A DNA stretch of 64,000 nt from assembly GCA_965226795.1 (NCBI GenBank), contig CBDDDZ010000005.1:2016001-2080000 (forward strand), in the 5' to 3' direction. Shown here one piece after another: positions 1-64,000 of the stretch. Position 1 is the stretch's first letter; each line of letters starts with the position of its first letter. Under the pieces are notes generated by a model. The model did no database searches. It saw only the letters and a program-made list of their open reading frames with translations, and had not been told where the DNA came from. The position numbers were made by a program, and so were the translations under genes. The DNA is from Candidatus Latescibacterota bacterium (GTDB lineage: Bacteria; Latescibacterota; UBA2968; GCA-2709665).

Positions 1-1077
1 GCGTGGCGACGTTCCGGACGCATCGAGCGGCACCATCGCCGTCTCGTCACCCGCATGGTCAAAAAGGGCATCGAACACGAATTTGCCGAACGCATCTTCA
101 ATCAGATCCGCGGCTTCGGCGACTACGGCTTTCCCGAGAGCCATGCCGCCAGCTTTGCCCATATCGCCTATGCCACCGCCTATCTCAAATGCCACTATCC
201 GGCGGCGTTCGTCTGCGCCCTGCTGAATGCCCAGCCGATGGGGTTTTACGAGCCCGCTACCATCGTCAACGACGCCCGGAGGCACGGGATCTCCGTGCGG
301 CCCGTTTGCCTGCGCGAGAGCCGCTGGGACTGCACCCTCGAGCCGGCCCGATCCCGCGCGTCGCCCGCTCCGTTCGCCGTGCGCATGGGGCTGCGTTACG
401 TCAGCGGACTGGGCGATGCGGACGGACGCCGGCTCTCGGCCGCCGCGAGAGAGCGCCCTTTTCAGGATCTCGAAGACGTCGCCCGGCGGAGCGGGCTTCG
501 CCAGGACAAGCTGGAGGCCCTGGCCGAAGCGGGCGCCTTCGAGTGTTTCGGCCTGGACCGACGCGGCGCGCTCTGGCAGATCCACGGTATCGCAACCCCG
601 AAAGAGCCCGCGCTGCCACTGAACGGCCACGTTTCGCCGCCCCGGTTTCCCCTCCTGAGCGGGTTGGAGACCGTTCTCTGGGACCACCAGGCAACCGACC
701 ACAGCACGCGGGGACACCTCCTGAAACCGCTGCGTTCCGCGCTGGCCGCCCGGGGACTGCCCACGGCGCACCAGATCAACCGGATGCAGGACGGCCTCCG
801 GGTTCGCTACGCGGGGATGGTCATCTGCCGCCAGCGCCCGGGAACCGCGAAAGGCGTCACCTTCATGACCCTGGAGGATGAGACGGGGTTTGTGAACCTG
901 GTTATCTGGGAAAGGACTTTCAAGCGCTATTCCCTGCCGGCCAAAACACTTTCCTGTATGGGCGTGACCGGAAAACTGCAGGTGGGAGAGGGCGTAACCC
1001 ACCTGGTGGTTGAAAAAATCTGGAAGCCGAAGCTGGATACCGGGGCGGTCCAGGCCAAGAGCCGGGATTTCCATTGA
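1..1077 (+). CDS. dnaE2: Error-prone DNA polymerase III alpha-like subunit, C-terminal part (5' truncated by window)
   Basis: Frame is open from base 1 (AWRRSGRIE...). Motifs GFGDYGFPESHAASFA, LLNAQPMGFY, OB fold RQRPGTAKGVTFMTLEDETG and the DnaE2-specific C-terminus SRDFH. Confidence 0.95.
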   Translation, partial: AWRRSGRIERHHRRLVTRMVKKGIEHEFAERIFNQIRGFGDYGFPESHAASFAHIAYATAYLKCHYPAAFVCALLNAQPMGFYEPATIVNDARRHGISVRPVCLRESRWDCTLEPARSRASPAPFAVRMGLRYVSGLGDADGRRLSAAARERPFQDLEDVARRSGLRQDKLEALAEAGAFECFGLDRRGALWQIHGIATPKEPALPLNGHVSPPRFPLLSGLETVLWDHQATDHSTRGHLLKPLRSALAARGLPTAHQINRMQDGLRVRYAGMVICRQRPGTAKGVTFMTLEDETGFVNLVIWERTFKRYSLPAKTLSCMGVTGKLQVGEGVTHLVVEKIWKPKLDTGAVQAKSRDFH

Positions 1078-1223
1078 CACCATTTACCGGAAGGCCGAAA
1101 TTGAACGGTGCATGCAGCGCGCCGAAGACCGCAACCGACCCCGAAGCACATGCGCCTCCCGCCCCGGCTCGCACACCCCGCGGACGTTACCGGGTCGGTA
1201 CCAGAACCAGAGGAGATGATCCT

Positions 1224-1910
1224 ATGTGCGGACGCTTCACCCAGATGATGACCTGGCGCGAACTCCATGAACTTTACACCCTGGCAGAACCCCTGGCCCC
1301 GCCGGACCTGCAACCCCGATACAACGGCGCGCCCACCCAGGACTTCTCGGTATGCCGCCTGGACGAAAACGGCAACAGGATCATCGCCAGGCTCCGCTGG
1401 GGCCTGATTCCCATGTGGGCCAAAGACATCAGAATGGGCGCGCGCATGATCAACGCCCGTTCCGAAACCGTCCACGAGAAACCGGCATTCGGCGCCGCCT
1501 TCCGCTCGCGACGGTGCCTGGTCCCGGCCGACGGCTGGTTCGAGTGGCAACGGGCGGGGCACGGTAAACAGCCCTACTTCCTGGCGCTCGCGGACGGATC
1601 GCCGCTATCGTTCGCCGCACTCTGGGAAAACTGGGACAGAGGCGGCGAATCCCTCCAAAGCTTTACGATCATCACCACCGCCGCCGACGCGCCGCTTGCG
1701 GACGTCCATCACCGGCAGCCGGCCATCATCAATCCCGAACATTTCTCGGTCTGGCTCGACACCACGTCATCGGCGCCGACGCTCCTCGACCTGGTCCGCG
1801 AACCCCGAGCGGGACCGTACGAAATCCGCGCCGTCAGCACCCGCGTAAACAGCGTCCGCAACGACGACCCGGATATCCTCACGCCCATGTCCCAACAGAG
1901 ATTGTTCTGA
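1224..1910 (+). CDS. SOS response-associated peptidase (SRAP/YedK/HMCES family, abasic-site processing)
   Basis: AGGAG at 1211, then ATG 1224 giving the MCGRF N-terminus. Motifs RYNGAPTQ, WGLIP, INARSET, RCLVPADGWFEW, HHRQP. Confidence 0.95.
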   Translation: MCGRFTQMMTWRELHELYTLAEPLAPPDLQPRYNGAPTQDFSVCRLDENGNRIIARLRWGLIPMWAKDIRMGARMINARSETVHEKPAFGAAFRSRRCLVPADGWFEWQRAGHGKQPYFLALADGSPLSFAALWENWDRGGESLQSFTIITTAADAPLADVHHRQPAIINPEHFSVWLDTTSSAPTLLDLVREPRAGPYEIRAVSTRVNSVRNDDPDILTPMSQQRLF

Positions 1911-2272
1911 CCGGTACGAGGAATATCACTTACCGCAAGAAAAGCAGGCCAGGCTGCGAATTGGATGTCGGACGAGAAATCCGTTCCTGCGTTGCCGGCT
2001 CCCCTCTTCAATTACGTGCCCTATCGGTACCTTAAATGCAGATACAATACGTAAGATAAAAATTAACAATCATATATAATGAATGACAAATAGAGGTCTA
2101 TGCCGACCTCTATTTTAGTCTTGGGTTGACCCCGGACATAACGGGTTGTATATAAGGAACGATTGGACCGACGATCTATCCGCATATCGGCTCTCACCTC
2201 CCCAACCACAATCTTCCGAATCCTGACTGCTGCCCGTAGCGATTCCTTTCGCGTTCACCATAGGTGTACGGC

Positions 2273-2731
2273 ATGGCGAAAACCTGCATATATGCGGCAA
2301 TAATCGTCTGCATCTATTGGGATACGTGCCCCGCGTACCGGCTCGTCGGGTCGGAAATCCTGTCAGACGCGCTCGTCGCGAATCATTACACCATCAATGC
2401 CAACCTCGACGCCGTCATCGTGGTGGATCGGACGATGCCCACCTTTGAATATCAGACCTTCTATGCCATGGGTCACGCGGATGAACCGGAAGGAGAGCAG
2501 GGAAAACTTCATTTCCTCGAGCACATAATCGCAGGTACGGGAAGCCATCCACCCGGAGAACTCAACCAACTGATTGCCCGCAATGGAGGGCAACATCATG
2601 AGAAATACTTCGTTACAGAGAATATGATCATGCTTTTTTTCGGACCCAAAGACCACATCATCGAAATCCTGAAGAAACACTGGCCTGACGCGGATATTCA
2701 CGTGCAGGCAGTGGAAAGTGCAATCGATTAG
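2273..2731 (+). pseudogene. Internally deleted M16 (insulinase-family) peptidase remnant
   Basis: Inverted zinc motif HFLEH and G-T...NGG are followed immediately by HEKYFVTENMIMLFFG, which normally lies far downstream. Only about 150 aa. Confidence 0.65.
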
Positions 2732-2928
2732 GTTAGCAGCCGGGACAAACGACTCGAAGCGCCCGATTCACACCGCAGGGGTCCAGAGACAGGGTTCTGA
2801 CACAGTTTGAAGCCCATACACATCACCGGAGCAAATGCATTGAACCTTGTCATTCTCGCGTATGAACCCGGGTTGCACGCCGAATGGATCCCTCCAGTGA
2901 CCTCTCGCCGTGTACACCGAACACTTCC

Positions 2929-4311
2929 ATGACCCGCCCTCTTTCGCCCCCCCACCCCGATACGACCCCCTCCGGCGAGGCGCCGGTGCTTCCCCTGGTC
3001 TGGGCCATCGCATGGCCGGTGGTTGTCGCGTCGATGCTCGACGCCATGGAGGGCCTCATCGATATCTCCATGGTGGGGCAACTGGGTCCGGCCGCGATAT
3101 CCGCGGTGGGACTCAGCCGGCAGATCCTGTTCCTGACGATGGTGATGGCGATATCGGTCAGCACCGGATCGCGCACCCTGGTCGCGCAGCTGTACGGAGC
3201 CGGGCGCCGTGACGATCTCAGCAATACAGCGCAACACGCCATCGTGATGGGTATCCTGCTGTCCGCGGTCCTGGCCCTCGTGGGGAGCGCGGTCGCCCGG
3301 CCGGCGTTGGTCGTGATGGGCGCGCAGGACGACGTGCTCGCCCACGCCGTGCCGTTCCTCCGCATGTACTTTGTCGGCATCGTCTTCATGATGCCCAATT
3401 TCATCATCGGCGGAATCTTCGGCGGCGCCGGGGATACCCGGACGCCGTTGAAGATTTCGTGTCTCATCATCTGTCTGAAAATCCCGCTCACCTACGGCCT
3501 GATTTTCGGGGCATGGGGTCTGCCCCAGCTGGGGGTGACCGGAGCAGCCCTCGGCAGTATCGTCTCGCGGGCCATAGGCTGCATCGTCGGGGTCTCACTG
3601 CTTACGTCCGGCCGTTCGCGGGTGCATATGCGGTGGAATTGGCGCCTTCCCATCAACCGGGACATTATCGGGCGAATGATGCGGATTGGGGTTCCCGCTG
3701 GCATTCAGGGTTTTTTCCGAAACGGCGCCCGTGTTTTGATCTATCGTGTGGTGGGGTGGACGAGCCGGCCCACCGCCGCAACGGCCGCGCTGACCATCGG
3801 TTTGCAGATGCGAATGATCGGCATCATGCCGGCCCTGGCGTTTTCCATATCGGCAACCGCTCTGGTTGGACAACGATTGGGCGCGAGGCAGATACGCGAG
3901 GCCGAGCGCGTCGCCGAAAATATAATCCGGCTCGGCATGACGTTCATCACCGTGAGCGCAATTGTCATCTGCATCTTCGCCCGGGAAATTGTCGACCTGT
4001 TCACGGATTCCGCGGCAGTCATCGAGATAGGATACGTTATGCTCCTGTATTTTACGGTCGCCCAGGTCTTTTCAGCGTTGTCCATCGTCGCCGGGGGCGT
4101 CCTGGCCGGCGGCGGCGAGACAAGGCCTCTCCTCTACTATACGATTGTGGCGCAGTGGCTGCTCATGCTGCCCCTCTCCTACGTCCTGGCGTTTCTGTTG
4201 GATATGGATGTCGCGGGTATCTGGATCGCCTGGTTTATTGGCGGCGTCGCACAGGGCATTCTGGCCTGGGCTCGCTATCGGAAGGGCGCGTGGAAACAGA
4301 CGTTGATATGA
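2929..4311 (+). CDS. MATE family efflux transporter
   Basis: About 12 hydrophobic segments. Motifs DISMVGQLG, AQLYGA, GDTRTPL, LGVTGAALG, GQRLGA. Start could be 2884. Confidence 0.95.
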   Translation: MTRPLSPPHPDTTPSGEAPVLPLVWAIAWPVVVASMLDAMEGLIDISMVGQLGPAAISAVGLSRQILFLTMVMAISVSTGSRTLVAQLYGAGRRDDLSNTAQHAIVMGILLSAVLALVGSAVARPALVVMGAQDDVLAHAVPFLRMYFVGIVFMMPNFIIGGIFGGAGDTRTPLKISCLIICLKIPLTYGLIFGAWGLPQLGVTGAALGSIVSRAIGCIVGVSLLTSGRSRVHMRWNWRLPINRDIIGRMMRIGVPAGIQGFFRNGARVLIYRVVGWTSRPTAATAALTIGLQMRMIGIMPALAFSISATALVGQRLGARQIREAERVAENIIRLGMTFITVSAIVICIFAREIVDLFTDSAAVIEIGYVMLLYFTVAQVFSALSIVAGGVLAGGGETRPLLYYTIVAQWLLMLPLSYVLAFLLDMDVAGIWIAWFIGGVAQGILAWARYRKGAWKQTLI

Positions 4312-4608
4312 TGGCCTGTCCGGGAAATAGATCGCCGAAATTCGGATGACGCGTCGAGCAGCTGGCATCCTTCGACAGGCTCAGGAACCGGCGCCTGAGC
4401 CATGAGCCGCTCCCTGAGCTTGTCGAAGGGTCGGCGAAGGGCGTTGAAGAGCACCCAACAGGTTACGAAACGCGGGCATTTCGACAAGCTCAATGACCAC
4501 GTTTCGAATAGCCGTTTCCACAGCCTCACCACAGTCAGCGAAGGGAACGTAACGAGGCGGGATGAATCGGCGGCTGCATGGTGACATATTTCCGGGACGG
4601 GATACTCG
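4312..4608. mobile_element. MITE-like repeat copy 1 (degenerate, with nested REP-like hairpins)
   Basis: Left end ctgtccgggaaatagatcgccgaaattcgg and right end ggtgacatatttccgggacgggatactcg match the 63521-63731 element and are imperfect inverted repeats of each other. Confidence 0.7.
4369..4494. repeat. REP-like cluster (CTTCGACAAGCTCAG type)
   Basis: ccttcgacaggctcagg (4369) is inverted against cctgagcttgtcgaagg (4413). A third partial copy ttcgacaagctca lies at 4480. Confidence 0.75.
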
Positions 4609-4776
4609 TGCAGACGATGCGGCGTGGCGAAGACGAGGTATCGGGCGAGGATTCTGGGGATTCGGTTTGATGCAGATGAGCAGACAAGAATGTCCGCTCC
4701 ACCCTTTCGATATCTTGTTCGAGGGATCGCTCGAGCGTATCAACCATTTGAGAGAAAGGCGACTTAGGGCCTCGAT

Positions 4777-5327
4777 CTATGAAAATCCGTCGCCCCGAAG
4801 ATCCTTCAGCTTCGTCCCCATCTCTTCGATGCCAAGCGTGTTGTCCACCTGCCGGTACAACTGGTGTGCCTCTTCGAAAACCCGCCCTGCCTCCTCTTTT
4901 TTTCCAACACGCTCCAGAAGCATGCCGAAGCCCCGGAGTGCATTTCCAGCGAGTGCATCGGCGTTGGGTCGAGATCTCGGTACATCTGTATTGCCGACCG
5001 GTAATCACGCGCCGCGCCTTGCCAATCCGGAAGATCCCGGCAAACGTCCGCGACGTGACGAAGCGAGTGGGCCATCTTTTCGGTATGGTTCGCGGCCACG
5101 TAATGGTTGTAACCTTCCCGGTACAGTTGAAGAGCGCGTTCGGTGTTCCCCTGATCCCTCTCGAACTGCCCGTAGACGTGGGCGACCCTTCCCAGGGATT
5201 CGTGGCCGTCCTCGCCGCACAGTTTCGCCGCCTCGTCCGCGAGCCGCTTGCCCCGTTCGTAGTCCGCAACCCCCCTGGTCTTCCAGGCCTCGTCCAGAAG
5301 CTGAGCGATCCTCTGTTCTCTTGACAT
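4777..5327 (-). CDS. Tetratricopeptide-repeat protein, frameshifted at about 4967
   Basis: TPR-like helices run from MSREQ. Adding one C to GACCC restores NADALAGNALRGFGMLLERVGKKEEAGRVFEEAHQLY...GFS*. Confidence 0.75.
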
Positions 5328-5417
5328 TTCGTTCCTTTCTTCCTGTCGAGTGGCAACCGTAAGCGATTGTGCGGCGCCAAATTGGATGACTTCGGCCACG
5401 TTCTGCAGCTGGGGTTT

Positions 5418-6173
5418 CTAACGTTTCCTGGGCGTGTAGAACAGCAGGGTACCGATCCGCTCGTATCCGATTGAGGTATACAACAATGCACCCGTGTGGG
5501 TTGCGGTTAAGACAGCCCGGCGTGAACCATGCGTCCGGTCATCGCGGAGCATTCTGCACATCAACGCCCTTCCGACTCCTCGACGCCGGGCAGAGCGTAC
5601 CACGTGCATGTTCGAACACCACGTCGCCGAGTCCACCTCGATGCTTTGAACCCATCCCACGGGCTCACCGTTCTCGAGCGCAACATATTGCCTGAGCGGT
5701 GAGCCCGAGGAAAGATGTTCCGGCAGAATCTGTCTGACTCGCGTTGTCTTGTTCAATCTGTCCGCCATTTCGGCGGCGACGACACGTTCGATGGGCAGTG
5801 GATCCACCACACGAGGTATGCGCCGCAATCGGTGCACCATGACGGCTTCTGTTGTATTCAGGCGATAGTCGAGCCCTCTAAAGTCCGCTCGCATTCCGAT
5901 ATCGGACTCCCCGGTCGCGCAGATCGCGCAAATGCCGAACTGTCCGCGGGTGTTCATTCTGGCCACGCGGTCGATCTCGTCGGCATCGACGCCGTGAGCG
6001 ATCCACTCCTCCCGGCGGTACGCGCCGCGTTTTCTGGGCGCGTCCCGGACCACCCAGATTGAACCCTCCCGACTTGCCAGGTAAGGATGCGTGAAACTCC
6101 TGGTAAAACAATAACCGCGGGCGAAGACCTCCAGCGCCTTTTGCATGAGCACGTTATGGGGCACGGGTTTCAT
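5418..6173 (-). CDS. GNAT family N-acetyltransferase
   Basis: C-terminal motif A (HVVRSARRRGVGRALM) and LYTSIGY. Confidence 0.85.
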   Translation of the reverse strand: MKPVPHNVLMQKALEVFARGYCFTRSFTHPYLASREGSIWVVRDAPRKRGAYRREEWIAHGVDADEIDRVARMNTRGQFGICAICATGESDIGMRADFRGLDYRLNTTEAVMVHRLRRIPRVVDPLPIERVVAAEMADRLNKTTRVRQILPEHLSSGSPLRQYVALENGEPVGWVQSIEVDSATWCSNMHVVRSARRRGVGRALMCRMLRDDRTHGSRRAVLTATHTGALLYTSIGYERIGTLLFYTPRKR

Positions 6174-6396
6174 TCTCCCTTAATTCTCAATGACCTTGAA
6201 AGAGACAACGGTCCGGGTACGTGAAATCTGAACTGGACAGAGGACCGGACGCCTCGTAGTTTTCATTCACGGGGATCACGCCTACGGCCCTATCTCAAGG
6301 CTCCCGGCGATTTCGAGATCCAACACTATCAATCACACGATGCGAAGTAGGACGTCCACCCCATCTCCGGAAACGGATCCACGAAGCCAGCAACCA

Positions 6397-6873
6397 ATGT
6401 TCATTCAGATCCGCGCGGGCGATCGCCTCGGTGTCGTCTCCGACTCCCACGGACTCATCAGGCCGCAGGTACTGGAACTGCTGCAGGGCGTCCGCCTGAT
6501 TATCCATGCCGGCGACGTGGGGAAAATTTCGGTACTTGAGCAATTGGTACAGATCGCGCCGGTATACGCCGTCCGCGGAAACGTCGACCTGGATCCTCCC
6601 TGCGGCGACCTGCCCGAAAAACTCGTGATGCGCGCCGGAAGGCAGCGGATTCTCGTGACACACATCCTTGCCGACGCGGATGTCGCGGGTTTCGATCTTG
6701 CGGTGTGCGGCCATTCCCACATGCCGAAAATAAGCACCCTGGGATCGGCTTGCTGCCTGAATCCCGGCAGCATCGGGCCCCGCCGTTTTCGGCTTCCCGT
6801 CTCCATGGGGTTCATCACCATATCCCCGCAGGGCGCGCTTATTCCTGAACTGCGAACCGTAGAGATAGAATAG
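6397..6873 (+). CDS. Metallophosphoesterase, YfcE/MJ0936 type
   Basis: Motifs SDSHG, HAGD, VRGNVD, TH, GHSH, NPGS. Confidence 0.92.
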   Translation: MFIQIRAGDRLGVVSDSHGLIRPQVLELLQGVRLIIHAGDVGKISVLEQLVQIAPVYAVRGNVDLDPPCGDLPEKLVMRAGRQRILVTHILADADVAGFDLAVCGHSHMPKISTLGSACCLNPGSIGPRRFRLPVSMGFITISPQGALIPELRTVEIE

Positions 6874-6990
6874 CCGTGCGCCTGAAGATCTGACGATACG
6901 AGATTCGGTGCCGATCCTCAAGTAGTTCCGGACATCCAGGATCCGGCCTCATACTCCCATGCATCCATCAGACAATCGAGGATTCCCGAA

Positions 6991-8556
6991 ATGAAAAGCA
7001 GTGCCGCCAGACCGGATCGCGCCCACGCCGACTGGGTCATTTCACGGATGGTCAAGCCTTCCGAGTTGGAGGATTCCGGGTATGTCGCAAGGACAAAGGG
7101 CAGTGGGCCGGAGGTCTGGGCGATGTTCTGTACAACGATACGGGGCGACCTGGAAGCGATTCGGAAGCTCGTGAAGAGGAATCCGGACCTCGTTCGTTGT
7201 GTACATTACTATACCCAACCCCTGAAATTCGCGGTTCGAGAGGGTCACGGGGACGTGGTGCGTTACGTTCTGGAAAGGGGCGCGAGTCCGTTCTATCGGA
7301 CCCGGCACTTTCACGATTCACTGGTCAATCTGGCGGCTGACAGGGAACATGAGGATATCGTGAATATCCTGGAAGAGGCCATCGGCGAACGGAGCGGTGG
7401 CTACACCCGGGAAACGGAACCCCTCGCGAACGAACTCATTGAAGCCGTTCACGCGCTCGATTACGAGAAAACCACAAACATCGTCCGGTCGTCCCCTGAG
7501 CGCGTCAGACTTTGCAACGCGAACGGGACCACGGCCCTTCACGAGGCGGTTGCGGCCGGCGACTTCTACTCGACGCGCCTGCTCCTTGACAGCGGCGCCG
7601 ATATTCAGGCCCAGGCCGGCACGGGCTTCAGCGCCGGTCAGAAGCCGATCCACGTCGCCATCTATGCCGGGTGGCGGGACAGGATTCTCGAGCAGAAGAA
7701 AACGGCGCTGGCGGGCTACCTGGTCGCCAGGGGCGCGGAATACATCATCCTGGTGGCCTCCGCGTTCGGCGACACCCGGCGCGTCCGGGAATTTCTTGAC
7801 GCGGATGCCGACCTGGCCAGTTTCCGCGACACATGCGACAGAGTGCCGATATCCATCGCATCCCGCCGGGGCCATCGCGAAATCGTGACGCTGCTGCTCG
7901 AACGCGGCGCCGACCCCAACGGCAACGTGGACTCGACCGGCACGGCATTCCACCACGCCAGAAAGTACCCGGAACTGTATGAATTGATGAAATTCCACGG
8001 CGGCAGGGCGGATATCATTCCGCCGATCAGCGCCGCGATCAACGCCAACGACCTTAAGGGTGTCGAAGAATTACTGAAACGAAACCCGAAGGAGATCGAG
8101 AACGCGAATCTCGGCAATCCCGCGCGCCGCGGCAGGATGGCGTTGGTTGAGCTTCTTGTGAAATACGGCGCCGCCGTCGCCAATGAGAACCACGGTACGT
8201 TCTACCGTGTATATGAGACGGCGAAGTACTTTTTGCAAAACGGGGCGGATCCGAATTACAGAAACTGGCTGGGAATCTCCTCTCTCCATCTGATCGCGCA
8301 TGAGGGCGACGTGGACAGGGCAGGACTTCTACTGGACTTCGGAGCGGAAATAAACGCATTGGAACCCGAGTACTGCGCCACGCCCCTGGGGCTTGCGAGC
8401 AGGGCGGGTCACAGGACGATGGTTGAGTTCCTCCTGTCGATGGGAGCGGATCCGAACCTGCCGAAGGAAAAGCCCTGGGCAACGCCCCTTGCCTGGGCGG
8501 TAAAGAAAGGGCACGTCCAAATCGCGCGGATGCTGAGAGAACACGGCGCCACGTAG
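6991..8556 (+). CDS. Ankyrin repeat protein
   Basis: Multiple ankyrin repeats (TALHEAV..G, GADPN, TPLGLASRAGH, TPLAWAVKKGH). Confidence 0.93.
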   Translation: MKSSAARPDRAHADWVISRMVKPSELEDSGYVARTKGSGPEVWAMFCTTIRGDLEAIRKLVKRNPDLVRCVHYYTQPLKFAVREGHGDVVRYVLERGASPFYRTRHFHDSLVNLAADREHEDIVNILEEAIGERSGGYTRETEPLANELIEAVHALDYEKTTNIVRSSPERVRLCNANGTTALHEAVAAGDFYSTRLLLDSGADIQAQAGTGFSAGQKPIHVAIYAGWRDRILEQKKTALAGYLVARGAEYIILVASAFGDTRRVREFLDADADLASFRDTCDRVPISIASRRGHREIVTLLLERGADPNGNVDSTGTAFHHARKYPELYELMKFHGGRADIIPPISAAINANDLKGVEELLKRNPKEIENANLGNPARRGRMALVELLVKYGAAVANENHGTFYRVYETAKYFLQNGADPNYRNWLGISSLHLIAHEGDVDRAGLLLDFGAEINALEPEYCATPLGLASRAGHRTMVEFLLSMGADPNLPKEKPWATPLAWAVKKGHVQIARMLREHGAT

Positions 8557-8645
8557 AGAGGCGTGCGATTATGCGACTGTTCGTCACCGCCTATGGTGGG
8601 TGCCGAACGGCCGCATTGCTGCAAAGGCGTTCGTCTATCGGACGG

Positions 8646-9410
8646 TCATGGAATCGTCTCCGCCCTGGACCCGCCGCTCCTGGCCTCTGCGTCGCCTGGC
8701 GACAACCCACGAGATTGCCGCCGGTCCTTAATGAAGAACGGAAAATAGACGATGAAGAACATCGCCAATCCAAGTAGGTCGAGGAAAACAAGGTACCACG
8801 GCCACGGCGCGAAAAAGAACGGCGACACCGTTCCCCAGGGCGGCGCGCAGAGATACATGTAGTTGGATCCGCCGAGGAAATTGATCACCGAGACAAACGC
8901 CGCCAGCACGTGCAACAAGACAAATGCCCGGAAGAGTCCGCCGAGCGTGGGCCGCATCTTTAGACACCACGTGGCGTACAGAACCCCCGCCACGATGCCG
9001 GAGTGCGAAACGAAATACTGGAAAAATCGATACTGCGGAAAATCAACTTCCAGACCGCCGGGGGTTATCACGGCGTTTGACGCCCCCACCAGGCCCCAGA
9101 AGTAGGCGATTTCGTACACCTTCTGATTGCGGAGCAGCAGGGTGAGGGAAGTCGCGAAGATCGCGATGCCGCATACGTGGAGCGGCAGGAAGGTCCGAAA
9201 AAAACGAACGGGGCCGAACCCGGCGATTCGGACACCCCAGTGGATCAATTCGTTGCCAAGCAGGACGCCAGCCAGCACAACGCCCACGACGGCGGCCGTC
9301 CGGGACCGCGGCCCTTTCACGAACAGCGTGAGCAGGATCGGCAGGGCCAGCGTCAAAGCCATCGCGACCAGATGTGGCGGCCCAAACGTCTGAAATCCGG
9401 CGGTTGACAT
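8646..9410 (-). CDS. YwaF/TIGR02206-like integral membrane protein
   Basis: Motifs FGPPH, LPLHVC, AYFWG, FVSHSG, NYMYL, PWPWY. Hydrophobic. Confidence 0.88.
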   Translation of the reverse strand: MSTAGFQTFGPPHLVAMALTLALPILLTLFVKGPRSRTAAVVGVVLAGVLLGNELIHWGVRIAGFGPVRFFRTFLPLHVCGIAIFATSLTLLLRNQKVYEIAYFWGLVGASNAVITPGGLEVDFPQYRFFQYFVSHSGIVAGVLYATWCLKMRPTLGGLFRAFVLLHVLAAFVSVINFLGGSNYMYLCAPPWGTVSPFFFAPWPWYLVFLDLLGLAMFFIVYFPFFIKDRRQSRGLSPGDAEARSGGSRAETIP

Positions 9411-9595
9411 GGGGCTACGTCACTGGCCAGAGATAGTCTGGCGACGTGACAACCTGGACAGGAATCCGCGCCGACAGCGTGAACCGGCGCAGACGAGAGA
9501 TCCGGAGTGGGGTTTAACGGGATTCGTGGTTACCAGGGGGCGGGATAATCCCCTCGAGTCGTTCAATCGCTAACGCGTGCGGCCGAATCCTCGGG

Positions 9596-11563
9596 TCAGC
9601 GGATCCACGCCTCGCGGGAAGCGAAGTCTCTTCCGATCGTCCAGGACGTTCCCAACGCGTCAACGACAAACTCCACGCCGTCGTCCCCGGCCTGGAGCGC
9701 GGCCGGCAACTGGGCGGATACCGCCGGCACATTCGCGCCGCGATAGGGTACGAGCACGGTCACAAAAACCGTGGGCGCCTGATTCTCAAGCGCGAACCGA
9801 AATGCCCTGCGCGGCGTGCGATGGCCGTATTCCCAGGCGAACCAGCCGGTTTCTTCGACCATCGATGCCGGACAACCGGCCGCCGCCTGCACCAGTACGT
9901 TGGCGTCCTCAAATTGCGTGAACGCCCTGTTTCCCTCGCCGTCGAACGTGACGTCGCCGGGCGCAAACTGGAAGTGCAAATCCAGCTGACCAGGCGCGCC
10001 GCCGATCGCCTCGTCCAGGAATACGAAGAACCGCCGGTTCACGAACCAGACCGAACGCCGGTGGGTCAAGCCGGGATATGACCGGTTCTCCACCACCAGC
10101 ACGTCGGAATCGGCCCCCTCCGAGACCCACATCAGATTGTGCGCGTCGTCGGAGATATCTCCGCCATTCAGGGTCAGGGTCTGATGCACCGAGGTCTGCC
10201 GGTGCCAGGCGCGGCTCTTCCTGTCGCGGCCATAGGTGTAGAAGCCCGAATCGGGCATCAGCCAGCGCCCGTAGGCGTACAACTCAAACGTCCCGTTGTC
10301 GGGCTGATCGTGGCTTGAAATCGCTGGTGGCGAACAATGAAGCGCCAGGTGAATCTGATCCGGCCCCCAGTCGTTGCGCATCACGTAGAAGCCGGCATCC
10401 TTGAACGCGCGGCTCTTCTGATCGGGCAGGGCTTCGCGATGCAGATTCGCCCTGGCCGCGTATTTGGGATCGCTCAGCAATTCGGTCGCGCTGACAAGCT
10501 CGGCATACAGCGGCCACTTTGTCCGATCTTCCGTGGCTTTCGGCGGACGGGAACCGTCTCCGAACATCGGCGCGCCAAGATCGGGTGACGCGATCCAGAA
10601 GATATAATCGCACATTCTGCGTACGCGTTCTCTGAATGCCTGCGATATTTCGATGCCGAAGGCGTCCAGGCGCCCGAAAATTTCCACCGCGTCCCGCAAT
10701 ACGCCCTGATGATAGCCGAACGACCACTCTCGCTGAACGCCGTCTGCCGTCGTCTGGGCCAGGATATTTTCTTCTACGCGCGCCAACCCCAATTCCATCC
10801 AGTCGCGGGACTCACTGAACTCGCCGAACGTGTAGGCGACATTGATAAACCCACGCTGTTCGAACACGGCCTTGTTGTGGATGAGCCCCATGGGAATCAG
10901 CGTTGTCTTTGTCTGATGGTCATACAGACAGGCCATCAACAGGCCGAGAAATTCGGGCGTAAACGATTCGGCGTGCACCAGACCCCGAAATGCCGCGCAG
11001 ATATTCGTAGCCCGAATCCCGGTCTGGAGATCCAGCCATGCAAATCCCTTCCACCATTTGTAAACGGGATGGGTTCTGGTGTGGTTTTCAAGCGGATGTT
11101 TCGAAATCCAGTCGGTTGAAAGTTCCACGAACGCTTGCGCGTACTTCTCAACGCGGGTCGCCGCGTAGGCAGCGACAAGCGGCGCAGCCCAATAGAAGCG
11201 GTACACGGCCGCCACCCACTCGATATCGCCCGGCGGATCCCATTCCCAGTCGAAGTCGTCGCCATATTGCGCTTCCTCGTAGGGTCCCCACTGAATGATG
11301 CGCGCGCAGATTTTGTCCGCCGTGGAAAAATCACCTGCTTTACTCGCTTCCTCCAGCGGAAATTTCGCCCGGTAATAGTCACGCAGCGCGGTGAGAGCGC
11401 CAGGCGTGTCGCCGGAGTCGGCCGCCCGTTTCACCGCTTCCAACCCTGCCATTGTCAGATCCAGTTTTTCGAGGATCCGTTCCGGGACGAACGACGCCAA
11501 CGGCATTTCGTGATCGATCTGGCCCGCGCCCGCGGGATACTCCTGTATCGAATTCATGGACAT
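9596..11563 (-). CDS. Heparinase II/III family polysaccharide lyase-like protein
   Basis: Motifs DGVQREWSFGYH, AGFYVMRNDW, HDQPDNGTFELYAYG, DSGFYTY, HQTLTLNG. Confidence 0.88.
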   Translation of the reverse strand: MSMNSIQEYPAGAGQIDHEMPLASFVPERILEKLDLTMAGLEAVKRAADSGDTPGALTALRDYYRAKFPLEEASKAGDFSTADKICARIIQWGPYEEAQYGDDFDWEWDPPGDIEWVAAVYRFYWAAPLVAAYAATRVEKYAQAFVELSTDWISKHPLENHTRTHPVYKWWKGFAWLDLQTGIRATNICAAFRGLVHAESFTPEFLGLLMACLYDHQTKTTLIPMGLIHNKAVFEQRGFINVAYTFGEFSESRDWMELGLARVEENILAQTTADGVQREWSFGYHQGVLRDAVEIFGRLDAFGIEISQAFRERVRRMCDYIFWIASPDLGAPMFGDGSRPPKATEDRTKWPLYAELVSATELLSDPKYAARANLHREALPDQKSRAFKDAGFYVMRNDWGPDQIHLALHCSPPAISSHDQPDNGTFELYAYGRWLMPDSGFYTYGRDRKSRAWHRQTSVHQTLTLNGGDISDDAHNLMWVSEGADSDVLVVENRSYPGLTHRRSVWFVNRRFFVFLDEAIGGAPGQLDLHFQFAPGDVTFDGEGNRAFTQFEDANVLVQAAAGCPASMVEETGWFAWEYGHRTPRRAFRFALENQAPTVFVTVLVPYRGANVPAVSAQLPAALQAGDDGVEFVVDALGTSWTIGRDFASREAWIR

Positions 11564-11737
11564 GTTCTCCGTTAACTCGATGTCGGGATTGTCTTTTTAC
11601 CGCCCGGCAAGGACTGTTTTCCAATCACCGGGGTCCGAAAAATACGTCTGTGGAAACAGGTTTGCAACACATATTGTTGGAAATTTTCAGGGTACGGGTA
11701 ACCTGGAAAGACAGGATGAAAGACGGAAGGCACCACG

Positions 11738-11951
11738 TTAACGCTCGGTTCCCGGCAGCGCATCGGCCGACGCGCCCGGCGCTTTGCACAAAGCAGGGAA
11801 TGTCCCTATAGTTGGGTAGCGACTCTCCGTTTTCCCACTTGGAAACCGCCTGCACGCTGATGCAAACGGCCTGTCCGAGCTGTTCCTGTGCCAGCCCCTG
11901 CTGCTTTCGTCTCTCCTGTATCCTTCGTCCAGGATCCGTGGGGTCAAACAT
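11738..11951 (-). pseudogene. Degraded XRE-family HTH regulator
   Basis: QEQLGQAVCISVQAVSKWENGESLP, then a frameshift near 11812 into FPALCKAPGASADALPG. Pro replaces Leu at several consensus positions. Confidence 0.75.
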
Positions 11952-12328
11952 TGGTATGCCTCCCCGCGTTTGTGTATTTATGGCGGCGTTCTTTCATCCA
12001 ATGGAAGACCAAATATAGCGCAATCGCCCGGTTGTCGGTATCGAGGAATATGAGAACGGATCAACTGCCGGTTGAGGACGTCTATGCCCAAGCGTTCTCA
12101 CACTGGCAGGCCCTCTGTGGGTAAATATGAAAGTAGAACTTGCAAATTTCCCACTTCTCGGATCGGCATGAGTTACCGTGATCACCCGCGAGACCTCCCC
12201 CAGTCCACTCAGATTACCCAATTCCCCGATTGGCCGCTTGTGGGACTACATCATACCGACAGGACCACGTTCAGGCGAATGCAATTGGGAAGTCGTTTAC
12301 GACTTTCTGTTACGTTACAACGGTTGGC

Positions 12329-12442
12329 GTCAAATTTCTGTCAAATAACCTACAAAATATATTGTAATTTATGTAGAATATATTATATTTATATATATTT
12401 ATGATGTTTTATTTAGTGTCAAATAGTTTGTTAACTAGGAGA
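12329..12442 (+). promoter_or_regulatory. Very AT-rich upstream region of the fic gene with three GTCAAAT direct repeats
   Basis: GTCAAAT at 12329, 12340 and 12418. tacaa-N6-ttgta at 12351-12366. AGGAG RBS just before the TTG start. Confidence 0.55.
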
Positions 12443-12446
12443 TCAT

Positions 12447-13619
12447 TTGGACTGGAAAAACTTCCGCTATGAATATCGGATCCCATTGGAGAACCAGAAC
12501 TCCAACCTGATTCGGATTGAAGCATACAAAGAGGCAGCCCTCAATCTGGTCCTCCCGTCCGACTGGAAGGAACAATTGGACCAGTTGAACCGCGTGCGAG
12601 CCGTTCACGGTACTACGGCCGTTGAGGGCAATCGGCTGTCTGAAGCTGAAGTAAGTCGACTGTTGGAGGCTTCCTCGGACCAACCCCAAAATCAGTCCAG
12701 AGAAGAAAAGCAGGTGAGAAATGCAGGCTTGGCCCAGGACTGGGTTCGGCAAAGGTTCACACCAGATAGCAAGCCCCTCCAGCTTTCTGACATCATGCGA
12801 ATGCATAGGCTGGTCACCGGCGGTTCCGACGAGACCGACAACGTAACGGAAAAGTTGCGGACCCACCCCGTCGTGGTAGGAACGGAGGCATTGGGCGGCG
12901 TGCATCGAGGAGCACCCCCTGCGGAATTAATCCGCCTGATGGAAGAATTCGTGACGTTCGTGAACTCAAACAAACTGGCGGCGCAGCATCCGGTCGTGCG
13001 GGCGCTCCTGGCCCATTTCTTTCTCGTCACCATACACCCGTTCGGGGACGGAAATGGTAGGGTCTCAAGGCTTGTGGAGGCCGGAATTCTATTCCAGGGT
13101 GGTTACAATGTTCACGGTTTCTACGGACCGTCGAATTACTTCTACCAAAACGGCAATGAATACATGTTTTTACTGCAACAGGGCAGAAGGACACAGCCGT
13201 TCGATCTGAGCGGTTTCATTACGTTTGGCATCGAGGGCTTTGCGACCGAGTTGAAGGGAATCAACAATTTCATCAAGACGAAACTCAACCGCGTTATATA
13301 TCGAACCACGTTAACCAAAGCACGGAGTCAGCGGGTGAGCGAGCGCCGTCGCGTCCTCAACCAGCGGGAATACGACCTGCTTTGTTTGCTCCTGGAAGAG
13401 ACCGAGCCGGTAGATCCCTTCGCGGACGAACCGTCCAAACGAATCAGGGTGTCCGAACTAATGAGGGCTCCATATGTCACCGCAGTCTATCGCCACGTAA
13501 CGACCCGCACCTTCTTGCGGGAACTTTTCCGACTGGAGAAAACGGGATTCATCATATTCGAGGATCGGGGGGTCGAGTTAATCATCAAGCTAGACTTCGG
13601 GGCGATCGGCAAGTATTGA
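12447..13619 (+). CDS. Fic family protein
   Basis: Canonical motif HPFGDGNGRVSR, N-terminal HGTTAVEGN helix and a wHTH-like C-terminus. Confidence 0.93.
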   Translation: MDWKNFRYEYRIPLENQNSNLIRIEAYKEAALNLVLPSDWKEQLDQLNRVRAVHGTTAVEGNRLSEAEVSRLLEASSDQPQNQSREEKQVRNAGLAQDWVRQRFTPDSKPLQLSDIMRMHRLVTGGSDETDNVTEKLRTHPVVVGTEALGGVHRGAPPAELIRLMEEFVTFVNSNKLAAQHPVVRALLAHFFLVTIHPFGDGNGRVSRLVEAGILFQGGYNVHGFYGPSNYFYQNGNEYMFLLQQGRRTQPFDLSGFITFGIEGFATELKGINNFIKTKLNRVIYRTTLTKARSQRVSERRRVLNQREYDLLCLLLEETEPVDPFADEPSKRIRVSELMRAPYVTAVYRHVTTRTFLRELFRLEKTGFIIFEDRGVELIIKLDFGAIGKY

Positions 13620-13824
13620 ACTTGCTGGTCGATCTTATCTAACCGGTTTCGCCGGACGGATTTAAGTGCATTCGTCCCGACAAATTTGGCGATGCATCCG
13701 AATTGTTATTAAGCAGGTGTCGATTGGGCCGCAGATTGGCGTGCAGTTCGGCGTGGACGCCGGACCGCGGTTCGACAGTGAAGAGAAACCCTTTTAAACC
13801 AGTGGATAGCAAGGAGTTGAAACT

Positions 13825-14811
13825 ATGGATTCGATTCGGTTGGGTCTGGTCGGCTCGGGCGGAATGGCGCAGAGTCGGGCGCGGACTTTTGCAGCGATGA
13901 AGGGATGCAGGCTGACCGCATTGGCCGCCCGAAATCCGCACACGGGCGCCGAACTGGCCAGTTGCCACGCACTGCCGCTGCTGGACGAGTGGCAGAATCT
14001 GATGGACCGGTCCGACGTGGACGCAGTCGTGGTCTGCACCAACAACGACAGCCACGGTCCCATCGCCAGGGCCGCCCTGGAGGCCGGCAAACCCGTCTTT
14101 CTGGAATACCCTATCGCGCGGCACGTTGACGAGGGCAACGCCCTGGTCGACCTGGCGCGCGCGAAGGGCATTGTTCTCCGCGTAGCCCATCCGGAAGTGG
14201 TGTCGGACGGGCACCGGAAACTCAAAGAGGCGGTCGGTTCGCTGGGTGCGCTGCTGTTGGCGCTATTCGCGCGCCTGACGCCGGCGAGAGGGGCGCGGCC
14301 GGAGGTGTTGTTCAACATCCACGCGTCGGGGCCGCCCAGTCTATTTTTCGTCTATCACGTATACCCGCTTGTCGACCTTTTCGGCCCGGCGTTATGGGTG
14401 GAGGGGTACACCCATTATGAAGGAATGGACAGCGCCGGAACGTACGAACGCTTCGTCAACCGGGTCGTGGTTGGATTTTCCGGGGGCGGTACGGCGGAAT
14501 GGACGTGGGCGGGTGGCGTCTCGATCGGGAGGGCCGAACAGTACCAGCGGATGGTGCTGGAAGGTGGGACGCTGGTTCATGACGACGGCTGGCGACTCTC
14601 ATCCGGGGAGGGCAAGGAGGTACCGTTGCCGTCAGCCGGACGGGAGGCGTCGCTGGAAAGCCTCTTTCTGGATGAAGTGCGCGGCAGAACAAATGGATGG
14701 CGATCGGATCTGGGCACCGCCCTCGAATCCATTCGCATCGGGCTGGGCGCGGAGACGGCGGCCACCCAGGGCCGGCGTGTGCATCTCAGGGAAGACGGGA
14801 CTGACGGGTGA
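13825..14811 (+). CDS. Gfo/Idh/MocA family oxidoreductase
   Basis: Motifs GLVGSGGMA, DVDAVVVCT..H, ALEAGKPVFLEYP. AAGGAG RBS. Confidence 0.9.
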   Translation: MDSIRLGLVGSGGMAQSRARTFAAMKGCRLTALAARNPHTGAELASCHALPLLDEWQNLMDRSDVDAVVVCTNNDSHGPIARAALEAGKPVFLEYPIARHVDEGNALVDLARAKGIVLRVAHPEVVSDGHRKLKEAVGSLGALLLALFARLTPARGARPEVLFNIHASGPPSLFFVYHVYPLVDLFGPALWVEGYTHYEGMDSAGTYERFVNRVVVGFSGGGTAEWTWAGGVSIGRAEQYQRMVLEGGTLVHDDGWRLSSGEGKEVPLPSAGREASLESLFLDEVRGRTNGWRSDLGTALESIRIGLGAETAATQGRRVHLREDGTDG

Positions 14812-14828
14812 CCGAAATATCGTCCGGA

Positions 14829-15598
14829 CTAGCGCCCGCCGCCCGCCTGACCTTCCTGCGGCCCGAAGGCGGCCATGTACAGGCGCGTACGGTCGTTGAG
14901 CACGCCATAGAAGGCGCGCGTTTCCGGATCGGGGTGATCCGCCAGAATACCGCCGGAATTCCTGAGTCGTTGGCCAGCGGAGGCCTGCTGCGGTGCCCGT
15001 AGTAGATCTGCGCGGTCTTTCGGACGGCCTGCGTGGGGCGTGTGGTCGCCGTGTGAAGGACCGCCACGTTGAACAGGACGCACGTGCCGGCCGGGCCGTG
15101 GAGATCGTACACGCCGCCCCGCTCCAGCTGCTCCGCGGGATCGTCCAGAACGGCCTCGTCGACGGATTCGGGCGAGAGGGAAAAACAGTGGGTGCCCTCG
15201 TCCACGTCGGTGAGGTAGACCATCAACTGGATATAGTCCATGCGAAGGGGGTGTTCGGGCCAGTGGGGCCTGTCGCGGTGCCACCCCCTGTGCAGACCGC
15301 CCGTATAGGGGCCCATCCCGCGCAGCCCGATCTCGCCGAAGCAGACGGAACCGCCCATCAATTCCTCGATCGCGGGCATTATCCCCGGATGTCGGATCAA
15401 CTCATCGAATTGAGGCGTGGTGATCAGGGCGTCGTAGTTGGCTTCCTGGTGGTAGCCGTACGGATGCCAGAAATAGGGAAACCGGAGGCGGTCTTCCTCG
15501 AACAGATCGTGGAAGTAGCGCACCTCATCCGGATTAAGGATCGCGCCGAGGTTCCAAAAGCCATTCCGGGCGAAAGATTCGCGGTCGGTCCGGTTCAT
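14829..15598 (-). CDS. Phytanoyl-CoA dioxygenase (PhyH) family protein, frameshifted at about 14940
   Basis: Motifs WHRD, MVYLTDV, GPAGTCVLFNVAVLH. One extra G (TGG CGG GAT) restores DHPDPETRAFYGVLN...*. Confidence 0.85.
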
Positions 15599-15816
15599 AG
15601 TCGTATCATCCGAAGCTTAAAAAAATCGGTGCGCCTTCGCGCTCGACGCGACGGTGGGCCACGGGCTCCCGCGATGTTCAGCGGCAAGTGTATTTGTGAC
15701 GCTGAAGTATACGAGGGCGACGTCCGGAAGCCAAGCACCTTCGGTCCAACCCCGTACCCGAATTCTCACGAGTGCGCGAACCGGAAGAATTATCCCAAAT
15801 GAACGGAGGCACGCCA

Positions 15817-18558
15817 ATGATCCGGAGCGGACACCGATCCCCCGCCCGCCGGACAACCGGTCAATCTTTCCGTCTCTCTGCCATAGTACTGGCCGTCGCT
15901 CTTATGCCGTGCCTGGGCCACGCTGGCGGCGATACCTATTCTTTCGCCCTGATTGGCGACGTGCCCTACGCCAGTGCCGACAGTCTCTGGTTCGCAAGGG
16001 TGATCGATCGGATCAACGCGGATGAAGACGTCAGGTGGATCATCCACGCAGGCGACATCAAAAACGGGGGGCAGCCATGCACTGACGCTTTGCTCGAAGA
16101 ACGCCTGCAGCGATTCAGCCGCTTCGAGGATCCCTTCATCCTCACCCCGGGCGACAACGAATGGACAGACTGTCACCTCAGGAACGCCGGCCGCTTCGAT
16201 CCGCTGGAACGCCTGCGGAAATTGCGGACGCTCTTCTATCCTCGCGCGGGCCTGACGCTCGGGAGACAGCCAATGGCGGTTGAATCCCAGGCGGCGTCGC
16301 CCGAATACGGCGAATTTATAGAGAACATCCGCTGGGAACGGGCGGGGGTTCATTTCGCGACCGTACACATTGTGGGGAGCAGAAACGGGCTCGTACCATT
16401 CCAGGCACGTGATTCTACCGAGGTTGGAACGGTTCCACTGAGGACGGAGAAGCACGACGCGGAGGTCGAGCGGCGCACCAGGGCAGGAATCGCGTGGCTT
16501 CGAAACGCCTTTTCCAAGGCGGCCCAATCCGGCAAGGCGCTGTTTCTGACCGTTCACGCTTCGATGGGACTGGAACGAAAGCGAGGAGCGGATCCGCCGC
16601 ATTACAAGGCCCTCCTCGACGCGCTGCGCGAGGAGACGGAGCGATTCGGCCGGCCCGTCGTGCTTGCGCACGGCGACTCGCATTATTTCCGGATCGACAA
16701 ACCGCTTCGACGCAGGCGGGACGGAAGGCGTCTCTCGAATTTCACCCGCGTGGAGACATTCGGTTCGTCGGACGTGCACTGGATTGAGGTAAGGGTGGAT
16801 CCCGCCAGCGCGAATGTCTTTTCCTTCGAACAGAGGATTGTAAAGCGGGAACAGTCGAACGGAGATCAACCCGAGACAACGGAAAGGACCGGAATGGCTG
16901 TCACAAAATCCGGAGGATCGGAACGTACCCCCCAGCAGAAGATCGACGCCATGCACCGCCCCTCCTGGTGCGTGGAAACGGACGAGGGGCGCCTGTATTG
17001 GGAACTCCTCGGCGCCGCGATCCGAAATGACGCCGGCACCCTGCGCGAACACCTGCTGGCGGATCCGGACTGCGCCAGGCTGCAGTTCTGGTATACCCCG
17101 CCGATTCACTTCGCGGTGCGGGAGGGCAATCTCGACGCGACAAGAGTGCTGTGGGAAGCCTATGCGTTCGACGAGGTGACCGATCTGATCGCCATGGCCG
17201 ACGACCGCGGCCACACATCGGTCGCCGACTATTTGCGGCAGTCCATTGGTTCAAAAGGCGCGGATTCGGATCTCCGGCTGCACGCTGCCGTGGAAGCCCG
17301 AGACCATGGGGAGATCGAACGACTGCTCAAAAACTCGCGTGGAATCGAATCGCAGCGGGATCCGGAAGGCAGGACCGCGCTCCACGTTGCGGTCATCGCG
17401 GGTGACGAGACAGCGGTAAGGGTACTTCTCAAGAACAATATCGACGTCGGCGCGACCGACCATGCCGGTTTCCGAGCCATTCACTACACCCGCTGGGTCG
17501 ACCTGATGTGGCATCGGTCAAAGGTGAATCCGGAATTGGCGGGACTGCTGCTGGACGCCGGCTCCCGCGACAGCCCCACGCTGGCTGCCGGGAGGGGCGA
17601 CCTGGATGCCGTACGGGCATTTGTCGCGGCGGACCCTGCGGCGGTGAACGACGGAGAGAAACTCCTGAAGCGACCCCTGTCGGCGGCCGTAGAGGGCGGA
17701 CACCGCGACATTGTCCGCTTCCTGCTGGACAACGGCGCGGACCCCTCTCTGCCGGAGGGTCGCCTTTGCCCAAACGGGTCGTCGCTTATGACCGCCACGG
17801 TCTCGGAGAACCTGGAAGTCGCCGAATGGCTTCTGGAGGCCGGCGCCGATCCGAACGGACACGTGGACTCCTCGGGAAGCCCCGCGATCCGTGCCGGTTC
17901 CGACGCCATGCGGGGGCTGCTCTACGGCTATGGCGGGCGCGCATCCGGGGCGTGGGGCTACGTGCAACTCGGTCAACTTGAGACCCTGGCCGCTATTTTA
18001 CGTTACACTGACGATCCGTTTTCCGACGAGGAGAGCGAGTATCTGACCACACCCTACACCGCCGTGATCAGCGGCTGTGGACGCATGGAGGACCGGGGAG
18101 AATCCCCCGATGCCCACGAGGCGATGCTCACCATGTTCCTGCAGCGCAAACACCCGATGCCGCGCGTGCTCACCGCCTGCAAGACCTACCTGTACCACGT
18201 ACCACGCATGACGCGCCGACTCCTCGAGCACGGCCTGGATCCAAACCTGCCCGACTGGCAGCGACGAACCCCGTTGCACGACCTTTGCCGCGGCAACCGG
18301 GCCGTGTCCGACGCCGCCGCGATGGTACGATTGTTCATCGAATACGGCGCCCACATCAATGCAATCGACGAGGACGACAGGTCAACGCCGCTGGGGATCG
18401 CCGCGCGCGAGGGAAACGCGCAACTTGTCGGACTGCTGCTTTATCGGGGCGCCGATCCGAATGCCGCGGGCGCCGAATGGGCGACGCCCCTGGCATGGGC
18501 GGAACGCCGCGGACACGAGCATATCGTAAAGATGCTTAGAGACGGGGGCACCCGGTAG
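15817..18558 (+). CDS. Secreted-type metallophosphoesterase fused in frame to an ankyrin repeat protein
   Basis: Signal-like N-terminus. Motifs GDVPY, HAGDIK, PGDNEWTDC, HGDSH. From ATG 16894 (preceded by AAAGGA) an ankyrin protein paralogous to 6991-8556. Confidence 0.85.
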   Translation: MIRSGHRSPARRTTGQSFRLSAIVLAVALMPCLGHAGGDTYSFALIGDVPYASADSLWFARVIDRINADEDVRWIIHAGDIKNGGQPCTDALLEERLQRFSRFEDPFILTPGDNEWTDCHLRNAGRFDPLERLRKLRTLFYPRAGLTLGRQPMAVESQAASPEYGEFIENIRWERAGVHFATVHIVGSRNGLVPFQARDSTEVGTVPLRTEKHDAEVERRTRAGIAWLRNAFSKAAQSGKALFLTVHASMGLERKRGADPPHYKALLDALREETERFGRPVVLAHGDSHYFRIDKPLRRRRDGRRLSNFTRVETFGSSDVHWIEVRVDPASANVFSFEQRIVKREQSNGDQPETTERTGMAVTKSGGSERTPQQKIDAMHRPSWCVETDEGRLYWELLGAAIRNDAGTLREHLLADPDCARLQFWYTPPIHFAVREGNLDATRVLWEAYAFDEVTDLIAMADDRGHTSVADYLRQSIGSKGADSDLRLHAAVEARDHGEIERLLKNSRGIESQRDPEGRTALHVAVIAGDETAVRVLLKNNIDVGATDHAGFRAIHYTRWVDLMWHRSKVNPELAGLLLDAGSRDSPTLAAGRGDLDAVRAFVAADPAAVNDGEKLLKRPLSAAVEGGHRDIVRFLLDNGADPSLPEGRLCPNGSSLMTATVSENLEVAEWLLEAGADPNGHVDSSGSPAIRAGSDAMRGLLYGYGGRASGAWGYVQLGQLETLAAILRYTDDPFSDEESEYLTTPYTAVISGCGRMEDRGESPDAHEAMLTMFLQRKHPMPRVLTACKTYLYHVPRMTRRLLEHGLDPNLPDWQRRTPLHDLCRGNRAVSDAAAMVRLFIEYGAHINAIDEDDRSTPLGIAAREGNAQLVGLLLYRGADPNAAGAEWATPLAWAERRGHEHIVKMLRDGGTR

Positions 18559-18661
18559 ACGTGGGTGGAGCGGCCGGCGTCACCGGAATACCGGCGGTTG
18601 ACCGCACGAAACCATAACACGGTGTTCAGATTGCCGCAACGCTTCGAGGAGATATAGGGGA

Positions 18662-18991
18662 ATGACCGGCGACGGGAAACTCATCCTGCGGATACGATCC
18701 ATTCTCTCGCAAGAGGACGGATTCTCCGAGAAAGGGATGTTCGGCGGCGTCTGTTTCATGATCCACGGCAACATGTGCGTGGGGACGTGGAAGGGATCTC
18801 TGATCGTCCGGCTCGACAGGGCGCATCATGACCGGACGCTTGGGGAGCCGCACACGAAGCCGTTCGACGTCACGGGCCGCGTTATGAGGGGATGGGCGCT
18901 GGTTGAATCACCCGCGATAGAATCGGACGAAGACCTCACAGACTGGGTGTATAGGGCGGCCGATTATGTCGGGTCGCTTCCGCCCAAATGA
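18662..18991 (+). CDS. TfoX N-terminal domain protein
   Basis: Motifs EKGMFGGVCFMIHGNM, LIVRL, TGRVMRGW, LPPK. Confidence 0.88.
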   Translation: MTGDGKLILRIRSILSQEDGFSEKGMFGGVCFMIHGNMCVGTWKGSLIVRLDRAHHDRTLGEPHTKPFDVTGRVMRGWALVESPAIESDEDLTDWVYRAADYVGSLPPK

Positions 18992-19032
18992 AGGTGTGGG
19001 GCTTCTATTGGAAACGAGGGTGGGTTGTTCCC

Positions 19033-19350
19033 CTATTGTAATGGCGAGAAGGCGGTTGGGATGAGGACGTCGGAGAGAACCTCGTCCACGATGGGCCCGT
19101 TGGCTTCGGTTTGTTCCCGGGCTGCGATCCATTCGGGGTCTGAGCGGAAAGAATCCCACGCTGTTTCCATAGCCTCTTCGTTCTCAAATTCGCATAGGTA
19201 GATCAGGTCGTTGGCATCCCTTCGGGTCCAGAAACCGACGACTTTAATGCCGTGCCTGTCGAAGAGGCCGAACGTAACGGTTTCAAACCGGTTGAGGATG
19301 TCCGGCATCCGGCCTTCGGGGATTCTGTAGGTGCGGTGTTCGTAGATCAT
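19033..19350 (-). CDS. NIPSNAP family protein
   Basis: Motifs IYEHRTY, GFW, WDSFRSDPEW, PTAFSPL. Confidence 0.92.
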   Translation of the reverse strand: MIYEHRTYRIPEGRMPDILNRFETVTFGLFDRHGIKVVGFWTRRDANDLIYLCEFENEEAMETAWDSFRSDPEWIAAREQTEANGPIVDEVLSDVLIPTAFSPLQ

Positions 19351-19942
19351 CAGGGTTCTCCTTGGTGTGCAGGATCCTGGATTAATCCTGTATTGGATGG
19401 GTCAGGCGTTGTTTTTCGGATATGTGTTGTTTTGTGCCTCGCTGCCTCAGGCGGGCAGACCGGTGTGAACTTCCGCCGGGGTATCCGGGACCACGTCTGG
19501 CGCGTACACGGCCCGGCATATTTCCACGCACGAGGTATTCAACCTGGCTACGCCCTTCCATGGTAACAAGAATTCAACCGGATGGAAAGGGCCGCCTATG
19601 CCCGGCCGCCGCGCATAGGCGAAACCCAGATAACGGAACGGAGAGCACGCGCACCTTTTCTGTTGACAATCGATGGATGCCAGGGCTATGTTCCCGTGAA
19701 AGTAAGCGTGTGAATGAGCCTGAATTTCCGCATCAATTCAGCAATCCTCCAGCCACCCAATGTCCGTCCGTTTTGTATGATACAGGCGCGCCACCTCGCC
19801 GACTTCGACGAATTCGTCCGTCTCGTTCGAAGTTTTGGCAAGGGTTCGCGCCCGATGCGGGCCTCAACGCCGTACTCGTCATGGTCGCACGGGAATTTAA
19901 ATAATAAGTAATCGTCATCAAGCCTGCGAGGATTCCGGGAAC

Positions 19943-21454
19943 GTGACAACAGACAAACGCGGGGGAATCTGCTTCCGTGTGGACGACAACAAGCCGATTC
20001 GACAATGGATCGAGTTCGCGGAGGTCTTCAACCGGTACGGTTTGAAGTTCTGCGCCGCACTGTGTCCTGGAAGAATGGCCGGCGACGAAACATACACGAG
20101 GCTGGTCAGAACTTTGCAGGACCAGGGGCACGAAATCATGGACCACACGCCCCTTCACAGCGTCGACAAGCTGCCACTCCCTCACGGCGCGGATGCCGAT
20201 GCCTGGCGCAGGATGCCGGGCGTTGACCACGTGGATGAAACGCACGTCTACCTGACCTATGCCGAGATTGACACGGCATCGCTTCCGGAAGGTCGCGCGG
20301 ATATTTCGGGCAACCTGATGACAAGCCGGACGCCTCAAGGTCTGTACGACACCAACCAGACGCGATTCTTCGCCGTCTACCTGCCCCATACCGGCAGTGC
20401 ATTTCGGTTCAGGCAGATAGAGCATTCGGGCGATGGCGTATTGGCGCTACGCAGTTTTTGGGACGAAGACAACGTCCATCCGGGAGAACATCAGGATATC
20501 GTATACCATCCGCTGGGCAAAGCCGACGTTCGGATGACGCTGGCGGCTCGCAGGCTTCTGGCCGAATCGTCGCTGAATCTGTTTGACGACCTTGGTCTTG
20601 GTCGTCCCTTTACGTGGATACAGCCGGGGTCCGGAGGGTGTTCCGACTTCTGGCGTGAAGATGTCAAAGAATCCTTTGGAGACCTGTACGGATACGTGGC
20701 CGCGGCAACCTACCCGGACCGGTCTTTGAAGTGCTACAACGAGGATGATCCCAACGGGGACAAGCGGTTCGGTATGCAGTGGGGAGACTTCAACGACGAG
20801 GCGCAGGATCTGGATTGGAACCTGAAACGAATTGCAGACGGGATCGCCAAGCACCACGTTCTTATCGGCCACAGCCACTTCTGGGAGCACGCCATGCCGG
20901 ACGGTTGGGACGGTTATCTTAAACGGGTCGATCGGATCCTGTCCTGGTGCAAGGACAACCGGGTCCCGGTAAGGACCTATTCGGAGTGGGCAGAGGTTCT
21001 CTATCATATGAGTCCGGATCCCGAAGTGAATGTGTTTCCCGAACTGGGTGTCGATCTGGATGCAGACGGTACTCCCGATGGGTACGACGCGTTGTCGGCG
21101 GAGTTGGTCCGCAGCGGCGGCGGGCCCGATGGCGTCGGTGTTTTTCTGGCGGTACAGAATACCGGGACGATCTGCAAAGTGGATAAATTGGGTGGTCTGG
21201 AAAAGGGCGCAAATACCTTTTCGGTCCGGACATGCGGGCAGCCGGGGGGTACCATTGAGGCAACGTTCAGCTTCTTCGAAGCCGGAACGATGGAGAAACT
21301 CACGTTTTCCGTGGAAAGCCCCAATTGGACCATTCAACAGGCGGCTCTCATGGTGCCGACCGAAGCTTCTCTGGTAAATATCTCAATCGAGTGCGCGCGG
21401 CCCGGCAGCAGCGTTTTAAAGATAGGCGGGATGCGTCTGAGCGCGTGTAAATGA
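19943..21454 (+). CDS. Polysaccharide deacetylase-like (NodB fold) protein with C-terminal beta-sandwich
   Basis: Motifs FRVDD, GHEIMDHTPLH, GHSH. C-terminal DADGTPDGY followed by a carbohydrate-binding-like region. Confidence 0.6.
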   Translation: MTTDKRGGICFRVDDNKPIRQWIEFAEVFNRYGLKFCAALCPGRMAGDETYTRLVRTLQDQGHEIMDHTPLHSVDKLPLPHGADADAWRRMPGVDHVDETHVYLTYAEIDTASLPEGRADISGNLMTSRTPQGLYDTNQTRFFAVYLPHTGSAFRFRQIEHSGDGVLALRSFWDEDNVHPGEHQDIVYHPLGKADVRMTLAARRLLAESSLNLFDDLGLGRPFTWIQPGSGGCSDFWREDVKESFGDLYGYVAAATYPDRSLKCYNEDDPNGDKRFGMQWGDFNDEAQDLDWNLKRIADGIAKHHVLIGHSHFWEHAMPDGWDGYLKRVDRILSWCKDNRVPVRTYSEWAEVLYHMSPDPEVNVFPELGVDLDADGTPDGYDALSAELVRSGGGPDGVGVFLAVQNTGTICKVDKLGGLEKGANTFSVRTCGQPGGTIEATFSFFEAGTMEKLTFSVESPNWTIQQAALMVPTEASLVNISIECARPGSSVLKIGGMRLSACK

Positions 21455-21482
21455 ATTCCCGATACACGAACATGAAGCCCGC

Positions 21483-21548
21483 CTCGTATTCAGTCCCGAA
21501 AATGGATTGCCGAAATTCGGCCGCCGAGTCGCGCGGTAAACGGACACC
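21483..21548. repeat. MITE-like repeat copy 2 (truncated)
   Basis: ctcgtattcagtcccgaaaatggattgccgaaattcggccgccgagtcgcgcgg matches the left ends at 54348 and 63521. Confidence 0.8.
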
Positions 21549-21629
21549 GCTCAAGATTCCCTTGATGCGCGTCTGAAATGGTCCAAATTGCGTCGGATTC
21601 AGGCAAAAAAACATCCGTCGGATCGAAAT

Positions 21630-22520
21630 ATGGTGAAGATAGAGCCCCTGGATAAATTCCATCTGCCCCAGGTCATGGATCTTGTTAATGCTCATCTTGG
21701 CGCCGTGGTTCCCGGGTGGGCCCTGACGGCCTGCTACTTCTGGGAGCGTCTGAAGAGGAATCCGGCTGAGTGGGTAACCGATCCATGGGTCGCGGAAAGA
21801 AAATCTATCGTCGGCGTCGTCAACGACCGCGTCTGCGCCGCAGCCCATATCCTTCGATACGGAGACGATACGCGCTGGAAGGGAACCGCGGAAGTCGCCT
21901 GGCTGCTGTTCTGGCCCCGGGAGCGTACCGCCGGCGAGGCGATTCTGAAGGAATGCCTGCGCCAAATGAAAGCCTGGCAGGTAACGGACCGGCAGATATC
22001 GGGTCCTTTGCCCGTACCGGTTTGCGTCGGCTTGCCCCATGTCTGGCCACACATAGGCCTCATGCTGGGGCAATTCGGCTATTCATCCAATGCGGACGTC
22101 GACGAATCCGTCTACGGCGGTACCCTGGACGGTATTCCATCTCCAGGCGAACCCCCCGTAGAGGGCGCATCGATTCATCGCGACCTGGGGAAATTCAGCA
22201 CACGATTCGTGGCGCGGTTGGAAGGACGGGACGTAGCCTATGTTGAATGTGTTGCGGATCTCACCCAGGGCGGGCAGTTGCCTGCACTTTCCGGATGGGG
22301 CGAACTCTCGGAAGTGGAGACAAGCGATGCGATGCGAAACCGGGGTCTCGGTTCATGGGTGATGCGCCATGCCGTTGAATGGCTGCGCCTGTCCAGGTGC
22401 AGCCGGATTGTGTTGAGCGTTGCGATAGATGACGAAGAAGCGGGAGCCGGGAGGTTTTACCGGCGGTTCGGCTGGGCGCCGCTGGTTCGTCAAAGCCACT
22501 GGACCCGGAACTCCAGGTAA
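21630..22520 (+). CDS. GNAT family N-acetyltransferase (tandem domain)
   Basis: Motifs RNRGLGSWVM and FYRRFGW. Confidence 0.85.
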   Translation: MVKIEPLDKFHLPQVMDLVNAHLGAVVPGWALTACYFWERLKRNPAEWVTDPWVAERKSIVGVVNDRVCAAAHILRYGDDTRWKGTAEVAWLLFWPRERTAGEAILKECLRQMKAWQVTDRQISGPLPVPVCVGLPHVWPHIGLMLGQFGYSSNADVDESVYGGTLDGIPSPGEPPVEGASIHRDLGKFSTRFVARLEGRDVAYVECVADLTQGGQLPALSGWGELSEVETSDAMRNRGLGSWVMRHAVEWLRLSRCSRIVLSVAIDDEEAGAGRFYRRFGWAPLVRQSHWTRNSR

Positions 22521-22612
22521 TTATTCCATTGCTGGTCCCCGTCGCCCACCCGGACACCCGAGTCCAATCTGGTTCTCATCGATCCGCAGCGTCCACCGAA
22601 CAGGACCAACCT

Positions 22613-23752
22613 ATGTCCACACCTGACGCCAAATATGATCTGCTGATTACGGCCGGCCGCGTTTTCTGCGCCGAGACCGGCCTGGACGGACCCGGCGCCG
22701 TCGCCGTACGGGGTGACCGCATCGTGGCCTCCGGTACGGACGTGGAAGGAACCGCGTCACGGACCCTCGACTGCCCCGACGCCCTGCTTCTGCCGGGCCT
22801 GGTGGACATCCACGCCCATCCGGCCAGGGGCGGTTCACGGTTCGGCGTCGATCCGGACGTGCACTTTCTCCCGCGCGGGGTCACCACCTGCATGTCACAG
22901 GGGGACGCCGGCGCCCTCAACTGGCCTGCCTATCGGGACAAGGTCATCCGCGCCAGCCGCACCCGCGTGAGGCTGGCGCTGCACCTGTCGAAATACGGCG
23001 AATCGCCGCCGGATCACTGTTTCGAGCGACTCGAGAACGCCGACGTCGACCTGTGTGTCGATACCATCGCGGGGGCGGGGGACGAGATCTGGGGCATTGC
23101 GTTCAACACATTGCTCGAACCCACCCTCCCCCACGACCCGAGAGAGATTCTCCGCCGCGGAATCGAAGCCGCCGAACGCAGCGGACGCCCCATCCTCTAC
23201 GGACCGCGCTTCAAGGGCGACTTTCCCCTCGAGGAACAGTTGCCGCGCCTGCGGGCGGGAGACCTCTTCACTTACACGTTCAGCCCCCGCCCGGATAACA
23301 TCATCGCGAGCGGAAGGGTCCGGCGGGCCGTCTGGGAGGCAAGAGACCGGGGGGTTCTGTTCGACGGCTGTCACGGGGCACAGTCCTTCAGCTTCGCCCA
23401 CGTCGAACAGGCCATCGCCGAGGGATTCTACCCCGACACGATTTCCACCGACCAGTACAGGGCTCATGTGGGCGCCGATCCGCCCCACCACCTGCCCGGA
23501 ACGATGTCGAAATACATCGCCGCGGGCATGCCCGAAGCCGAAGTCCTGGCTCGGGCGACCGCCCGCCCGGCGGCATTGCTGGGGCTGGAGGGAGAAGCCG
23601 GCACGCTGGCGCCCGGTGCTTGCGCCGATCTGGCCCTCTTGCAGTGGAATCCCGATGGACGCCTGTCCGACGTGCTCGGCGTCGAACGCCCGGGAGGATC
23701 CTGGGAACCGCTGGCTACGGTGAAATCGGGCGAGGTCGTTCGACAAGACTGA
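22613..23752 (+). CDS. Amidohydrolase (dihydroorotase/deacetylase-like metallohydrolase)
   Basis: Motifs PGLVDIHAH, GVTT, GDAG, HGAQSFSF, DTISTD, ADLA. Confidence 0.9.
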   Translation: MSTPDAKYDLLITAGRVFCAETGLDGPGAVAVRGDRIVASGTDVEGTASRTLDCPDALLLPGLVDIHAHPARGGSRFGVDPDVHFLPRGVTTCMSQGDAGALNWPAYRDKVIRASRTRVRLALHLSKYGESPPDHCFERLENADVDLCVDTIAGAGDEIWGIAFNTLLEPTLPHDPREILRRGIEAAERSGRPILYGPRFKGDFPLEEQLPRLRAGDLFTYTFSPRPDNIIASGRVRRAVWEARDRGVLFDGCHGAQSFSFAHVEQAIAEGFYPDTISTDQYRAHVGADPPHHLPGTMSKYIAAGMPEAEVLARATARPAALLGLEGEAGTLAPGACADLALLQWNPDGRLSDVLGVERPGGSWEPLATVKSGEVVRQD

Positions 23753-23959
23753 CCCGCCCGATTCGAAGCCAACCCTCGGCCCGGCTCACCCACCCTGGAT
23801 TTTCGGTCATCGCTGAGGATGTTGACGCGATCTTTTCCTCAGCGTCGAGATGCCGATTCTGCGCAAGAATCATCTTCAGCCGCATTCCTCCGATTGAACC
23901 CGGTCAGCTGTGTCCACATTAAACACCATCAAGACCCCATCTCTCGAAGGAGTCCCCCA

Positions 23960-24910
23960 TTGAGTCAGGAAGTAATCATGATCGGCGGTTTCGTGCTTGC
24001 TTCCTATTCGATCGTCGGCAACGACGCCATTCAGACTCTGGGGACCTTTCTCAGTTCCAACGCCAAGCGCCCGTGGTGGGTAATATGGATCTTTGCCTGC
24101 AGTATCCTGGTGACAGTCCTGGCTTACGGATGGTGGATTCACCACGACGTCTCCTACGGAAGGTTGGAGAAGATACCCGAACCGGAACAGTGGTCGTGGA
24201 TCTACTGCGTCCCGCCGTTCGTCCTTCTTCTGCTGACCCGCGCCGGCATCCCGGCCAGTACCACTTTCCTCACCCTCACGATTTTTGCGCCGAAGGCCTT
24301 GCCGAGCATGCTGATCAAGTCGTTGAGCGGGTATGCGACGGCATTCGTTGCGGCCATCCTGGTGTACCGGTGGGTCACCCGGACAATCGAATCCCGATTT
24401 CATCGGACAGAGGGGCCAACCAGCGGTTGGTGGGTGGTGGCGCAATGGTGTTCAACCGGTTTTCTCTGGAGCCAGTGGCTGATTCAGGATCTGGCCAACA
24501 TCTTCGTCTTCCTCCCTCGGGACCTGTCGGCGGAATTTTTCCTCATGGCGATGATCGTCATGCTGGTCCTGCACGCGGCGATCTTCTACACGCACGGCGG
24601 CGCCATCCAGAAGGTGGTGCTCACCAAAACCAACACGACCGATATCCGTTCGGCGACGTTCGTTGATCTGATCTACGGTATTGTACTGCTCCTGTTCAAG
24701 GAAGTTTCCAAGCTCCCGATGAGCACGACGTGGGTCTTCGTCGGCCTCCTGGCAGGACGCGAGATCGCGGTCGCCTGGAATCAGCGGCACCGCAGCCGCC
24801 AGGAAGTGAGGCGTTTGGTGGCGATGGATTTCGCGAAGATTACCGGCGGACTCCTCGTCAGCATCGCCCTCGCCTATCTCCTGCCCAGACTGCAGGAGAT
24901 AATTGGGTGA
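23960..24910 (+). CDS. Polytopic membrane protein, PiT (phosphate transporter)-like
   Basis: AAGGAG plus TTG start. GNDAIQT, PASTT, QDLAN and PMSTT resemble the repeated PiT signatures. Confidence 0.65.
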   Translation: MSQEVIMIGGFVLASYSIVGNDAIQTLGTFLSSNAKRPWWVIWIFACSILVTVLAYGWWIHHDVSYGRLEKIPEPEQWSWIYCVPPFVLLLLTRAGIPASTTFLTLTIFAPKALPSMLIKSLSGYATAFVAAILVYRWVTRTIESRFHRTEGPTSGWWVVAQWCSTGFLWSQWLIQDLANIFVFLPRDLSAEFFLMAMIVMLVLHAAIFYTHGGAIQKVVLTKTNTTDIRSATFVDLIYGIVLLLFKEVSKLPMSTTWVFVGLLAGREIAVAWNQRHRSRQEVRRLVAMDFAKITGGLLVSIALAYLLPRLQEIIG

Positions 24911-25033
24911 TGGAGGATCCTGGCGAGGATCATACGGCGGCTCCTGAGATCGGTCGATCGTCGCTCTCATTATCGTACGGGTGGGCGATACCGGCTGGCG
25001 TGCACCTTCTATCTGACGAAGGCGGGGTTGAAA

Positions 25034-25069
25034 TCCGGAGGGCCGCTCAAGGAGATGCGGCCCTCCGGA
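25034..25069. terminator. Perfect 13-bp stem hairpin (terminator or REP-like)
   Basis: tccggagggccgc-N10-gcggccctccgga. No long U tract. Confidence 0.5.
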
Positions 25070-25083
25070 ATAACTCATCTAGC

Positions 25084-25172
25084 GTCAAAGTGGGCCTCAT
25101 ACCCATTTTTATCAAGATAAATCTTGACACTTTGACCCCAACATCCTATATATGGATTGACACAAAAAGGAG
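25084..25172 (+). promoter_or_regulatory. Sigma70-like promoter and operator of the antitoxin-doc operon
   Basis: TTGACA 25124 + 17 nt + TATATA 25147. TTGAC repeated three times. gtcaaagtg/cactttgac inverted repeat. AAGGAG. Confidence 0.6.
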
Positions 25173-25181
25173 CTATGCGTT

Positions 25182-25409
25182 GTGGTTATGCCGCGAGAGA
25201 AATTCTCGAGCCAGGTGTCGCCGGAGTTGCTAGGCGCGATGCGGGAGATTGCCCGCCATGATGGCCGTCATTTTCAAGCGGTGCTGGAAGAAGCCATGCT
25301 TGAGTACATCGAAAATCGCGCTCAAGGAAAACCGCGCGCCTCGGTCATGGCCCACTTCCAAGCCAGCATCGAAAGAAACCGCCATCTGGGTGAAATGCTG
25401 GCAAAATGA
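25182..25409 (+). CDS. Putative RHH-type antitoxin
   Basis: 75 aa with beta-helix-helix pattern EKFSSQV. ATGA overlap with doc. Confidence 0.8.
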   Translation: MVMPREKFSSQVSPELLGAMREIARHDGRHFQAVLEEAMLEYIENRAQGKPRASVMAHFQASIERNRHLGEMLAK

Positions 25410-25795
25410 CCCATGACTTCCCCACCATACAGGAAGTCATCGTCATGCACCACGCCCTGATCAGCGCCTTTGGCGGCAAACCGGGTATTCGTGATGAAGG
25501 CGCCCTGGCCTCCGCGCTCATGCGCCCCCAGCTTGGATACTACGACGACCATGTCGAGGAAGCGGCGGCGCTTATGGAGAGCCTGGCCAATAATCACCCC
25601 TTCATAGACGGCAATAAACGGGCGGCCTTCTTCGTTACAGACACTTTCCTGCGCCTGAACGGCCACTTCATCGACTGCGACGGCGATGAAGCATTCGGTT
25701 TCTTTGTGCGGATGTTCGAGGCCGGTACATTCCGATTCGCCGAATTAAAGGCGTGGCTGCAGGACAGGGTCGCTCCCCTGCCTGTCGTTCGGTAA
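25406..25795 (+). CDS. doc: Death-on-curing (Doc/Fic) toxin
   Basis: Motifs GIRDEGALASAL and NHPFIDGNKR. Confidence 0.93.
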   Translation: MTHDFPTIQEVIVMHHALISAFGGKPGIRDEGALASALMRPQLGYYDDHVEEAAALMESLANNHPFIDGNKRAAFFVTDTFLRLNGHFIDCDGDEAFGFFVRMFEAGTFRFAELKAWLQDRVAPLPVVR

Positions 25796-25910
25796 CCTCT
25801 GAGGACACGACCCATACAGATTGACGTTTATTCTTTGCGGGAATTGGGTGAAGATTGGCGTGGGCCAGGGGACTCACCAGTGTCCGAGTATATCATCCGG
25901 GAGAATCTGC

Positions 25911-27200
25911 ATGCGGTACCAGGCGCCACGGACCGACGGACAAATTGAATCCTGCTTTCAGCAGGCTGCCGAACAATACGCCGCCCTCGGCGTGGACGCG
26001 CATGAAGCCGTAGAGAAGGCAACGGACGTGCCCATCTCGCTTCACTGCTGGCAGGCCGACGACGTGGCGGGTTTGGAGACCAGGGACGAAGCCGTGGAAG
26101 GCGGCGGCATTATGGCAACGGGAAATTACCCGGGCCGCGCGAGAAACGGGGATGAGCTGCGGGCCGATCTCGAACAGGTGATCGGCCTGTTGCCGGGGCG
26201 GCACCGCGTGAACGTCCACGCGTCCTACGGCGACACGGGCGGTGAAGTGGTGGATCGGGATCGCCTCGAACCCGGGCACTTCACCGGCTGGATATCCTGG
26301 GCGAAGGAGAACCGGATCGGACTGGACTTCAATCCCACGTATTTCGCCCATCCGAAGGCGAATGACGGGTACACGCTCGCCCATCCCGACCAGGAAATCC
26401 GCGAATTCTGGATCCGGCACGGCGTGGCCAGCCGGCGAATCGCAGAGGCCATTGGCATTGCGCTGGATGACGAGTGCGTGAACAACCACTGGCTACCCGA
26501 CGGCGCCAAAGACCATCCCGCGGACCGTCACGGACCCCGCAAACGCCTGATGGAATCCCTGGACGCCGTCCTGGACCCCGCACTGGAAATCGGACCGGCA
26601 TGCGTGGATGCCGTTGAGGGCAAACTCTTCGGCCTGGGCGTGGAAGACTACACGGCGGGTTCGAACGACTTCTACGCGAACTACGCCCTGTCCCGCGGCG
26701 TGGTCCTCTGCCTGGACATGGGCCACTTTCACCCGACGGAATCCATTGCGGACAAGATCTCCGCGCACCTGCCCTTCCACGACAAGCTGCTTATTCACAC
26801 CAGCCGGCCCATACGCTGGGATTCGGACCACGTCGTGCTTTTTGGCGACGACGTACGCAATGTCTTTCTCGAAATTGTCCGGTGCGACGCCCTGGACCGC
26901 GTCTACGTGGCCCTGGACTTCTTCGACGCCGGCATCAACCGTATCGGCGCCTACGTGATTGGCACCCGGGCCACCCGGAAAGCCATTCTCTACGCACTGC
27001 TGGATCCCACGCAAAGACTGCAGGAACTGGAACGGGAAGGCAAACTGGCGCAAAAGCTGGCCCTGATGGAAGAGATGAAAACGATGCCCTTCCCGGCCGT
27101 CTGGGACATGACCTGCCTGAAAACCGGCGCGCCGCCCGGCGCCGCCTGGATTCCCGAAATGGAAGCCTACGAGAAACAGGTCCTGTCAAGCCGGGGATAA
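25911..27200 (+). CDS. rhaA: L-rhamnose isomerase
   Basis: Motifs ISLHCWQADDV, TGNYPGRARN, DFNPTYFAH, LDMGHFHPTE, RWDSDHV, LDFFDAGINRI. Confidence 0.96.
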   Translation: MRYQAPRTDGQIESCFQQAAEQYAALGVDAHEAVEKATDVPISLHCWQADDVAGLETRDEAVEGGGIMATGNYPGRARNGDELRADLEQVIGLLPGRHRVNVHASYGDTGGEVVDRDRLEPGHFTGWISWAKENRIGLDFNPTYFAHPKANDGYTLAHPDQEIREFWIRHGVASRRIAEAIGIALDDECVNNHWLPDGAKDHPADRHGPRKRLMESLDAVLDPALEIGPACVDAVEGKLFGLGVEDYTAGSNDFYANYALSRGVVLCLDMGHFHPTESIADKISAHLPFHDKLLIHTSRPIRWDSDHVVLFGDDVRNVFLEIVRCDALDRVYVALDFFDAGINRIGAYVIGTRATRKAILYALLDPTQRLQELEREGKLAQKLALMEEMKTMPFPAVWDMTCLKTGAPPGAAWIPEMEAYEKQVLSSRG

Positions 27201-27207
27201 AGAAGAA

Positions 27208-27244
27208 CGCCGAACGGGCGGCAAAAAACCCACCCGGTTCGGCG
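27208..27244. terminator. Hairpin between convergent rhaA and the island
   Basis: cgccgaac-gggcgg...ccaccc-g-gttcggcg. Confidence 0.55.
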
Positions 27245-27338
27245 ATCCATATCCGTTGTGATTCCCTTTCACAGTTGCGCCGAGTTTATCGTCAGAATAC
27301 ATGTGGCCGATGCACATGATTGGGATTGTAATTTACCA

Positions 27339-29165
27339 TCACTCAGGTCCCTCATCCTGACCTTTTTCTCGACTGCCGTTCCCCTTCGAGTGCGTCGGGA
27401 CGCGATGGTCGAAGGGATGCTCAAAGGCAGCGCGAGCCTGATATTGAGTAAATGTAGTCAGGAGCGCACCAGAACGGGGCTGCCGTAACCGCAGCACTCG
27501 CTTGAGACCGTACCGCACAGTCCTGCCGCTAACCGTACCTGGGAGCGCAACAGTACCTGACGGCGTGGGCAGCGCTAGCAGCTGTACCTCGTGACCAAGT
27601 CCCTCTTTTGTCAGTTGCTCGTATTGAGTAAGGACGGCCCGGTAGAAATTCTGTAATCTCTTGAACCGCTTCTTCCAGGGATCGATAAGTAGTTCAGGAC
27701 ATGCCATGCCGACTTCGATACAAGCGACTCCATCCTCTCGAAAAGAACAAAGGTCGAGCACATTAAGGAGGAAATGGTGAACCTTCGCAAAATTCGCAAA
27801 CGCTGGTCTTCCAGTATTCTGGTCATAATATGGCAACTCTGCCCAACTATCCTTAGTCTTCTCGTTGTTGGGACCGACTACTAATTCAACAAGGCAACCG
27901 GTGCGCCCATGCGTGTCGTAGCTTCGCTTTCCATTTTTTCGTACCACAAGGTCGCACGGCTGCACCAGAAGTAAATAACGCTTACCATTTGAGCAATTTT
28001 CAAAGATGTCACCGAGTTCAACGGGTGCGTGGAACCGGTTGATTTGTTCGTCCGACTCGTAGCTTTCAAATCTGTGTATTCGCAAGGCTTCAAGCGAAGC
28101 GCAATCGTTGTCAAGGGCGGTGGCAATCTCCTGCTCAGTGGTACTCACACGCCGGGCTTCCGCGAACGTTGTAGAGATTTGCTCGTCCTGGTGCAGCTGT
28201 ACTAAAGCTTCTCGACGCATGAGGATTCCAAAAACTCGGAAGAGTGTATCAGGTTCCCAAACGCCCTCCCGACGGGACGATTCGAATACGATTCTGTCAA
28301 AGTCGAATACCGATAGGTCTTCGACGGTAGCTCTTGCCGCAGCAACGGACTTTTCGAAGATGCGCCATGCAGCCGACTTGACCTGTGTATATCGCTTACT
28401 CAGCGCTACCAAACGTAGCATGGCAAGGAATCCGTAGTAGTCTGGCGTATCGTTCGTCAGTCGTTCCTTGGCAATGACCACGAATTTATCCCGTTCCAAA
28501 TTGTATTCACTGGCTAACTTAACCCAGGCATCATACTCACCTCTCACAGGGACCGTGTGGGTGATCATTCCGCAGTACCCGACGTCGGCACACTGCCCTC
28601 GGCGGATTAGATTGAACCCTTCGTCTTCAGTACCTTCCTCCTCCCGGCCAAAGTCACGATCGAATAGCAGCACCGTATTCGCCGATTTAGCATCGGTAAG
28701 GAGAGTTTGCGCTTTTGCCTTCCACTCATTTAGGGAGAGCGTAATGTATTCACACGCTTCAAGCTCGCTTAGGATCTTTTCAAGCGATTCAGCGGCCTTA
28801 CTATCAACGTGTTTATGCGTATCGTTTAATATCCCGTTGGCTTCCGCTGGCAACACCTCACGTTCTGCTTTAAGCGCCTGAGTCAGCAGCTCTCGACGCT
28901 GCGTACCTCCCAGCTTCTCCCACGTTTCCCGAACAAGATCCGTCCAAATACCTCGATCTACCCCAAAGTCGATGCCGGCAAAGTGCGGTAACTCTGCTGC
29001 TTGAGACGGAGCCAATTCCGAGCAAATCCCTATCAGTTCCTCGACGCCGGGGAGTCGGCTGGCGTACTCATCATCAACCACGATGATCCGCGACACACCA
29101 ATAGACGAAAACAGTTGGAGGGCGTGCTTCCGGACAACCTCGGGTGTAGTTACGCTGCTATGCAC
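27339..29165 (-). CDS. Atypical receiver-domain protein (partner of the MORC/HK hybrid)
   Basis: Receiver residues RIIVVDDE ... TVLLFDRDF ... GMITH ... VIAKE, with a long insertion after strand 1. C-terminal YLLLVQPCDLV. 8-bp overlap with the upstream gene. Confidence 0.75.
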   Translation of the reverse strand: MHSSVTTPEVVRKHALQLFSSIGVSRIIVVDDEYASRLPGVEELIGICSELAPSQAAELPHFAGIDFGVDRGIWTDLVRETWEKLGGTQRRELLTQALKAEREVLPAEANGILNDTHKHVDSKAAESLEKILSELEACEYITLSLNEWKAKAQTLLTDAKSANTVLLFDRDFGREEEGTEDEGFNLIRRGQCADVGYCGMITHTVPVRGEYDAWVKLASEYNLERDKFVVIAKERLTNDTPDYYGFLAMLRLVALSKRYTQVKSAAWRIFEKSVAAARATVEDLSVFDFDRIVFESSRREGVWEPDTLFRVFGILMRREALVQLHQDEQISTTFAEARRVSTTEQEIATALDNDCASLEALRIHRFESYESDEQINRFHAPVELGDIFENCSNGKRYLLLVQPCDLVVRKNGKRSYDTHGRTGCLVELVVGPNNEKTKDSWAELPYYDQNTGRPAFANFAKVHHFLLNVLDLCSFREDGVACIEVGMACPELLIDPWKKRFKRLQNFYRAVLTQYEQLTKEGLGHEVQLLALPTPSGTVALPGTVSGRTVRYGLKRVLRLRQPRSGALLTTFTQYQARAAFEHPFDHRVPTHSKGNGSREKGQDEGPE

Positions 29166-31671
29166 ATACGGCTCCTGTCAAGTCGAGTTCAAAGATTTGT
29201 CGCCGACCGTTCGCGTTCCGGTCGTGAAGAAGCATAATTCCGCATGACTCTGAATCCAGCAACTGGCGCGCAACAAAGAGTCCCAAGCCACGGCCCTCAC
29301 CGGTACGCTTCATCGTAACGAAGGGCTCGAAAAGCGACTCCTCCACACTTAGGTCGACACCTCGGCCGTTGTCCTTGACACGAACCATTGGCGCATCCAC
29401 GATGATCGTAATCCTACCGTTCTTTACTAAGCCGGCACAAATCGCGTCTTTGAGCCAATACTCCGCATTAATCACCAAGTTGTCGAATACCTGTGTCAGT
29501 TTGCCCTTGTTCATGTTGACGGCAAATTCGAGAGAGCCGCCCTGCAGAACCTCCATCTTTATCGCCTTAGATTCCAACTTCTCATTGTAGAATGTTGCGA
29601 AATCCTTCGCCCACGTAAACACCTCGATTCTTTCCCGTTGCTCACGTAGAAAGCGCAGCGAGGGCGTCAAGTGGGCGAGTTGCTTCCGCATTGCAGCAAC
29701 GCTTGATCGGACATGCTCTACATATGAGATCATCGACGCCTTTCGTACAACGCGGTCCAATTCCCGAAGTAATGCCGCGCTTCTTCTTGCGAGCCGGTCA
29801 GCAATGTTGTGGATCTCATGAGAAAGTGCTTCTGCCGTGAGCCCAAGACTGATGCTCTCGTATAACGCTGACACCTCGTCCTGCAGCGTTTCCCACCGCC
29901 GATCGAGGACTTGCCGCAACGACTTCAATTCGGACGCCTGATCCAGAGCAGCCGAGACTTCATCGAGGACTTTCTCCGTGTTTGCCGCCGCGCTCGAAAC
30001 TTTCGTGAGCCCCAAATCGATACGTCTCAATGCGTCGGAAGTAGACGCACCCGCGACGCCAGTCTTGTCCAACTCGTTGCGGGACTCATCAAGCATCTCT
30101 GAAGCCACTCTCGCTGCCTGTCGTAGCGATCCTGCATGGTGCTGGACCTTACTCTTCTCGGACGATAGTCTCGCCGCGACGTCATCGATTCGTTGCGTAA
30201 CTGCAGAGTGCGCGTCGTCGGGTTCAACGCCGGCATTTCTATCGCGATGTTCCTTCAAAAACTGTAAAACACCACGCCGCAGAAACTCCTGGAAGTCGCC
30301 GGCAAACCGGACAAATTCTGATAGGAGACTGATAAAGTTTTCGTAATGTGGGGTCACTTGGAAGCCTTCACGGCTCGTTGTCTCGACTAGATTGCTATTA
30401 TCACGAGCGCTGATCGCCACGAAGCCTAGAACATTGCCCGGCCGTAACCCATAATAAGACGACCCTCTCGTCCATTGCTTCCCCAAGCCGAGCCAGTCCC
30501 CTCCTACCCGAATGCCAAAACCATCGCGATACACGCGGATACCCGCGAGGTCGCGAACAAGGCGACGGTAGTCGGACTGCCTGCCAAGCCCGTGACTCGC
30601 AGCGTCAGAGCTGTCAAGAGAAACCGCATCTACCTCCCCGCGAAACGGACCCGGATTTACCGTAGAACCATCTACTCTACGTATCCCATCCAAATCGTCA
30701 AGCTTACGCTTGGTGCCGAACTCAACAAACCATTCAGCCTGTTTGGCGAATTCAAAGGTTGGCGGCCGACCTCTCCCAGTCCTACTGGAGAGAAATTCGT
30801 AAAGTGCCTTGCCTCGGTCTCTTTGACAAATGTCATTTAGGCGATGTTGGTCGCCTTTGCTGTTGGGCTGTAGGTAATTAAGTCGCGCGACACCAGATAT
30901 TGAGAAGACTCCTTCATCAAACACGAAGTTGTACTTCAGCAACGCGGTCTCCCGCAGTCTCTGAGCGATTTTAGCAAGTTCAAGGCGCTTTCCATCGACC
31001 TCTAGATGTACTTGGAAATCACGCGCTTCTTGAAAAGGCGAGATCATCCCAGAAAGTTCCATCTCAAGGTTTCGTAGGTATGCCTCATCCTGCCACACTT
31101 CTAACTCGCGCAAATCAGAAAGAATAAGCCTTGTTCCGGCCTTTTGTCCAAAGGCCGAACTCTGCTTCCACGTTAGAGGGACGTCTCGGAGATTGGTAGC
31201 CTCTCGGAAGTCCGACCACGAAAATGCAACGTAAAACTCTGTCGTCGGATTCGCGTTATGGCGGGTAACGATCTCAACGTTTCGTGCCAGCCTCTGGCTG
31301 CCTAGCCGCCCTAGGCCTTTGTCGCCAATTGGGGTCCGACCAAGCGGGCTCGTCCCCCCGGCTGCCTTAAGCTCACGCTTTGGCGAGTTCGCTATGGTCA
31401 GCCAGCCGCGTCTAATTGTCTGCTCGTCCATACCGTGGCCATTGTCCTCCACGACAATCGATCCTTTTGCATCACCGTATTTGCGCCCCCATATGTTCCG
31501 TTCTCGGGTGTCAATCGAGACCTTCACCCAGGTAGCATCAGCATCGTAGCTATTCTTAACTAGCTCTACAAGCGCCTGGACGACATCGGTGATGAGCTCT
31601 TCGCCGAGCCGGAAAACAACCGCGGCGTTGATATCGAAATGCCGAGCTTGGGCAATGTCCTTCAAAGCCAA
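29158..31671 (-). CDS. MORC-type GHKL ATPase fused to a histidine kinase
   Basis: N-terminal ELVKNSYDADA, DNGHGM, GDKGLGRL. IRVYRDGF/TSREG region and a coiled coil. H-box SHEIHN, then DNLVINA, DNGRGV, FEPFVT, GRGLGL. Confidence 0.9.
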   Translation of the reverse strand: MALKDIAQARHFDINAAVVFRLGEELITDVVQALVELVKNSYDADATWVKVSIDTRERNIWGRKYGDAKGSIVVEDNGHGMDEQTIRRGWLTIANSPKRELKAAGGTSPLGRTPIGDKGLGRLGSQRLARNVEIVTRHNANPTTEFYVAFSWSDFREATNLRDVPLTWKQSSAFGQKAGTRLILSDLRELEVWQDEAYLRNLEMELSGMISPFQEARDFQVHLEVDGKRLELAKIAQRLRETALLKYNFVFDEGVFSISGVARLNYLQPNSKGDQHRLNDICQRDRGKALYEFLSSRTGRGRPPTFEFAKQAEWFVEFGTKRKLDDLDGIRRVDGSTVNPGPFRGEVDAVSLDSSDAASHGLGRQSDYRRLVRDLAGIRVYRDGFGIRVGGDWLGLGKQWTRGSSYYGLRPGNVLGFVAISARDNSNLVETTSREGFQVTPHYENFISLLSEFVRFAGDFQEFLRRGVLQFLKEHRDRNAGVEPDDAHSAVTQRIDDVAARLSSEKSKVQHHAGSLRQAARVASEMLDESRNELDKTGVAGASTSDALRRIDLGLTKVSSAAANTEKVLDEVSAALDQASELKSLRQVLDRRWETLQDEVSALYESISLGLTAEALSHEIHNIADRLARRSAALLRELDRVVRKASMISYVEHVRSSVAAMRKQLAHLTPSLRFLREQRERIEVFTWAKDFATFYNEKLESKAIKMEVLQGGSLEFAVNMNKGKLTQVFDNLVINAEYWLKDAICAGLVKNGRITIIVDAPMVRVKDNGRGVDLSVEESLFEPFVTMKRTGEGRGLGLFVARQLLDSESCGIMLLHDRNANGRRQIFELDLTGAVCA

Positions 31672-31674
31672 GAG

Positions 31675-33075
31675 CTACTCCTTCCTGAAGACGAGAATGG
31701 ATTCCTTGCGCATCGTGCTCGAAATGGCGTTCCGGGTTGCCATCCTTTTGCTTGGGATCTTCCGATGTATTTTTGTGACCAGGCAGATCCCTTTGGCGTC
31801 AAGTAACTCCTCTAGTATCTCGTCGGTCGGGACAGGTCTACCTCCCACACGTCGGTTGCCGACTGTCCAAATCATGTAGGCGCCGTGTCTAAGGGCTCGC
31901 AGCACCGGACCAAGGGAAACGGCCAAATCACGGCAGTATCCAGCCACGCGTTTCGCTCGATCGGCAGGCAGCCGTTCTAGCCGAATCAGGGTCTCCTTGA
32001 GGGTGGGGCTTACCTCCAGCAAATGTTGAACGTCGTGAATTGCATTTTTCTTCGAACCACCAAGGCTCCTAGTGTCGATTTCATAAGTAGATCGAAGATA
32101 GCTGGAGTCAGCCTTCTCGTCGATGTCATGCAGATCGATCCATTGTAGTGGGAGGTATGAGTACTGCCCGTATGGAACTGTTGTGGTGTTATCACCGTAC
32201 GGAGGAGATGTTACAAGTAGGTCGTGTCCACCAAGCGGAGGAGGTACCAACTTGGTGGAGTCACCGAGCCGAATGTCAACATCACCACTATAACACCCAT
32301 CGGCGGAAAGGTGTCCGCCGTCCTGAAGCACCGCGGCCTCGTCGTGAAGACGCCTAGTAATGTCAGAGACGATAATGTTAAAGGTTTCCAATGCATTTAC
32401 GCTTCGAGACCGGAGATCATCAGCACTGCGCACGTGTAACTTGAACGTGGAGGTGCGAGAGTTGCACGTCAGCCTTACTGTCTCTGCGAGGGCGGTCCAA
32501 AGAATGCGGCGGTACCAGGTGTCATCAACCCGCCGGATTGCCCGACGGATACGTGAGATTTCGGTGACTACTTCGGGTTCGAACCATTTCTCCAACCCAG
32601 GGAAGTCAGCTTCGGCGTTGCTTCCGCTGTCCGCACCCGCTAGTGCGACGACGCTCTTGACGGTGCTTGTGAGTCCATCGGTGCGGAAAGGACCGGCCTT
32701 AGTCCGGCAGAACAGCACAGCCAGCGGATTGATGTCTTGTCCGGAATAGTCTAGCCCTAGACGCATGCACTCAACCATTGTCGTTCCTGAACCAACAAAT
32801 GGATCGAGCACTCGGTCTACACTCCCAACAATATCTGCCACGGCGCTAACGAGTACCGCCTGCATCGATGGAACCATCATAGCCGGGTATTGAGTTAGTC
32901 CTTGGGCCTGACACCGCGAGGCACTTCGGCGAAACGCCCAGTAGTCATCGTCCGCCTCCGACAAGCTGCGGAGTCGTCGGACGATTTCGTCGTCTGTTGA
33001 ATTACTAGAAGCAATAACAGTCTTTCCTACTTCACCACCCGTGGGTCGTGTTTTAGGGTCGTCTAATCCTCGCAA
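31675..33075 (-). CDS. DNA methyltransferase (amino-MTase, probably m4C)
   Basis: YPAMM, motif I DPFVGSGTT before motif IV TSPPY, and VGNRRV. Likely TTG start at 33075 after GGAGG (ORF is open to 33258). Confidence 0.88.
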   Translation of the reverse strand: MRGLDDPKTRPTGGEVGKTVIASSNSTDDEIVRRLRSLSEADDDYWAFRRSASRCQAQGLTQYPAMMVPSMQAVLVSAVADIVGSVDRVLDPFVGSGTTMVECMRLGLDYSGQDINPLAVLFCRTKAGPFRTDGLTSTVKSVVALAGADSGSNAEADFPGLEKWFEPEVVTEISRIRRAIRRVDDTWYRRILWTALAETVRLTCNSRTSTFKLHVRSADDLRSRSVNALETFNIIVSDITRRLHDEAAVLQDGGHLSADGCYSGDVDIRLGDSTKLVPPPLGGHDLLVTSPPYGDNTTTVPYGQYSYLPLQWIDLHDIDEKADSSYLRSTYEIDTRSLGGSKKNAIHDVQHLLEVSPTLKETLIRLERLPADRAKRVAGYCRDLAVSLGPVLRALRHGAYMIWTVGNRRVGGRPVPTDEILEELLDAKGICLVTKIHRKIPSKRMATRNAISSTMRKESILVFRKE

Positions 33076-33254
33076 TCTCGCCTCCGTAAGGTCCAGTAAT
33101 CCAGCAAGTACTGTGTATTGGCATAAGTGTTTGCATTTCGGAATTTGAGATATTGTCAAACGTTGTGGATGGCGGCGAGCGCAGATTGTCAGGTTGGCAG
33201 GCGCATCCTTCTTGTGCGACTTATCCCGTCTGCGGGAACCCACTCTCTTGGATG

Positions 33255-36200
33255 TCACCCGGAAGCTCGCGTCTCGCCTGCCGGCTCGTAGGCGAGATCG
33301 AAAACGGTATCGGCCATCCAGCGCTTGAAGCCCGGGTTGTCCATGTACAGTTTGAACAGTTCGGTGTCGTCACGCATCACTCCAGTCATCACCCGAACCA
33401 GCGCCTTGTCGTGCTCGATCCGGGCATTCTGGCGGTCGGAGTTCTCCCGTGCGTTTCGGAACGCTGTGTCGGCGGCGACGCGGGCCGGTATGGTCTCTAA
33501 GATGAGTTGCTGCACGCGGTCCTCATCTTCCCATTGAATGTCACCATAATGCTCGTTGAAGACCCGAAGTATGCTGGAGAGTCGATCCAATTCCGGCTCC
33601 GGGTGATGCCCTCCGCCGGCTGCCGGTACCGGATCGATCTCGGCATTCTCGTCCGGCAACAGGAACCGTTGCATTGCCTGCTTCTCAACCCGATAGCTGT
33701 CGAGATCGATCGCATCAAGGACACCTTTGGAGAGATCCTCTTCCTCGGGAGCCGGCAACTTAGGGACCAGGAAGTTGAGGAAAATTGAACGCTTTTCCCA
33801 TGCGGGGTCGTTGTATGGAAGGATGGATGAAAGAAAGGCGTAGGTTCGCACGAAGGCTTTGGCCTTACCTTTGAACGCGACCTGGCCGTCTTCGTCCAGC
33901 TCCCGCCGATAGACCGCTACGCAAGCGTCCAGGATTGGATCGAGAAGGTCGCGTTCCTCTCCGGCCAGGTAGCGCCGGACAAACTCGTCGATCTGCACCT
34001 CGGAATAGACCTGCGCGCCGTCCAGGTCCGCCTGCAGGTCGTGCAGCTTGTTGGGGTCGGTCTCGTCGGCCAGGATCGTCGCCCGGTAAAAGTCCGCGAA
34101 CGCTTCGCGGATGGTGTCGGTGTCGTTGAAAAAGTCGAGCACGAACACATCGTGTTTCCTGGGATGCGCCCGGTTGAGGCGAGACAGGGTCTGCACGGCC
34201 CTTATTCCTGACAGCGTCTTGTCCACGTACATCGTGTGCAGCAGGGGTTCATCGTAGCCGGTCTGAAACTTGTCCGCGCACACCAGGAACCGGTAAGGAT
34301 CCTCCTGGAATCGCTTGGCGATCCGGGTGGAAGGCAGGCCGTTCAGCGACGCCTCGCTTACCCTGGCGCCGCCGTAGTCGTGCTCGCCGGAGAAGGCGAC
34401 CAGAGCCTCGTAAGAGCTCTTGCGCTCCCTGAGATAGTCGCGGATGGCATGGAAGTACTGGATCGCGCGCTCGATGCCATTTGTGACAACCATCGCCCGC
34501 GCCGCGCCGCCGATCTTTCCCTGCTTCAGCACCTGGTCATGAAAATGGTCGACCATGATCTCGGCCTTGAGGCGAATCGCGTGGTCGCTGCCCTCCACGA
34601 AACGGCGCAGCTTCTTTTGTGCTCTGCTAGCGTCGAACTCCGGGTCGTCTTCAACGGTCTTGGCAAGCTTGTAATAGCTGGCCACCGGCGTGTAGCGGGC
34701 GAGAACGTCGAGGATGAATCCTTCCTGGATCGCCTGCTTCATCGTGTAGCTATGGAAGGCGCGATGCCTCACCGTACCGTCGGGCTGCGGGTCCGCGGCG
34801 CCAAAGATCTCGAGCGTCTTGTTTTTGGGCGTGGCGGTAAACGCGAAGTAGCTGGCGTTGGGAAGGAGCTTTCGCGATTCCATCAAACGGTTAATCCTGT
34901 CTTCAAAGGTATCCTGATCGTCTTCTTCGCCCGCTTCCGACAGCGCCTGCGCCATGGCTGCGCTGGTGCGGCCCCCCTGGCTCGAGTGGGCTTCATCGAT
35001 GATGATGGCGAAGCGCCTCCCACGCTGCTCGTTGCCGATCTCGTCCAGGATGAAAGGGAACTTCTGGACCGTGGAAATGATAATCTTCTTGCCGCTTTCG
35101 ATGAACCGGCGCAGATCGCCCGAGCCGTCGGCATGCCCTACCGTCGCCGACACCTGGGCGTATTGTTTGATCGTGTCGCGGATCTGACGGTCCAGGATGA
35201 GCCTGTCCGTTACGATGATGATCGAGTCGAAAACGGGAGCATCGTCCTTCTCCAGCCGGATCAGTTGGTGGGCGAGCCAGGCGATGGAGTTGCTCTTGCC
35301 GCTACCGGCGGAATGATGGATCAGATAGCGCTGACCCGCACCGCGGGCGCCCGCGTCGGCCAGCAGGCGGCGCACCACGTCGAGCTGATGGAAGCGCGGC
35401 CAGATTTGGGTACTCCGCTTCCTGCCGCTCTTTTCGTCCTTCGACGCCACCACCTGGGCGTAATTCTCCAGGATGTTGGTGAGACTCTCCCGCGTGAGTA
35501 CTTCACGCCAGAGATAGGAGACCGCAAGACCGTGCGGGTTGGGCGGGTTGCCCGCGCCGTCGTTCCAGCCGCGGTTAAAGGGAAGAAACCAGGACGCCTT
35601 ACCCTTTAGGTGTGTACAAAAACGCGCCTCACGCTCATCCAATGCGAAGTGCACGATGCACCGCCCGAATTCAAACAACTTTTCGCGAGGGTTCCGGTCC
35701 TTTCGGTACTGCCAGACCGCATCGTCCACCGTCTGTTTGGTGAGGCTGTTTTTCAGCTCAAACGTGAACACCGGCAGCCCGTTAATGAACAGCCCTATGT
35801 CTAGCGCCCGCTGCGCCTCGTCCCGGCTGTAGCGAAGCTGCCGCGTGACGGTAAAGCGGTTCTGCTCGAACAGCTCCTGTGCCTGCGGGTTGCCGGCCGA
35901 CGGGGTGCCGTAGAACAGATCCAGGTGGAACGATTGGTGCTTGATCCCGTTGCGAAGCGCGTCGATGGTGCCGCGCTTGCTGATTTCGCCCTGAAGCCGG
36001 GTCAGGAACGCGCGCCGCACCGGACCGTCTTCGGAAAGCGCCAGCGCCTCGGCGGCCTCCGGCTGGGTGTCGCGCAAAAATGCCGACAGTTGCACCAGAT
36101 CGACGCAGTACTCACGGTCGTAGTCGTGGGGATTGCCGCAACTCCACCCGACACCGCCATAACCGGCAGCGGGTTCTGCCACTGTGCCCGTAGAGGGGGG

Positions 36201-36272
36201 ATCGCACGTATGGCCGGCCAGCGCCGTGCAGATGAGGCGTTCGAGGCCGCGTTCGGAGGTATCGGTGGGCAT
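33255..36272 (-). CDS. hsdR: Type I restriction endonuclease subunit R
   Basis: Nuclease motif D..LFINGLPVFTFELKN, Walker A HSAGSGKS, IIDEAHSSQ, FTATPK, KFQTGYDEP, QTLSRLNR. Confidence 0.97.
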   Translation of the reverse strand: MPTDTSERGLERLICTALAGHTCDPPSTGTVAEPAAGYGGVGWSCGNPHDYDREYCVDLVQLSAFLRDTQPEAAEALALSEDGPVRRAFLTRLQGEISKRGTIDALRNGIKHQSFHLDLFYGTPSAGNPQAQELFEQNRFTVTRQLRYSRDEAQRALDIGLFINGLPVFTFELKNSLTKQTVDDAVWQYRKDRNPREKLFEFGRCIVHFALDEREARFCTHLKGKASWFLPFNRGWNDGAGNPPNPHGLAVSYLWREVLTRESLTNILENYAQVVASKDEKSGRKRSTQIWPRFHQLDVVRRLLADAGARGAGQRYLIHHSAGSGKSNSIAWLAHQLIRLEKDDAPVFDSIIIVTDRLILDRQIRDTIKQYAQVSATVGHADGSGDLRRFIESGKKIIISTVQKFPFILDEIGNEQRGRRFAIIIDEAHSSQGGRTSAAMAQALSEAGEEDDQDTFEDRINRLMESRKLLPNASYFAFTATPKNKTLEIFGAADPQPDGTVRHRAFHSYTMKQAIQEGFILDVLARYTPVASYYKLAKTVEDDPEFDASRAQKKLRRFVEGSDHAIRLKAEIMVDHFHDQVLKQGKIGGAARAMVVTNGIERAIQYFHAIRDYLRERKSSYEALVAFSGEHDYGGARVSEASLNGLPSTRIAKRFQEDPYRFLVCADKFQTGYDEPLLHTMYVDKTLSGIRAVQTLSRLNRAHPRKHDVFVLDFFNDTDTIREAFADFYRATILADETDPNKLHDLQADLDGAQVYSEVQIDEFVRRYLAGEERDLLDPILDACVAVYRRELDEDGQVAFKGKAKAFVRTYAFLSSILPYNDPAWEKRSIFLNFLVPKLPAPEEEDLSKGVLDAIDLDSYRVEKQAMQRFLLPDENAEIDPVPAAGGGHHPEPELDRLSSILRVFNEHYGDIQWEDEDRVQQLILETIPARVAADTAFRNARENSDRQNARIEHDKALVRVMTGVMRDDTELFKLYMDNPGFKRWMADTVFDLAYEPAGETRASG

Positions 36273-36280
36273 TGTGAACC

Positions 36281-36694
36281 CTACTGGTCCGTAAACGGGT
36301 TTATGACCCGGAGGCCATCGTAGTCCTGTTCTGTACTCATATCCTCGGTGTACACGGCATCGCAACCCAGGGCGCGGGCTGCGGCGAGAATTGCGCCGTC
36401 CCAGTAGGACAGCCGGAAACGTTGGCTGATGGCGATGGCCTCGAGAAAAACGTCCATCGTCATGGTCTGAATCCGGAACAGCAGAATCGGCTCCAGGAAT
36501 TGCAAAGCTCTATTGCCAGAAAGACTGCGGATCCGTGTCGGCCGGGTGGCTTGGTGATAGAACTCCTGCAGCACCTGAACGGACGCGGCGAGGTCGGGTT
36601 CTGTCAGGACTTCCAGCGCCCGCGCCCGCTTGTCGGCCTCCTCCGGGACCTCGCTGACAGCGTACAGCAGGACATTGGTATCTACGAATCGCAT
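36281..36694 (-). CDS. vapC: PIN domain (VapC-like) toxin
   Basis: Motifs FVDTNVLLYA, QVLQEF, SYWDGAI, YTED, NPF. Confidence 0.92.
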   Translation of the reverse strand: MRFVDTNVLLYAVSEVPEEADKRARALEVLTEPDLAASVQVLQEFYHQATRPTRIRSLSGNRALQFLEPILLFRIQTMTMDVFLEAIAISQRFRLSYWDGAILAAARALGCDAVYTEDMSTEQDYDGLRVINPFTDQ

Positions 36695-37044
36695 GGCGAG
36701 ACTCTGAGTGCTTCAGAGATGCTGCGCTGCCGCTCGCGCTCGGCGACAGCCTCGGCCCTTGCCGCGACGCGGTCGTACAACGCTTCTCTGGGCAGGTTGT
36801 CGGACATCCGCAACCCAATACCCTGTCTATCGAAGTCCGCGAGCACTTCCCGCAGCAGCCTGCACCGACGCTGATAGATGGTTTCAATAGACTCTGCACT
36901 GGCTTCGCCCCCCGCATCCGGCTCCGCTGCCAGGTGTCTCAAGTAGTCTCGCACGAGGGCCGAAACCGATGTGTCCATCTCTGCCGCACGGATACGTGCG
37001 AGCCGGTGTGTCTGCTCGTCGACGGATACGGTGATGTTCCTCAT
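36682..37044 (-). CDS. RHH-type antitoxin (VapB-like), intact copy
   Basis: MRNITVSVDEQTHRLARIRAA..DTSVSALVRDYL and LPREALYDR. Overlaps the PIN gene. Confidence 0.88.
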   Translation of the reverse strand: MRNITVSVDEQTHRLARIRAAEMDTSVSALVRDYLRHLAAEPDAGGEASAESIETIYQRRCRLLREVLADFDRQGIGLRMSDNLPREALYDRVAARAEAVAERERQRSISEALRVSPCDS

Positions 37045-37103
37045 AATCACAGCCTCACAGTTTCTGTCTTGCGCACTATAGGCATCTATTGCCAGATGGG
37101 CAA
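37045..37103 (-). promoter_or_regulatory. Antitoxin promoter/operator
   Basis: TTGCCC-17-TATAGT. Tandem CTGTGA motifs before the ATG. Confidence 0.7.
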
Positions 37104-37216
37104 CACCTGCGGCGGCGAGGGAGCTTTGTGGTGAAAGGTTGAAGTTGCGTATGGCGGACCCGCAGGTTGACCCGGCAAGCGGCGGCTCCTGTTGGACGGG
37201 TTTCGCACTGCTTAGG

Positions 37217-37249
37217 TTCAAGGTCGTATTCGGAGCTGTCGCTGTTCAT
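37217..37249 (-). pseudogene. Relic of an hsdR 5' end
   Basis: MNSDSSEYDLE versus HsdR MPTDTSERGLE. Starts 4 nt after the DUF5615 stop. Confidence 0.5.
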
Positions 37250-37253
37250 GCTG

Positions 37254-37586
37254 TCACTCGCCTCTCATAGGGATGGGGACTTCCCGGACTTCTCCGGGCT
37301 GAATCCCGTCAAGGACGGCGCGAATATCCTCAATCCTTGGCTCGATGAGCGGCCACCGGTTCGCCCCAAGAACGATCAGTGCGAAGCTACGGCTTCCGAT
37401 GTTCTGTTGGTATGGCATGTTCCTGTCCGCAGTAATCACAACGCCATACCCTGCTTCTTCCGCCCGGTCCAGCAATTCGCCATTGACAAGCGTTGCCCAC
37501 CCGTGCTCTTCAGCCACGTCAACATCGTGGCCGACGAGGTGACGGCGAAGCTGCCGTGGCGCATTGTGGTCAAACAGTATTCGCAT
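37254..37586 (-). CDS. DUF5615-type PIN-like toxin
   Basis: Motifs MRILFDHN, GW..L.NGELL..AE, ITADRN..YQQN. Confidence 0.88.
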   Translation of the reverse strand: MRILFDHNAPRQLRRHLVGHDVDVAEEHGWATLVNGELLDRAEEAGYGVVITADRNMPYQQNIGSRSFALIVLGANRWPLIEPRIEDIRAVLDGIQPGEVREVPIPMRGE

Positions 37587-37818
37587 GCGAGACCCTGGCG
37601 ACCTTGGCATCAAGGTCTTGCACTACGAATTCCAGAACCGCCCGCACCTTTGCTTCGTCTACCCCGCCGAACCATTCGATAAAGTCGTGGACCGTTGCGC
37701 CCTCCGCAAGGTTGCCGAAAAGGGCCGACACAGGCAGCCGGGTCCCGGTGAACACCCAGGCCCCGCTCACCCTGCCAGGCACGCTCTCCACCGCCGGGCA
37801 CTTGCTCCAGTCCGTCAT
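37570..37818 (-). CDS. DUF433 antitoxin
   Basis: SGAWVFTGTRLPVSALFGNL..GATVHDFIEWF. Overlaps the toxin gene. Confidence 0.92.
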   Translation of the reverse strand: MTDWSKCPAVESVPGRVSGAWVFTGTRLPVSALFGNLAEGATVHDFIEWFGGVDEAKVRAVLEFVVQDLDAKVARVSHANTV

Positions 37819-38138
37819 ACGGTCACCTCCTTGCTCTTCTGCCGATTCTGCGGCGTCCGCCTGGCGTCTGTGGTCAAACCGTAACCATGTAGTGGTTCAC
37901 CGCAACCGAATCCGCCGCCGTTGGCCGTAATCTTCTCAATGACCTCGTGCAATGTCCTGCGACGGCGTTCGATCTCCTCCTCTACGCTTAGCCCGCTGTT
38001 CACTGTGCTGGCGCGGTCCGCAACCAGACTCTTCAGGTAGTCCCGCACCAGAGCCGATACCGACGTGTCCAACTCCGCAGCACGGATACGTGCGAGCCGG
38101 TGTGTCTGCTCGTCGACGGATACGGTAATATTTCTCAT
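37815..38138 (-). pseudogene. Second RHH antitoxin copy, 3' end replaced by a hicB fragment
   Basis: N-terminus nearly identical to the 37044 copy. 37870-37901 is identical to 43721-43752. No cognate PIN gene follows. Confidence 0.75.
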
Positions 38139-38197
38139 GGTCACAGCCTCACAGTTTCTGTGTGACACAATATACGCATTAATCGGTCGATGTGCAA
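38139..38197 (-). promoter_or_regulatory. Antitoxin promoter/operator (paralogous copy)
   Basis: TTGCAC-17-TATATT. CACAG-aaa-CTGTG palindrome plus tandem CTGTGA. Confidence 0.7.
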
Positions 38198-38223
38198 CAC
38201 CTGCGGCGGCGTGGGAGGTCCGT

Positions 38224-38250
38224 TAGGGGCGACCGGCCGGTCGCCCCTAC
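38224..38250 (-). repeat. GTAG-family REP 1 (supplies the hsdS stop codon)
   Basis: GTAG-GGGCGACCGGCCGGTCGCCC-CTA palindrome on the minus strand. Confidence 0.9.
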
Positions 38251-39650
38251 ATCGGTGGATGCTCGCTTGTGTACTCTTCTGCCGATTCCTCGTCGTCGCC
38301 CGAGACGTCTTCCTCAGGCAGTTCAGCCGCCGCCTTGCGCACATCGAGCTTGCCCGTGACGACATCGGCGATCAGGCGGGTGCGGTATTCTTGGAGGAGG
38401 GCGATCTCCCGGTGGGCACTCGCGATCGCTCCAGCCAAAGTTACGGTGGCTTTCTTGAATGCACTAACGATAGCCTCCTGTTCAGCTACCGGGGGAAGTA
38501 CAATGACCATCATATTCAGATGTTTGGGCCCAAAGTGCTCAATTCCCACTCCGGACTTTGCTAAATCAATCTGAACCTGAAACAACCGTGAATTCATGAA
38601 TAGTCGAACATATTCCATCACAGTTTGCTGTGATCGTGCCCAAAGTCGGATGATCCCAGTATAAGGAATGGCACCAGCTACCTCCGGACTCGCCAGTGCG
38701 ACCGCACCAGTACTCGCGCTCGCACTGAGCAAATAGTCGCTTTCCTTGACCGCAAAATGACTCCATCGCTTACCGACCATATCTGGATCCAGATAATTGC
38801 AACCATTCAACGTCGCCACCTCTTTGCGAAAACACGAGATTCGAAGCAGCGGCACTCCGGACTCGCGAAAATCCGCTGCCATGATACCGGGGCCTTCCTG
38901 AAAGCCGACGCGCTGCTTGAACGGAATAACTTCCCAATGCTTTGGCACTTCTCCTAGCCACTCCACCCTGGAGCGTTTATGGGCCGGGTAGGGCTGGCCG
39001 GTTCGGACGTCGATCTGGCCCGTGACGGCCTGGTGGATAATGGCCTGCTTCTGCTCCTCCAGCAGCGCAATCAGCTTCTGCCTGGTGCGGATGTAGCGCC
39101 GGATGCGCCGGTCGGCGTGGTCGAGGAAGCGGACGATGGCGGCTTGTTCGGGGAGGGGCGGGAGGGGAATCTTCTGTGACCCAAAGCTTTCGAAACGAAA
39201 GTCAGTTGACCGCTCGCGAATTCCCTTCGTGAGTGCCTGGATCCACTGGCTCCTTGCCATCTCGCGCAGGGCGTGGGCAAAGTACTCAGCTCTCGCTGTT
39301 GGTCCAGGTTCGCAAACAGAGTAGACCGGCGTCCCCTTGCCATTGGAGTCCGCCACACCGATCGCGCCCGCGAAGGCGTCCATCCCGTGGATCACAAGGT
39401 CACCACACCGAATGCCCTGGTAACCGATCTCCTTCAAGGACTCTGTAAAGCCACGCACACGACGATTCTTGCGAAGGGTAACCGCGCCGTCACGAAAGCA
39501 GGTTACAACTTCGTCAGCTTCCCTGACAGGCCGGTCCATCTTGCGAAACAACCACTTTCCCCGCTCGACTTCCCAATGCACCGGCACCCGCCCCAACCAC
39601 TCAATACTGGAGTCCTTGTAGGCAGGATAGCGTTTGAGATCTAAGGTCAT
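38247..39650 (-). CDS. hsdS: Type I R-M specificity subunit S
   Basis: Repeated conserved blocks YKDSSIEWLG.VP.HWEV and HKRSRVEWLGEVPKHWEV, PPLPEQAAIV and PPVAEQEAIV, LIADVVTGKLDVR. Two TRDs. Confidence 0.96.
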   Translation of the reverse strand: MTLDLKRYPAYKDSSIEWLGRVPVHWEVERGKWLFRKMDRPVREADEVVTCFRDGAVTLRKNRRVRGFTESLKEIGYQGIRCGDLVIHGMDAFAGAIGVADSNGKGTPVYSVCEPGPTARAEYFAHALREMARSQWIQALTKGIRERSTDFRFESFGSQKIPLPPLPEQAAIVRFLDHADRRIRRYIRTRQKLIALLEEQKQAIIHQAVTGQIDVRTGQPYPAHKRSRVEWLGEVPKHWEVIPFKQRVGFQEGPGIMAADFRESGVPLLRISCFRKEVATLNGCNYLDPDMVGKRWSHFAVKESDYLLSASASTGAVALASPEVAGAIPYTGIIRLWARSQQTVMEYVRLFMNSRLFQVQIDLAKSGVGIEHFGPKHLNMMVIVLPPVAEQEAIVSAFKKATVTLAGAIASAHREIALLQEYRTRLIADVVTGKLDVRKAAAELPEEDVSGDDEESAEEYTSEHPPM

Positions 39651-39660
39651 CATCACAATT

Positions 39661-39903
39661 CACCATTGTAGGGGCGACCGGCCGGTCGCCCGTGCGCCGT
39701 ATGGATCCTGGCCGTACATAACGGCAGGATTCTCCGGGTCTGCCGGCCATCTTCCAGGGTTCTCCGCGATGTATTGCCGAATCCGATCCAGCGCGGATTC
39801 GTTCCGGAAAACGTGTTCGTAGTAATTGCGCTGTCAGACCGGTATATCGGGTGTGCCGCGCATGGCGTTGATGCGTTTGGTACGGTCTGAGGTCAAAGTT
39901 CAT
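39661..39903 (-). pseudogene. Chimera: hsdS-like start (MNFDLRPY) joined to a RAYT 3' fragment and REP 2 (39668-39691)
   Basis: 39661-39880 is a diverged tandem copy of 39910-40128, with TGA replacing the W of WQRNYYEH. Confidence 0.85.
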
Positions 39904-39908
39904 CACTA

Positions 39909-40496
39909 TCACCAATGTAGGGGCGACCGGCCGGTCGCCCGTGCGTCGAGTGGATCCTGGACGTCCCTGATGGCAGGATTCTCCGGGTCTTCAGACCATC
40001 CGGCCGGGTTATCTGCGATGTATTGCCGAATCCGGTCCAGCGCGGATTCATGCCGGATGACGTGTTCGTAGTAATTGCGCTGCCAGACCGATGCACCGGG
40101 CGTGCCTCGCATGGTGTTGATGCGTTTGGTCGTGGCAGATTTGAATCCGGCCATCATCGCGCCGAGTGAACTGGGTCGCGGCCCACTGCGGGCGACCGGC
40201 CGGTCGCCCCTACAGCGTTTGTTGACAATAATGACGATGCCATGAACGTGGTTCGGCATGACAATCCATGCGTCCAGTTCGATCTCGATGCGGATCCGTG
40301 CAGAATTTAGCCATTCCTCTGCGGCCATCCGGCCAAATTCGCTCAACTCCACCTCACCATCATTCACTTCGCCAAACAGTAATTCCTGGCCCTTTGTGCA
40401 GACTGTGATAAAGTATGCGCCGGCTCGTGAATAGTCGTAGTTGCGCAATCGGATCGACCGACGGTGACGTTTCTCCGGATCGCAGGAGGTGTTCAC
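39909..40496 (-). mobile_element. REP-associated tyrosine transposase (RAYT / Y1 HUH) containing REP 3 (39917-39940) and REP 4 (40190-40213)
   Basis: Motifs RRSIRLRNYDYS..GAYFITVC, HUH motif MPNHVHGI, WQRNYYEHVIR and catalytic RQYIADNP. Confidence 0.93.
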
Positions 40497-40615
40497 TATG
40501 CCCTCAGAATTTCGTGCAACAATTGCTCAGACACTCTCTCCATTGCCGAAATGTCGGCCCGGATCTCTTCCAGCGTGAGCAGCGGCTCAGGATCAGATTT
40601 GAGATCTAAGGTCAT
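40496..40615 (-). pseudogene. 39-aa chimera: hsdS start joined to an hsdM C-terminus
   Basis: MTLDLK (19 bp identical to 39633-39651) plus PLLTLEEIRADISAMERVSEQLLHEILRA*, compared with HsdM PMRTLEEIRADIVALEKETEGLL. Confidence 0.85.
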
Positions 40616-40629
40616 CGAATTATACACCA

Positions 40630-40845
40630 ATGTAGGGGCGACCGGCCGGTCGCCCTATGCCGAATGGATCCTGGACGTACTTGATAGCGGGATTCTCCGG
40701 GTCTTCCGCCCATCCGGCCGGGTTATCCTCGTTGTATCGCCGAATCCGGGGCAGGTTCACTATGTGCCGGAAGTTCCAGCTTGCCAGCACGTCGACCCCG
40801 GCCAGGGTCGCCGTAGCGATATGCAGGGCATCGCTCGCCCTTGCG
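40630..40845 (-). pseudogene. Chimera: PIN fragment joined to a RAYT C-terminus and REP 5 (40632-40657)
   Basis: DALHIATATLAGVDVLASWNFRHIVNLPRIRRYNE is read in frame into DNPAGWAEDPENPAI. Confidence 0.85.
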
Positions 40846-40863
40846 CTTTAGTTTCCCTTCGGG

Positions 40864-41079
40864 TCAGCCGTCGCGACGATCTGTTGGCATGTCCTGCGTC
40901 GATTTGCGTATCCGCGCAGCCAATGCTTCCAGCCTGGGGTCGGAATACCGCCTGGAATTGAACCACTCTACCTGTTCCTCGATGGTCATGTCGGCGGTCT
41001 CGGCGGCAATGCGGGCGCGGGCGTCGCGCATGAACCGGACGCAGTCAAACTTCTTTTCAACGCGAGTCGCTTCAGTCAT
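40864..41079 (-). CDS. Small putative antitoxin downstream of the PIN domain
   Basis: 71 aa containing KKFDCVRFMRDAR. ATGACTGA overlap with the hsdM::PIN stop. Confidence 0.7.
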   Translation of the reverse strand: MTEATRVEKKFDCVRFMRDARARIAAETADMTIEEQVEWFNSRRYSDPRLEALAARIRKSTQDMPTDRRDG

Positions 41080-43510
41080 GGACGATTTCCTCCGGCGTGC
41101 GAATGTCGATGGCAGAGTATCCATTCTGACGATTGACCTCGTTGCAGGCCCTGATGCGCCGCCAGTTCACCATGTGCCTGAAATTCCAGCTTACCAGGAC
41201 ATCGGCTCTGGCAAGGGTGGCGAGGGCGATGTGCAGCGCATCGGTCCGATTGGCCCCACCCAGGGCCTCACCCGAGATGTAGGCATCGGCGAGCTTTCTT
41301 GCTTCTCTTGAAACGGCGAGCAATTCCGTGTGTTCCGGGGGAACGATGCTGGCCACCTGCCTGATGGAAGGCGGAGCATCCGCCAGTTCATCCAGAGTGA
41401 CGGCCGAGAGGAGCATCGTGGCTTCCCCCCGGCGAAAGACCTCGAAGAGCTGCTTCGATTGCTCGCGGAATTCATTGTCATGGCAGCCGCCGATCACCGA
41501 GGTATCCACGTAGATGCGCGGCTTGCCGTACACAACCGACGGTTCGCGCACCATCGGCAGATCCCCGAGCAACCCCTCCGTTTCTTTCTCCAGCGCCACG
41601 ATGTCCGCCCGGATCTCCTCCAGGGTCCGCATAGGCTGTGGTTTGTAGAAATATCGGGTGAAGCTGATCTCGTAGCCGATTCTTATGCTGTCTGCTTGGT
41701 ACCAGGCATCAGCGGCATAGGGCAGAACTTCCCGCCGCAGGAAAGCTTCAATGCCACCCTCCTCCTGCAGCGGAATCTGCTCGGTGTCGCGCAGGTCGGT
41801 GTCGGGTTCGTACTCCACCACGACGGGCTTGCCGTTTACAGTAGCTTCGAACCGGCCGCGCAGCGGGTCGGCCTTAGTGTCTCTCTTATGGATCTTCTTG
41901 ATGATGTGCGGCGCGGTGTCGCTGCGCTCGCCGCTCTCCTTCAGCTTCTTAATCTCGGCGGCCTTGTAAGCGCGGCTGGGGTCGGCACCTTCGAGCCGCA
42001 GCGGCCGTTCGACCATCACCTTCCAGTAGCCGAAGGCGGCGTTGTCGAAGATCTTGCTCTGCTCGCTTTCCTCAAAGGCGAGGAAGGTGTCGCAGATGCG
42101 CTGGATGTCCTCCTCGCCGAGTTCGCAGTTCTTCTTGCCCAGGTTCTTGCGCAGAGGCCGGTACCACCCGGTGGCGTCGATCAACTGCACCTTGCCCCGG
42201 CGATGCTCCGGCTTGCAGTTAGTGAGTACCCAGACGTAGGTGGCGATGCCGGTGTTGTAGAACATGTTGAGCGGCAGGGCGACAATCGCCTCCAGCCAGT
42301 CGTTCTCGATGATCCAGCGGCGGATATTGCTCTCGCCCTGGCCGGCGTCGCCGGTGAACAGGGAACTGCCGTTGTGCACCTCGGCGATGCGGCTCCCGCC
42401 CTCCTTCATCTTGGAGAGCTTGTTGGCGAGAAAGAGCATCTGGCCGTCGCTGGAGCGGGTGACCAGAGAATATTCGGGATCTGCGGCGTGCTCGATCACG
42501 AAGCGCGGGTCCCGCATTTCCTTCTTGCCGCCCATGCGCTCCAGATCGGTCTTCCAGCTCTTACCGTAGGGCGGATTGGAGAGCATGAAGTCGAACTCGC
42601 GGGACGGGAAGGCGTCGTTGGCCAGGGTGGAGTGCTCGGGGCCGCCCACGATGTTGTCGGCGGCGTCGCCTTCACCCTTCAGCAGCAGGTCGGCCTTGCA
42701 GATGGCGTAGGTTTCGGCATTGATCTCCTGGCCGTAGAGATGGGTGGAGACCTGCCTGCCTTTTTCGGCGGCGAGTTGCTGAAGCACGTCTTCGGCCACG
42801 GTCAACATGCCGCCGGTGCCACAGGCTCCGTCGTAGATCAGGTAGGTGCCGGACTTGATCTGGTCGGCGACGGGCAGGAAGACCAGCTTCGCCATCAGGG
42901 TCACGGCGTCGCGCGGGGTCCAGTGCTCGCCCGCCTCCTCGTTGTTCTCCTCGTTGAAGCGCCGGATCAGTTCCTCGAAGATCGTCCCCATGCCGTGGTT
43001 GTCAAGGCCGGGGTGCCTGACCGTGCCGTCGGCATTGCGCACCGGGGCCGGGCTCAGGTTGATGTCGGGCGAGGTGAGTTTTTCGATCAGCGTGCCCAGG
43101 GCGTCGGCCCTGGACAGCCGCGAAACCTGGTTGCGGAACTCAAAGTTTTCGAGGATGTCCTGGACGTTGGGCGAGAAACCGTCAAGCCAGGCCCGGAAGT
43201 CGGCCTCAAGCTGCTGGCGATTGGCGCGGGCGCGCAGGTCGCGCAGGGTGAACGTGGAGGTATTGTAGAAGTCCTGTCCCGCCGCCTGCCGCAGGGGCTC
43301 GTGTTGGTCGACCAAGCCAATTTTGTCGAGGGAGGCCTGCATGTCCAGGACGTTCTGCTTGCTATCCTCCAGTACCGCGTCGAGCCGGCGCAGAACGGTC
43401 ATCGGCAGGATCACGTCGCGGTACTTTCCGCGCACGTACAGATCGCGCAGCACGTCGTCTGCGATTCCCCAAATGTAGTTTGCGATCCAGTTAAGGTCGG
43501 CATTACTCAT
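41072..43510 (-). CDS. hsdM: Type I R-M methyltransferase subunit M with C-terminal PIN domain fusion
   Basis: Motifs GEHWTPRD, YDGACGTGGML, SNPPY, FYNTGI, GYEISFTRYFY. Then without a stop IYVDTSVIGG...EL...DALHIALA...VSWNFRHMVN. Confidence 0.95.
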   Translation of the reverse strand: MSNADLNWIANYIWGIADDVLRDLYVRGKYRDVILPMTVLRRLDAVLEDSKQNVLDMQASLDKIGLVDQHEPLRQAAGQDFYNTSTFTLRDLRARANRQQLEADFRAWLDGFSPNVQDILENFEFRNQVSRLSRADALGTLIEKLTSPDINLSPAPVRNADGTVRHPGLDNHGMGTIFEELIRRFNEENNEEAGEHWTPRDAVTLMAKLVFLPVADQIKSGTYLIYDGACGTGGMLTVAEDVLQQLAAEKGRQVSTHLYGQEINAETYAICKADLLLKGEGDAADNIVGGPEHSTLANDAFPSREFDFMLSNPPYGKSWKTDLERMGGKKEMRDPRFVIEHAADPEYSLVTRSSDGQMLFLANKLSKMKEGGSRIAEVHNGSSLFTGDAGQGESNIRRWIIENDWLEAIVALPLNMFYNTGIATYVWVLTNCKPEHRRGKVQLIDATGWYRPLRKNLGKKNCELGEEDIQRICDTFLAFEESEQSKIFDNAAFGYWKVMVERPLRLEGADPSRAYKAAEIKKLKESGERSDTAPHIIKKIHKRDTKADPLRGRFEATVNGKPVVVEYEPDTDLRDTEQIPLQEEGGIEAFLRREVLPYAADAWYQADSIRIGYEISFTRYFYKPQPMRTLEEIRADIVALEKETEGLLGDLPMVREPSVVYGKPRIYVDTSVIGGCHDNEFREQSKQLFEVFRRGEATMLLSAVTLDELADAPPSIRQVASIVPPEHTELLAVSREARKLADAYISGEALGGANRTDALHIALATLARADVLVSWNFRHMVNWRRIRACNEVNRQNGYSAIDIRTPEEIVHD

Positions 43511-43539
43511 CGTTGTACTGCTCCTCGAAATAGGACTAC

Positions 43540-43700
43540 GAGTCGCTCGGCAGTTTCAAACCTCGATGGATTCTTCTCTAACGAGATGAAGGCGAATCAC
43601 CCCTCGGGCGCCGCCTTCGTCAAAGTAACATCGCACCGCATCTTGGACCGAGTTTTTCAGGCATTCCCAATTATCTTGCTAGGTGAAGATGCCGTAGCCA
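43540..43700 (-). pseudogene. Remnant of a HicB-like antitoxin plus the first codons of its HicA-like partner
   Basis: GYGIFT*QDNWECLKNSVQDAVRCYFDEG...IRLHLVREESIEV*, overlapping TTG-KLPSD. Confidence 0.65.
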
Positions 43701-43724
43701 GGCGATTCGGCCGGGCTCGGGTGG

Positions 43725-43952
43725 TCAAACCGTAACCATGTAGTGGTTCACCACGACCGACTCCGCGGCCTGATCATCATCCCGCTCAAGCTCGTCGAGA
43801 TACAACCTGATCGCGTCGGCGACCAGGTCACGCACCTCTTCCTCCGTTTTCCCCGCCACGCCAACGCCGGGAAGTTCCGGAACATACGCCCCATACGCGC
43901 GGGGTCCGTATTTCTCTACAATGACCAGATACTCAGCCTGCGCCATCTCCAA
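43725..43952 (-). CDS. hicB: HicB family antitoxin
   Basis: YGAYVPELPGVGVAGKTEEEV...AI.LYL. Confidence 0.92.
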   Translation of the reverse strand: MEMAQAEYLVIVEKYGPRAYGAYVPELPGVGVAGKTEEEVRDLVADAIRLYLDELERDDDQAAESVVVNHYMVTV

Positions 43953-44151
43953 CCTCCGTGTCGTTCTCTTTCAAACCGGCCTGTTTGAGCACCTGGCTAA
44001 GCGTGCCCGCCTTCATGTCTGCGTTGGGATTTCCAGCAACCACTACGATGCCAGACCTGGTAGAGTGTCGCATCACCCGGTGGCTCCCGCGGCGACGGAC
44101 CTCGTACCATCCGTCCTCTTGCAACTGTCTCAACACGTCACGGACCTTCAC
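43933..44151 (-). CDS. hicA: HicA family toxin
   Basis: Motifs LQEDGWYEVRRRGSH and GTLSQVLKQAGL. Confidence 0.93.
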   Translation of the reverse strand: MKVRDVLRQLQEDGWYEVRRRGSHRVMRHSTRSGIVVVAGNPNADMKAGTLSQVLKQAGLKENDTEVGDGAG

Positions 44152-44163
44152 GTCAAGATTATA
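44152..44163 (-). promoter_or_regulatory. TATAAT -10 box 6 nt upstream of the hicA GTG (probable leaderless transcript)
   Basis: Minus strand reads TATAATcttgacGTG, with no SD sequence. Confidence 0.65.
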
Positions 44164-44226
44164 CCCCTGTGAAAGGAACCCGCGGAAAGATAATCGCTGA
44201 CAGGAAAATGTAGATCACCGCTGACC

Positions 44227-45402
44227 TCATCCCCGGTTACCTCCCCCCCACGCGGACGAGAACTGTTCGCCCTCCAGAAACCTGCCGGGACGGAACGGGT
44301 GCAGATCGAACGCAGGCGTCCGGCCGAGAATCACGTCGCTCAGCGAATCGGCAATCGGCGGACCCAGCTTGAACCCGTGTCCGCTCCCGCCGAAAAAGGC
44401 ATAGTAGCCCTCCAGCCCCGGTTCGGATCCGACCAGGGGATGCCAGTCGTCCGTAATCGTATAGACGGACGCCCAGCCCTTTACGTATTCGCCCTGCCTG
44501 AACGCCGGCACCCGTTCAAAGGTCCCCGTCTCGATGCGCCGGCGCGTGGGTTCATCAAGGACGGGATCGTACGCGTCGACGTCCATCGGCTCCACCTCTT
44601 TGGGAAAGCTCAAGCCGGCCAGCAGTCCGTCGTCGCCGTCGGGACGAAAATAGACCCGCAGATTGGGATCGGAAACCACGGGAAACCGGCCGAATCCCTC
44701 CGGCAATCGCAATACCAGATCGCTCTCCCGGCTCCATCGCACCGAATAATTCAACCCCGCGGACAATCCCATCCGGCGGCCCCAGGGTCCTGCGGCGTTG
44801 ATCACCATTTCCGTCCGGACTTCGCCCGCGTCGGTATCCACCCCGGTCACACGGCTGCCGGACAGCCGAATCTGCGTTGCTCCCACGCCCTCGTAACACA
44901 CCAGTCCCCAGTCTTTCGCCCGCGTTACCAGGTTCCGTACCGTCTTAACGGGGTCCGCGTAACCGGAAGCGGGTTCATAGATACCGCCAACGATCCCTTC
45001 TGTATTCACGCCCGGGACGAGTTCCAGGATCTCATCCGTACCCGCCTCCACGGCGCGGGTGTGGTTCCGCTGTTCCGCCGCAAGCACCGCTCTACCTGCG
45101 GCGGCGGTATGCTCACCCAGTAGACACATGTACCCCGTATTGCGAAAGTCACAGTCTCCCCCCAGCGCCTCCTCCCCGTTCGCAAACATCTCCAGCGCCT
45201 TCATGGACAATTGGATGGTCAGATCGTTCGAGTAAAAGGTGCGGATCACCGCGGCCGAATGCCCCGTGCTCACGGCTGCCAGCGTCCGCTTTTCCAGAAG
45301 CACGACGGCGCCGAGACCCTTCTTTGCCAGAAAATGGGCTATGCTGGCACCCATGATGCCGCCGCCGATCACCACGGCGTCTGCCACCTTTACCATCTGC
45401 AT
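44227..45402 (-). CDS. FAD-dependent oxidoreductase (DAO/sarcosine oxidase beta-like)
   Basis: Motifs VIGGGIMG, INAAGPW, TDDWHPLVG, GSGHGFK. Confidence 0.92.
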   Translation of the reverse strand: MQMVKVADAVVIGGGIMGASIAHFLAKKGLGAVVLLEKRTLAAVSTGHSAAVIRTFYSNDLTIQLSMKALEMFANGEEALGGDCDFRNTGYMCLLGEHTAAAGRAVLAAEQRNHTRAVEAGTDEILELVPGVNTEGIVGGIYEPASGYADPVKTVRNLVTRAKDWGLVCYEGVGATQIRLSGSRVTGVDTDAGEVRTEMVINAAGPWGRRMGLSAGLNYSVRWSRESDLVLRLPEGFGRFPVVSDPNLRVYFRPDGDDGLLAGLSFPKEVEPMDVDAYDPVLDEPTRRRIETGTFERVPAFRQGEYVKGWASVYTITDDWHPLVGSEPGLEGYYAFFGGSGHGFKLGPPIADSLSDVILGRTPAFDLHPFRPGRFLEGEQFSSAWGGGNRG

Positions 45403-45588
45403 TACTCCTGCCCGAGCGGTGACTCCCGCTCTTTTTCTCTTCGCCTTTTTAGAAGCTCGACTTCGAGGTTAGTGACATCACCGGTCACTCTCCCCACACG
45501 CCTGACCGTCGGCCCGGCCCGCGGGGCACACGTCATCCGGAACGTACGCCGGCGCCTGTTCCGTGGTGAAGACCCCCACCAACACAGG

Positions 45589-45990
45589 TCAGACCTTTAC
45601 GAAGACCATCGTTACCTGCGACTCGCCAAGCCTCGAAGCCAATGTCAGTTCATTGCCGCTTTTGGTGGCGGTGGTTCCGGTGACGCCAAGTGTCGCTGCT
45701 TCCTGGAACAAAATATCCGATCCTTCTATGGCATACGTTCCGTCGGAATACCGATCTTCAAGCTGAAGCACAGGTATATTCAGACTCATCGAAAAGTCGC
45801 CCGTTGTCGTCAGGACGAGCGTGCCGGTTGCCTCGGGCGGATGGAGGGTGCGGGTTTCAGATCCGCTTGTCAATTGAATCTCGCTCAGCGTATAGGTGCC
45901 TGCGAGCGTATCGTAGTTCAGCGGATTGTCATCTCCGCAAGACATCGCAAACAGTGCCAGTACAAACGAAATTCCTGCAAACGTTCTCAT
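45589..45990 (-). CDS. Small lipoprotein, lipocalin-like
   Basis: Lipobox FAMSC-GDD, LAGTYTL, beta-rich. Confidence 0.75.
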   Translation of the reverse strand: MRTFAGISFVLALFAMSCGDDNPLNYDTLAGTYTLSEIQLTSGSETRTLHPPEATGTLVLTTTGDFSMSLNIPVLQLEDRYSDGTYAIEGSDILFQEAATLGVTGTTATKSGNELTLASRLGESQVTMVFVKV

Positions 45991-46035
45991 TCGTGATTCT
46001 CCGGAACCGGATCGTATTCCGCGAATCTGGAGCCC

Positions 46036-46899
46036 CTACCGGATAAATCCCTCCAGATACGCCTTCGCCGCCAGCAGCCCCTCCTGATTCAACGCCGTGT
46101 TACCCATATAACGATCGTCTTCCAGCTCAATTGCAAGCGGCCCATCGTAGCCGAATTCTTCGAGCCGCGCGACGATCCAAACCCAGTCTGCGTCGCCCCA
46201 TCCTGGAATACAGTACCGCCACCAGCCTTCCCCGTGTCCATATCTCCTGCCGAAACTCTGGCCGAGGCTGCCGTAAAGGTACATGCCGTCGGCCAGCAGT
46301 TCCGTATCTTTAGCATGCACGTGACGGACGCGGTTGCCGAATTCCATCAACAGGCGCTGATAATCCACACCGATCCGGATGAAATGCGAGGGATCATAGC
46401 AGATCCCCAGATGAGGCGAAGGCACAACCTTAAAGATGGCCCGAAGCGTCTCGGGTGTACATCCCAGATTGCCGTAGGTGGGGGCTCCACCGGGGTAGGG
46501 TTCGATGGCAAGAAACACACCCTGCTGTTCCGCGTAATCCACCACACCGGGATAGACCTCTTTGAAGATCTCGAAACTCTCGGACCGGGATTGCAGGCGG
46601 TCGTCCGGCGCCAGGCACAGAAACACCACCCCGGAACCGTGGGCGCCCGTTGCGCGAATGCGCCGCTTCATCGCCGTGACCGCCCCGCGCCGCACCTGAG
46701 CGTCTTTGCTCAGCAAAGCGCCTCCCACGCCCCAATCGACGGTACCGATCGCCAATTCCGATTTGTCGAAAATCCGCCGAACCCTGGCGTCGACTTCCGG
46801 CACATCCACAGATCCGAATCCGCATTCGCTGGCCCAGGCCACCACACCCTCGAGACCCAGTTCCCTTCCCATCGGTGGAATCCGCATCCCAACGTGCAT
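46036..46899 (-). CDS. Sugar phosphate isomerase/epimerase (TIM barrel)
   Basis: Motifs LAIEP, YDPSH, HVHAKD, IPGWG, AIELED. Confidence 0.9.
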   Translation of the reverse strand: MHVGMRIPPMGRELGLEGVVAWASECGFGSVDVPEVDARVRRIFDKSELAIGTVDWGVGGALLSKDAQVRRGAVTAMKRRIRATGAHGSGVVFLCLAPDDRLQSRSESFEIFKEVYPGVVDYAEQQGVFLAIEPYPGGAPTYGNLGCTPETLRAIFKVVPSPHLGICYDPSHFIRIGVDYQRLLMEFGNRVRHVHAKDTELLADGMYLYGSLGQSFGRRYGHGEGWWRYCIPGWGDADWVWIVARLEEFGYDGPLAIELEDDRYMGNTALNQEGLLAAKAYLEGFIR

Positions 46900-47100
46900 A
46901 ACAACCTCCGTGAAAATCGTGAGTAAGTCGGCGGGCGGCGGCGGGCGGAAAGCGCCTCTGAACCGGCGGAAGCGCTTTCGAGGCCCTCCACTCGGACGAG
47001 CCCGTCCGAAGCCGGCGTACGTGGAAATTCCCTCAGACGTGCCCTGTACACGGCAATGAACGGCTGGATTCCAATGTTCCGTCCGTTGCGGGACGCTGTT

Positions 47101-48006
47101 CTAAACCGTCCACAGGTCGCGGATGTCGGAAAGAATCGCATCCAGTTCGAGGTGGTCGAGCGAATCCAGCGGCCTGGTCATTGGCGCCCGCACATAAGCC
47201 GAGCGGATCACCCCCCGGCGGCGCAGCACTTCCTTGTATGCGTGCACACTGTGAAGCATCTCGAAATTCAAAAGCGGCAGCAGGCGGTTGAATACCTCAC
47301 GGGCGCCCGACGCGTCGCCCGCCTGATAGACATTCCAAACTGCGGCATGTACGTCGGTTACGTCGCAGGCAGGCATCGTTCCGGCGGCCCCCCGCCGCAT
47401 CTCATCCAACATGTACCTACCTGCCGCACCCCCGAACACGCCCTCCACCGAATCCCCGCAGGCGGCAATGTCCGCCGTAACGGAATGGGTAACCGGGGGG
47501 ACTTCCTCCTTGATGTAAAGCACGCGTTCAATCTCGCGGGCAAGCCGACCCAACAACGCGGGTGACATCGGCACCCCGATCGGCAACGGATAGTTCTGGA
47601 TGAAAATCGGCAGTCCCGTCGCCCTGGAAAGCGCCTCGTAATACGCCCTCACGCGATCGGCCGGGGGCTTGGATATATAGGGCGGCATTGCAATCAGGGC
47701 GTCGGCCCCCGCATCCTCGGCATGTTTCGCGATCCACACGGCCACCTGGGCGCTCACCCCGGACACACCGGCGACGAAAGGCAACCGACCGTGCACCGTC
47801 CTGCCAACGATCTCGATTACCCGCAACCGTTCCGGATCGGACAACGCGCTGAATTCGCTCGCATTCACGGGCGCGACCAATCCGTGCGCTCCCGCCGCGA
47901 TCGAAAACTCCACCTCGGCCTTCAACCCCGCTTCATCCAGCGAACCATCGTCCAAAAATGGTGTTGTCAGGATGACATACACCCCCCGAAACGGCCGCCC
48001 AGCCAT
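47101..48006 (-). CDS. Dihydrodipicolinate synthase family lyase
   Basis: Motifs TPF..DG.LD, ASEF..LS..ER, AMPPY, YIKEE. Confidence 0.92.
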   Translation of the reverse strand: MAGRPFRGVYVILTTPFLDDGSLDEAGLKAEVEFSIAAGAHGLVAPVNASEFSALSDPERLRVIEIVGRTVHGRLPFVAGVSGVSAQVAVWIAKHAEDAGADALIAMPPYISKPPADRVRAYYEALSRATGLPIFIQNYPLPIGVPMSPALLGRLAREIERVLYIKEEVPPVTHSVTADIAACGDSVEGVFGGAAGRYMLDEMRRGAAGTMPACDVTDVHAAVWNVYQAGDASGAREVFNRLLPLLNFEMLHSVHAYKEVLRRRGVIRSAYVRAPMTRPLDSLDHLELDAILSDIRDLWTV

Positions 48007-48100
48007 TCATCTCCCTTTCGTTCGCAATTATCGTTCAACCTCAAACCATGGTAAGGCGGAGATAACAGATGTCAAGCGGAAAATCCCCGCGATATTTCGA

Positions 48101-48129
48101 TTGACACACCCCGGACCCCGACCTACCAT
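48101..48129 (+). promoter_or_regulatory. Sigma70-like promoter
   Basis: TTGACA-17-TACCAT. Confidence 0.65.
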
Positions 48130-48163
48130 ACCCAATCAACATGCGTGAACCCCTCTCCCCGCG

Positions 48164-48907
48164 TTGCCGATGCAGATCGACCCGCAAAAACTCCATGAAC
48201 TGCGCAGCTTCATGAACGCGCTCTCACCCACTGATCCACCGCGGGCGGCCTTTTTGCGACGGGCGATGAAGGGTCTCAACCGGCCAGGCGGCAACCTGGT
48301 CGTGATGGATGCCTCCTTTAATCCGATGACCGTCGCCCACGAAGCCATGCTGAAACGAGCGTCGGAAACGTGCCGGGCCGGCGAAGCCCTGCTATTGCTA
48401 TCTCACGCAAATGTCGACAAGACCATCTATGGAGCATCTCTGGCGCAGCGTCTGGCCATGCTCGACCATTACGCAGAACCCTGTCGAAGCATCTCCGTTG
48501 CCGGTTGCAGCCACGCCAGATTTGTCGATAAAGCAAGCGCCCTTCGCCCCATCTATCCCGAATCGACCGGACTGTTCTTCGTGGTAGGATACGACACCCT
48601 GTTGCGGCTGTTCGACCCCAGGTACTATATCGATATGGCGGATGAACTATCCGCGCTTTTCGACGTCGCCCACATCGTCGCCGCCAACCGCGACAATATC
48701 GACCCGGAAGCCGTGCGAAGGCTGGCGAACAGCCCGGAATATGCCGCATTTTCCGACAGAATCCATTTCATCAGGCTGGACGGCGTTCATTCACGGATAT
48801 CCTCCACGGAAGTCCGGGAGTTAAAAAGAAAGTGCATGGCAATCGGTCACCTGGTTCCGCCCCGCATCGCAGACGCCATCGATGCGTTGAACCTGTATCG
48901 CGCCTGA
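48164..48907 (+). CDS. Nicotinamide-nucleotide adenylyltransferase-like protein (Pof1-like cytidylyltransferase fold)
   Basis: Motifs DASFNPMTVAH, LLLSHANVDK, RFVDK, VGYDTLLRLFDPRYY, ISSTEVR. Confidence 0.85.
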   Translation: MPMQIDPQKLHELRSFMNALSPTDPPRAAFLRRAMKGLNRPGGNLVVMDASFNPMTVAHEAMLKRASETCRAGEALLLLSHANVDKTIYGASLAQRLAMLDHYAEPCRSISVAGCSHARFVDKASALRPIYPESTGLFFVVGYDTLLRLFDPRYYIDMADELSALFDVAHIVAANRDNIDPEAVRRLANSPEYAAFSDRIHFIRLDGVHSRISSTEVRELKRKCMAIGHLVPPRIADAIDALNLYRA

Positions 48908-49025
48908 GGGTCAACGGACGCGTAACAGCGCCGACGAACGGCGACCGGCGCCTTTTCCTGCACCTGTAACCCCCGCTTCACTTTTGACTGAATAAACGCT
49001 TCAAGGTTCCATAGGAGGAACGTAC

Positions 49026-50657
49026 ATGAACGGTGCGGATCTGCTGGTGGCCGAACTCAAGAAAAAAAGTGTCGCCTTTATCGCAACCCTCTGCGGCCAC
49101 GGGCTTGACGATCTGGACGACGCCTGCGACCGGGCGGGAATGCGGCTTGTCGACGTGCGTAACGAACAGGCCGCGGGATATATCGCCGAAGCCGTCGGAC
49201 GCCTCAGCCGCACCGTGGGCGTCTGCGCCGTCAGCAGCGGCGTCGCGCACGTCAACGCGCTCACAGGTGTCTGCAACGCCCACTTCGACGGCGCGCCGAT
49301 GCTGCTCATCACCGGGAGCGGCCCCGCCGGCACCGCCGGACTCGGCCACTTTCAGGATCTGGACCAGGTTGCCATCGCGGAACCGCTGTGCAAATACGCG
49401 AGAACCATCCACCATCCGGAGCGTATCCCGCAGACTCTTCACGAGGCCTTTGAAGCCGCCATATCCGGCAGGCCCGGACCCGTACACCTCACCGTCCCGC
49501 AGAACGTCCTGAGCGCCGAAGTTCACGCCGACGCCGTCCTGCGCGTTCACGACTCCAGCCATCCCACCCCCACCGTGGCATCGGGGCATCCGGGAGAAAT
49601 CGACCGAATCGCCGACCTGCTTGCACGCTCCGACCGCCCCCTTCTGGTGGCCGGGAGCGGAACGCACTATGCGGGCGGCAATACGGCGCTGGTGGAGTTC
49701 ACCCGCGCCCTGGCCGTTCCGGTAACGGTGCCGATCTGGGACCGGGGCGCCATCCCGCAGCCCATTGAGACGTTTATGGGCGTTGTCGGCGCCGCGAGCG
49801 GCGGCCCCCGGCTCCTGCCGGATGCGGACCTGGTACTGCTGGCCGGCGCGGCCTGCGACTACCGGGTCGGCTACCTCCAGCCGCCCGCCGTGCACCCCGA
49901 GGCAACCATTGTGCGCATCCACGCGGATGCCTTCTACGTCAATCAGGGAATTGGCGCCCACCTGCGCGTGGCGGCCGATCCGGGTTCCGCGCTCGCCCAG
50001 TTGACCGAAGCCGCGCGTTCAAAAAAAATCGCGCCCAAGACGGCCTGGCTCCAGGAAGCCGCCAGGCGCCGAAAAGCGTTTCGCCGGGAGTGTCTTGCCG
50101 CCCGAAAGGGAAACGGCCTGCACGCGATCGACATCCTCAGCGCCGTTCAGGCCGTCCTGACCGACGACACCGTTATCATTGTCGACGGCGGCAACATCGG
50201 GCAGTGGGCGCACCAGATCCTCTGCGACCGATATCCCGGCCACTGGCTCACCTGCGGCGCCAGCGGCGTTGTGGGCTTCGGTATTCCGGGAGCGATGGGC
50301 GCCCGCCTGCTATACCCGGAACGTCCCGTTATCCTCATCTCGGGCGATGGCGCGCTCACATTCACCGTTGCCGAACTCGAGGCCGCCGCCCGCCAGAATC
50401 TGCCCTTTGTGGTCCTTCTCGCCGACGACGAAGCCTGGGGAATCACACTCGCCGGACACGAGGCGCGTTACGGCCGCGGGATTACTTCCGAACTGGGTCC
50501 GATCGACTACGCGGGAATGGCGGAAGCCTTTGGCGCCAGGGGAATTCGCATTGAACACGCCGGCCAGATCCTTCCCGCGTTGCGGGACGGGCTGTGCGCG
50601 GCGCTGCCTACGCTCATTCACGTGCCTGTTGCACGGAGCAGTCCCACCGACAGATAG
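49026..50657 (+). CDS. Thiamine pyrophosphate-binding enzyme (acetolactate synthase-like)
   Basis: Motifs DVRNEQAA, FQDLDQ, GRPGPVHL, SGDGA. AGGAGG RBS. Confidence 0.92.
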   Translation: MNGADLLVAELKKKSVAFIATLCGHGLDDLDDACDRAGMRLVDVRNEQAAGYIAEAVGRLSRTVGVCAVSSGVAHVNALTGVCNAHFDGAPMLLITGSGPAGTAGLGHFQDLDQVAIAEPLCKYARTIHHPERIPQTLHEAFEAAISGRPGPVHLTVPQNVLSAEVHADAVLRVHDSSHPTPTVASGHPGEIDRIADLLARSDRPLLVAGSGTHYAGGNTALVEFTRALAVPVTVPIWDRGAIPQPIETFMGVVGAASGGPRLLPDADLVLLAGAACDYRVGYLQPPAVHPEATIVRIHADAFYVNQGIGAHLRVAADPGSALAQLTEAARSKKIAPKTAWLQEAARRRKAFRRECLAARKGNGLHAIDILSAVQAVLTDDTVIIVDGGNIGQWAHQILCDRYPGHWLTCGASGVVGFGIPGAMGARLLYPERPVILISGDGALTFTVAELEAAARQNLPFVVLLADDEAWGITLAGHEARYGRGITSELGPIDYAGMAEAFGARGIRIEHAGQILPALRDGLCAALPTLIHVPVARSSPTDR

Positions 50658-50698
50658 GCCGGCAGCCCATCGGGCGAGGGATTTTGCATGCTTCGGAT

Positions 50699-52807
50699 TC
50701 ACATCACGCCGTACCAGCCGTACTGATCATCGGGAACCAGCACGAAATTGGACCGTACCGCGGGATACCAGGTATCCGGATTCCTTTTCCGATGATCGTC
50801 CACGGCGCGCACCTCCACAAAATACATCCGATTGGCCTCCGACACCTTCCACACAATCGACGTGTCTCCGGTCGTTTCCGACATCACTTCCTCCCGACAC
50901 GCTCGATCCGAGAAGACGCGCACGTCGTACTCTATCCTGCCACCACCCATCTTTATCGACCGCGCCCAATTGATCCGGACCTCCTTCCCGCCCACCCGCT
51001 GTGCCGGCAATGGCTGGGGGAATGTTGGCGGATGGGCCTTCTCGGCCCCCAGATAGTACGAGTAATACGGCTCCGACCCCCAGATGCCGAAAACGTAACC
51101 CAGAATCCAGAACCGGTCTTCGCTTTCGAGCAACTCAGGATCATACGCAAAACATTCCTGTGCAAAGCCATCGGCGAAATAAATATCCGACTTCAGTTCG
51201 GCCACGGACAACACCCTACCGGCTTTTTGCGGCTGATTGGCGCCGAAAAACAGCGCGTCCACGATATGATCGCTCCCGTCATACGTCGCCTCCGCAACCA
51301 CGTGGTGGGAAAGACCCACCGTCCGCACAGGGATGCCGAGCGCCTCCAGAATAGCCACCGTAACCGCAACGCCCTGCCCGCACCGTGCATCGTGCCCCTC
51401 CAGAATGGCCACCGGATCCTGTGTTTCAGGAATCTGGATCGGATTGTAATACAGCGCCCGATTCACGTAACCCGCTACCCGACTGACCGCATCCGCGTCC
51501 GAAGACGCTCCGCCTGTAATGGTTTCGGCAAGATGCCCGAGGTACTCCGCCTTGTCGGTTCCGGACGCGCGGCGGATCAACTCGGCCTCCTTCCCCGGCG
51601 GGTAAGCCGTAGCCGGACCCTCCATATTCACTATGGGCGGCGTCCACGGCTTGTGCGGCAGATAGAGCGACCGTTCTGCACCGTACGTGCGACGGTAGTT
51701 GCCCAGATGCGCCCGCCTGTCGAACGCCGTGTCCGGAATTCCGAAACCCGGTTCCTGCGCGGCAGGTTCGCTCTGCAGGACGATCCATGACCCGAAGATA
51801 TCTCCCAGTTTCCCGGGCTGCGCATAGGGTATTATTGTGCCCGTAATGACGAACCGCTCGCCGTCCGTCCAGTGATAACAAAGCAGCGGGACCCCGTCCC
51901 GTTGTTCCGCGGCCACCAGGTAGTCGAACGCCACCGTATCCGGATCAAATATCAGAAATCGATCCAGAAACCTCGGCGGCATGCCGTCAATCGTCAACGG
52001 CCCGTCCGGAATCACGATCCGACCCGTATTCGGATCCAGCCGGCTCGGATGCATATAATTGCTCAAGCAGATATACGCGCGGCCCTGGAACCCGAACCCT
52101 CCACCCATGAAACCGTAGATCCTTCCGTGATCCGGCGTCGAAATCCCGTCCTCCCACCGGCCCCGACCCGGTTCCAGCGGAAAAATCCGTCCCCTTGCCG
52201 TATCCCAGACATAAAGCACGCCGCGGTGTACGAGGGACCCCGACAACGCGGCATCCGGGTAGGGACCGGGGCGCTCGTCGACGAACCGCTCCGTGTGGGG
52301 ATCGAACCTGATGATTCGGGACGGTTCGCTCATTGGCGAATAGACCATCCCCTCAACGCACCATCCGCCTGCCAGCTGCCCCTCAAACGGACAGTCCACA
52401 ACACGCGGCTTTGCCAGCGGGCCATCCAGAACCAGCACCCTGGATGCCGAGCGCTCGAAGAGCAACACCTTTCCGCACGGTGTCTTTACTCCGTACCACA
52501 CGATTGGCCGGGTTCCGGGGATTTCCCGCCTTTCGCAGGTGCGCCGGACGTGGTCATAAACCAGGTAGTACGGCGCGTCGCCCAGGGTGAGCACCAGCTT
52601 ATCTTCCCAGGCAATGACCTGGACGACCGATCGATCCGCCATATGCGGCACGGGAATCTGAACCGTCTCCGCCGTACGTAAATTATGACCCGTCAATCGG
52701 TTGCGTCCACATCCCTCCCAAAGCCAATCCGCGCTGTCCACGTCAACCCCGAACGGCCTTCCGGTTTGAATCTCGTCGTGCCTGTACATCCACATCTGAT
52801 TTCTCAT
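50699..52807 (-). CDS. Hypothetical protein: beta-propeller-like, transglutaminase-like and FN3-like domains
   Basis: ARCGQG / HHVVAEATYDG / HIVDA form a putative Cys-His-Asp triad. C-terminal W...Y.V...YFVEVRAVD. Start uncertain. Confidence 0.65.
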   Translation of the reverse strand: MRNQMWMYRHDEIQTGRPFGVDVDSADWLWEGCGRNRLTGHNLRTAETVQIPVPHMADRSVVQVIAWEDKLVLTLGDAPYYLVYDHVRRTCERREIPGTRPIVWYGVKTPCGKVLLFERSASRVLVLDGPLAKPRVVDCPFEGQLAGGWCVEGMVYSPMSEPSRIIRFDPHTERFVDERPGPYPDAALSGSLVHRGVLYVWDTARGRIFPLEPGRGRWEDGISTPDHGRIYGFMGGGFGFQGRAYICLSNYMHPSRLDPNTGRIVIPDGPLTIDGMPPRFLDRFLIFDPDTVAFDYLVAAEQRDGVPLLCYHWTDGERFVITGTIIPYAQPGKLGDIFGSWIVLQSEPAAQEPGFGIPDTAFDRRAHLGNYRRTYGAERSLYLPHKPWTPPIVNMEGPATAYPPGKEAELIRRASGTDKAEYLGHLAETITGGASSDADAVSRVAGYVNRALYYNPIQIPETQDPVAILEGHDARCGQGVAVTVAILEALGIPVRTVGLSHHVVAEATYDGSDHIVDALFFGANQPQKAGRVLSVAELKSDIYFADGFAQECFAYDPELLESEDRFWILGYVFGIWGSEPYYSYYLGAEKAHPPTFPQPLPAQRVGGKEVRINWARSIKMGGGRIEYDVRVFSDRACREEVMSETTGDTSIVWKVSEANRMYFVEVRAVDDHRKRNPDTWYPAVRSNFVLVPDDQYGWYGVM

Positions 52808-53006
52808 CAATTTCCCCCTCGCTGGCCGCGGCATCCGTCAACCCCCCTTCCTGGGAGCAGGAAGCGTAGGCGCCCAAAGGACACCCCGGCCCTCAAACCC
52901 ATTGACAAATCAAAAAAACCGGCTAATTTATGCCATAATTCAAATTTCGCCACCTTCCGCTCAATGCTGAATTCGAACGTGTCATTTCACATCAGCGAGG
53001 CGCAAT

Positions 53007-53693
53007 ATGGGTGTGATTACCGTCTCAAGAGAATACGGCAGCGACGGACGATCGGTCGCTCAGAAAGCAGCGGACCTGCTGGGTTATCTTTGCATGAACA
53101 AAGACCTGCTGGTGGAAGTGGCCAACGAAGCCCAGGTCCCGGTCTCCGAAGCCGAACGCTTTGACGAACGTCCTGAACATCCCGCTATGCGCGTGATTCG
53201 GAAATTCCTCACGCCCGGGCACCCTGAGGCCATCACGGGCCTCTCGGAGTACGAATGGTGCGTGACCGCCACGGTGCCCGAACTGACAAGCCAAACCGAT
53301 TCCGGTTTTCCTTTACCGGACGAAGAGGCCTTTGTCAACATCACGCGCGAAGTCATCACGCGTCTGGCCGAGCGGGACAACGTGGTCCTGGTGGGCCGGG
53401 GCGGACAGGTCCTGCTGAGAGATCAGCCCGCCACGCTGCACCTGCGGGTGATCGCTCCGATCGACTATCGAATTCAGGTGGTCATGGAGCGGGAAGATCT
53501 GGAGTCCGACGTTGCTGCGAAACGCATCCGAAGAATGGACGAATACAGGAAGCGCTATCTCAAAAGGCACTACGGAATTGCCTGGGACACCGCGGAAAAC
53601 TACCACCTGACGCTCAATACCGGCCAGACCGGAATCGAAGGCGCCGCCAGCATTGTCGCCGAAGCCATGCGGTATACAAGGAAGACACGGTGA
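53007..53693 (+). CDS. Cytidylate kinase-like family protein
   Basis: Motifs ITVSREYGSDG, VVLVGRGG, YHLTLNT. Confidence 0.9.
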   Translation: MGVITVSREYGSDGRSVAQKAADLLGYLCMNKDLLVEVANEAQVPVSEAERFDERPEHPAMRVIRKFLTPGHPEAITGLSEYEWCVTATVPELTSQTDSGFPLPDEEAFVNITREVITRLAERDNVVLVGRGGQVLLRDQPATLHLRVIAPIDYRIQVVMEREDLESDVAAKRIRRMDEYRKRYLKRHYGIAWDTAENYHLTLNTGQTGIEGAASIVAEAMRYTRKTR

Positions 53694-53783
53694 AACTGAA
53701 CGCGCGCCGTTCGGGATAATCGGAGAACGCACAATGACGCCCCGGGGATCTTCTCTCCAGGGCGTCTATTTTTTCTCTGCCCT

Positions 53784-54224
53784 CTAACCTTCTTCTCTGA
53801 GCGTCTCCACCAGCATCTCCAGCGCCGCGATATAACCCCGCCACTTGAATCCGGCAACCTGCCCCACCACGATGGCCGAAAAGCAGGAATGCCGTCGGAA
53901 CGCTTCCCGGGCATGAATATTGGACAGATGCACCTCCACCGCCGGCAGCCGGCTATCTTCGATCGAATCCCGCAGTGAATGGCCGAACCCGGTCAGCCCC
54001 GCCGGATTGAGAATGATCCCCTGTACACGATCCCTCTCCGCCTGGACCTTATCGACAAGAACGCCCTCGTGGTTGGACTGCAGGAACTCCAACTCGCAGC
54101 CCAACGCACGCGCCCGTTCCTCAAGCCGGGAGTGGATCTCGTCCAGCGTGACCAGACCATAATGGGCCGCCTTCCGTTTGCCCAGCATATTCAGATTCGG
54201 TCCCTGGAGCACAAGTATCTTCAT
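53784..54224 (-). CDS. aroQ: Type II 3-dehydroquinate dehydratase
   Basis: Motifs GPNLNMLGKR, QSNHEG, NPAG, EVHLSNIHARE. Confidence 0.96.
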   Translation of the reverse strand: MKILVLQGPNLNMLGKRKAAHYGLVTLDEIHSRLEERARALGCELEFLQSNHEGVLVDKVQAERDRVQGIILNPAGLTGFGHSLRDSIEDSRLPAVEVHLSNIHAREAFRRHSCFSAIVVGQVAGFKWRGYIAALEMLVETLREEG

Positions 54225-54347
54225 GACGACTTCTCCGTTGTCCAATCCGACGCGCGGCAATATCGGGTACGTTCACCGTTTCACGCAACGGCTTCAAGAC
54301 GCCTTCCGACCAGTAAACGGGTCCATCGATCGGAGGTTCCGTTCCGA

Positions 54348-54441
54348 CCCGTATTCTGTCCCGGAAATAGATTGCCGAAATTCGGCCGCCGAGTCGCCTG
54401 GCTCGCAAGGCGCCTGAGCGAGACGACCTGCGGAAGGTCGG
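54348..54441. repeat. MITE-like repeat copy 3 (left part)
   Basis: gtattctgtcccggaaatagattgccgaaattcggccgccgagtcgc...ggcgcctgagcgagacgacctgcggaaggtcgg. Confidence 0.85.
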
Positions 54442-54455
54442 ATAACGTGTTTCGA

Positions 54456-55529
54456 CTAAATGTACCCGGCGCGGTCCTCCTGCAGGGCCGCGACAACGTC
54501 TCTGACGCGCTGTGCCCGGTCGCGCCGACAGATCAACAGCGCATCGGGCGTATCTACGACCACCAGACCCTCGACGTCCACAAGGGCGATCAGTTTACCC
54601 TCGATACCATAGGCGGTTATATTCCTCGAATTCAGATTCAACACCTCGCCGGAAATCAGATTGCCCTCCGTGTCGACGGGAAGGACTTCGGTCAACGCGC
54701 CCCAGCTGCCGATATCGCTCCAGTCGATATCCGCCTCCAGGGTGGCCACCTTCGGGGCTCGTTCAATGATGGCATTGTCAATGGCCGCCTCCTTCATACG
54801 GGGATACTCTCGCTCGATCGCAGTCCGTTCCTCCCCAGTACCCACCGCCGACCGAATACGCATCAGAATACGATGGAGGTCCGGCTCGAACTGTTCGAAT
54901 AACGCCAGGACCGTGCGCGCCTTCCAGACGAACATGTTGCTGTTCCAGAGATAGTCGCCGCTCTCCACGTACCGGCTTGCCGTCTGTTCATCGGGTTTCT
55001 CCCTGAATCGCGCCACACGGTACACCGGCTCTCCGTTTACCCGCCTGGCGACCGCGCCCTTCTGGATATAACCGTATCCCGTTTCAACGCGGGTGGGTTT
55101 CACCCCTAGCGTAAACAGGGTATCCGGATCCTCCTCCGCGGCCTCTTCGGCCGCCCGTAGCAGACGGCAGAACTCCTCCGGCTTTCCTATATGGTGGTCC
55201 GAACCCAGGCTGGCCACCGTACAGCCGGGGTACCTGCTCTCGAGCAGCACGCATTCGAGGCCCACGGCCGGGCCGGTATTGCGCAGCGCCGGTTCGACAA
55301 TGAGGCCGGCCTCGGGCAGTTCCGGGAGCTGCTCCCGGACAAGGGCGGTCAGCTCGTTTCCCGTTGAAACGTGGAGGTCGCGGACGCCTACCAGCGGCCG
55401 GATCCGGTGCGCGGCCTGCTGCAACATGGTGTATTCGCCGACCATTCTGTGGAACTGCTTCGGCCGCGTTGTCCGGCTGAAGGGCCACAGGCGGGTGCCG
55501 AAACCGCCGGCCCGAATCACGAATTTCAT
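54456..55529 (-). CDS. manC: Mannose-1-phosphate guanylyltransferase
   Basis: Motifs AGGFGTRLWPFSR..PKQF, EPALRNT, SDH, TGYGYI, FREKP, WSDIGSW. Confidence 0.92.
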   Translation of the reverse strand: MKFVIRAGGFGTRLWPFSRTTRPKQFHRMVGEYTMLQQAAHRIRPLVGVRDLHVSTGNELTALVREQLPELPEAGLIVEPALRNTGPAVGLECVLLESRYPGCTVASLGSDHHIGKPEEFCRLLRAAEEAAEEDPDTLFTLGVKPTRVETGYGYIQKGAVARRVNGEPVYRVARFREKPDEQTASRYVESGDYLWNSNMFVWKARTVLALFEQFEPDLHRILMRIRSAVGTGEERTAIEREYPRMKEAAIDNAIIERAPKVATLEADIDWSDIGSWGALTEVLPVDTEGNLISGEVLNLNSRNITAYGIEGKLIALVDVEGLVVVDTPDALLICRRDRAQRVRDVVAALQEDRAGYI

Positions 55530-56059
55530 TGTATTTCCCGTTGCACGGGCAAACGCCCCAATGCCGACCGATTCACTTTCACGGCGCTTACGGCGCCACC
55601 GCACGTGGCGTCTTCCACCGCGAAATAGACGCCCGAAAATCCGGATTGATCCGCCTGAAGGACCAGATTCAGAGCATATCCGGCATTCTCTACCAGATCC
55701 AGGTCGTCGACGCGATCCAGCGCGACCCAGTGCAGCCGGCCTTCGCTGCAGGGACTTAACGCCTCACGATCGGTATGCCCCGTGAGAAACACCACGGTTG
55801 CAACGCCGCCATCTTCAGGCCGGGTCAACACGACCCGGATGTCGAGGTTTTCGACGTCCTCCGCTTCGATTCCGGCTTCCTCGCCCAGCTCCCGGAGCGC
55901 CGCCGCTTCCAGATTGGCCATTTCGTCCGGTTCCACCCGACCTCCGACCCCTGTCCAGCGGCCCGGCGCAAACCCCTTGTGAGGCGCGCGCTCAAGTAAC
56001 AAAACACGGTTTTTCCGAAACAGAAAAACCGCCACATAGACGTTGAGACCCGCACCCAT
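55526..56059 (-). CDS. NUDIX hydrolase
   Basis: Nudix box GGRVEPDE....AAALRELGEEAG. Confidence 0.88.
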   Translation of the reverse strand: MGAGLNVYVAVFLFRKNRVLLLERAPHKGFAPGRWTGVGGRVEPDEMANLEAAALRELGEEAGIEAEDVENLDIRVVLTRPEDGGVATVVFLTGHTDREALSPCSEGRLHWVALDRVDDLDLVENAGYALNLVLQADQSGFSGVYFAVEDATCGGAVSAVKVNRSALGRLPVQREIQ

Positions 56060-56149
56060 GACTGCCTTCCTCGAGATCGCCATCCGGGAACAGGAACAGC
56101 GGGGCGTCATGGTCCTCGGTCGTGCTCCGAACTCAGGACAGACCTGTGG

Positions 56150-57025
56150 TCATACCCGAACATCCGCGCCGGATTGCGATTGCAACAGCAGTGCAAACAG
56201 CCTGGCCAGCGTCTGCCGAATTTCGCTGCGAGGCACAATCATATCGACAAACCCGTGCTCCAGAACCTTTTCGGCGCGCTGGGCCCGACGGAGCGCTTCC
56301 AATTCCTCCTCGCCCACGGAACTGCCGGTAATCCGCTCTCCCGTAAAACCGATCAACGCATTGGGCTCCGCAATATTGATATCGCCGATAAGGGCGTAGC
56401 TGGCAGACACGCCGGCGGTAGTGGGATCGGTCAGAATGGAAATGAACAATAGACCCGCGTCTGCAAACCGCGACAGCCTGGCGTTGATTTTCGCCAGCTG
56501 CATCAGGGATAGCGCGCTCTCCTGCATCCGGGCTCCACCCGAGCGGCAGATCAGAATGAGGGGTAGCCGCTCCGTGATACAGCGATCTATCAGGCGGCAA
56601 AACCGCTCGCCCTCCGCCGAAGACAGCGTACCCATGATGAACGCCGGTTCGTGGATACCCACGCCGACGCGCCAACCCTCGATCTTACCGATGCCGACAC
56701 AAACCGCCGCATCCAGCCCGGTGGCTTTTCGACTCTCCCGGATCCGATCCGCATATCGCTTGCGATCCTCGAAATTCAGCGGATCGGCGGATTTAACCTC
56801 GGTGGCGATTTCCTCGAAAGAGCCGGCGTCCAGAATATGATCCAGATACTCTTTATAGCCGATCCTGAAATGTGCACCGCAATGGGGACATATCCCGAAC
56901 TCCTGCCGCACCTGCTTGCTGTAAAGCGTGTGATGGCAGCGTTCGCACTTGATCCATAGATTGTCGGGCATCGTCCGCCGGACCAGCGTTTGAATGCCCG
57001 ACTTCAACCGATCGAACCAATTCAC
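56150..57025 (-). CDS. accD: Acetyl-CoA carboxylase carboxyltransferase beta subunit
   Basis: Zinc finger WIKC..C / CPHC. Motifs SGGARMQE, DPTTAGVSAS, AEPNALIGF. Confidence 0.96.
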   Translation of the reverse strand: MNWFDRLKSGIQTLVRRTMPDNLWIKCERCHHTLYSKQVRQEFGICPHCGAHFRIGYKEYLDHILDAGSFEEIATEVKSADPLNFEDRKRYADRIRESRKATGLDAAVCVGIGKIEGWRVGVGIHEPAFIMGTLSSAEGERFCRLIDRCITERLPLILICRSGGARMQESALSLMQLAKINARLSRFADAGLLFISILTDPTTAGVSASYALIGDINIAEPNALIGFTGERITGSSVGEEELEALRRAQRAEKVLEHGFVDMIVPRSEIRQTLARLFALLLQSQSGADVRV

Positions 57026-57511
57026 GATTATGTTTCCTTTCAGACCAGTTTCATTCCTACGTTTCCGCGCCGTCGGAACCCGTTCGGGCGGAACGCGAAA
57101 TATACCCCCATGGGCAGCTTAAGACAAGAAAATTAATACATAGCAAGCAGTTAGACCGGTCGGTCGCACAGACTTGCGTTTCTTTCCGACCGAGGATGAT
57201 GGCCGATTAATCTGGAGAGACACCCCTCGCTTTTCGACCGGACATATAGATTTTCTATTGACTTGCTTTCATGAATCTTATAGTTTTCCTTCCGCGATTC
57301 ACTGATTGACGACGCTGAATGCCCGTCCTATGCCTTGTGTCGATTTTCAGTGTTTCGAGCACCGTTGCGGGCGATCGGAATCGAATCTTTCCCGATCGTG
57401 GAATCGGCATTCCGAATGCCTGAACACCCTGGCGGAGGCGGGACGTCCAGGTGACCCCTGATTGCTTTCGCTTCCGGAAAGAGCCATCCTCACCGAATTG
57501 GAAACCATTTC

Positions 57512-58396
57512 GTGCTTACCGAAAGCCTGAAGGTTTTTTGTGACCTTATAGAAACCCAGAGCTTTTCCAAAACCGCCCTGCTCAACGACGTCAGCCAATC
57601 GGCTGTCAGCCAGCAACTCAAGAGCATCGAAGAACGACATGAGCGTCAGCTGGTACAGCGGGAGAAGAGACGGCTTTCCCTTACGGCGGAAGGTGAAATC
57701 TTCTACGGCTATGCACGGGAGATCGTCCGCCGATACGACGAAATGCAACACCGTATACAGGCACTGAGCGGCGAGGTTTCCGGTACCGTTCGACTTTCCG
57801 CCATCTACAGCGTGGGCATGATGGAACTGGCCCCGTTTCTGAAGAACTATATCAAGTCCCATCCAAGAGTCAATCTGCGATTGTCTTATACGCAGGCGAA
57901 AAACATCTACGACGACGTCGCAAGCGGCCAGATCGACCTCGGGGTTGTTGCCTTTCCCCGCTCTCAACGAAATGTGGACGCCGTCCCGTTCGTGGAAGAT
58001 CCGATGGTGGTGATCTGCTCAGTATCCAACCCGCTCAGCATGCAACCAACCGTCAGTCCGGGTGAACTGGGCGAACATCCACTTATCCTATTCACCCGTG
58101 AAGCTCCCACCCGGACGGCCATCGACCGTTATTTCCGGAAACACGGCGTGACCCTCCGCTCGGCCATGGAACTGGACCACATAGCTACCTTGATTCATGC
58201 CGTCGAAGTCGATATCGGAATTTCCCTCGTGCCTTCATCGGCAATGAGACAGGGACGATTCAAAGACACCCTCAAGGTGCTTCCACTCCGTGGCAAACCA
58301 TTGATACGACCTCTGGGCGTCCTGCTACGCAAAGGACGCAGTTTTTCCATGGCCACACAGAAATTGTTCGAAACGTTGACCCGCAACAACCGGTAA
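57512..58396 (+). CDS. LysR family transcriptional regulator
   Basis: HTH SFSKTA..SQSAVSQQLKSIE and LTAEG, followed by a substrate-binding domain. Confidence 0.95.
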   Translation: MLTESLKVFCDLIETQSFSKTALLNDVSQSAVSQQLKSIEERHERQLVQREKRRLSLTAEGEIFYGYAREIVRRYDEMQHRIQALSGEVSGTVRLSAIYSVGMMELAPFLKNYIKSHPRVNLRLSYTQAKNIYDDVASGQIDLGVVAFPRSQRNVDAVPFVEDPMVVICSVSNPLSMQPTVSPGELGEHPLILFTREAPTRTAIDRYFRKHGVTLRSAMELDHIATLIHAVEVDIGISLVPSSAMRQGRFKDTLKVLPLRGKPLIRPLGVLLRKGRSFSMATQKLFETLTRNNR

Positions 58397-58468
58397 GCTG
58401 CCGAAAAGACGCCAGCCGATTCGGAGACCTCAAACTTCAATCACCTCCTCCCGTGGAAGAGGTTCGTC

Positions 58469-59083
58469 ATGAGTGAGTCGTTCGAGTTGCCTCTTTTTCC
58501 GCTGGAGCTAGTCCTTTTTCCCTTCCAGCAGATTCCTCTTCATATCTTCGAAGGACGATATCGGCAAATGATCAAACTTTGCATGGATACGAAGGTGGAG
58601 TTCGGCATCGTGTGCGGCACAGACGACGACTTTTGCGATACCGGGTGCGCCGCGACCGTTAGCAGACTGGTTACCCGGTTTCCGGACGGACGTATGAACA
58701 TCCTGGTTCGGGGCACCAGGCGTTTCCGGGCGATGAAACGCCTGGATGTCCACCCGTATATATCAGGAATCGTGGAGGAAGTTGAAGATGCCACGGAAAC
58801 CCCGGACACCGAACTCGCCGACCGGGCCCTTACCCTCTACCAGGACGCGGTCAAACTCTCGCTGGGCTGGCTTCACTGGAGACGGGAGTCGACCTGCCCT
58901 CCCTCGGAGCTGTCCTATACCATCGCCGCCAGCCTCAACCTGACGCTCTCTCAAAAGCAGGCATTCCTGGAAACGACATCCGTGAACCGGCGCCTGCAAT
59001 CCGTATCCGATACCCTCGAAAACGCACTGAAGACCGTACGTGAAATAAAGCGAAGAACCCGCGGCAACGGCCACATGGCGTAG
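58469..59083 (+). CDS. LON peptidase substrate-binding domain protein
   Basis: Motifs LPLFPL..VLFP, LHIFEGRY, DGRMNILVRG. Confidence 0.92.
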   Translation: MSESFELPLFPLELVLFPFQQIPLHIFEGRYRQMIKLCMDTKVEFGIVCGTDDDFCDTGCAATVSRLVTRFPDGRMNILVRGTRRFRAMKRLDVHPYISGIVEEVEDATETPDTELADRALTLYQDAVKLSLGWLHWRRESTCPPSELSYTIAASLNLTLSQKQAFLETTSVNRRLQSVSDTLENALKTVREIKRRTRGNGHMA

Positions 59084-59097
59084 CATAAGGAGCCCGT

Positions 59098-59658
59098 ATG
59101 TCCCTACCGAGCCGGGATGAAGCCTTTCAACTTTTGTGCGAACACACCAGAAATCCGAATCTTATCAAGCACATGCTGGCCGTCGAAGCGGCGATGCGGG
59201 CCTACGCGCGCAGATTCGGGCAGGATGAGGATCTGTGGGGCATTACAGGGCTGCTGCATGACTTCGACTACGAGAAACATCCCAAACCCGAAGAGCACCC
59301 GATGGTTGGCGTTCGCATCCTCACGGAAAAAGGGTATCCCCCGGACATCATCCACGCCATAAAATCCCACGCCACCTATCTGGACGTGCCCAGAGACAGC
59401 CTCCTCGACAAGGCCCTGTTCGCCGTGGACGAACTCACCGGGTTTATCGTGGCCGTTACGCTCATGCAACCTTCCAGGAGGTTGGAGGAACTGAAGACCT
59501 CTTCTGTACGCAGGAAGATGAAACAGAAGGGTTTCGCGCGGGCGGTCAGCCGGGAGGACATCCACACGGGGGCATCGGAACTCGGTGTGGATCCGGACGA
59601 ACACATTGCATTCGTGCGAGATGCAATGGCCGGCATCGCTCAGGAACTGGACCTTTAG
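59098..59658 (+). CDS. HD/HDIG domain protein
   Basis: Motifs KHMLAVE, GLLHDFDYE, DELTG, FARAVSREDI. Confidence 0.92.
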   Translation: MSLPSRDEAFQLLCEHTRNPNLIKHMLAVEAAMRAYARRFGQDEDLWGITGLLHDFDYEKHPKPEEHPMVGVRILTEKGYPPDIIHAIKSHATYLDVPRDSLLDKALFAVDELTGFIVAVTLMQPSRRLEELKTSSVRRKMKQKGFARAVSREDIHTGASELGVDPDEHIAFVRDAMAGIAQELDL

Positions 59659-59750
59659 AAGCTGTCTTAAAACCCCCAGCGGTCTTCACGCGGGCGCCGC
59701 CGGGCATCCCTGGCGGGCCGGCGCCGCGCATAAATACCGGTCGCCTCACC

Positions 59751-62700
59751 CTACGGCTTCAACACGTACAGCACGCCGTCTTCGGACGCCGCCGCAATTT
59801 CCGGAATGCCGTCACCGTCCACGTCCGCGGCGGCCATTGTCAGCAACGCGCCACCGGTCTTGAAACGCGCCACCGTCCGTCCATCTCCGTTGGCGAGCAG
59901 GTACACCGTACCGTCCTCCGTTCCCGCCGCCACTTCGGGTTTGCCGTCGCCGTCAAAATCACCCACAGAAATACAACGTACGACCTCCCCGAGATCGGCT
60001 CGCCAGACCTGCGTACGTCCGTCGCCCTTTATCACGTACACGTTGAAGCTCATCGAAGACGCCACGACCTCGTCCAACCCGTCTCCATCCATATCGGCCG
60101 TCACGACCTGAGTGACCTCATCTCCAGTGTTGAACTGCCAGAGGAGCTTGCCGTCTGCGCTCAGGGTGTGGATATGCGTATCTGCCCCCGCGAAGACGAC
60201 TTCCTTCATACCGTCTCCGTCCACGTCGCCCGCCGCGGTGGAATTGGTCCGGGGTCCCGTCCTCGGATGGTAGGACCACCGGATCTCCCCGCTGCCGTCG
60301 ATACAGTGCCATCGGTGATATTCGGTCCCGGCAATCACCTCGTCTCTGCCATCCCCGTCGATGTCCGCCGCGCAGCCCTGGGTGGATGAGTGCACCGTCA
60401 TCTGATACCACAAGAGTCTACCTTCGTGGGTGAACGCGTAGTAACGCCACGACTCCGCTCCGGCGATCACCTCCAGCTTGCCGTCCCCGTCGATATCGCC
60501 GGTGAATACCGTCTTCAACATCGGCGTACGATAGTACAGTGGAATTTCATAGTCCCATATCACCTTTCCCCTTGCACTGAGCACGTAAACCTTCGTATCG
60601 GCAGAGCCGGCAATCACCCGCGTCCTGCCGTCGCACGCCAGGTCCGCCGCCCACACGGAGCGCACCTCGCCTCCTGTCCGGAACCGCCACAGCGCCTCAC
60701 CGTCGCGCAGCGCGCAAACCGATGCGCCCCGGCCGCCCGCCACTACAACATCCGACCCATCCGGCAGCAGTTCCGCCCCGTATAACGAAAGAAACGGCCC
60801 CTCCTCCCGGAACGTCCACATCTCCTTCAACTGACCGACACGACCCCGCCTGGGTTGGATCAACGCCGGTTGCACCACACTCGGACGCACCGTTCGGGAT
60901 GCCGCCCGACGCAACGCCATCACGGAGTCCGGCACCAGGCAGAATCGATGTTCGCCCTTCGGCAACGTAAACGCGACCACGCCGTCGGAAACCGACGCGT
61001 CCACCGGTTTCCCATCCACGGTGACACCCGAACGACCATCCGACCGGAGACACAGCCGGGTGGCATTCCTGGCCATCGCCCGACCTTCACCCCGCACCAG
61101 ATCGTATTCCAAAGACACCGGCTGCTCCGACGTCAGTTCCACGCCGCACCACCGGACCCGTGTACCGTCCATGATCGCAAACCGGGACGGAGACACCAGA
61201 AACTGCACAGCGGCCACGGACGGGCCGTCTGGAATTTCGCTCAGGACATCGAATTCCCCCACGCCGGCGAAGACAACCTCCTCGCCTCCGTCGACCCGGA
61301 CAGCCCCGTCCGCCAGTTGCGTCAGCTTCAAGTTCCGTGTCTTCGGTTCCCCGCCGCAATAAAGCAGATTGAAAAAACGGTACGTCTCACGAGCCTTCAG
61401 ATGCACGTCCACGATCTGCTGCAGAATCCTCACGACCGGATCCGCATGCGGATAGCCCACCCAATTCTTCCCCGTTACGTCGTCATCCTCGAGTCTCAAA
61501 GACGGTCCCTTCAATCCCTGGATGTAAAACCGCTCCCCGTCCTGCTCTACCGCCAGTCCGCCGCCGCGTATGGCCACGTTGCCCAGCGTCTGCCATATCG
61601 CCCTGAATCCATAATCGTCGTCCGACAGCGCCTCCATCTCGTCAATGACGAGAAAAAATCGCCCCCGATTCCAGAGAATATTCCGGTGCCAATCCACCCC
61701 GCTGTAGTTGCGCAGTGTGGTCTCGGAAAAGCCCGACCTGTCGAAATCCGCCGCACGTTCGAGCTCGACAAACGGGGGAATCTCGGCAGACTGTCCATTT
61801 CTGAAAATCAGCACGCCGTTGTGAAACTTGGGAAGGGACTTGATATAGTCACAGTCGGCCAGCCAGATCCGCCGCCTCTGCGTTATCCGGGATATCGAAT
61901 TCCCGTCGTAATGTTTGTGACCGCCGTTGGAGAGCCCGTCCAGAAACAGATACTGCGACATAGGATCGTACCCGTCTCGAAACACCACCTTGTCGAAGGT
62001 CTTCTTCAACGGAAGATGGTCTTTCCCAAGGTTCGAATCGTAATAAAGCGGATCCACCGGGAACACCTGCGTCCCGTCCAGATCCGCCGGTTCCACGGGG
62101 GACACACGCCTGTGATATTCATACGCGGCAAATTGAGGTTCGACGGCTGTCTTCTTGTCCAGCATCCACTGATAGCGCTCATCCCCCAGCACAAAAACCG
62201 CCGCCCTCAGATAGGGCAATTCGCTCCACCAGCCGAACGGCGACGCATTGTCTCCATATGGAAGCGCATAACCCAGGTTGTCCGTTGTCAGAATGGAATA
62301 GTCCGCGGCCTTCCGTGCGCAACCATTCTCGAAAAACGTCATATCTCCGCTGGAAAGCGAATACCTGGCGAGATGATAGTGGGTCAGCCATTGGTACCCG
62401 CTGCAATCTTCGTGGGGCTTGAACGCCTTCGCCTGGAACCGGAAACACTCGTCGGACAGCTCAAGCCAGGCATCCGCCTCCGGCAACCCGTAATATTTCC
62501 GATAGTATGTGCCCGCGTAATGCAGCCCCAGCGCGGCGAACGTGGTGTGGTTGTGCCTGACATGGGGTATCTTCATATTGCCCACGTGTGGCACGCAATC
62601 GTTGATGAATTCAAACAGGATCCGGGTAATCTCCAGCCGGTCGTCCTCCGAAATTACCGGACTTTCCTCCACGAGATCCCAACCCGGTATCACCTTGTAA

Positions 62701-63449
62701 AGGGCGAAATCCGCGTCGAACCCCCAGATACCGCCGTAGTTGTCCGGGCCGGACATCGCGTGTTTGTACATCCGATAAACGAGGCGTTTGTAAAGCTCCG
62801 CGTAGGCGTCTTTTCCCGTCAGCCCGTACAACAACCCCCGTTCGCCAATCCGGCCCCAGAGGCCTGTGTGTTCGCCCCGGCGCAGCGCCTCCTCCGCGGC
62901 CTCCATCTCCGAATCGACGTCGGGCTCGTCTTCAAGTTTTGGAATCCTCAAAGCTTCCGGGCCGAAACGGACGTCGAAAAGCGGCCCGGTCGAAAGCGTC
63001 TTTTCACCATCCAACGTCTCCGTGAACCGGCCGACCGCCGCGCGGACGCCTTCCAGGTCGCTGCCGAACAGCCCCACGGCGTTCTTGCCGTTCCCCCACG
63101 GGTCGTGGATGGTCTGAACGAGATACCCCCCTCGCCCCGGATACACGTCATCCGCAGGGGTATAGTTGTATCCGTAGAGACGAAATACCACGCGGTTCGT
63201 ATTCACGTTCCCCAGCAGAAGCAGATGCCGGTCCGGAGGCGTTGTCGCGTCCGAATCCGTAATCATGGGGACGTTTGCGCCGGAGAGATCCCGAATCCGG
63301 GCCTGCAACTCGGAAGCCAATTCCCGGTAACGAGGATCCTCGGGACAGACGATTGCCGACACGGCTTCGCCGCGTTTCACCAGCATCGTGTCCGGGTAGC
63401 GTTTCTTGGGCCGCTTCGGTTTCCGAAGGGACTCTTTCTTGTCCGGCAT
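59751..63449 (-). CDS. Large protein: heparinase/lyase-like core plus C-terminal FG-GAP/PQQ-like propeller repeats
   Basis: ATG 63449 after AAAGGA. Motifs HNH, EDCSGYQW, PYGD, GHKHYDGNSI and repeated DxDGDGxxEV..G with LLW.F.T. Confidence 0.75.
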   Translation of the reverse strand: MPDKKESLRKPKRPKKRYPDTMLVKRGEAVSAIVCPEDPRYRELASELQARIRDLSGANVPMITDSDATTPPDRHLLLLGNVNTNRVVFRLYGYNYTPADDVYPGRGGYLVQTIHDPWGNGKNAVGLFGSDLEGVRAAVGRFTETLDGEKTLSTGPLFDVRFGPEALRIPKLEDEPDVDSEMEAAEEALRRGEHTGLWGRIGERGLLYGLTGKDAYAELYKRLVYRMYKHAMSGPDNYGGIWGFDADFALYKVIPGWDLVEESPVISEDDRLEITRILFEFINDCVPHVGNMKIPHVRHNHTTFAALGLHYAGTYYRKYYGLPEADAWLELSDECFRFQAKAFKPHEDCSGYQWLTHYHLARYSLSSGDMTFFENGCARKAADYSILTTDNLGYALPYGDNASPFGWWSELPYLRAAVFVLGDERYQWMLDKKTAVEPQFAAYEYHRRVSPVEPADLDGTQVFPVDPLYYDSNLGKDHLPLKKTFDKVVFRDGYDPMSQYLFLDGLSNGGHKHYDGNSISRITQRRRIWLADCDYIKSLPKFHNGVLIFRNGQSAEIPPFVELERAADFDRSGFSETTLRNYSGVDWHRNILWNRGRFFLVIDEMEALSDDDYGFRAIWQTLGNVAIRGGGLAVEQDGERFYIQGLKGPSLRLEDDDVTGKNWVGYPHADPVVRILQQIVDVHLKARETYRFFNLLYCGGEPKTRNLKLTQLADGAVRVDGGEEVVFAGVGEFDVLSEIPDGPSVAAVQFLVSPSRFAIMDGTRVRWCGVELTSEQPVSLEYDLVRGEGRAMARNATRLCLRSDGRSGVTVDGKPVDASVSDGVVAFTLPKGEHRFCLVPDSVMALRRAASRTVRPSVVQPALIQPRRGRVGQLKEMWTFREEGPFLSLYGAELLPDGSDVVVAGGRGASVCALRDGEALWRFRTGGEVRSVWAADLACDGRTRVIAGSADTKVYVLSARGKVIWDYEIPLYYRTPMLKTVFTGDIDGDGKLEVIAGAESWRYYAFTHEGRLLWYQMTVHSSTQGCAADIDGDGRDEVIAGTEYHRWHCIDGSGEIRWSYHPRTGPRTNSTAAGDVDGDGMKEVVFAGADTHIHTLSADGKLLWQFNTGDEVTQVVTADMDGDGLDEVVASSMSFNVYVIKGDGRTQVWRADLGEVVRCISVGDFDGDGKPEVAAGTEDGTVYLLANGDGRTVARFKTGGALLTMAAADVDGDGIPEIAAASEDGVLYVLKP

Positions 63450-63520
63450 GGGTTCGTCCTTTCGTATACACCATTTATGGATCAGCGCGCCGGATCTTCG
63501 AAGTCCGTCGCGAACAGGGC

Positions 63521-63731
63521 CTGGTGTTCTGTCCCTGAAACAGATTGCCGAAATTCGGCCGCCGAGTCGCGCGGCTCGCAGGCGCCTGAGGCGGGAACGC
63601 AGCGAGACGGGATGAACCGGCGGAGGCGCCTGAGCAAGACGACCTGCGCAAGGTCGGCGAGTGAAGGGAACGCAGCGAGACGGGATGAACCGGCGGATGA
63701 ATGGTGACATATTTCTGGGACGGGACACTAG
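63521..63731. mobile_element. MITE-like repeat copy 4 (most complete, about 210 bp)
   Basis: Imperfect TIRs ctggtgttctgtccctgaaaca / tatttctgggacgggacactag. Internal direct repeat gggaacgcagcgagacgggatgaaccggcgga occurs twice. Confidence 0.85.
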
Positions 63732-64000
63732 ATCTCCACGTATTTTTCAAACAGGAACAGTCCGATCAGCAAAAAGACCAGGCCGGCAAGAACCGTGTAC
63801 GCCATCAACGCCTCGCCCGTCGACAGATAACCCTGCAATGCGTCCACAAAGGAACCCGCCGCCGTCAGATAAATGACGATACATGAAACAAATGAAGCGG
63901 CCGCCGCGAGACCTCTGAGGCGCGCGGCCGTGTACTTGACGCCCTCCGTGGCTGTCACAACGCCAAGCGACAGTAACACATAAGAAGCGAAAAATCCCGC
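63728..64000 (-). CDS. Membrane protein C-terminus (partial, possibly a permease)
   Basis: Hydrophobic helices ending FLFEKYVEI*. The frame runs off the window. Confidence 0.6.
   Translation of the reverse strand, partial: AGFFASYVLLSLGVVTATEGVKYTAARLRGLAAAASFVSCIVIYLTAAGSFVDALQGYLSTGEALMAYTVLAGLVFLLIGLFLFEKYVEI

Follow-up and report, generated by a model that had tools for sequence, protein, structure and literature searches.

A type I restriction–modification (R-M) operon of a Candidatus Latescibacterota bacterium, contained in the 64,000-nucleotide stretch of DNA analyzed here (hereafter, the window), has probably been remodelled at a fixed site, without an integrase, by DNA that related species carry at the same locus. 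In the best reading, modules enter the operon through rare joints at short homologies, are exchanged by ordinary recombination, and are trimmed by deletions. This would amount to a genus-wide record, with extant intermediates, of defence and toxin–antitoxin (TA) genes being embedded and turned over in type I operons with no dedicated machine.

A stack of relics in a type I R-M operon

By its genes and motifs the operon fits a type I R-M system: hsdM, hsdS, and hsdR are open and match type I models, the NPPY, Walker A, and DEAH motifs are present, and methylation and restriction are predicted. Its features, in transcription order, are:

43933..44151, minus: hicA toxin gene (Pfam HicA_toxin, E 2e-19)
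43725..43952, minus: hicB antitoxin gene
43536..43711, minus: relic, HicB-like 3' portion (internal stop) plus first codons of its HicA partner; 53% amino acid identity to intact copies in L021, L023, and L026
41072..43510, minus: hsdM::PIN in-frame fusion, 812 aa in one frame (HsdM 1-651, PIN ~661-812, PIN type A)
40864..41082, minus: 72-aa gene, type A partner to the fused PIN, putative antitoxin; start overlaps the PIN stop; without a Pfam family
40749..40836, minus: relic, internal piece of a different PIN allele (PIN'); about 74-78% nucleotide identity to the own PIN and 83-84% to intact alleles of foreign origin
40625..40749, minus: relic, RAYT 3' end (RAYT') with REP (40632-40655); in-frame joint to PIN' at R-I-R codons; deletion joint
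40496..40615, minus: hsdS-start::hsdM-end chimeric ORF, 39 aa; stop overlaps the RAYT start; joint common to G014, G008, and G007
39909..40496, minus: RAYT / TnpA-REP gene with HUH and Tyr motifs; in-frame REP 40190-40213, REP 39917-39940
39660..39906, minus: relic, hsdS start::RAYT from codon ~121 to end, with REP (39668-39691); 86% to the own RAYT; joint also in G007
38247..39656, minus: hsdS, intact, two TRDs
38224..38250, minus: REP hairpin across the hsdS stop (z -3.9)
37870..38138, minus: RHH antitoxin 5' part::hicB 3' end; 92% over 50 nt to hicB; deletion joint
37820..37864, minus: relic, hsdS 3' end with the ribosome-binding site of DUF433, directly before DUF433
37570..37818, minus: DUF433 antitoxin-type gene
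37254..37586, minus: DUF5615 PIN-like toxin-type gene
37211..37249, minus: relic, decayed hsdR start, weak in the window (~11 codons), better preserved at the same place in G013
36682..37044, minus: RHH antitoxin-type gene
36281..36694, minus: PIN (VapC-type) gene (Pfam PIN, E 3e-12)
33255..36272, minus: hsdR, intact

Every unit listed by the original prediction was recovered, in the order given there and on the minus strand throughout, although that list had overlooked one relic, the hsdS 3' end at ~37864-37820. The claim that relics share the orientation of the genes also held, with 97/97 kept relics on the sense strand. This count excludes 58 of the 155 raw rows, which were full genes, artefacts of the library, fragments of intact hsdS, or rows from outside the variable region. 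Outside long ORFs, the tile containing the locus harbors 3 distinct families of diverged direct repeats, more than expected by chance: 10 of the 1075 overlapping 10-kb tiles reach as many. Five other repeat-rich regions that we inspected consisted of LRR, tandem-paralogue, or intergenic repeats.

The chimeric relics are confirmed as genuine. Short-read contigs from four studies bridged the joints, extending 31 letters or more to either side with 0-8 differences: the hsdM::PIN joint in X17, X19, and X1, the PIN'::RAYT' joint in these three and X2, the hsdR-start relic in X17, X19, and X2, the hsdS-start::hsdM-end and hsdS-start::RAYT' joints in X17 only (which may come from the same study as the window's source), and RHH::hicB::hsdS-end in X2 only. 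An assembly artefact of mixed strains, which the original prediction had named as grounds for abandoning it, could be suspected inasmuch as the genome is a metagenome assembly and no single short-read contig spans the whole stretch. However, beyond these bridging contigs, the joints recur in other species, single-contig genomes included, and the relics, at 74-92%, are diverged rather than strain-like, leaving such an artefact with a negligible probability.

Stack turnover and donors across the genus

The same locus occupies the same site in 11 of 14 same-genus genomes (12 loci, four of them in single-contig genomes), with a different stack each time, as anticipated by the proposal that TA cargo and hsdS specificity are turned over at orthologous loci. 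Cargo between genes across these loci includes GmrSD, Mrr, TIR, HNH, and MNT-HEPN. A comparison of 24 extracted TRDs yielded 4 shared pairs, none involving the window. Repeats of at least 40 nt in 13 loci were direct in 77 cases and inverted in 1. Both copies of a repeat pair were nearer to another species in 58/72 pairs and were sisters in 2/72, bearing in mind that these pairs are not independent and that a single own copy competes with the best match among 11 foreign genomes, which biases the comparison toward the latter.

Two patches of the window nearly match G013, namely the hicA end-hicB segment (99.3% over 283 nt) and DUF433 + DUF5615 (99.1% over 575 nt), against a baseline between these genomes of 89.0% for rpoB and 83-89% for the core flank, and of 95.1% (283 nt) and 93.2% (575 nt) for the best rpoB windows of equal length. 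The relics are 74-87% identical to their best match. Elsewhere, the second PIN of G001 is 98.7% identical to the fused PIN of G010, and the PIN-tail relic of G010 is 95.8% identical to the fused PIN of G008; what is a relic in one species thus survives as a live allele elsewhere in the genus. The scarcity of sister copies and the 99% interspecies patches indicate that the pieces derive from relatives' alleles of the same locus and not from in-genome paralogues. The idea of foreign DNA being layered in therefore stands, but its donors are same-locus alleles of related species rather than diverged paralogues from other loci; no relic had a close match elsewhere in its own genome.

The same genome has three further loci with an hsdM of this family; they showed 0-3 repeat pairs per tile, and the process is thus not general to the genome. 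A DNA screen detected a direct repeat at 11/11 genus loci and 6/55 loci of other taxa, a contrast inflated by leaving out 21/78 loci with no hsdR within 10 kb, which removed long stacks. This screen was used in place of one that looked for relics at the protein level in 80 wider loci and was too insensitive (a known stacked locus scored 0). Joints of the hsdS-start::hsdM-tail type have arisen independently in two other genera.

Formation of the joints

The layout of G003 is identical to that of G007 up to the PIN'::RAYT' joint, which identifies this joint as a deletion. Contrary to the original prediction, not every joint is an addition: PIN'::RAYT' and RHH::hicB are deletion joints. Young deletions in the decayed copy of G008 involve about 1-7 matching bases, in support of the suggested short homology at joints. 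Most joints in the window are old and common to other species, and hence travel as modules. Integration by homology at one end is plausible, but not distinguishable here from circle integration or unequal crossover.

Among 206 cargo ORFs and 28 flanking ORFs, the search for recombinase families returned only IS transposases, and the description of the array as integrase-free is upheld. A ComEC gene is present in the genome but also in 10/14 control genomes, making it weak as evidence. Two candidate features were set aside: most hsdM-tail relics are frameshifted or short and do not qualify as functional in-frame fusions to cargo, and the 9-mer CGGATTCGG, found at two window joints, is lacking in G007 at the same joint and was taken as chance.

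The best reading can be laid out as successive steps. In the first, which we infer to be rare, an incoming allele would pair by homology at one end only, anchored in the hsdM tail, the hsdS end, the hsdR start, or the end of an upstream gene, while a few matching bases would join its other end to a point further upstream; the older module would be shifted downstream, leaving a 'downstream-gene start::upstream-gene end' scar. Interallelic homologous recombination, evident from the mosaic patches, then uses genes and relics as anchors to exchange modules and hsdS domains between species, and duplicates are trimmed by deletion at 2-7-base matches, evident from the joints. Finally, selection would retain antitoxin-type genes together with the tail of the upstream gene, where their translation starts. 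The expected outcome in the first slot is HsdM with one of several PIN tips, the matching partner next to it, and orphan partners of other types behind.

An HsdM::PIN family with arrays of partner genes

The hsdM::PIN joint, one of the units on the original list, belongs to a conserved fusion family under purifying selection and is not a scar. The family comprises at least 120 clusters, with records also in Gammaproteobacteria and Acidobacteriota, and its HsdM core is more conserved than its PIN (85-98% vs 53-85% across 19 sampled homologues). Residues D669, E708, and N776 are present in 118/118 sequences and D757 in 115/118; we take these, from PIN motifs, to form the active site. Homologues of the PIN tip carry the names PIN/VapC, while no solved structure matching the tip by sequence was found and no PADLOC family matched the TA genes.

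Four PIN types can be distinguished, 51-63% alike between types and 79-99% within, and the first small gene after the PIN is type-matched in 10/10 cases. The 72-aa partner, whose look-alikes in the Atlas are all unnamed, is likely the antitoxin of the fused PIN. The cognate partner is followed by as many as three orphan partners, which are themselves conserved; near-full partner ORFs number 27 (two of them without a normal start) against 10 full PINs, and an own-type PIN tail precedes 13/15 testable orphans (17 in all). Intermediate arrays are extant, from A-a to B-b-A'-a (G008) and A-a-B'-b-A'-a (G004). The dN/dS ratios were 0.22 (n=8) and 0.24 (n=6) for orphan partners and 0.27-0.35 for cognates; the purifying selection on orphans may predate their orphaning. 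In the other cargo, DUF433 outnumbers DUF5615 (14 vs 8), hicB outnumbers hicA (7 vs 3), and RHH stands at 13 vs 11 PIN. An excess of antitoxins is also expected from the plain lethality of antitoxin loss, and RHH/PIN is almost without excess.

These arrays share with polymorphic toxins and orphan immunity genes a conserved core with a variable C-terminal domain, a cognate downstream, and orphans with toxin-tail remnants, but in place of a secretion or delivery domain the core is the HsdM methyltransferase. We tentatively suggest, as one possibility, that HsdM::PIN acts as an intracellular polymorphic toxin, in which an exchangeable RNase tip might make an otherwise freely exchangeable type I system addictive or arm abortive infection, with orphan antitoxins forming a selected immunity bank for surviving displacement by, or arrival of, a relative's allele. 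A physical link between type I R-M and a TA nuclease is stated as not shown in the accessible text of Matelska et al. 2017 (PMC5499597), and the HsdM::PIN family offers a direct, testable link of this kind. Similarly, the orphan partner arrays lend themselves to testing whether orphan antitoxins have an anti-addiction role, which the available part of a 2020 review (PMC7354431) describes as not yet shown to be common.

Alternative origins of the stacks

Nicking of single-stranded DNA at REPs by the RAYT could conceivably drive the joints, as the original prediction had offered as one joining route. The window array contains five REPs and an intact RAYT, whose HUH and Tyr motifs, internal in-frame REP, and double-foot REPs are features of TnpA-REP subclass 2.4. 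Against the NCBIfam TnpA-REP model NF047646 it scores 63.4 bits, below the curated cut-off of 80. Joint ends within 10 nt of a REP number 7/120 against 2.1 expected, and one G001 joint exactly abuts a REP of a second type. Yet all 7 of these ends are pieces of the REP-containing RAYT gene, to which the enrichment is confined, and non-RAYT ends lie at a REP in 0/85 cases vs 1.3 expected. REP-free stacks also exist: the variable region lacks REPs at the G009, G010, and G003 loci, with 7, 8, and 2 relics respectively, as does L033, with 7 repeats. RAYT nicking is not needed as a joining route, a role for the RAYT as main driver is largely refuted, and we give RAYT-driven joining very little credence.

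Another account posits that the repeats arose by tandem duplication in place, in some cases already in the ancestor of the genus, followed by differential deletion and ordinary one-copy allele replacement, with no illegitimate joining of foreign DNA. A tandem-duplication join would also read 'downstream start::upstream end', joints are common to several clades, and in-place repeats do arise, as in a recent triplication in G001 (93-94%) and one 98% pair in G008. This scenario appears unlikely, since sister copies make up just 2/72 pairs, the cargo of tandem copies is unrelated or their PIN types are no more than 51-63% alike, and the order of partner types varies by genome, as would be expected if additions occurred stepwise at the hsdM end. 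Less probable still is the excision of modules as circles between relics, their movement between cells, and their integration by one crossover, duplicating the anchor each time. A similar model was proposed for rhs tips in the accessible portion of Jackson et al. (PMC2935791), and partner types are terminally redundant in G006 (A,B,C,A) and G009 (C,A,B,C). However, other cargo lies between the redundant copies, adjacencies do not reflect one fixed circle, and no circle joint occurred among the joints listed for four runs, in which rare forms are lost from contigs and a further 68 joints went unlisted; initial illegitimate joints would be needed all the same. Remodelling by relatives' alleles is still the reading that we favour, although its addition step is putative, the exact parents of most window joints lie outside the sequences compared, and ancient duplication would likewise place foreign copies closer.

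Relation to known systems

Displacement of a modular, polymorphic-toxin-like kind is already known, but our literature search, with most subscription papers outside its reach, turned up no account of type I operons with relic stacks, of an HsdM-PIN fusion, or of the array that accompanies this fusion. An integron is an ordered array of swappable modules with a tyrosine integrase and a repeated recombination site; here, no recombinase was found next to the array in the cargo and flanking ORFs searched, and there is no repeated border site, the joints lying inside different genes and REPs being absent from non-RAYT joints. Pneumococcal tvr/ivr phase-variable type I loci carry TA genes inside the locus, together with a recombinase, inverted repeats, and silent hsdS domains. 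Unlike such shufflons, the 13 loci contain a single inverted repeat, and the hsdS relics of the window are 20-45 nt long, with no silent hsdS domains.

The window RAYT resembles TnpA-REP subclass 2.4, as presented in the accessible text of Quentin et al. 2018 (PMC6006769), in its in-frame REP between the HUH and Tyr motifs and its double-foot GTAG REPs, but differs in being R-M operon cargo that has left many 3' relics. Earlier work describes genes lodged within type I R-M operons, including TgvAB and RloF (PMC11411939) and the PIN and DUF433-PIN_10 genes of Matelska et al. 2017 (PMC5499597), with variable cargo between hsdM, hsdS, and hsdR differing among close species, as here. The available sections of both papers concern neighbour genes and mention neither relic stacks nor an HsdM-PIN fusion nor arrays of orphan partners.

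The closest parallels are displacement systems. Displacement of rhs C-terminal tips, according to the consulted part of Jackson et al. 2009 (PMC2935791), likewise involves a conserved core, an exchangeable tip from a shared pool, and displaced tips with core remnants downstream; in the present arrays, the core is HsdM and orphans mostly consist of a toxin tail plus partner, although one G001 orphan retains the whole hsdM-tail+PIN+partner. For Vibrio cholerae T6SS arrays, the accessible text of Kirchberger et al. 2017 (PMC5361080) proposes homology-facilitated illegitimate recombination together with commoner ordinary recombination. As in those arrays, the new toxin-immunity module would sit at the conserved upstream end with old immunity genes downstream, no integrase is involved, and intermediates are extant. 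The present operon differs in being anchored by the gene of a cytoplasmic methyltransferase that plays no part in secretion, in its PIN tip, and in that several slots of one operon are remodelled, by deletions too.

A stacked relic array within a type I R-M operon

On the minus strand of the window, 36,281-44,151 is a type I R-M operon whose core genes are interspersed with TA genes and a TnpA-REP gene (RAYT):

hsdM: 43510-41072, minus strand, type I R-M core gene
hsdS: 39656-38247, minus strand, type I R-M core gene
hsdR: 36272-33255, minus strand, type I R-M core gene

Self-comparison of the locus recovered every relic (partial, diverged gene copy) originally listed there, plus an hsdS 3' end preceding DUF433. 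The listed hsdR-start relic is present; it is weak in the window, and the same-genus genome G013 shows it more clearly at the corresponding position. As a control, the genome was scored in 1075 overlapping 10-kb tiles, of which 10, the hsdMSR locus included, held at least three distinct families of diverged repeats outside long ORFs; five of the other regions of this kind were inspected and proved to be repeat proteins, tandem paralogues or intergenic repeats. Other loci of the same hsdM family in this genome showed little stacking. At G000:C2:391300-396000, a small lipoprotein-like gene is present in ~8 diverged tandem copies (~70% nt) beside an LRR-type gene.

The relic joints are not misassembly: they are spanned by contigs from four runs, which belong to four studies, with some joints in one run only and no single piece covering the whole stretch. 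One compared run is labelled sponge metagenome, and the closest named-organism matches (90-92% aa) are Candidatus Latescibacterota. A second assembly also encodes the 812-aa HsdM::PIN fusion, with three residue differences. At window 36301-37000, the RHH/PIN allele in all four runs differs from the window at 14-38 positions, and the neighbouring pieces in runs X17 and X19 are identical to the window; the divergent allele may be a strain-level mosaic or belong to another species.

Directly behind hsdR, 27339-33258 (minus strand; GC 53.6% vs ~61% in the flanks) is likely another defence module, comprising a type II-like methyltransferase, an 837-aa HATPase-domain protein and a 608-aa ORF with no match in Pfam or PADLOC. 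Further ORFs at 15772-18558, 12447-13619 and 25406-25795 (all plus strand) are a metallophosphoesterase fused to ankyrin repeats and two Fic-domain ORFs.

Cargo turnover at a conserved site

Orthologous hsdM was found in 11 of 14 same-genus genomes searched, and all 12 same-genus loci, including a tandem copy in G008, adjoin the same FAD-oxidoreductase gene. As anticipated, the array differs in each, with cargo including GmrSD, Mrr, TIR, HNH, MNT-HEPN and several TA pairs. Repeats of ≥40 nt were almost exclusively direct (77 vs 1 inverted), and the expected shared orientation held for all 97 kept relics (52 3' pieces, 23 internal and 22 5' pieces), 58 of 155 rows having been dropped as full genes, library artefact, pieces of intact hsdS or rows outside the variable region. 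The proposed specificity turnover is likewise visible in recombining hsdS domains (G006 TRD1 is 98% identical to G004, its TRD2 85% to G010), and no integrase was found at the loci, in agreement with an integrase-free array.

Individual loci carry further rearrangements. In G008 (L024, L025), the whole operon is duplicated in tandem; the first copy has collapsed through deletions in hsdM, hsdS and hsdR, and at the start of the second the end of the upstream gene is repeated over 181 nt. G013 and G006 (L030, L021) have an in-frame REP (the RAYT hairpin repeat) within hsdR near codon 115. The hsdS of G001 is interrupted by an IS5-type transposase gene (L029:9571-10908); upstream lie three copies of an hsdS-start/REP/RAYT' unit (93-94%), with a REP of another type at the joint. 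Frameshifts near codons 249 and 780 split hsdR in G008 and G009 (L025, L026), and are either real or long-read errors.

With REPs masked, direct repeats occurred in 11/11 genus loci (1-14 each) vs 6/55 other-taxon loci of the same hsdM family, in a screen biased towards short loci by the dropping of 21 of 78; four of these six are fusion loci.

Origin of the pieces and their joints

Paralogous loci had been proposed as the relic source, but none of the window relics closely matches any other part of its own genome. Among 72 repeat pairs, both copies were nearer another species in 58, sisters in 2, mixed in 9 and without foreign match in 3, a count in which pairs are non-independent and a single own copy competes with the best match from many foreign genomes, to the advantage of the latter. 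Separately from this count, two window patches show recent interspecies exchange: they match G013 at 99.1% (575 nt) and 99.3% (283 nt), vs 89.0% for rpoB, whose best windows of equal length reach 93.2% and 95.1%, and 83-89% for the core flank. G003 and G007 have common patches at 96.6-98.6% vs 86.1% for rpoB, and live alleles of one species recur as relics in another (98.7% and 95.8% identity).

The predicted layering of foreign DNA is supported, although part of the joints are deletions rather than additions. Two kinds were distinguished. Back-jump joints attach a downstream gene start, or a module end, to the tail of an upstream gene (hsdS-start::hsdM-end, hsdS-start::RAYT', hicB-end::hsdS-end); two other genera have different hsdS-start::hsdM-tail joints. 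Forward-jump joints are deletions. PIN'::RAYT', located at R-I-R codons common to both sides and found with two different PIN alleles, is a deletion joint because G003 matches G007 up to it. RHH::hicB-end agrees with a deletion that removed hsdR sequence from an allele carrying hicAB behind hsdR, as G006 and G009 do. Young deletions in the decayed G008 copy have about 1-7 matching bases. Most window joints are common to other species, so that new joints are rare and afterwards travel.

RAYT nicking, also proposed for the joints, is not required. The window RAYT fits TnpA-REP subclass 2.4 as described in excerpts of PMC6006769, but joint ends lie near a REP only in RAYT pieces (7 of 120 ends ≤10 nt from one, all RAYT; non-RAYT ends: 0/85 vs 1.3 expected), and relic stacks are also present in three loci that have no REPs; one G001 joint, an exception, abuts a REP.

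An HsdM::PIN fusion with matched and orphan partners

An in-frame hsdM-PIN fusion occurs in 9 of 12 genomes (own included), and each of the best 120 database matches spans 98-100% of residues 560-812, with an identity of 60-100%. Across 118 aligned tails the acidic residues of the PIN domain are fully or almost fully conserved, linkers are variable (89 distinct 12-mers), 52 of the 120 matches have no Met ahead of the PIN start motif, and dN/dS is 0.13-0.30. Stand-alone relatives of the PIN tip number 1738.

Genus PIN tips fall into four types (A-D), and the 72-aa gene behind the tip is type-matched in 10/10 cases; its size, overlap and type matching suggest an antitoxin. Near-full partner ORFs number 27 vs 10 PINs, two partners having no normal start. 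Orphan partners, i.e., those without their own PIN, show dN/dS of 0.22-0.24, and 13 of 15 testable ones are still preceded by a tail of the PIN type that matches them; this tail contains the overlapping start. With partners in lower case, the arrays A-a, B-b-A'-a (G008) and A-a-B'-b-A'-a (G004) can be read as stepwise additions at the hsdM end. In the window, the first slot, directly behind hsdM, has no partner besides the cognate one, and a PIN' stump there has lost its partner by deletion. Records of Pseudohongiella, Thermoanaerobaculia, Acidobacteria and Ca. Multivorans also have multiple partners behind the fusion, and two others have a single one. In the Thermoanaerobaculia record (L087:1435-5666), a second PIN and four partner-type genes lie upstream of the HsdM::PIN locus.

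Possible mechanism and relation to known systems

Same-orientation relics, variable cargo, interspecies patches and deletion joints, with no integrase found, are direct observations. Additions may proceed through homology at one end and a microhomology joint at the other, a route proposed for T6SS arrays (excerpt of PMC5361080). Circle integration (PMC2935791) and unequal crossover with donor DNA (PMC3784515), as outlined in the excerpted texts, would each leave similar scars once relics exist. With regard to DNA delivery, a ComEC gene is present in the genome, and hsdMS islands of other bacteria can travel by transduction (PMC12829572, in excerpt). Selection may retain orphan antitoxins; the excess of partner/antitoxin genes is partly accounted for by antitoxin loss being lethal in itself.

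The stacked relic array with HsdM::PIN is real. Its apparently undescribed part is the fusion with type-matched and orphan partners, for which no description was found in the literature searched. The known part, judging from the excerpts available, comprises cargo embedded in type I operons (PMC11411939; PMC5499597) and displacement arrays, published for Rhs, T6SS and T7SS immunity genes (PMC9484751).

Follow-up and report, generated by a model that had tools for sequence, protein, structure and literature searches.

The hsdM-PIN gene occupies positions 41072..43510 of the minus strand of the window, the 64,000-nucleotide stretch of DNA analysed here, and encodes a protein of 812 residues (ORF, Pfam and PADLOC evidence; junction bridged by contigs of other runs). 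The frame from 43510 to 41072 is free of internal stop codons, which confirms the original prediction of an HsdM joined in frame to a PIN domain. The protein is composed of an HsdM part, a linker, and a C-terminal PIN domain of VapC fold. The HsdM part (residues 1-650, 41561..43510, minus strand) is an intact type I HsdM; it contains the motifs DGACGTGGM and NPPY, and its C-terminal helix covers residues 630-643. Pfam places HsdM_N at residues 9-145 and N6_Mtase at residues 171-483, and PADLOC assigns the part to MTase_I (E 6e-237). NPPY is present in 150 of 150 full-length fusions and motif I in 149 of 150; the N-terminal part is HsdM throughout, with no trafficking or secretion domain in its place. 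The linker (residues 651-663, 41522..41560, minus strand) has low model confidence and contains an internal ATG at 41554-41552. Its VREP...Y word, which we take to be familiar from proteins of R-M and toxin-antitoxin systems, shows no enrichment in this genome (12 occurrences versus 16-18 in shuffles) and was not found in the literature searched.

The full-length AlphaFold model has a mean pLDDT of 63, a pTM of 0.50, and a poorly resolved methylase core, and is therefore uninformative on domain packing. Residues 644-660 have pLDDT below 50. The fusion point comes after the helix formed by residues 630-643 in the model. In solved type I methylases, an HsdM helix forms a four-helix bundle with HsdS, as described in the available part of PMC9613975. 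Since the tail hangs off the helix that binds HsdS in those methylases, the toxin is, by analogy, probably tethered to the M2S complex.

The PIN domain (residues 664-812, 41075..41521, minus strand) is recognized weakly by sequence. Pfam PIN_3 matches with E 0.005, under the curated cut-off, PIN and PIN_3 were matched at E<=0.1 in 34 of 45 relatives, and a PIN-profile sequence search of solved structures gave no meaningful match. The AlphaFold model of the domain has a pLDDT of 93.7. Its closest folds are VapC toxins (Z 13.0, rmsd 2.5 over 127 residues), and Foldseek also places the tail with the VapC fold. The acidic motifs read originally as DTS, EL, and DALH are present and contain the conserved residues D669, E708, and D757. 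E708 is found in 174 and D757 in 171 of 174 fused proteins, and D669 is invariant, partly through the selection criteria of the set. The fourth site, acidic in many VapCs, is occupied by asparagine (N776) in 174 of 174 fused proteins. The median dN/dS over 47 loci is 0.15 for the PIN, 0.31 for the small gene behind it, and 0.19 for HsdM; at the codon level, both PIN and small gene are under purifying selection. The PIN tail is predicted to be an RNA-cutting (RNase) toxin.

The small gene encodes a 71-residue candidate antitoxin (40864..41079, minus strand), overlaps the stop codon of the fusion by 8 nt, and belongs to no Pfam or NCBIfam family. It lies behind 52 of 52 intact fusions, and no intact fused PIN was observed alone. 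Relatives follow 76 of 88 standalone PINs, most of those loci being without R-M genes; standalone PINs also occur in 13 viral loci. The distance correlation is 0.70 between PIN and small gene versus 0.29 between HsdM and PIN, and none of 81 close-PIN pairs has a distant small gene. At P0145, P0153, P0173, P0188, and L080, the PIN is decayed and the small gene still open. The small gene is antitoxin-like because it tracks the PIN rather than HsdM and outlives PIN decay. Its product is likely the antitoxin of the PIN, in line with the coupled antitoxin gene overlapping the stop that had been proposed. Pfam detected no DNA-binding antitoxin family (RHH, AbrB, Phd, HTH) in 45 small-gene members. 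A protein atlas search with the small protein returned unnamed clusters only, with a recognition score below the mark of the tool, and a weak search with a single-protein query found no phage-borne mimics.

All further features of the locus lie on the minus strand. A startless relic at 40722..40847 corresponds to the 3' region of another PIN type, with about 67% identity over 42 residues. Another relic, recognized by sequence match at 40496..40615, joins hsdS-start-like codons to an unfused hsdM 3' end with a stop codon. It reads MTLDLK...PEPLLTLEEIRADI...LLHEILRA, with the stop at 40498-40496, as had been noted for an unfused HsdM end. The adjacent gene is like that of a REP-associated tyrosine transposase (RAYT). 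Relic and gene start together resemble the unfused allele of genome G013 (85% over 285 nt), and judged by this match the relic is the displaced end of an unfused hsdM allele. The RAYT-like gene (39909..40496; NF047646 E 2e-17, under the curated cut-off) has REP-like palindromes and partial copies nearby. The hsdS gene spans 38247..39656 (Pfam, PADLOC). Toxin-antitoxin-like genes (RHH-like, DUF433, DUF5615, RHH-like, and PIN by Pfam; 36281..38168) separate it from hsdR (33255..36365; Pfam, PADLOC), which has nuclease and helicase motifs and an open frame. Promoter and terminator scans gave chance-level results, and Rfam had no match within 36000-44500. Among fused loci with at least 7 kb downstream, hsdS is present in 44 of 44, hsdR is visible in 32 of 44, and other, unfused toxin-antitoxin pairs occur in 34 of 44.

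Four DNA runs, each from a different study (X2, X15, X8, X9), yielded contigs that bridge the stretch 41540-41600 around the junction gap-free; one of these runs may be the sample of the window itself. The X2 contig covers 40636-41690 with two differences, and the X15 contig 41492-41642 with none. Contigs of three RNA-library runs (X12, X14, X17) bridge the stretch without gaps as well, their strand and level not being readable and DNA carry-over uncontrolled. Other runs show neither a stop nor an indel over the stretch, and none of the three refuting outcomes named with the original prediction was obtained. We reject an assembly or sequencing artefact as the origin of the fusion since contigs of other runs span the junction without indels. 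The one-off loss of a stop codon is rejected as well, because the fusion is recurrent and its frame is kept across loci.

Homologous fusions are many, with at least 174 distinct fused HsdM-PIN proteins in dozens of bacterial species, which annotation pipelines name just N-6 DNA methylases. Among the GTDB loci, 52 of 55 hsdM-end/PIN junctions are in frame and stop-free, and they come from five phyla, the members of which we take to be typical sponge symbionts; one run holding the fusion is labelled sponge metagenome. Loci L082 and L083, being duplicates of L009 and L053, were excluded from the counts. The spacer between HsdM and PIN has three lengths only, within two residues, in the GTDB fused loci, and linker sequences differ widely among the in-frame junctions. 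All 52 fused PINs fall into one 55-row branch of a quick tree (SH-aLRT 94). An intact PIN is missing in 82 of the 120 closest HsdM relatives, the orthologue is unfused in three genomes of the same genus, and fused and unfused alleles coexist in nature at 92-94% identity. None of 92 matching plasmid records covered the junction query to 80%, and in a weak search none of 35 viral hsdM-end loci matched beyond residue 52 of the query. We did not find the HsdM-PIN fusion in print.

The PIN and small gene, as locus comparisons establish, form a swappable cassette that is exchanged jointly between near-identical hsdM alleles. Near-identical HsdMs bear PIN types just 50-65% alike, and the PINs are more than 35% apart in 47 of 116 non-independent locus pairs with HsdMs less than 12% apart. 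The YVDTSVIGGC codons (41483..41512, minus strand) are the putative crossover point of PIN types in the DNA identity profile. In the 30-nt window at these codons, the DNA is 96-100% identical to that of L007, L008, and L053, compared with 43-66% in windows 60 to 270 nt inside the PIN. In 50 of 67 locus pairs with PINs more than 80% alike, the HsdSs are less than 60% alike, these pairs being non-independent too. As hsdS varies freely under one PIN type, the cassette locks in no specificity, and the idea that it guards one hsdS specificity is not supported.

Extra small genes, often of other types, are present in 10 of 51 loci and absent from the locus of the window. Eleven extra copies in seven loci are 77-91% like the cognate gene of another locus and 35-47% like their own. 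The two larger types of extra small genes have dN/dS of 0.19-0.30, which may partly predate orphaning; one extra gene with an internal stop has dN/dS of 0.77. Downstream toxin fragments mostly comprise the last 30-40 codons and are unable to rebuild a toxin, and L009 holds a complete second cassette. The cassette swapping, the extra non-cognate small genes, and the displaced origin of the relic are sequence-level features that the original prediction missed. One contig of run X9 joins 41645 to 40586, the connection expected if the cassette were removed from between hsdM end and relic; this single contig has 34 nt on one side, at 90% likeness, and possibly stems from a relative.

The pair resembles VapBC in the VapC fold, the small overlapping partner gene, and, apart from the asparagine at the fourth site, the conserved acidic residues (PMC5499597). 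In VapBC, however, the antitoxin gene usually lies upstream and its product has a DNA-binding domain, whereas here the toxin comes first, is fused to HsdM, and is followed by a partner of an unnamed family. The legend of Fig. S7 in PMC5499597 describes type I operons in which PIN is encoded by a separate gene, and the available part of that account of such genes mentions no HsdM-PIN fusion. The tvrAT pair (Phd-Doc-like) of the pneumococcal SpnIV type I locus is a toxin-antitoxin-like pair in the variable hsdM-hsdR part, but is unfused, of different families, and recombinase-linked, and the portion of PMC6265443 at hand describes regulation, not addiction.

The layout of the cassette is also similar to that of the polymorphic toxins MafB, CdiA, and Rhs, in which a conserved N-terminal carrier bears a C-terminal toxin swapped at a conserved motif, a cognate small gene lies directly behind, and downstream toxin fragments are accompanied by further small genes (PMC4287609). 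Such a layout of orphan fragments and small genes, with a putative immunity function, is seen in 10 of 51 loci. The carrier of polymorphic toxins is a secretion domain, whereas here it is a cytoplasmic DNA methylase subunit, and all tails are from one PIN family.

We propose, at about an even chance, that hsdM carries the PIN and small gene as a selfish module of addiction and allele competition. Through this toxin-antidote pair, loss or replacement of the restriction locus likely comes at a cost, and the addiction module named among the original options is a plausible function with the antitoxin-like small gene. An ancestral toxin-first standalone pair would have fused once to the 3' end of hsdM. 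The fused toxin would mostly have lost its own start codon and be made as a tail of HsdM; translation of the antitoxin gene behind HsdM-PIN would be coupled to that of the fusion. Recombination of incoming DNA, within the conserved 3' end of hsdM or at the YVDTSVIGGC codons, would introduce a new toxin-antitoxin type. Upon loss or replacement of the cassette, the antitoxin would be gone first and the cell would be poisoned by leftover HsdM-PIN. A new allele carrying the antitoxin of the old type would spare the cell, and we speculate that non-cognate small genes were retained because an old-type antitoxin would spare cells taking the new allele. According to the available text of PMC3874152, type I systems are reported without post-segregational killing, and such killing is argued to operate in competition between chromosomal alleles. 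Several observations speak against addiction. Fusion is unnecessary for addiction alone, as other pairs are unfused in the same loci, hsdS varies freely under one PIN type, and the PIN tail is often lost among HsdM relatives. The aligned fourth PIN site holds asparagine where many VapCs have an acid, and the extra small genes could be debris of repeated insertions. In PMC6265443, tests of the Doc-Phd-like pair in the pneumococcal tvr locus, also of type I, revealed no addiction.

PrrC is an ABC-ATPase/HEPN protein. In EcoprrI, this anticodon nuclease is encoded within the type I operon between hsdM and hsdR, as is our PIN, a predicted RNase; other defence genes are likewise embedded in type I loci (PMC12707154, PMC3506569, bioRxiv 10.1101/2024.01.29.577857). 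PrrC is, however, a separate protein silenced by the Hsd complex; here, an ABC ATPase with HEPN on a separate gene is absent, and a PIN fold with its own small partner is covalently joined to HsdM. A guard role, compatible with addiction, is possible though rather doubtful: the PIN held on M2S by the HsdM tail would be a second line of phage defence. Its release would be triggered by an anti-restriction protein (Ocr, ArdA, Stp-like) disturbing the complex, or by depletion of the small partner during host shut-off, and the infected cell would stall or die. The constant company of hsdS and frequent presence of hsdR, the spacer length kept within two residues, and other ORFs in the hsdM-hsdS gap of relatives, which we take to be defence-like, are consistent with this role. 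So are the fusion point after the HsdS-bundle helix (PMC9613975, in part) and the description of PrrC and PARIS as R-M guardians in the portion of PMC12707154 available. The model, however, has a low-confidence linker and no sign of docking, PADLOC matched neither the PIN nor the small protein to a family, and the guard role alone leaves the non-cognate small genes unexplained. The standalone pair mostly lives without R-M genes, its control being independent of the complex. Because the PIN has a dedicated small partner in 76 of 88 standalone loci, mostly without R-M genes, the R-M complex is probably not its silencer. The PrrC-like guard or abortive-infection role originally suggested found no direct support in these analyses.

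A broader scheme, which we likewise consider possible though rather doubtful, is an intracellular polymorphic toxin system with a core R-M subunit as carrier. HsdM tails of several toxin types would be exchanged between phyla of one host-associated community via the conserved hsdM end, arrays of orphan antitoxins would record and win R-M allele contests, and the toxin on the HsdS-binding helix would also fire when phage proteins attack the complex.

It is quite unlikely that most of the PIN arises as a protein of its own, started at the ATG at 41554 or clipped off, the pair then being an ordinary toxin-first one that continues the hsdM frame. The ATG was rightly spotted, but its site is not weak when measured by the ribosome-binding-like stretch (-8.0 kcal/mol), which is on a par with that of hsdM (-8.1 kcal/mol). 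Such a stretch accompanies an ATG in 7 of 52 linkers versus 1.7% of hsdM windows, mostly in the clade of the window, and some ATG, GTG, or TTG is present in 50 of 52 linkers, with 65% expected from hsdM windows. The start is, however, not conserved family-wide, which speaks against production of the PIN from it alone, though it may be used in the window. A linker ATG is present in 25 of 52 loci versus 32% of equal-size windows within hsdM, a linker methionine in 87 of 174 fused proteins, and the linkers of L018 and L047 lack any start codon. In standalone relatives, the start is mostly located a few codons ahead of the first strand, where most fused genes are startless. A separate gene would tolerate an upstream stop or frameshift, but the frame runs on unbroken through 52 of 55 junctions. 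We likewise give little credence to a weak or inactive PIN in a unit that either regulates the locus, acting on its RNA or on rearrangements, or is tolerated as a passenger and spreads through recombination along with hsdM, to which the asparagine, the frequent tail loss, and the regulatory tvrAT (PMC6265443, in part) point, but against which stand the three nearly invariant acidic residues, the PIN dN/dS of 0.15, and an intact fused PIN never observed without the small gene, which fits a harmful product.

In the HsdM-PIN proteins, an immunity enzyme is recurrently found physically joined to a predicted suicide toxin, and the small genes behind them form an unnamed, widespread candidate antitoxin family. 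The coupling of immunity to dormancy or suicide is a long-standing idea (PMC3506569), which HsdM-PIN makes testable in one protein, with natural fused versus unfused alleles at 92-94% identity. The presence of several toxin types and of the orphan antitoxins that match them within a single genus makes it possible to ask, in natural material, whether allele competition is driven by chromosomal toxin-antitoxin pairs. If the addiction reading is true, a type I system would gain the post-segregational killing that such systems reportedly lack.

The original prediction of an hsdM gene fused in frame to a PIN domain is upheld, as the minus-strand ORF at 43510-41072 of the window is open over 812 codons. 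Residues 1-650 were identified as a type I HsdM by Pfam and PADLOC. The last 149 residues form the PIN domain, which has a weak sequence match (PIN_3, E 0.005). Its fold was predicted confidently (pLDDT 93.7), and the top matches of the model are VapC toxins (Z 13.0, rmsd 2.5, 127 residues), in agreement with Foldseek. The overlap of the fusion stop with a 71-aa ORF, part of the same prediction, amounts to 8 nt. The junction is bridged without gaps by contigs of seven runs, four of DNA and three of RNA libraries; one holder of such a contig, sequencing run X15, is labelled as a sponge metagenome.

The 71-aa ORF is followed on its 3' side by a PIN 3' relic, an hsdM-end relic, a gene resembling REP-associated tyrosine transposases (RAYT), hsdS, two toxin-antitoxin-like pairs, and hsdR. 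The hsdM-hsdS gap with the RAYT-like gene (38213-40754) contains five copies of a REP-like palindrome, which has 15 exact copies genome-wide, and partial RAYT duplicates. RAYT pieces occupy this gap in many relatives within the genus. The two pairs in the hsdS-hsdR interval (36281-38168), DUF433-DUF5615 and RHH-PIN, recur in 34 of 44 fused loci, and in locus L034 (8878-10581) hsdS continues in frame into DUF433. A HicA-HicB pair is located directly upstream of hsdM (43725-44151). A type II-like methylase, a MORC/histidine-kinase-like ATPase, and a 608-aa ORF lie 3' of hsdR on the same strand (27339-33258).

Homologous fusions exist: among the matches listed for query residues 560-812, at least 120 proteins, all with 98-100% coverage of this junction-spanning query and 60-100% identity, were found. 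The fusion pattern occurs in 174 of the 266 stored proteins from all protein searches pooled, and four more were recognised by eye. Every long protein in the best 120 of 194 matches to a PIN profile is an HsdM fusion or a fragment of one. A GTDB scan at the DNA level, in which fusion was not a requirement, gave 261 stretches, and 78 loci were retained from the best 80. The hsdM end lies directly 5' of PIN at 55 places in these loci, 52 of them in frame without a stop; of the others, one is a relic (L050) and two are copies broken more than once. By record titles, fusion loci belong to Latescibacterota, Gemmatimonadota, Pseudomonadota, Rhodothermota, and Acidobacteriota, and we take the lineages found here to be typical sponge symbionts. 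The HsdM of the window clusters with Latescibacterota records. The fusion is present in 13 of 151 genomes of the phylum and 9 of 14 of the genus, where 3 of the 14 have an unfused orthologue at 92-94%.

No fused stretch was found among the best 80 of 592 matches in general metagenomes. The junction is spanned by 11 of the best 150 cluster representatives; most of the others are standalone PINs, around 150-160 aa long. All 52 fused PINs fall within one 55-row branch (SH-aLRT 94, in a quick tree of few columns); the three unfused rows of this branch lie within hsdM loci or relics, or adjacent to them. Since the metagenome and cluster matches are mostly standalone and the fused PINs share one branch, the fusion is, on sequence grounds, one lineage inside a large standalone PIN family. 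Standalone pairs of PIN and small gene occur elsewhere in the same genome (C3:560562-561186 and C5:2337455-2338100; PINs 47% and 25% identical). Many of the standalone PIN/small-gene loci among L098-L177 have flanking translations that may resemble integron attC read-through words. A PIN of the same family ends the 428-aa protein P0327, in which Pfam matches PIN alone; the N-terminal part is presumably HNH-like.

The NPPY motif of HsdM is present in 150/150 full-length fusions. PIN residues E708 and D757 are kept in 174/174 and 171/174 fusions, and the fourth site is Asn in all fusions examined. Median dN/dS values, from non-independent pairs with dS of 0.05-0.8 among 47 loci, are 0.19 for HsdM (287 pairs), 0.15 for PIN (96 pairs), and 0.31 for the small gene (90 pairs). 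In these comparisons, the HsdM and PIN halves both look functional.

The small gene lies behind all 52 intact fusions, with a ribosome-binding-like stretch before it in 51, and behind 76 of 88 standalone PINs with downstream room (low score threshold). It has no convincing family match in Pfam. Its distances follow PIN (rho 0.70; 0.67 given HsdM) rather than HsdM (0.30). It is retained where PIN has decayed via stop, frameshift or deletion (P0145, P0153, P0173, P0188, L049, L071), for example behind the unfused hsdM of genome G007 (L080). A natural in-frame fusion of PIN and small gene (L041:9141-10022) has a relative, P0340, among cluster representatives. The small gene thus behaves like a candidate antitoxin.

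The HsdM tree largely tracks host groups, and the PIN tree mixes them. Of the 116 locus pairs whose HsdMs differ by <12%, 47 have PINs that differ by >35%, and none of 81 close-PIN pairs has a distant small gene. DNA identity of the window to loci L007, L008 or L053 is 70-100% across the hsdM end and linker, 96-100% at the YVDTSVIGGC codons, and 43-66% in the stretch that follows. As judged from such comparisons, the PIN and small gene are a swappable cassette; locus L009 holds two complete ones in tandem. hsdS varies independently of the cassette. The hsdM-end relic of the window (40496-40615, minus strand) with the RAYT start resembles the unfused hsdM end of genome G013 (85% over 285 nt), and the L008 relic that of G007 together with the PIN fragment and small gene behind it (88.5% over 563 nt). 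The relics are best read as resident hsdM ends displaced downstream by a putative incoming piece of hsdM end, PIN, and small gene. In locus L084 of genome G016 (3773-6470, reversed coordinates), an unfused hsdM is followed by three more hsdM-end relics with other ORFs between; this repetition suggests that the hsdM 3' end is a general insertion hotspot.

Extra small genes occur in 10 of 51 fused loci, the window's own locus having no such orphan. Eleven extra copies in seven loci are 77-91% identical to the cognate gene of another locus and just 35-47% to their own. The two larger orphan types have dN/dS of 0.19-0.30, and one orphan has an internal stop. At L054:7806-12400, a fused-lineage PIN precedes an hsdM that is not fused, and six copies of the small gene surround this PIN.

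A full-text literature search covering few subscription papers returned no report of an HsdM-PIN or HsdM-VapC fusion. PIN genes inside type I operons are noted as separate genes in PMC5499597, both in section 16 and in the Supplementary Figure S7 legend. Coupling of immunity to suicide and embedded defence genes are treated in bioRxiv 10.1101/2024.01.29.577857, whose supplements may list such cassettes, and in passages of PMC3506569. The cassette layout of the fused HsdM loci resembles that of polymorphic toxin loci, where toxin cassettes come with immunity genes (PMC4287609, in part). The sequences compared indicate that the fusion of HsdM to a predicted toxin is real, selected, and multi-phylum, with a cognate candidate antitoxin. 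Its parts are all of known kinds.

We hypothesize, with about even confidence, that a selfish toxin-antitoxin module rides hsdM. It is distinctly less probable that PIN is held on the HsdM tail as a tethered guard. PIN comes after helix 630-643, which we infer to be the HsdS-binding tail helix of type I methylases; in PacII and others this helix joins a four-helix bundle with HsdS (PMC9613975, in part), and sections of PMC12707154 provide the precedent of PrrC and PARIS guarding R-M systems. However, the present data contain no link between PIN and phages. Separate translation of PIN from an internal start is unlikely. In most standalone relatives the start lies a few codons 5' of the first strand, and an ATG is present in the 20-codon linker window of 25 of 52 fusion loci, versus 32% of windows inside hsdM. 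The linker windows of loci L018 and L047 lack any start codon, and fusion linkers, of three spacer lengths, are widely divergent yet keep an open frame. A good ribosome-binding-like stretch accompanies a linker ATG in 7 of 52 linkers, versus 1.7% in the background. The stretch at ATG 41554, originally described as weak, proved to be good; the window's clade may therefore make a shorter second product. It is slightly more doubtful still that the PIN pair is regulatory or a passenger, for which tvrAT is a precedent (PMC6265443, in part).

According to PMC3874152, the type I systems examined are without post-segregational killing, and the authors argue for a role of this kind of killing in competition between chromosomal alleles; anti-addiction modules are summarised in a section of PMC12548467. 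As a selfish module, the toxin-antitoxin pair would use hsdM for expression, and hsdM would also be a recombination landing site for incoming cassettes. Losing or replacing a cassette-bearing allele would become costly to the cell, and the orphan antitoxins would act as anti-addiction devices.
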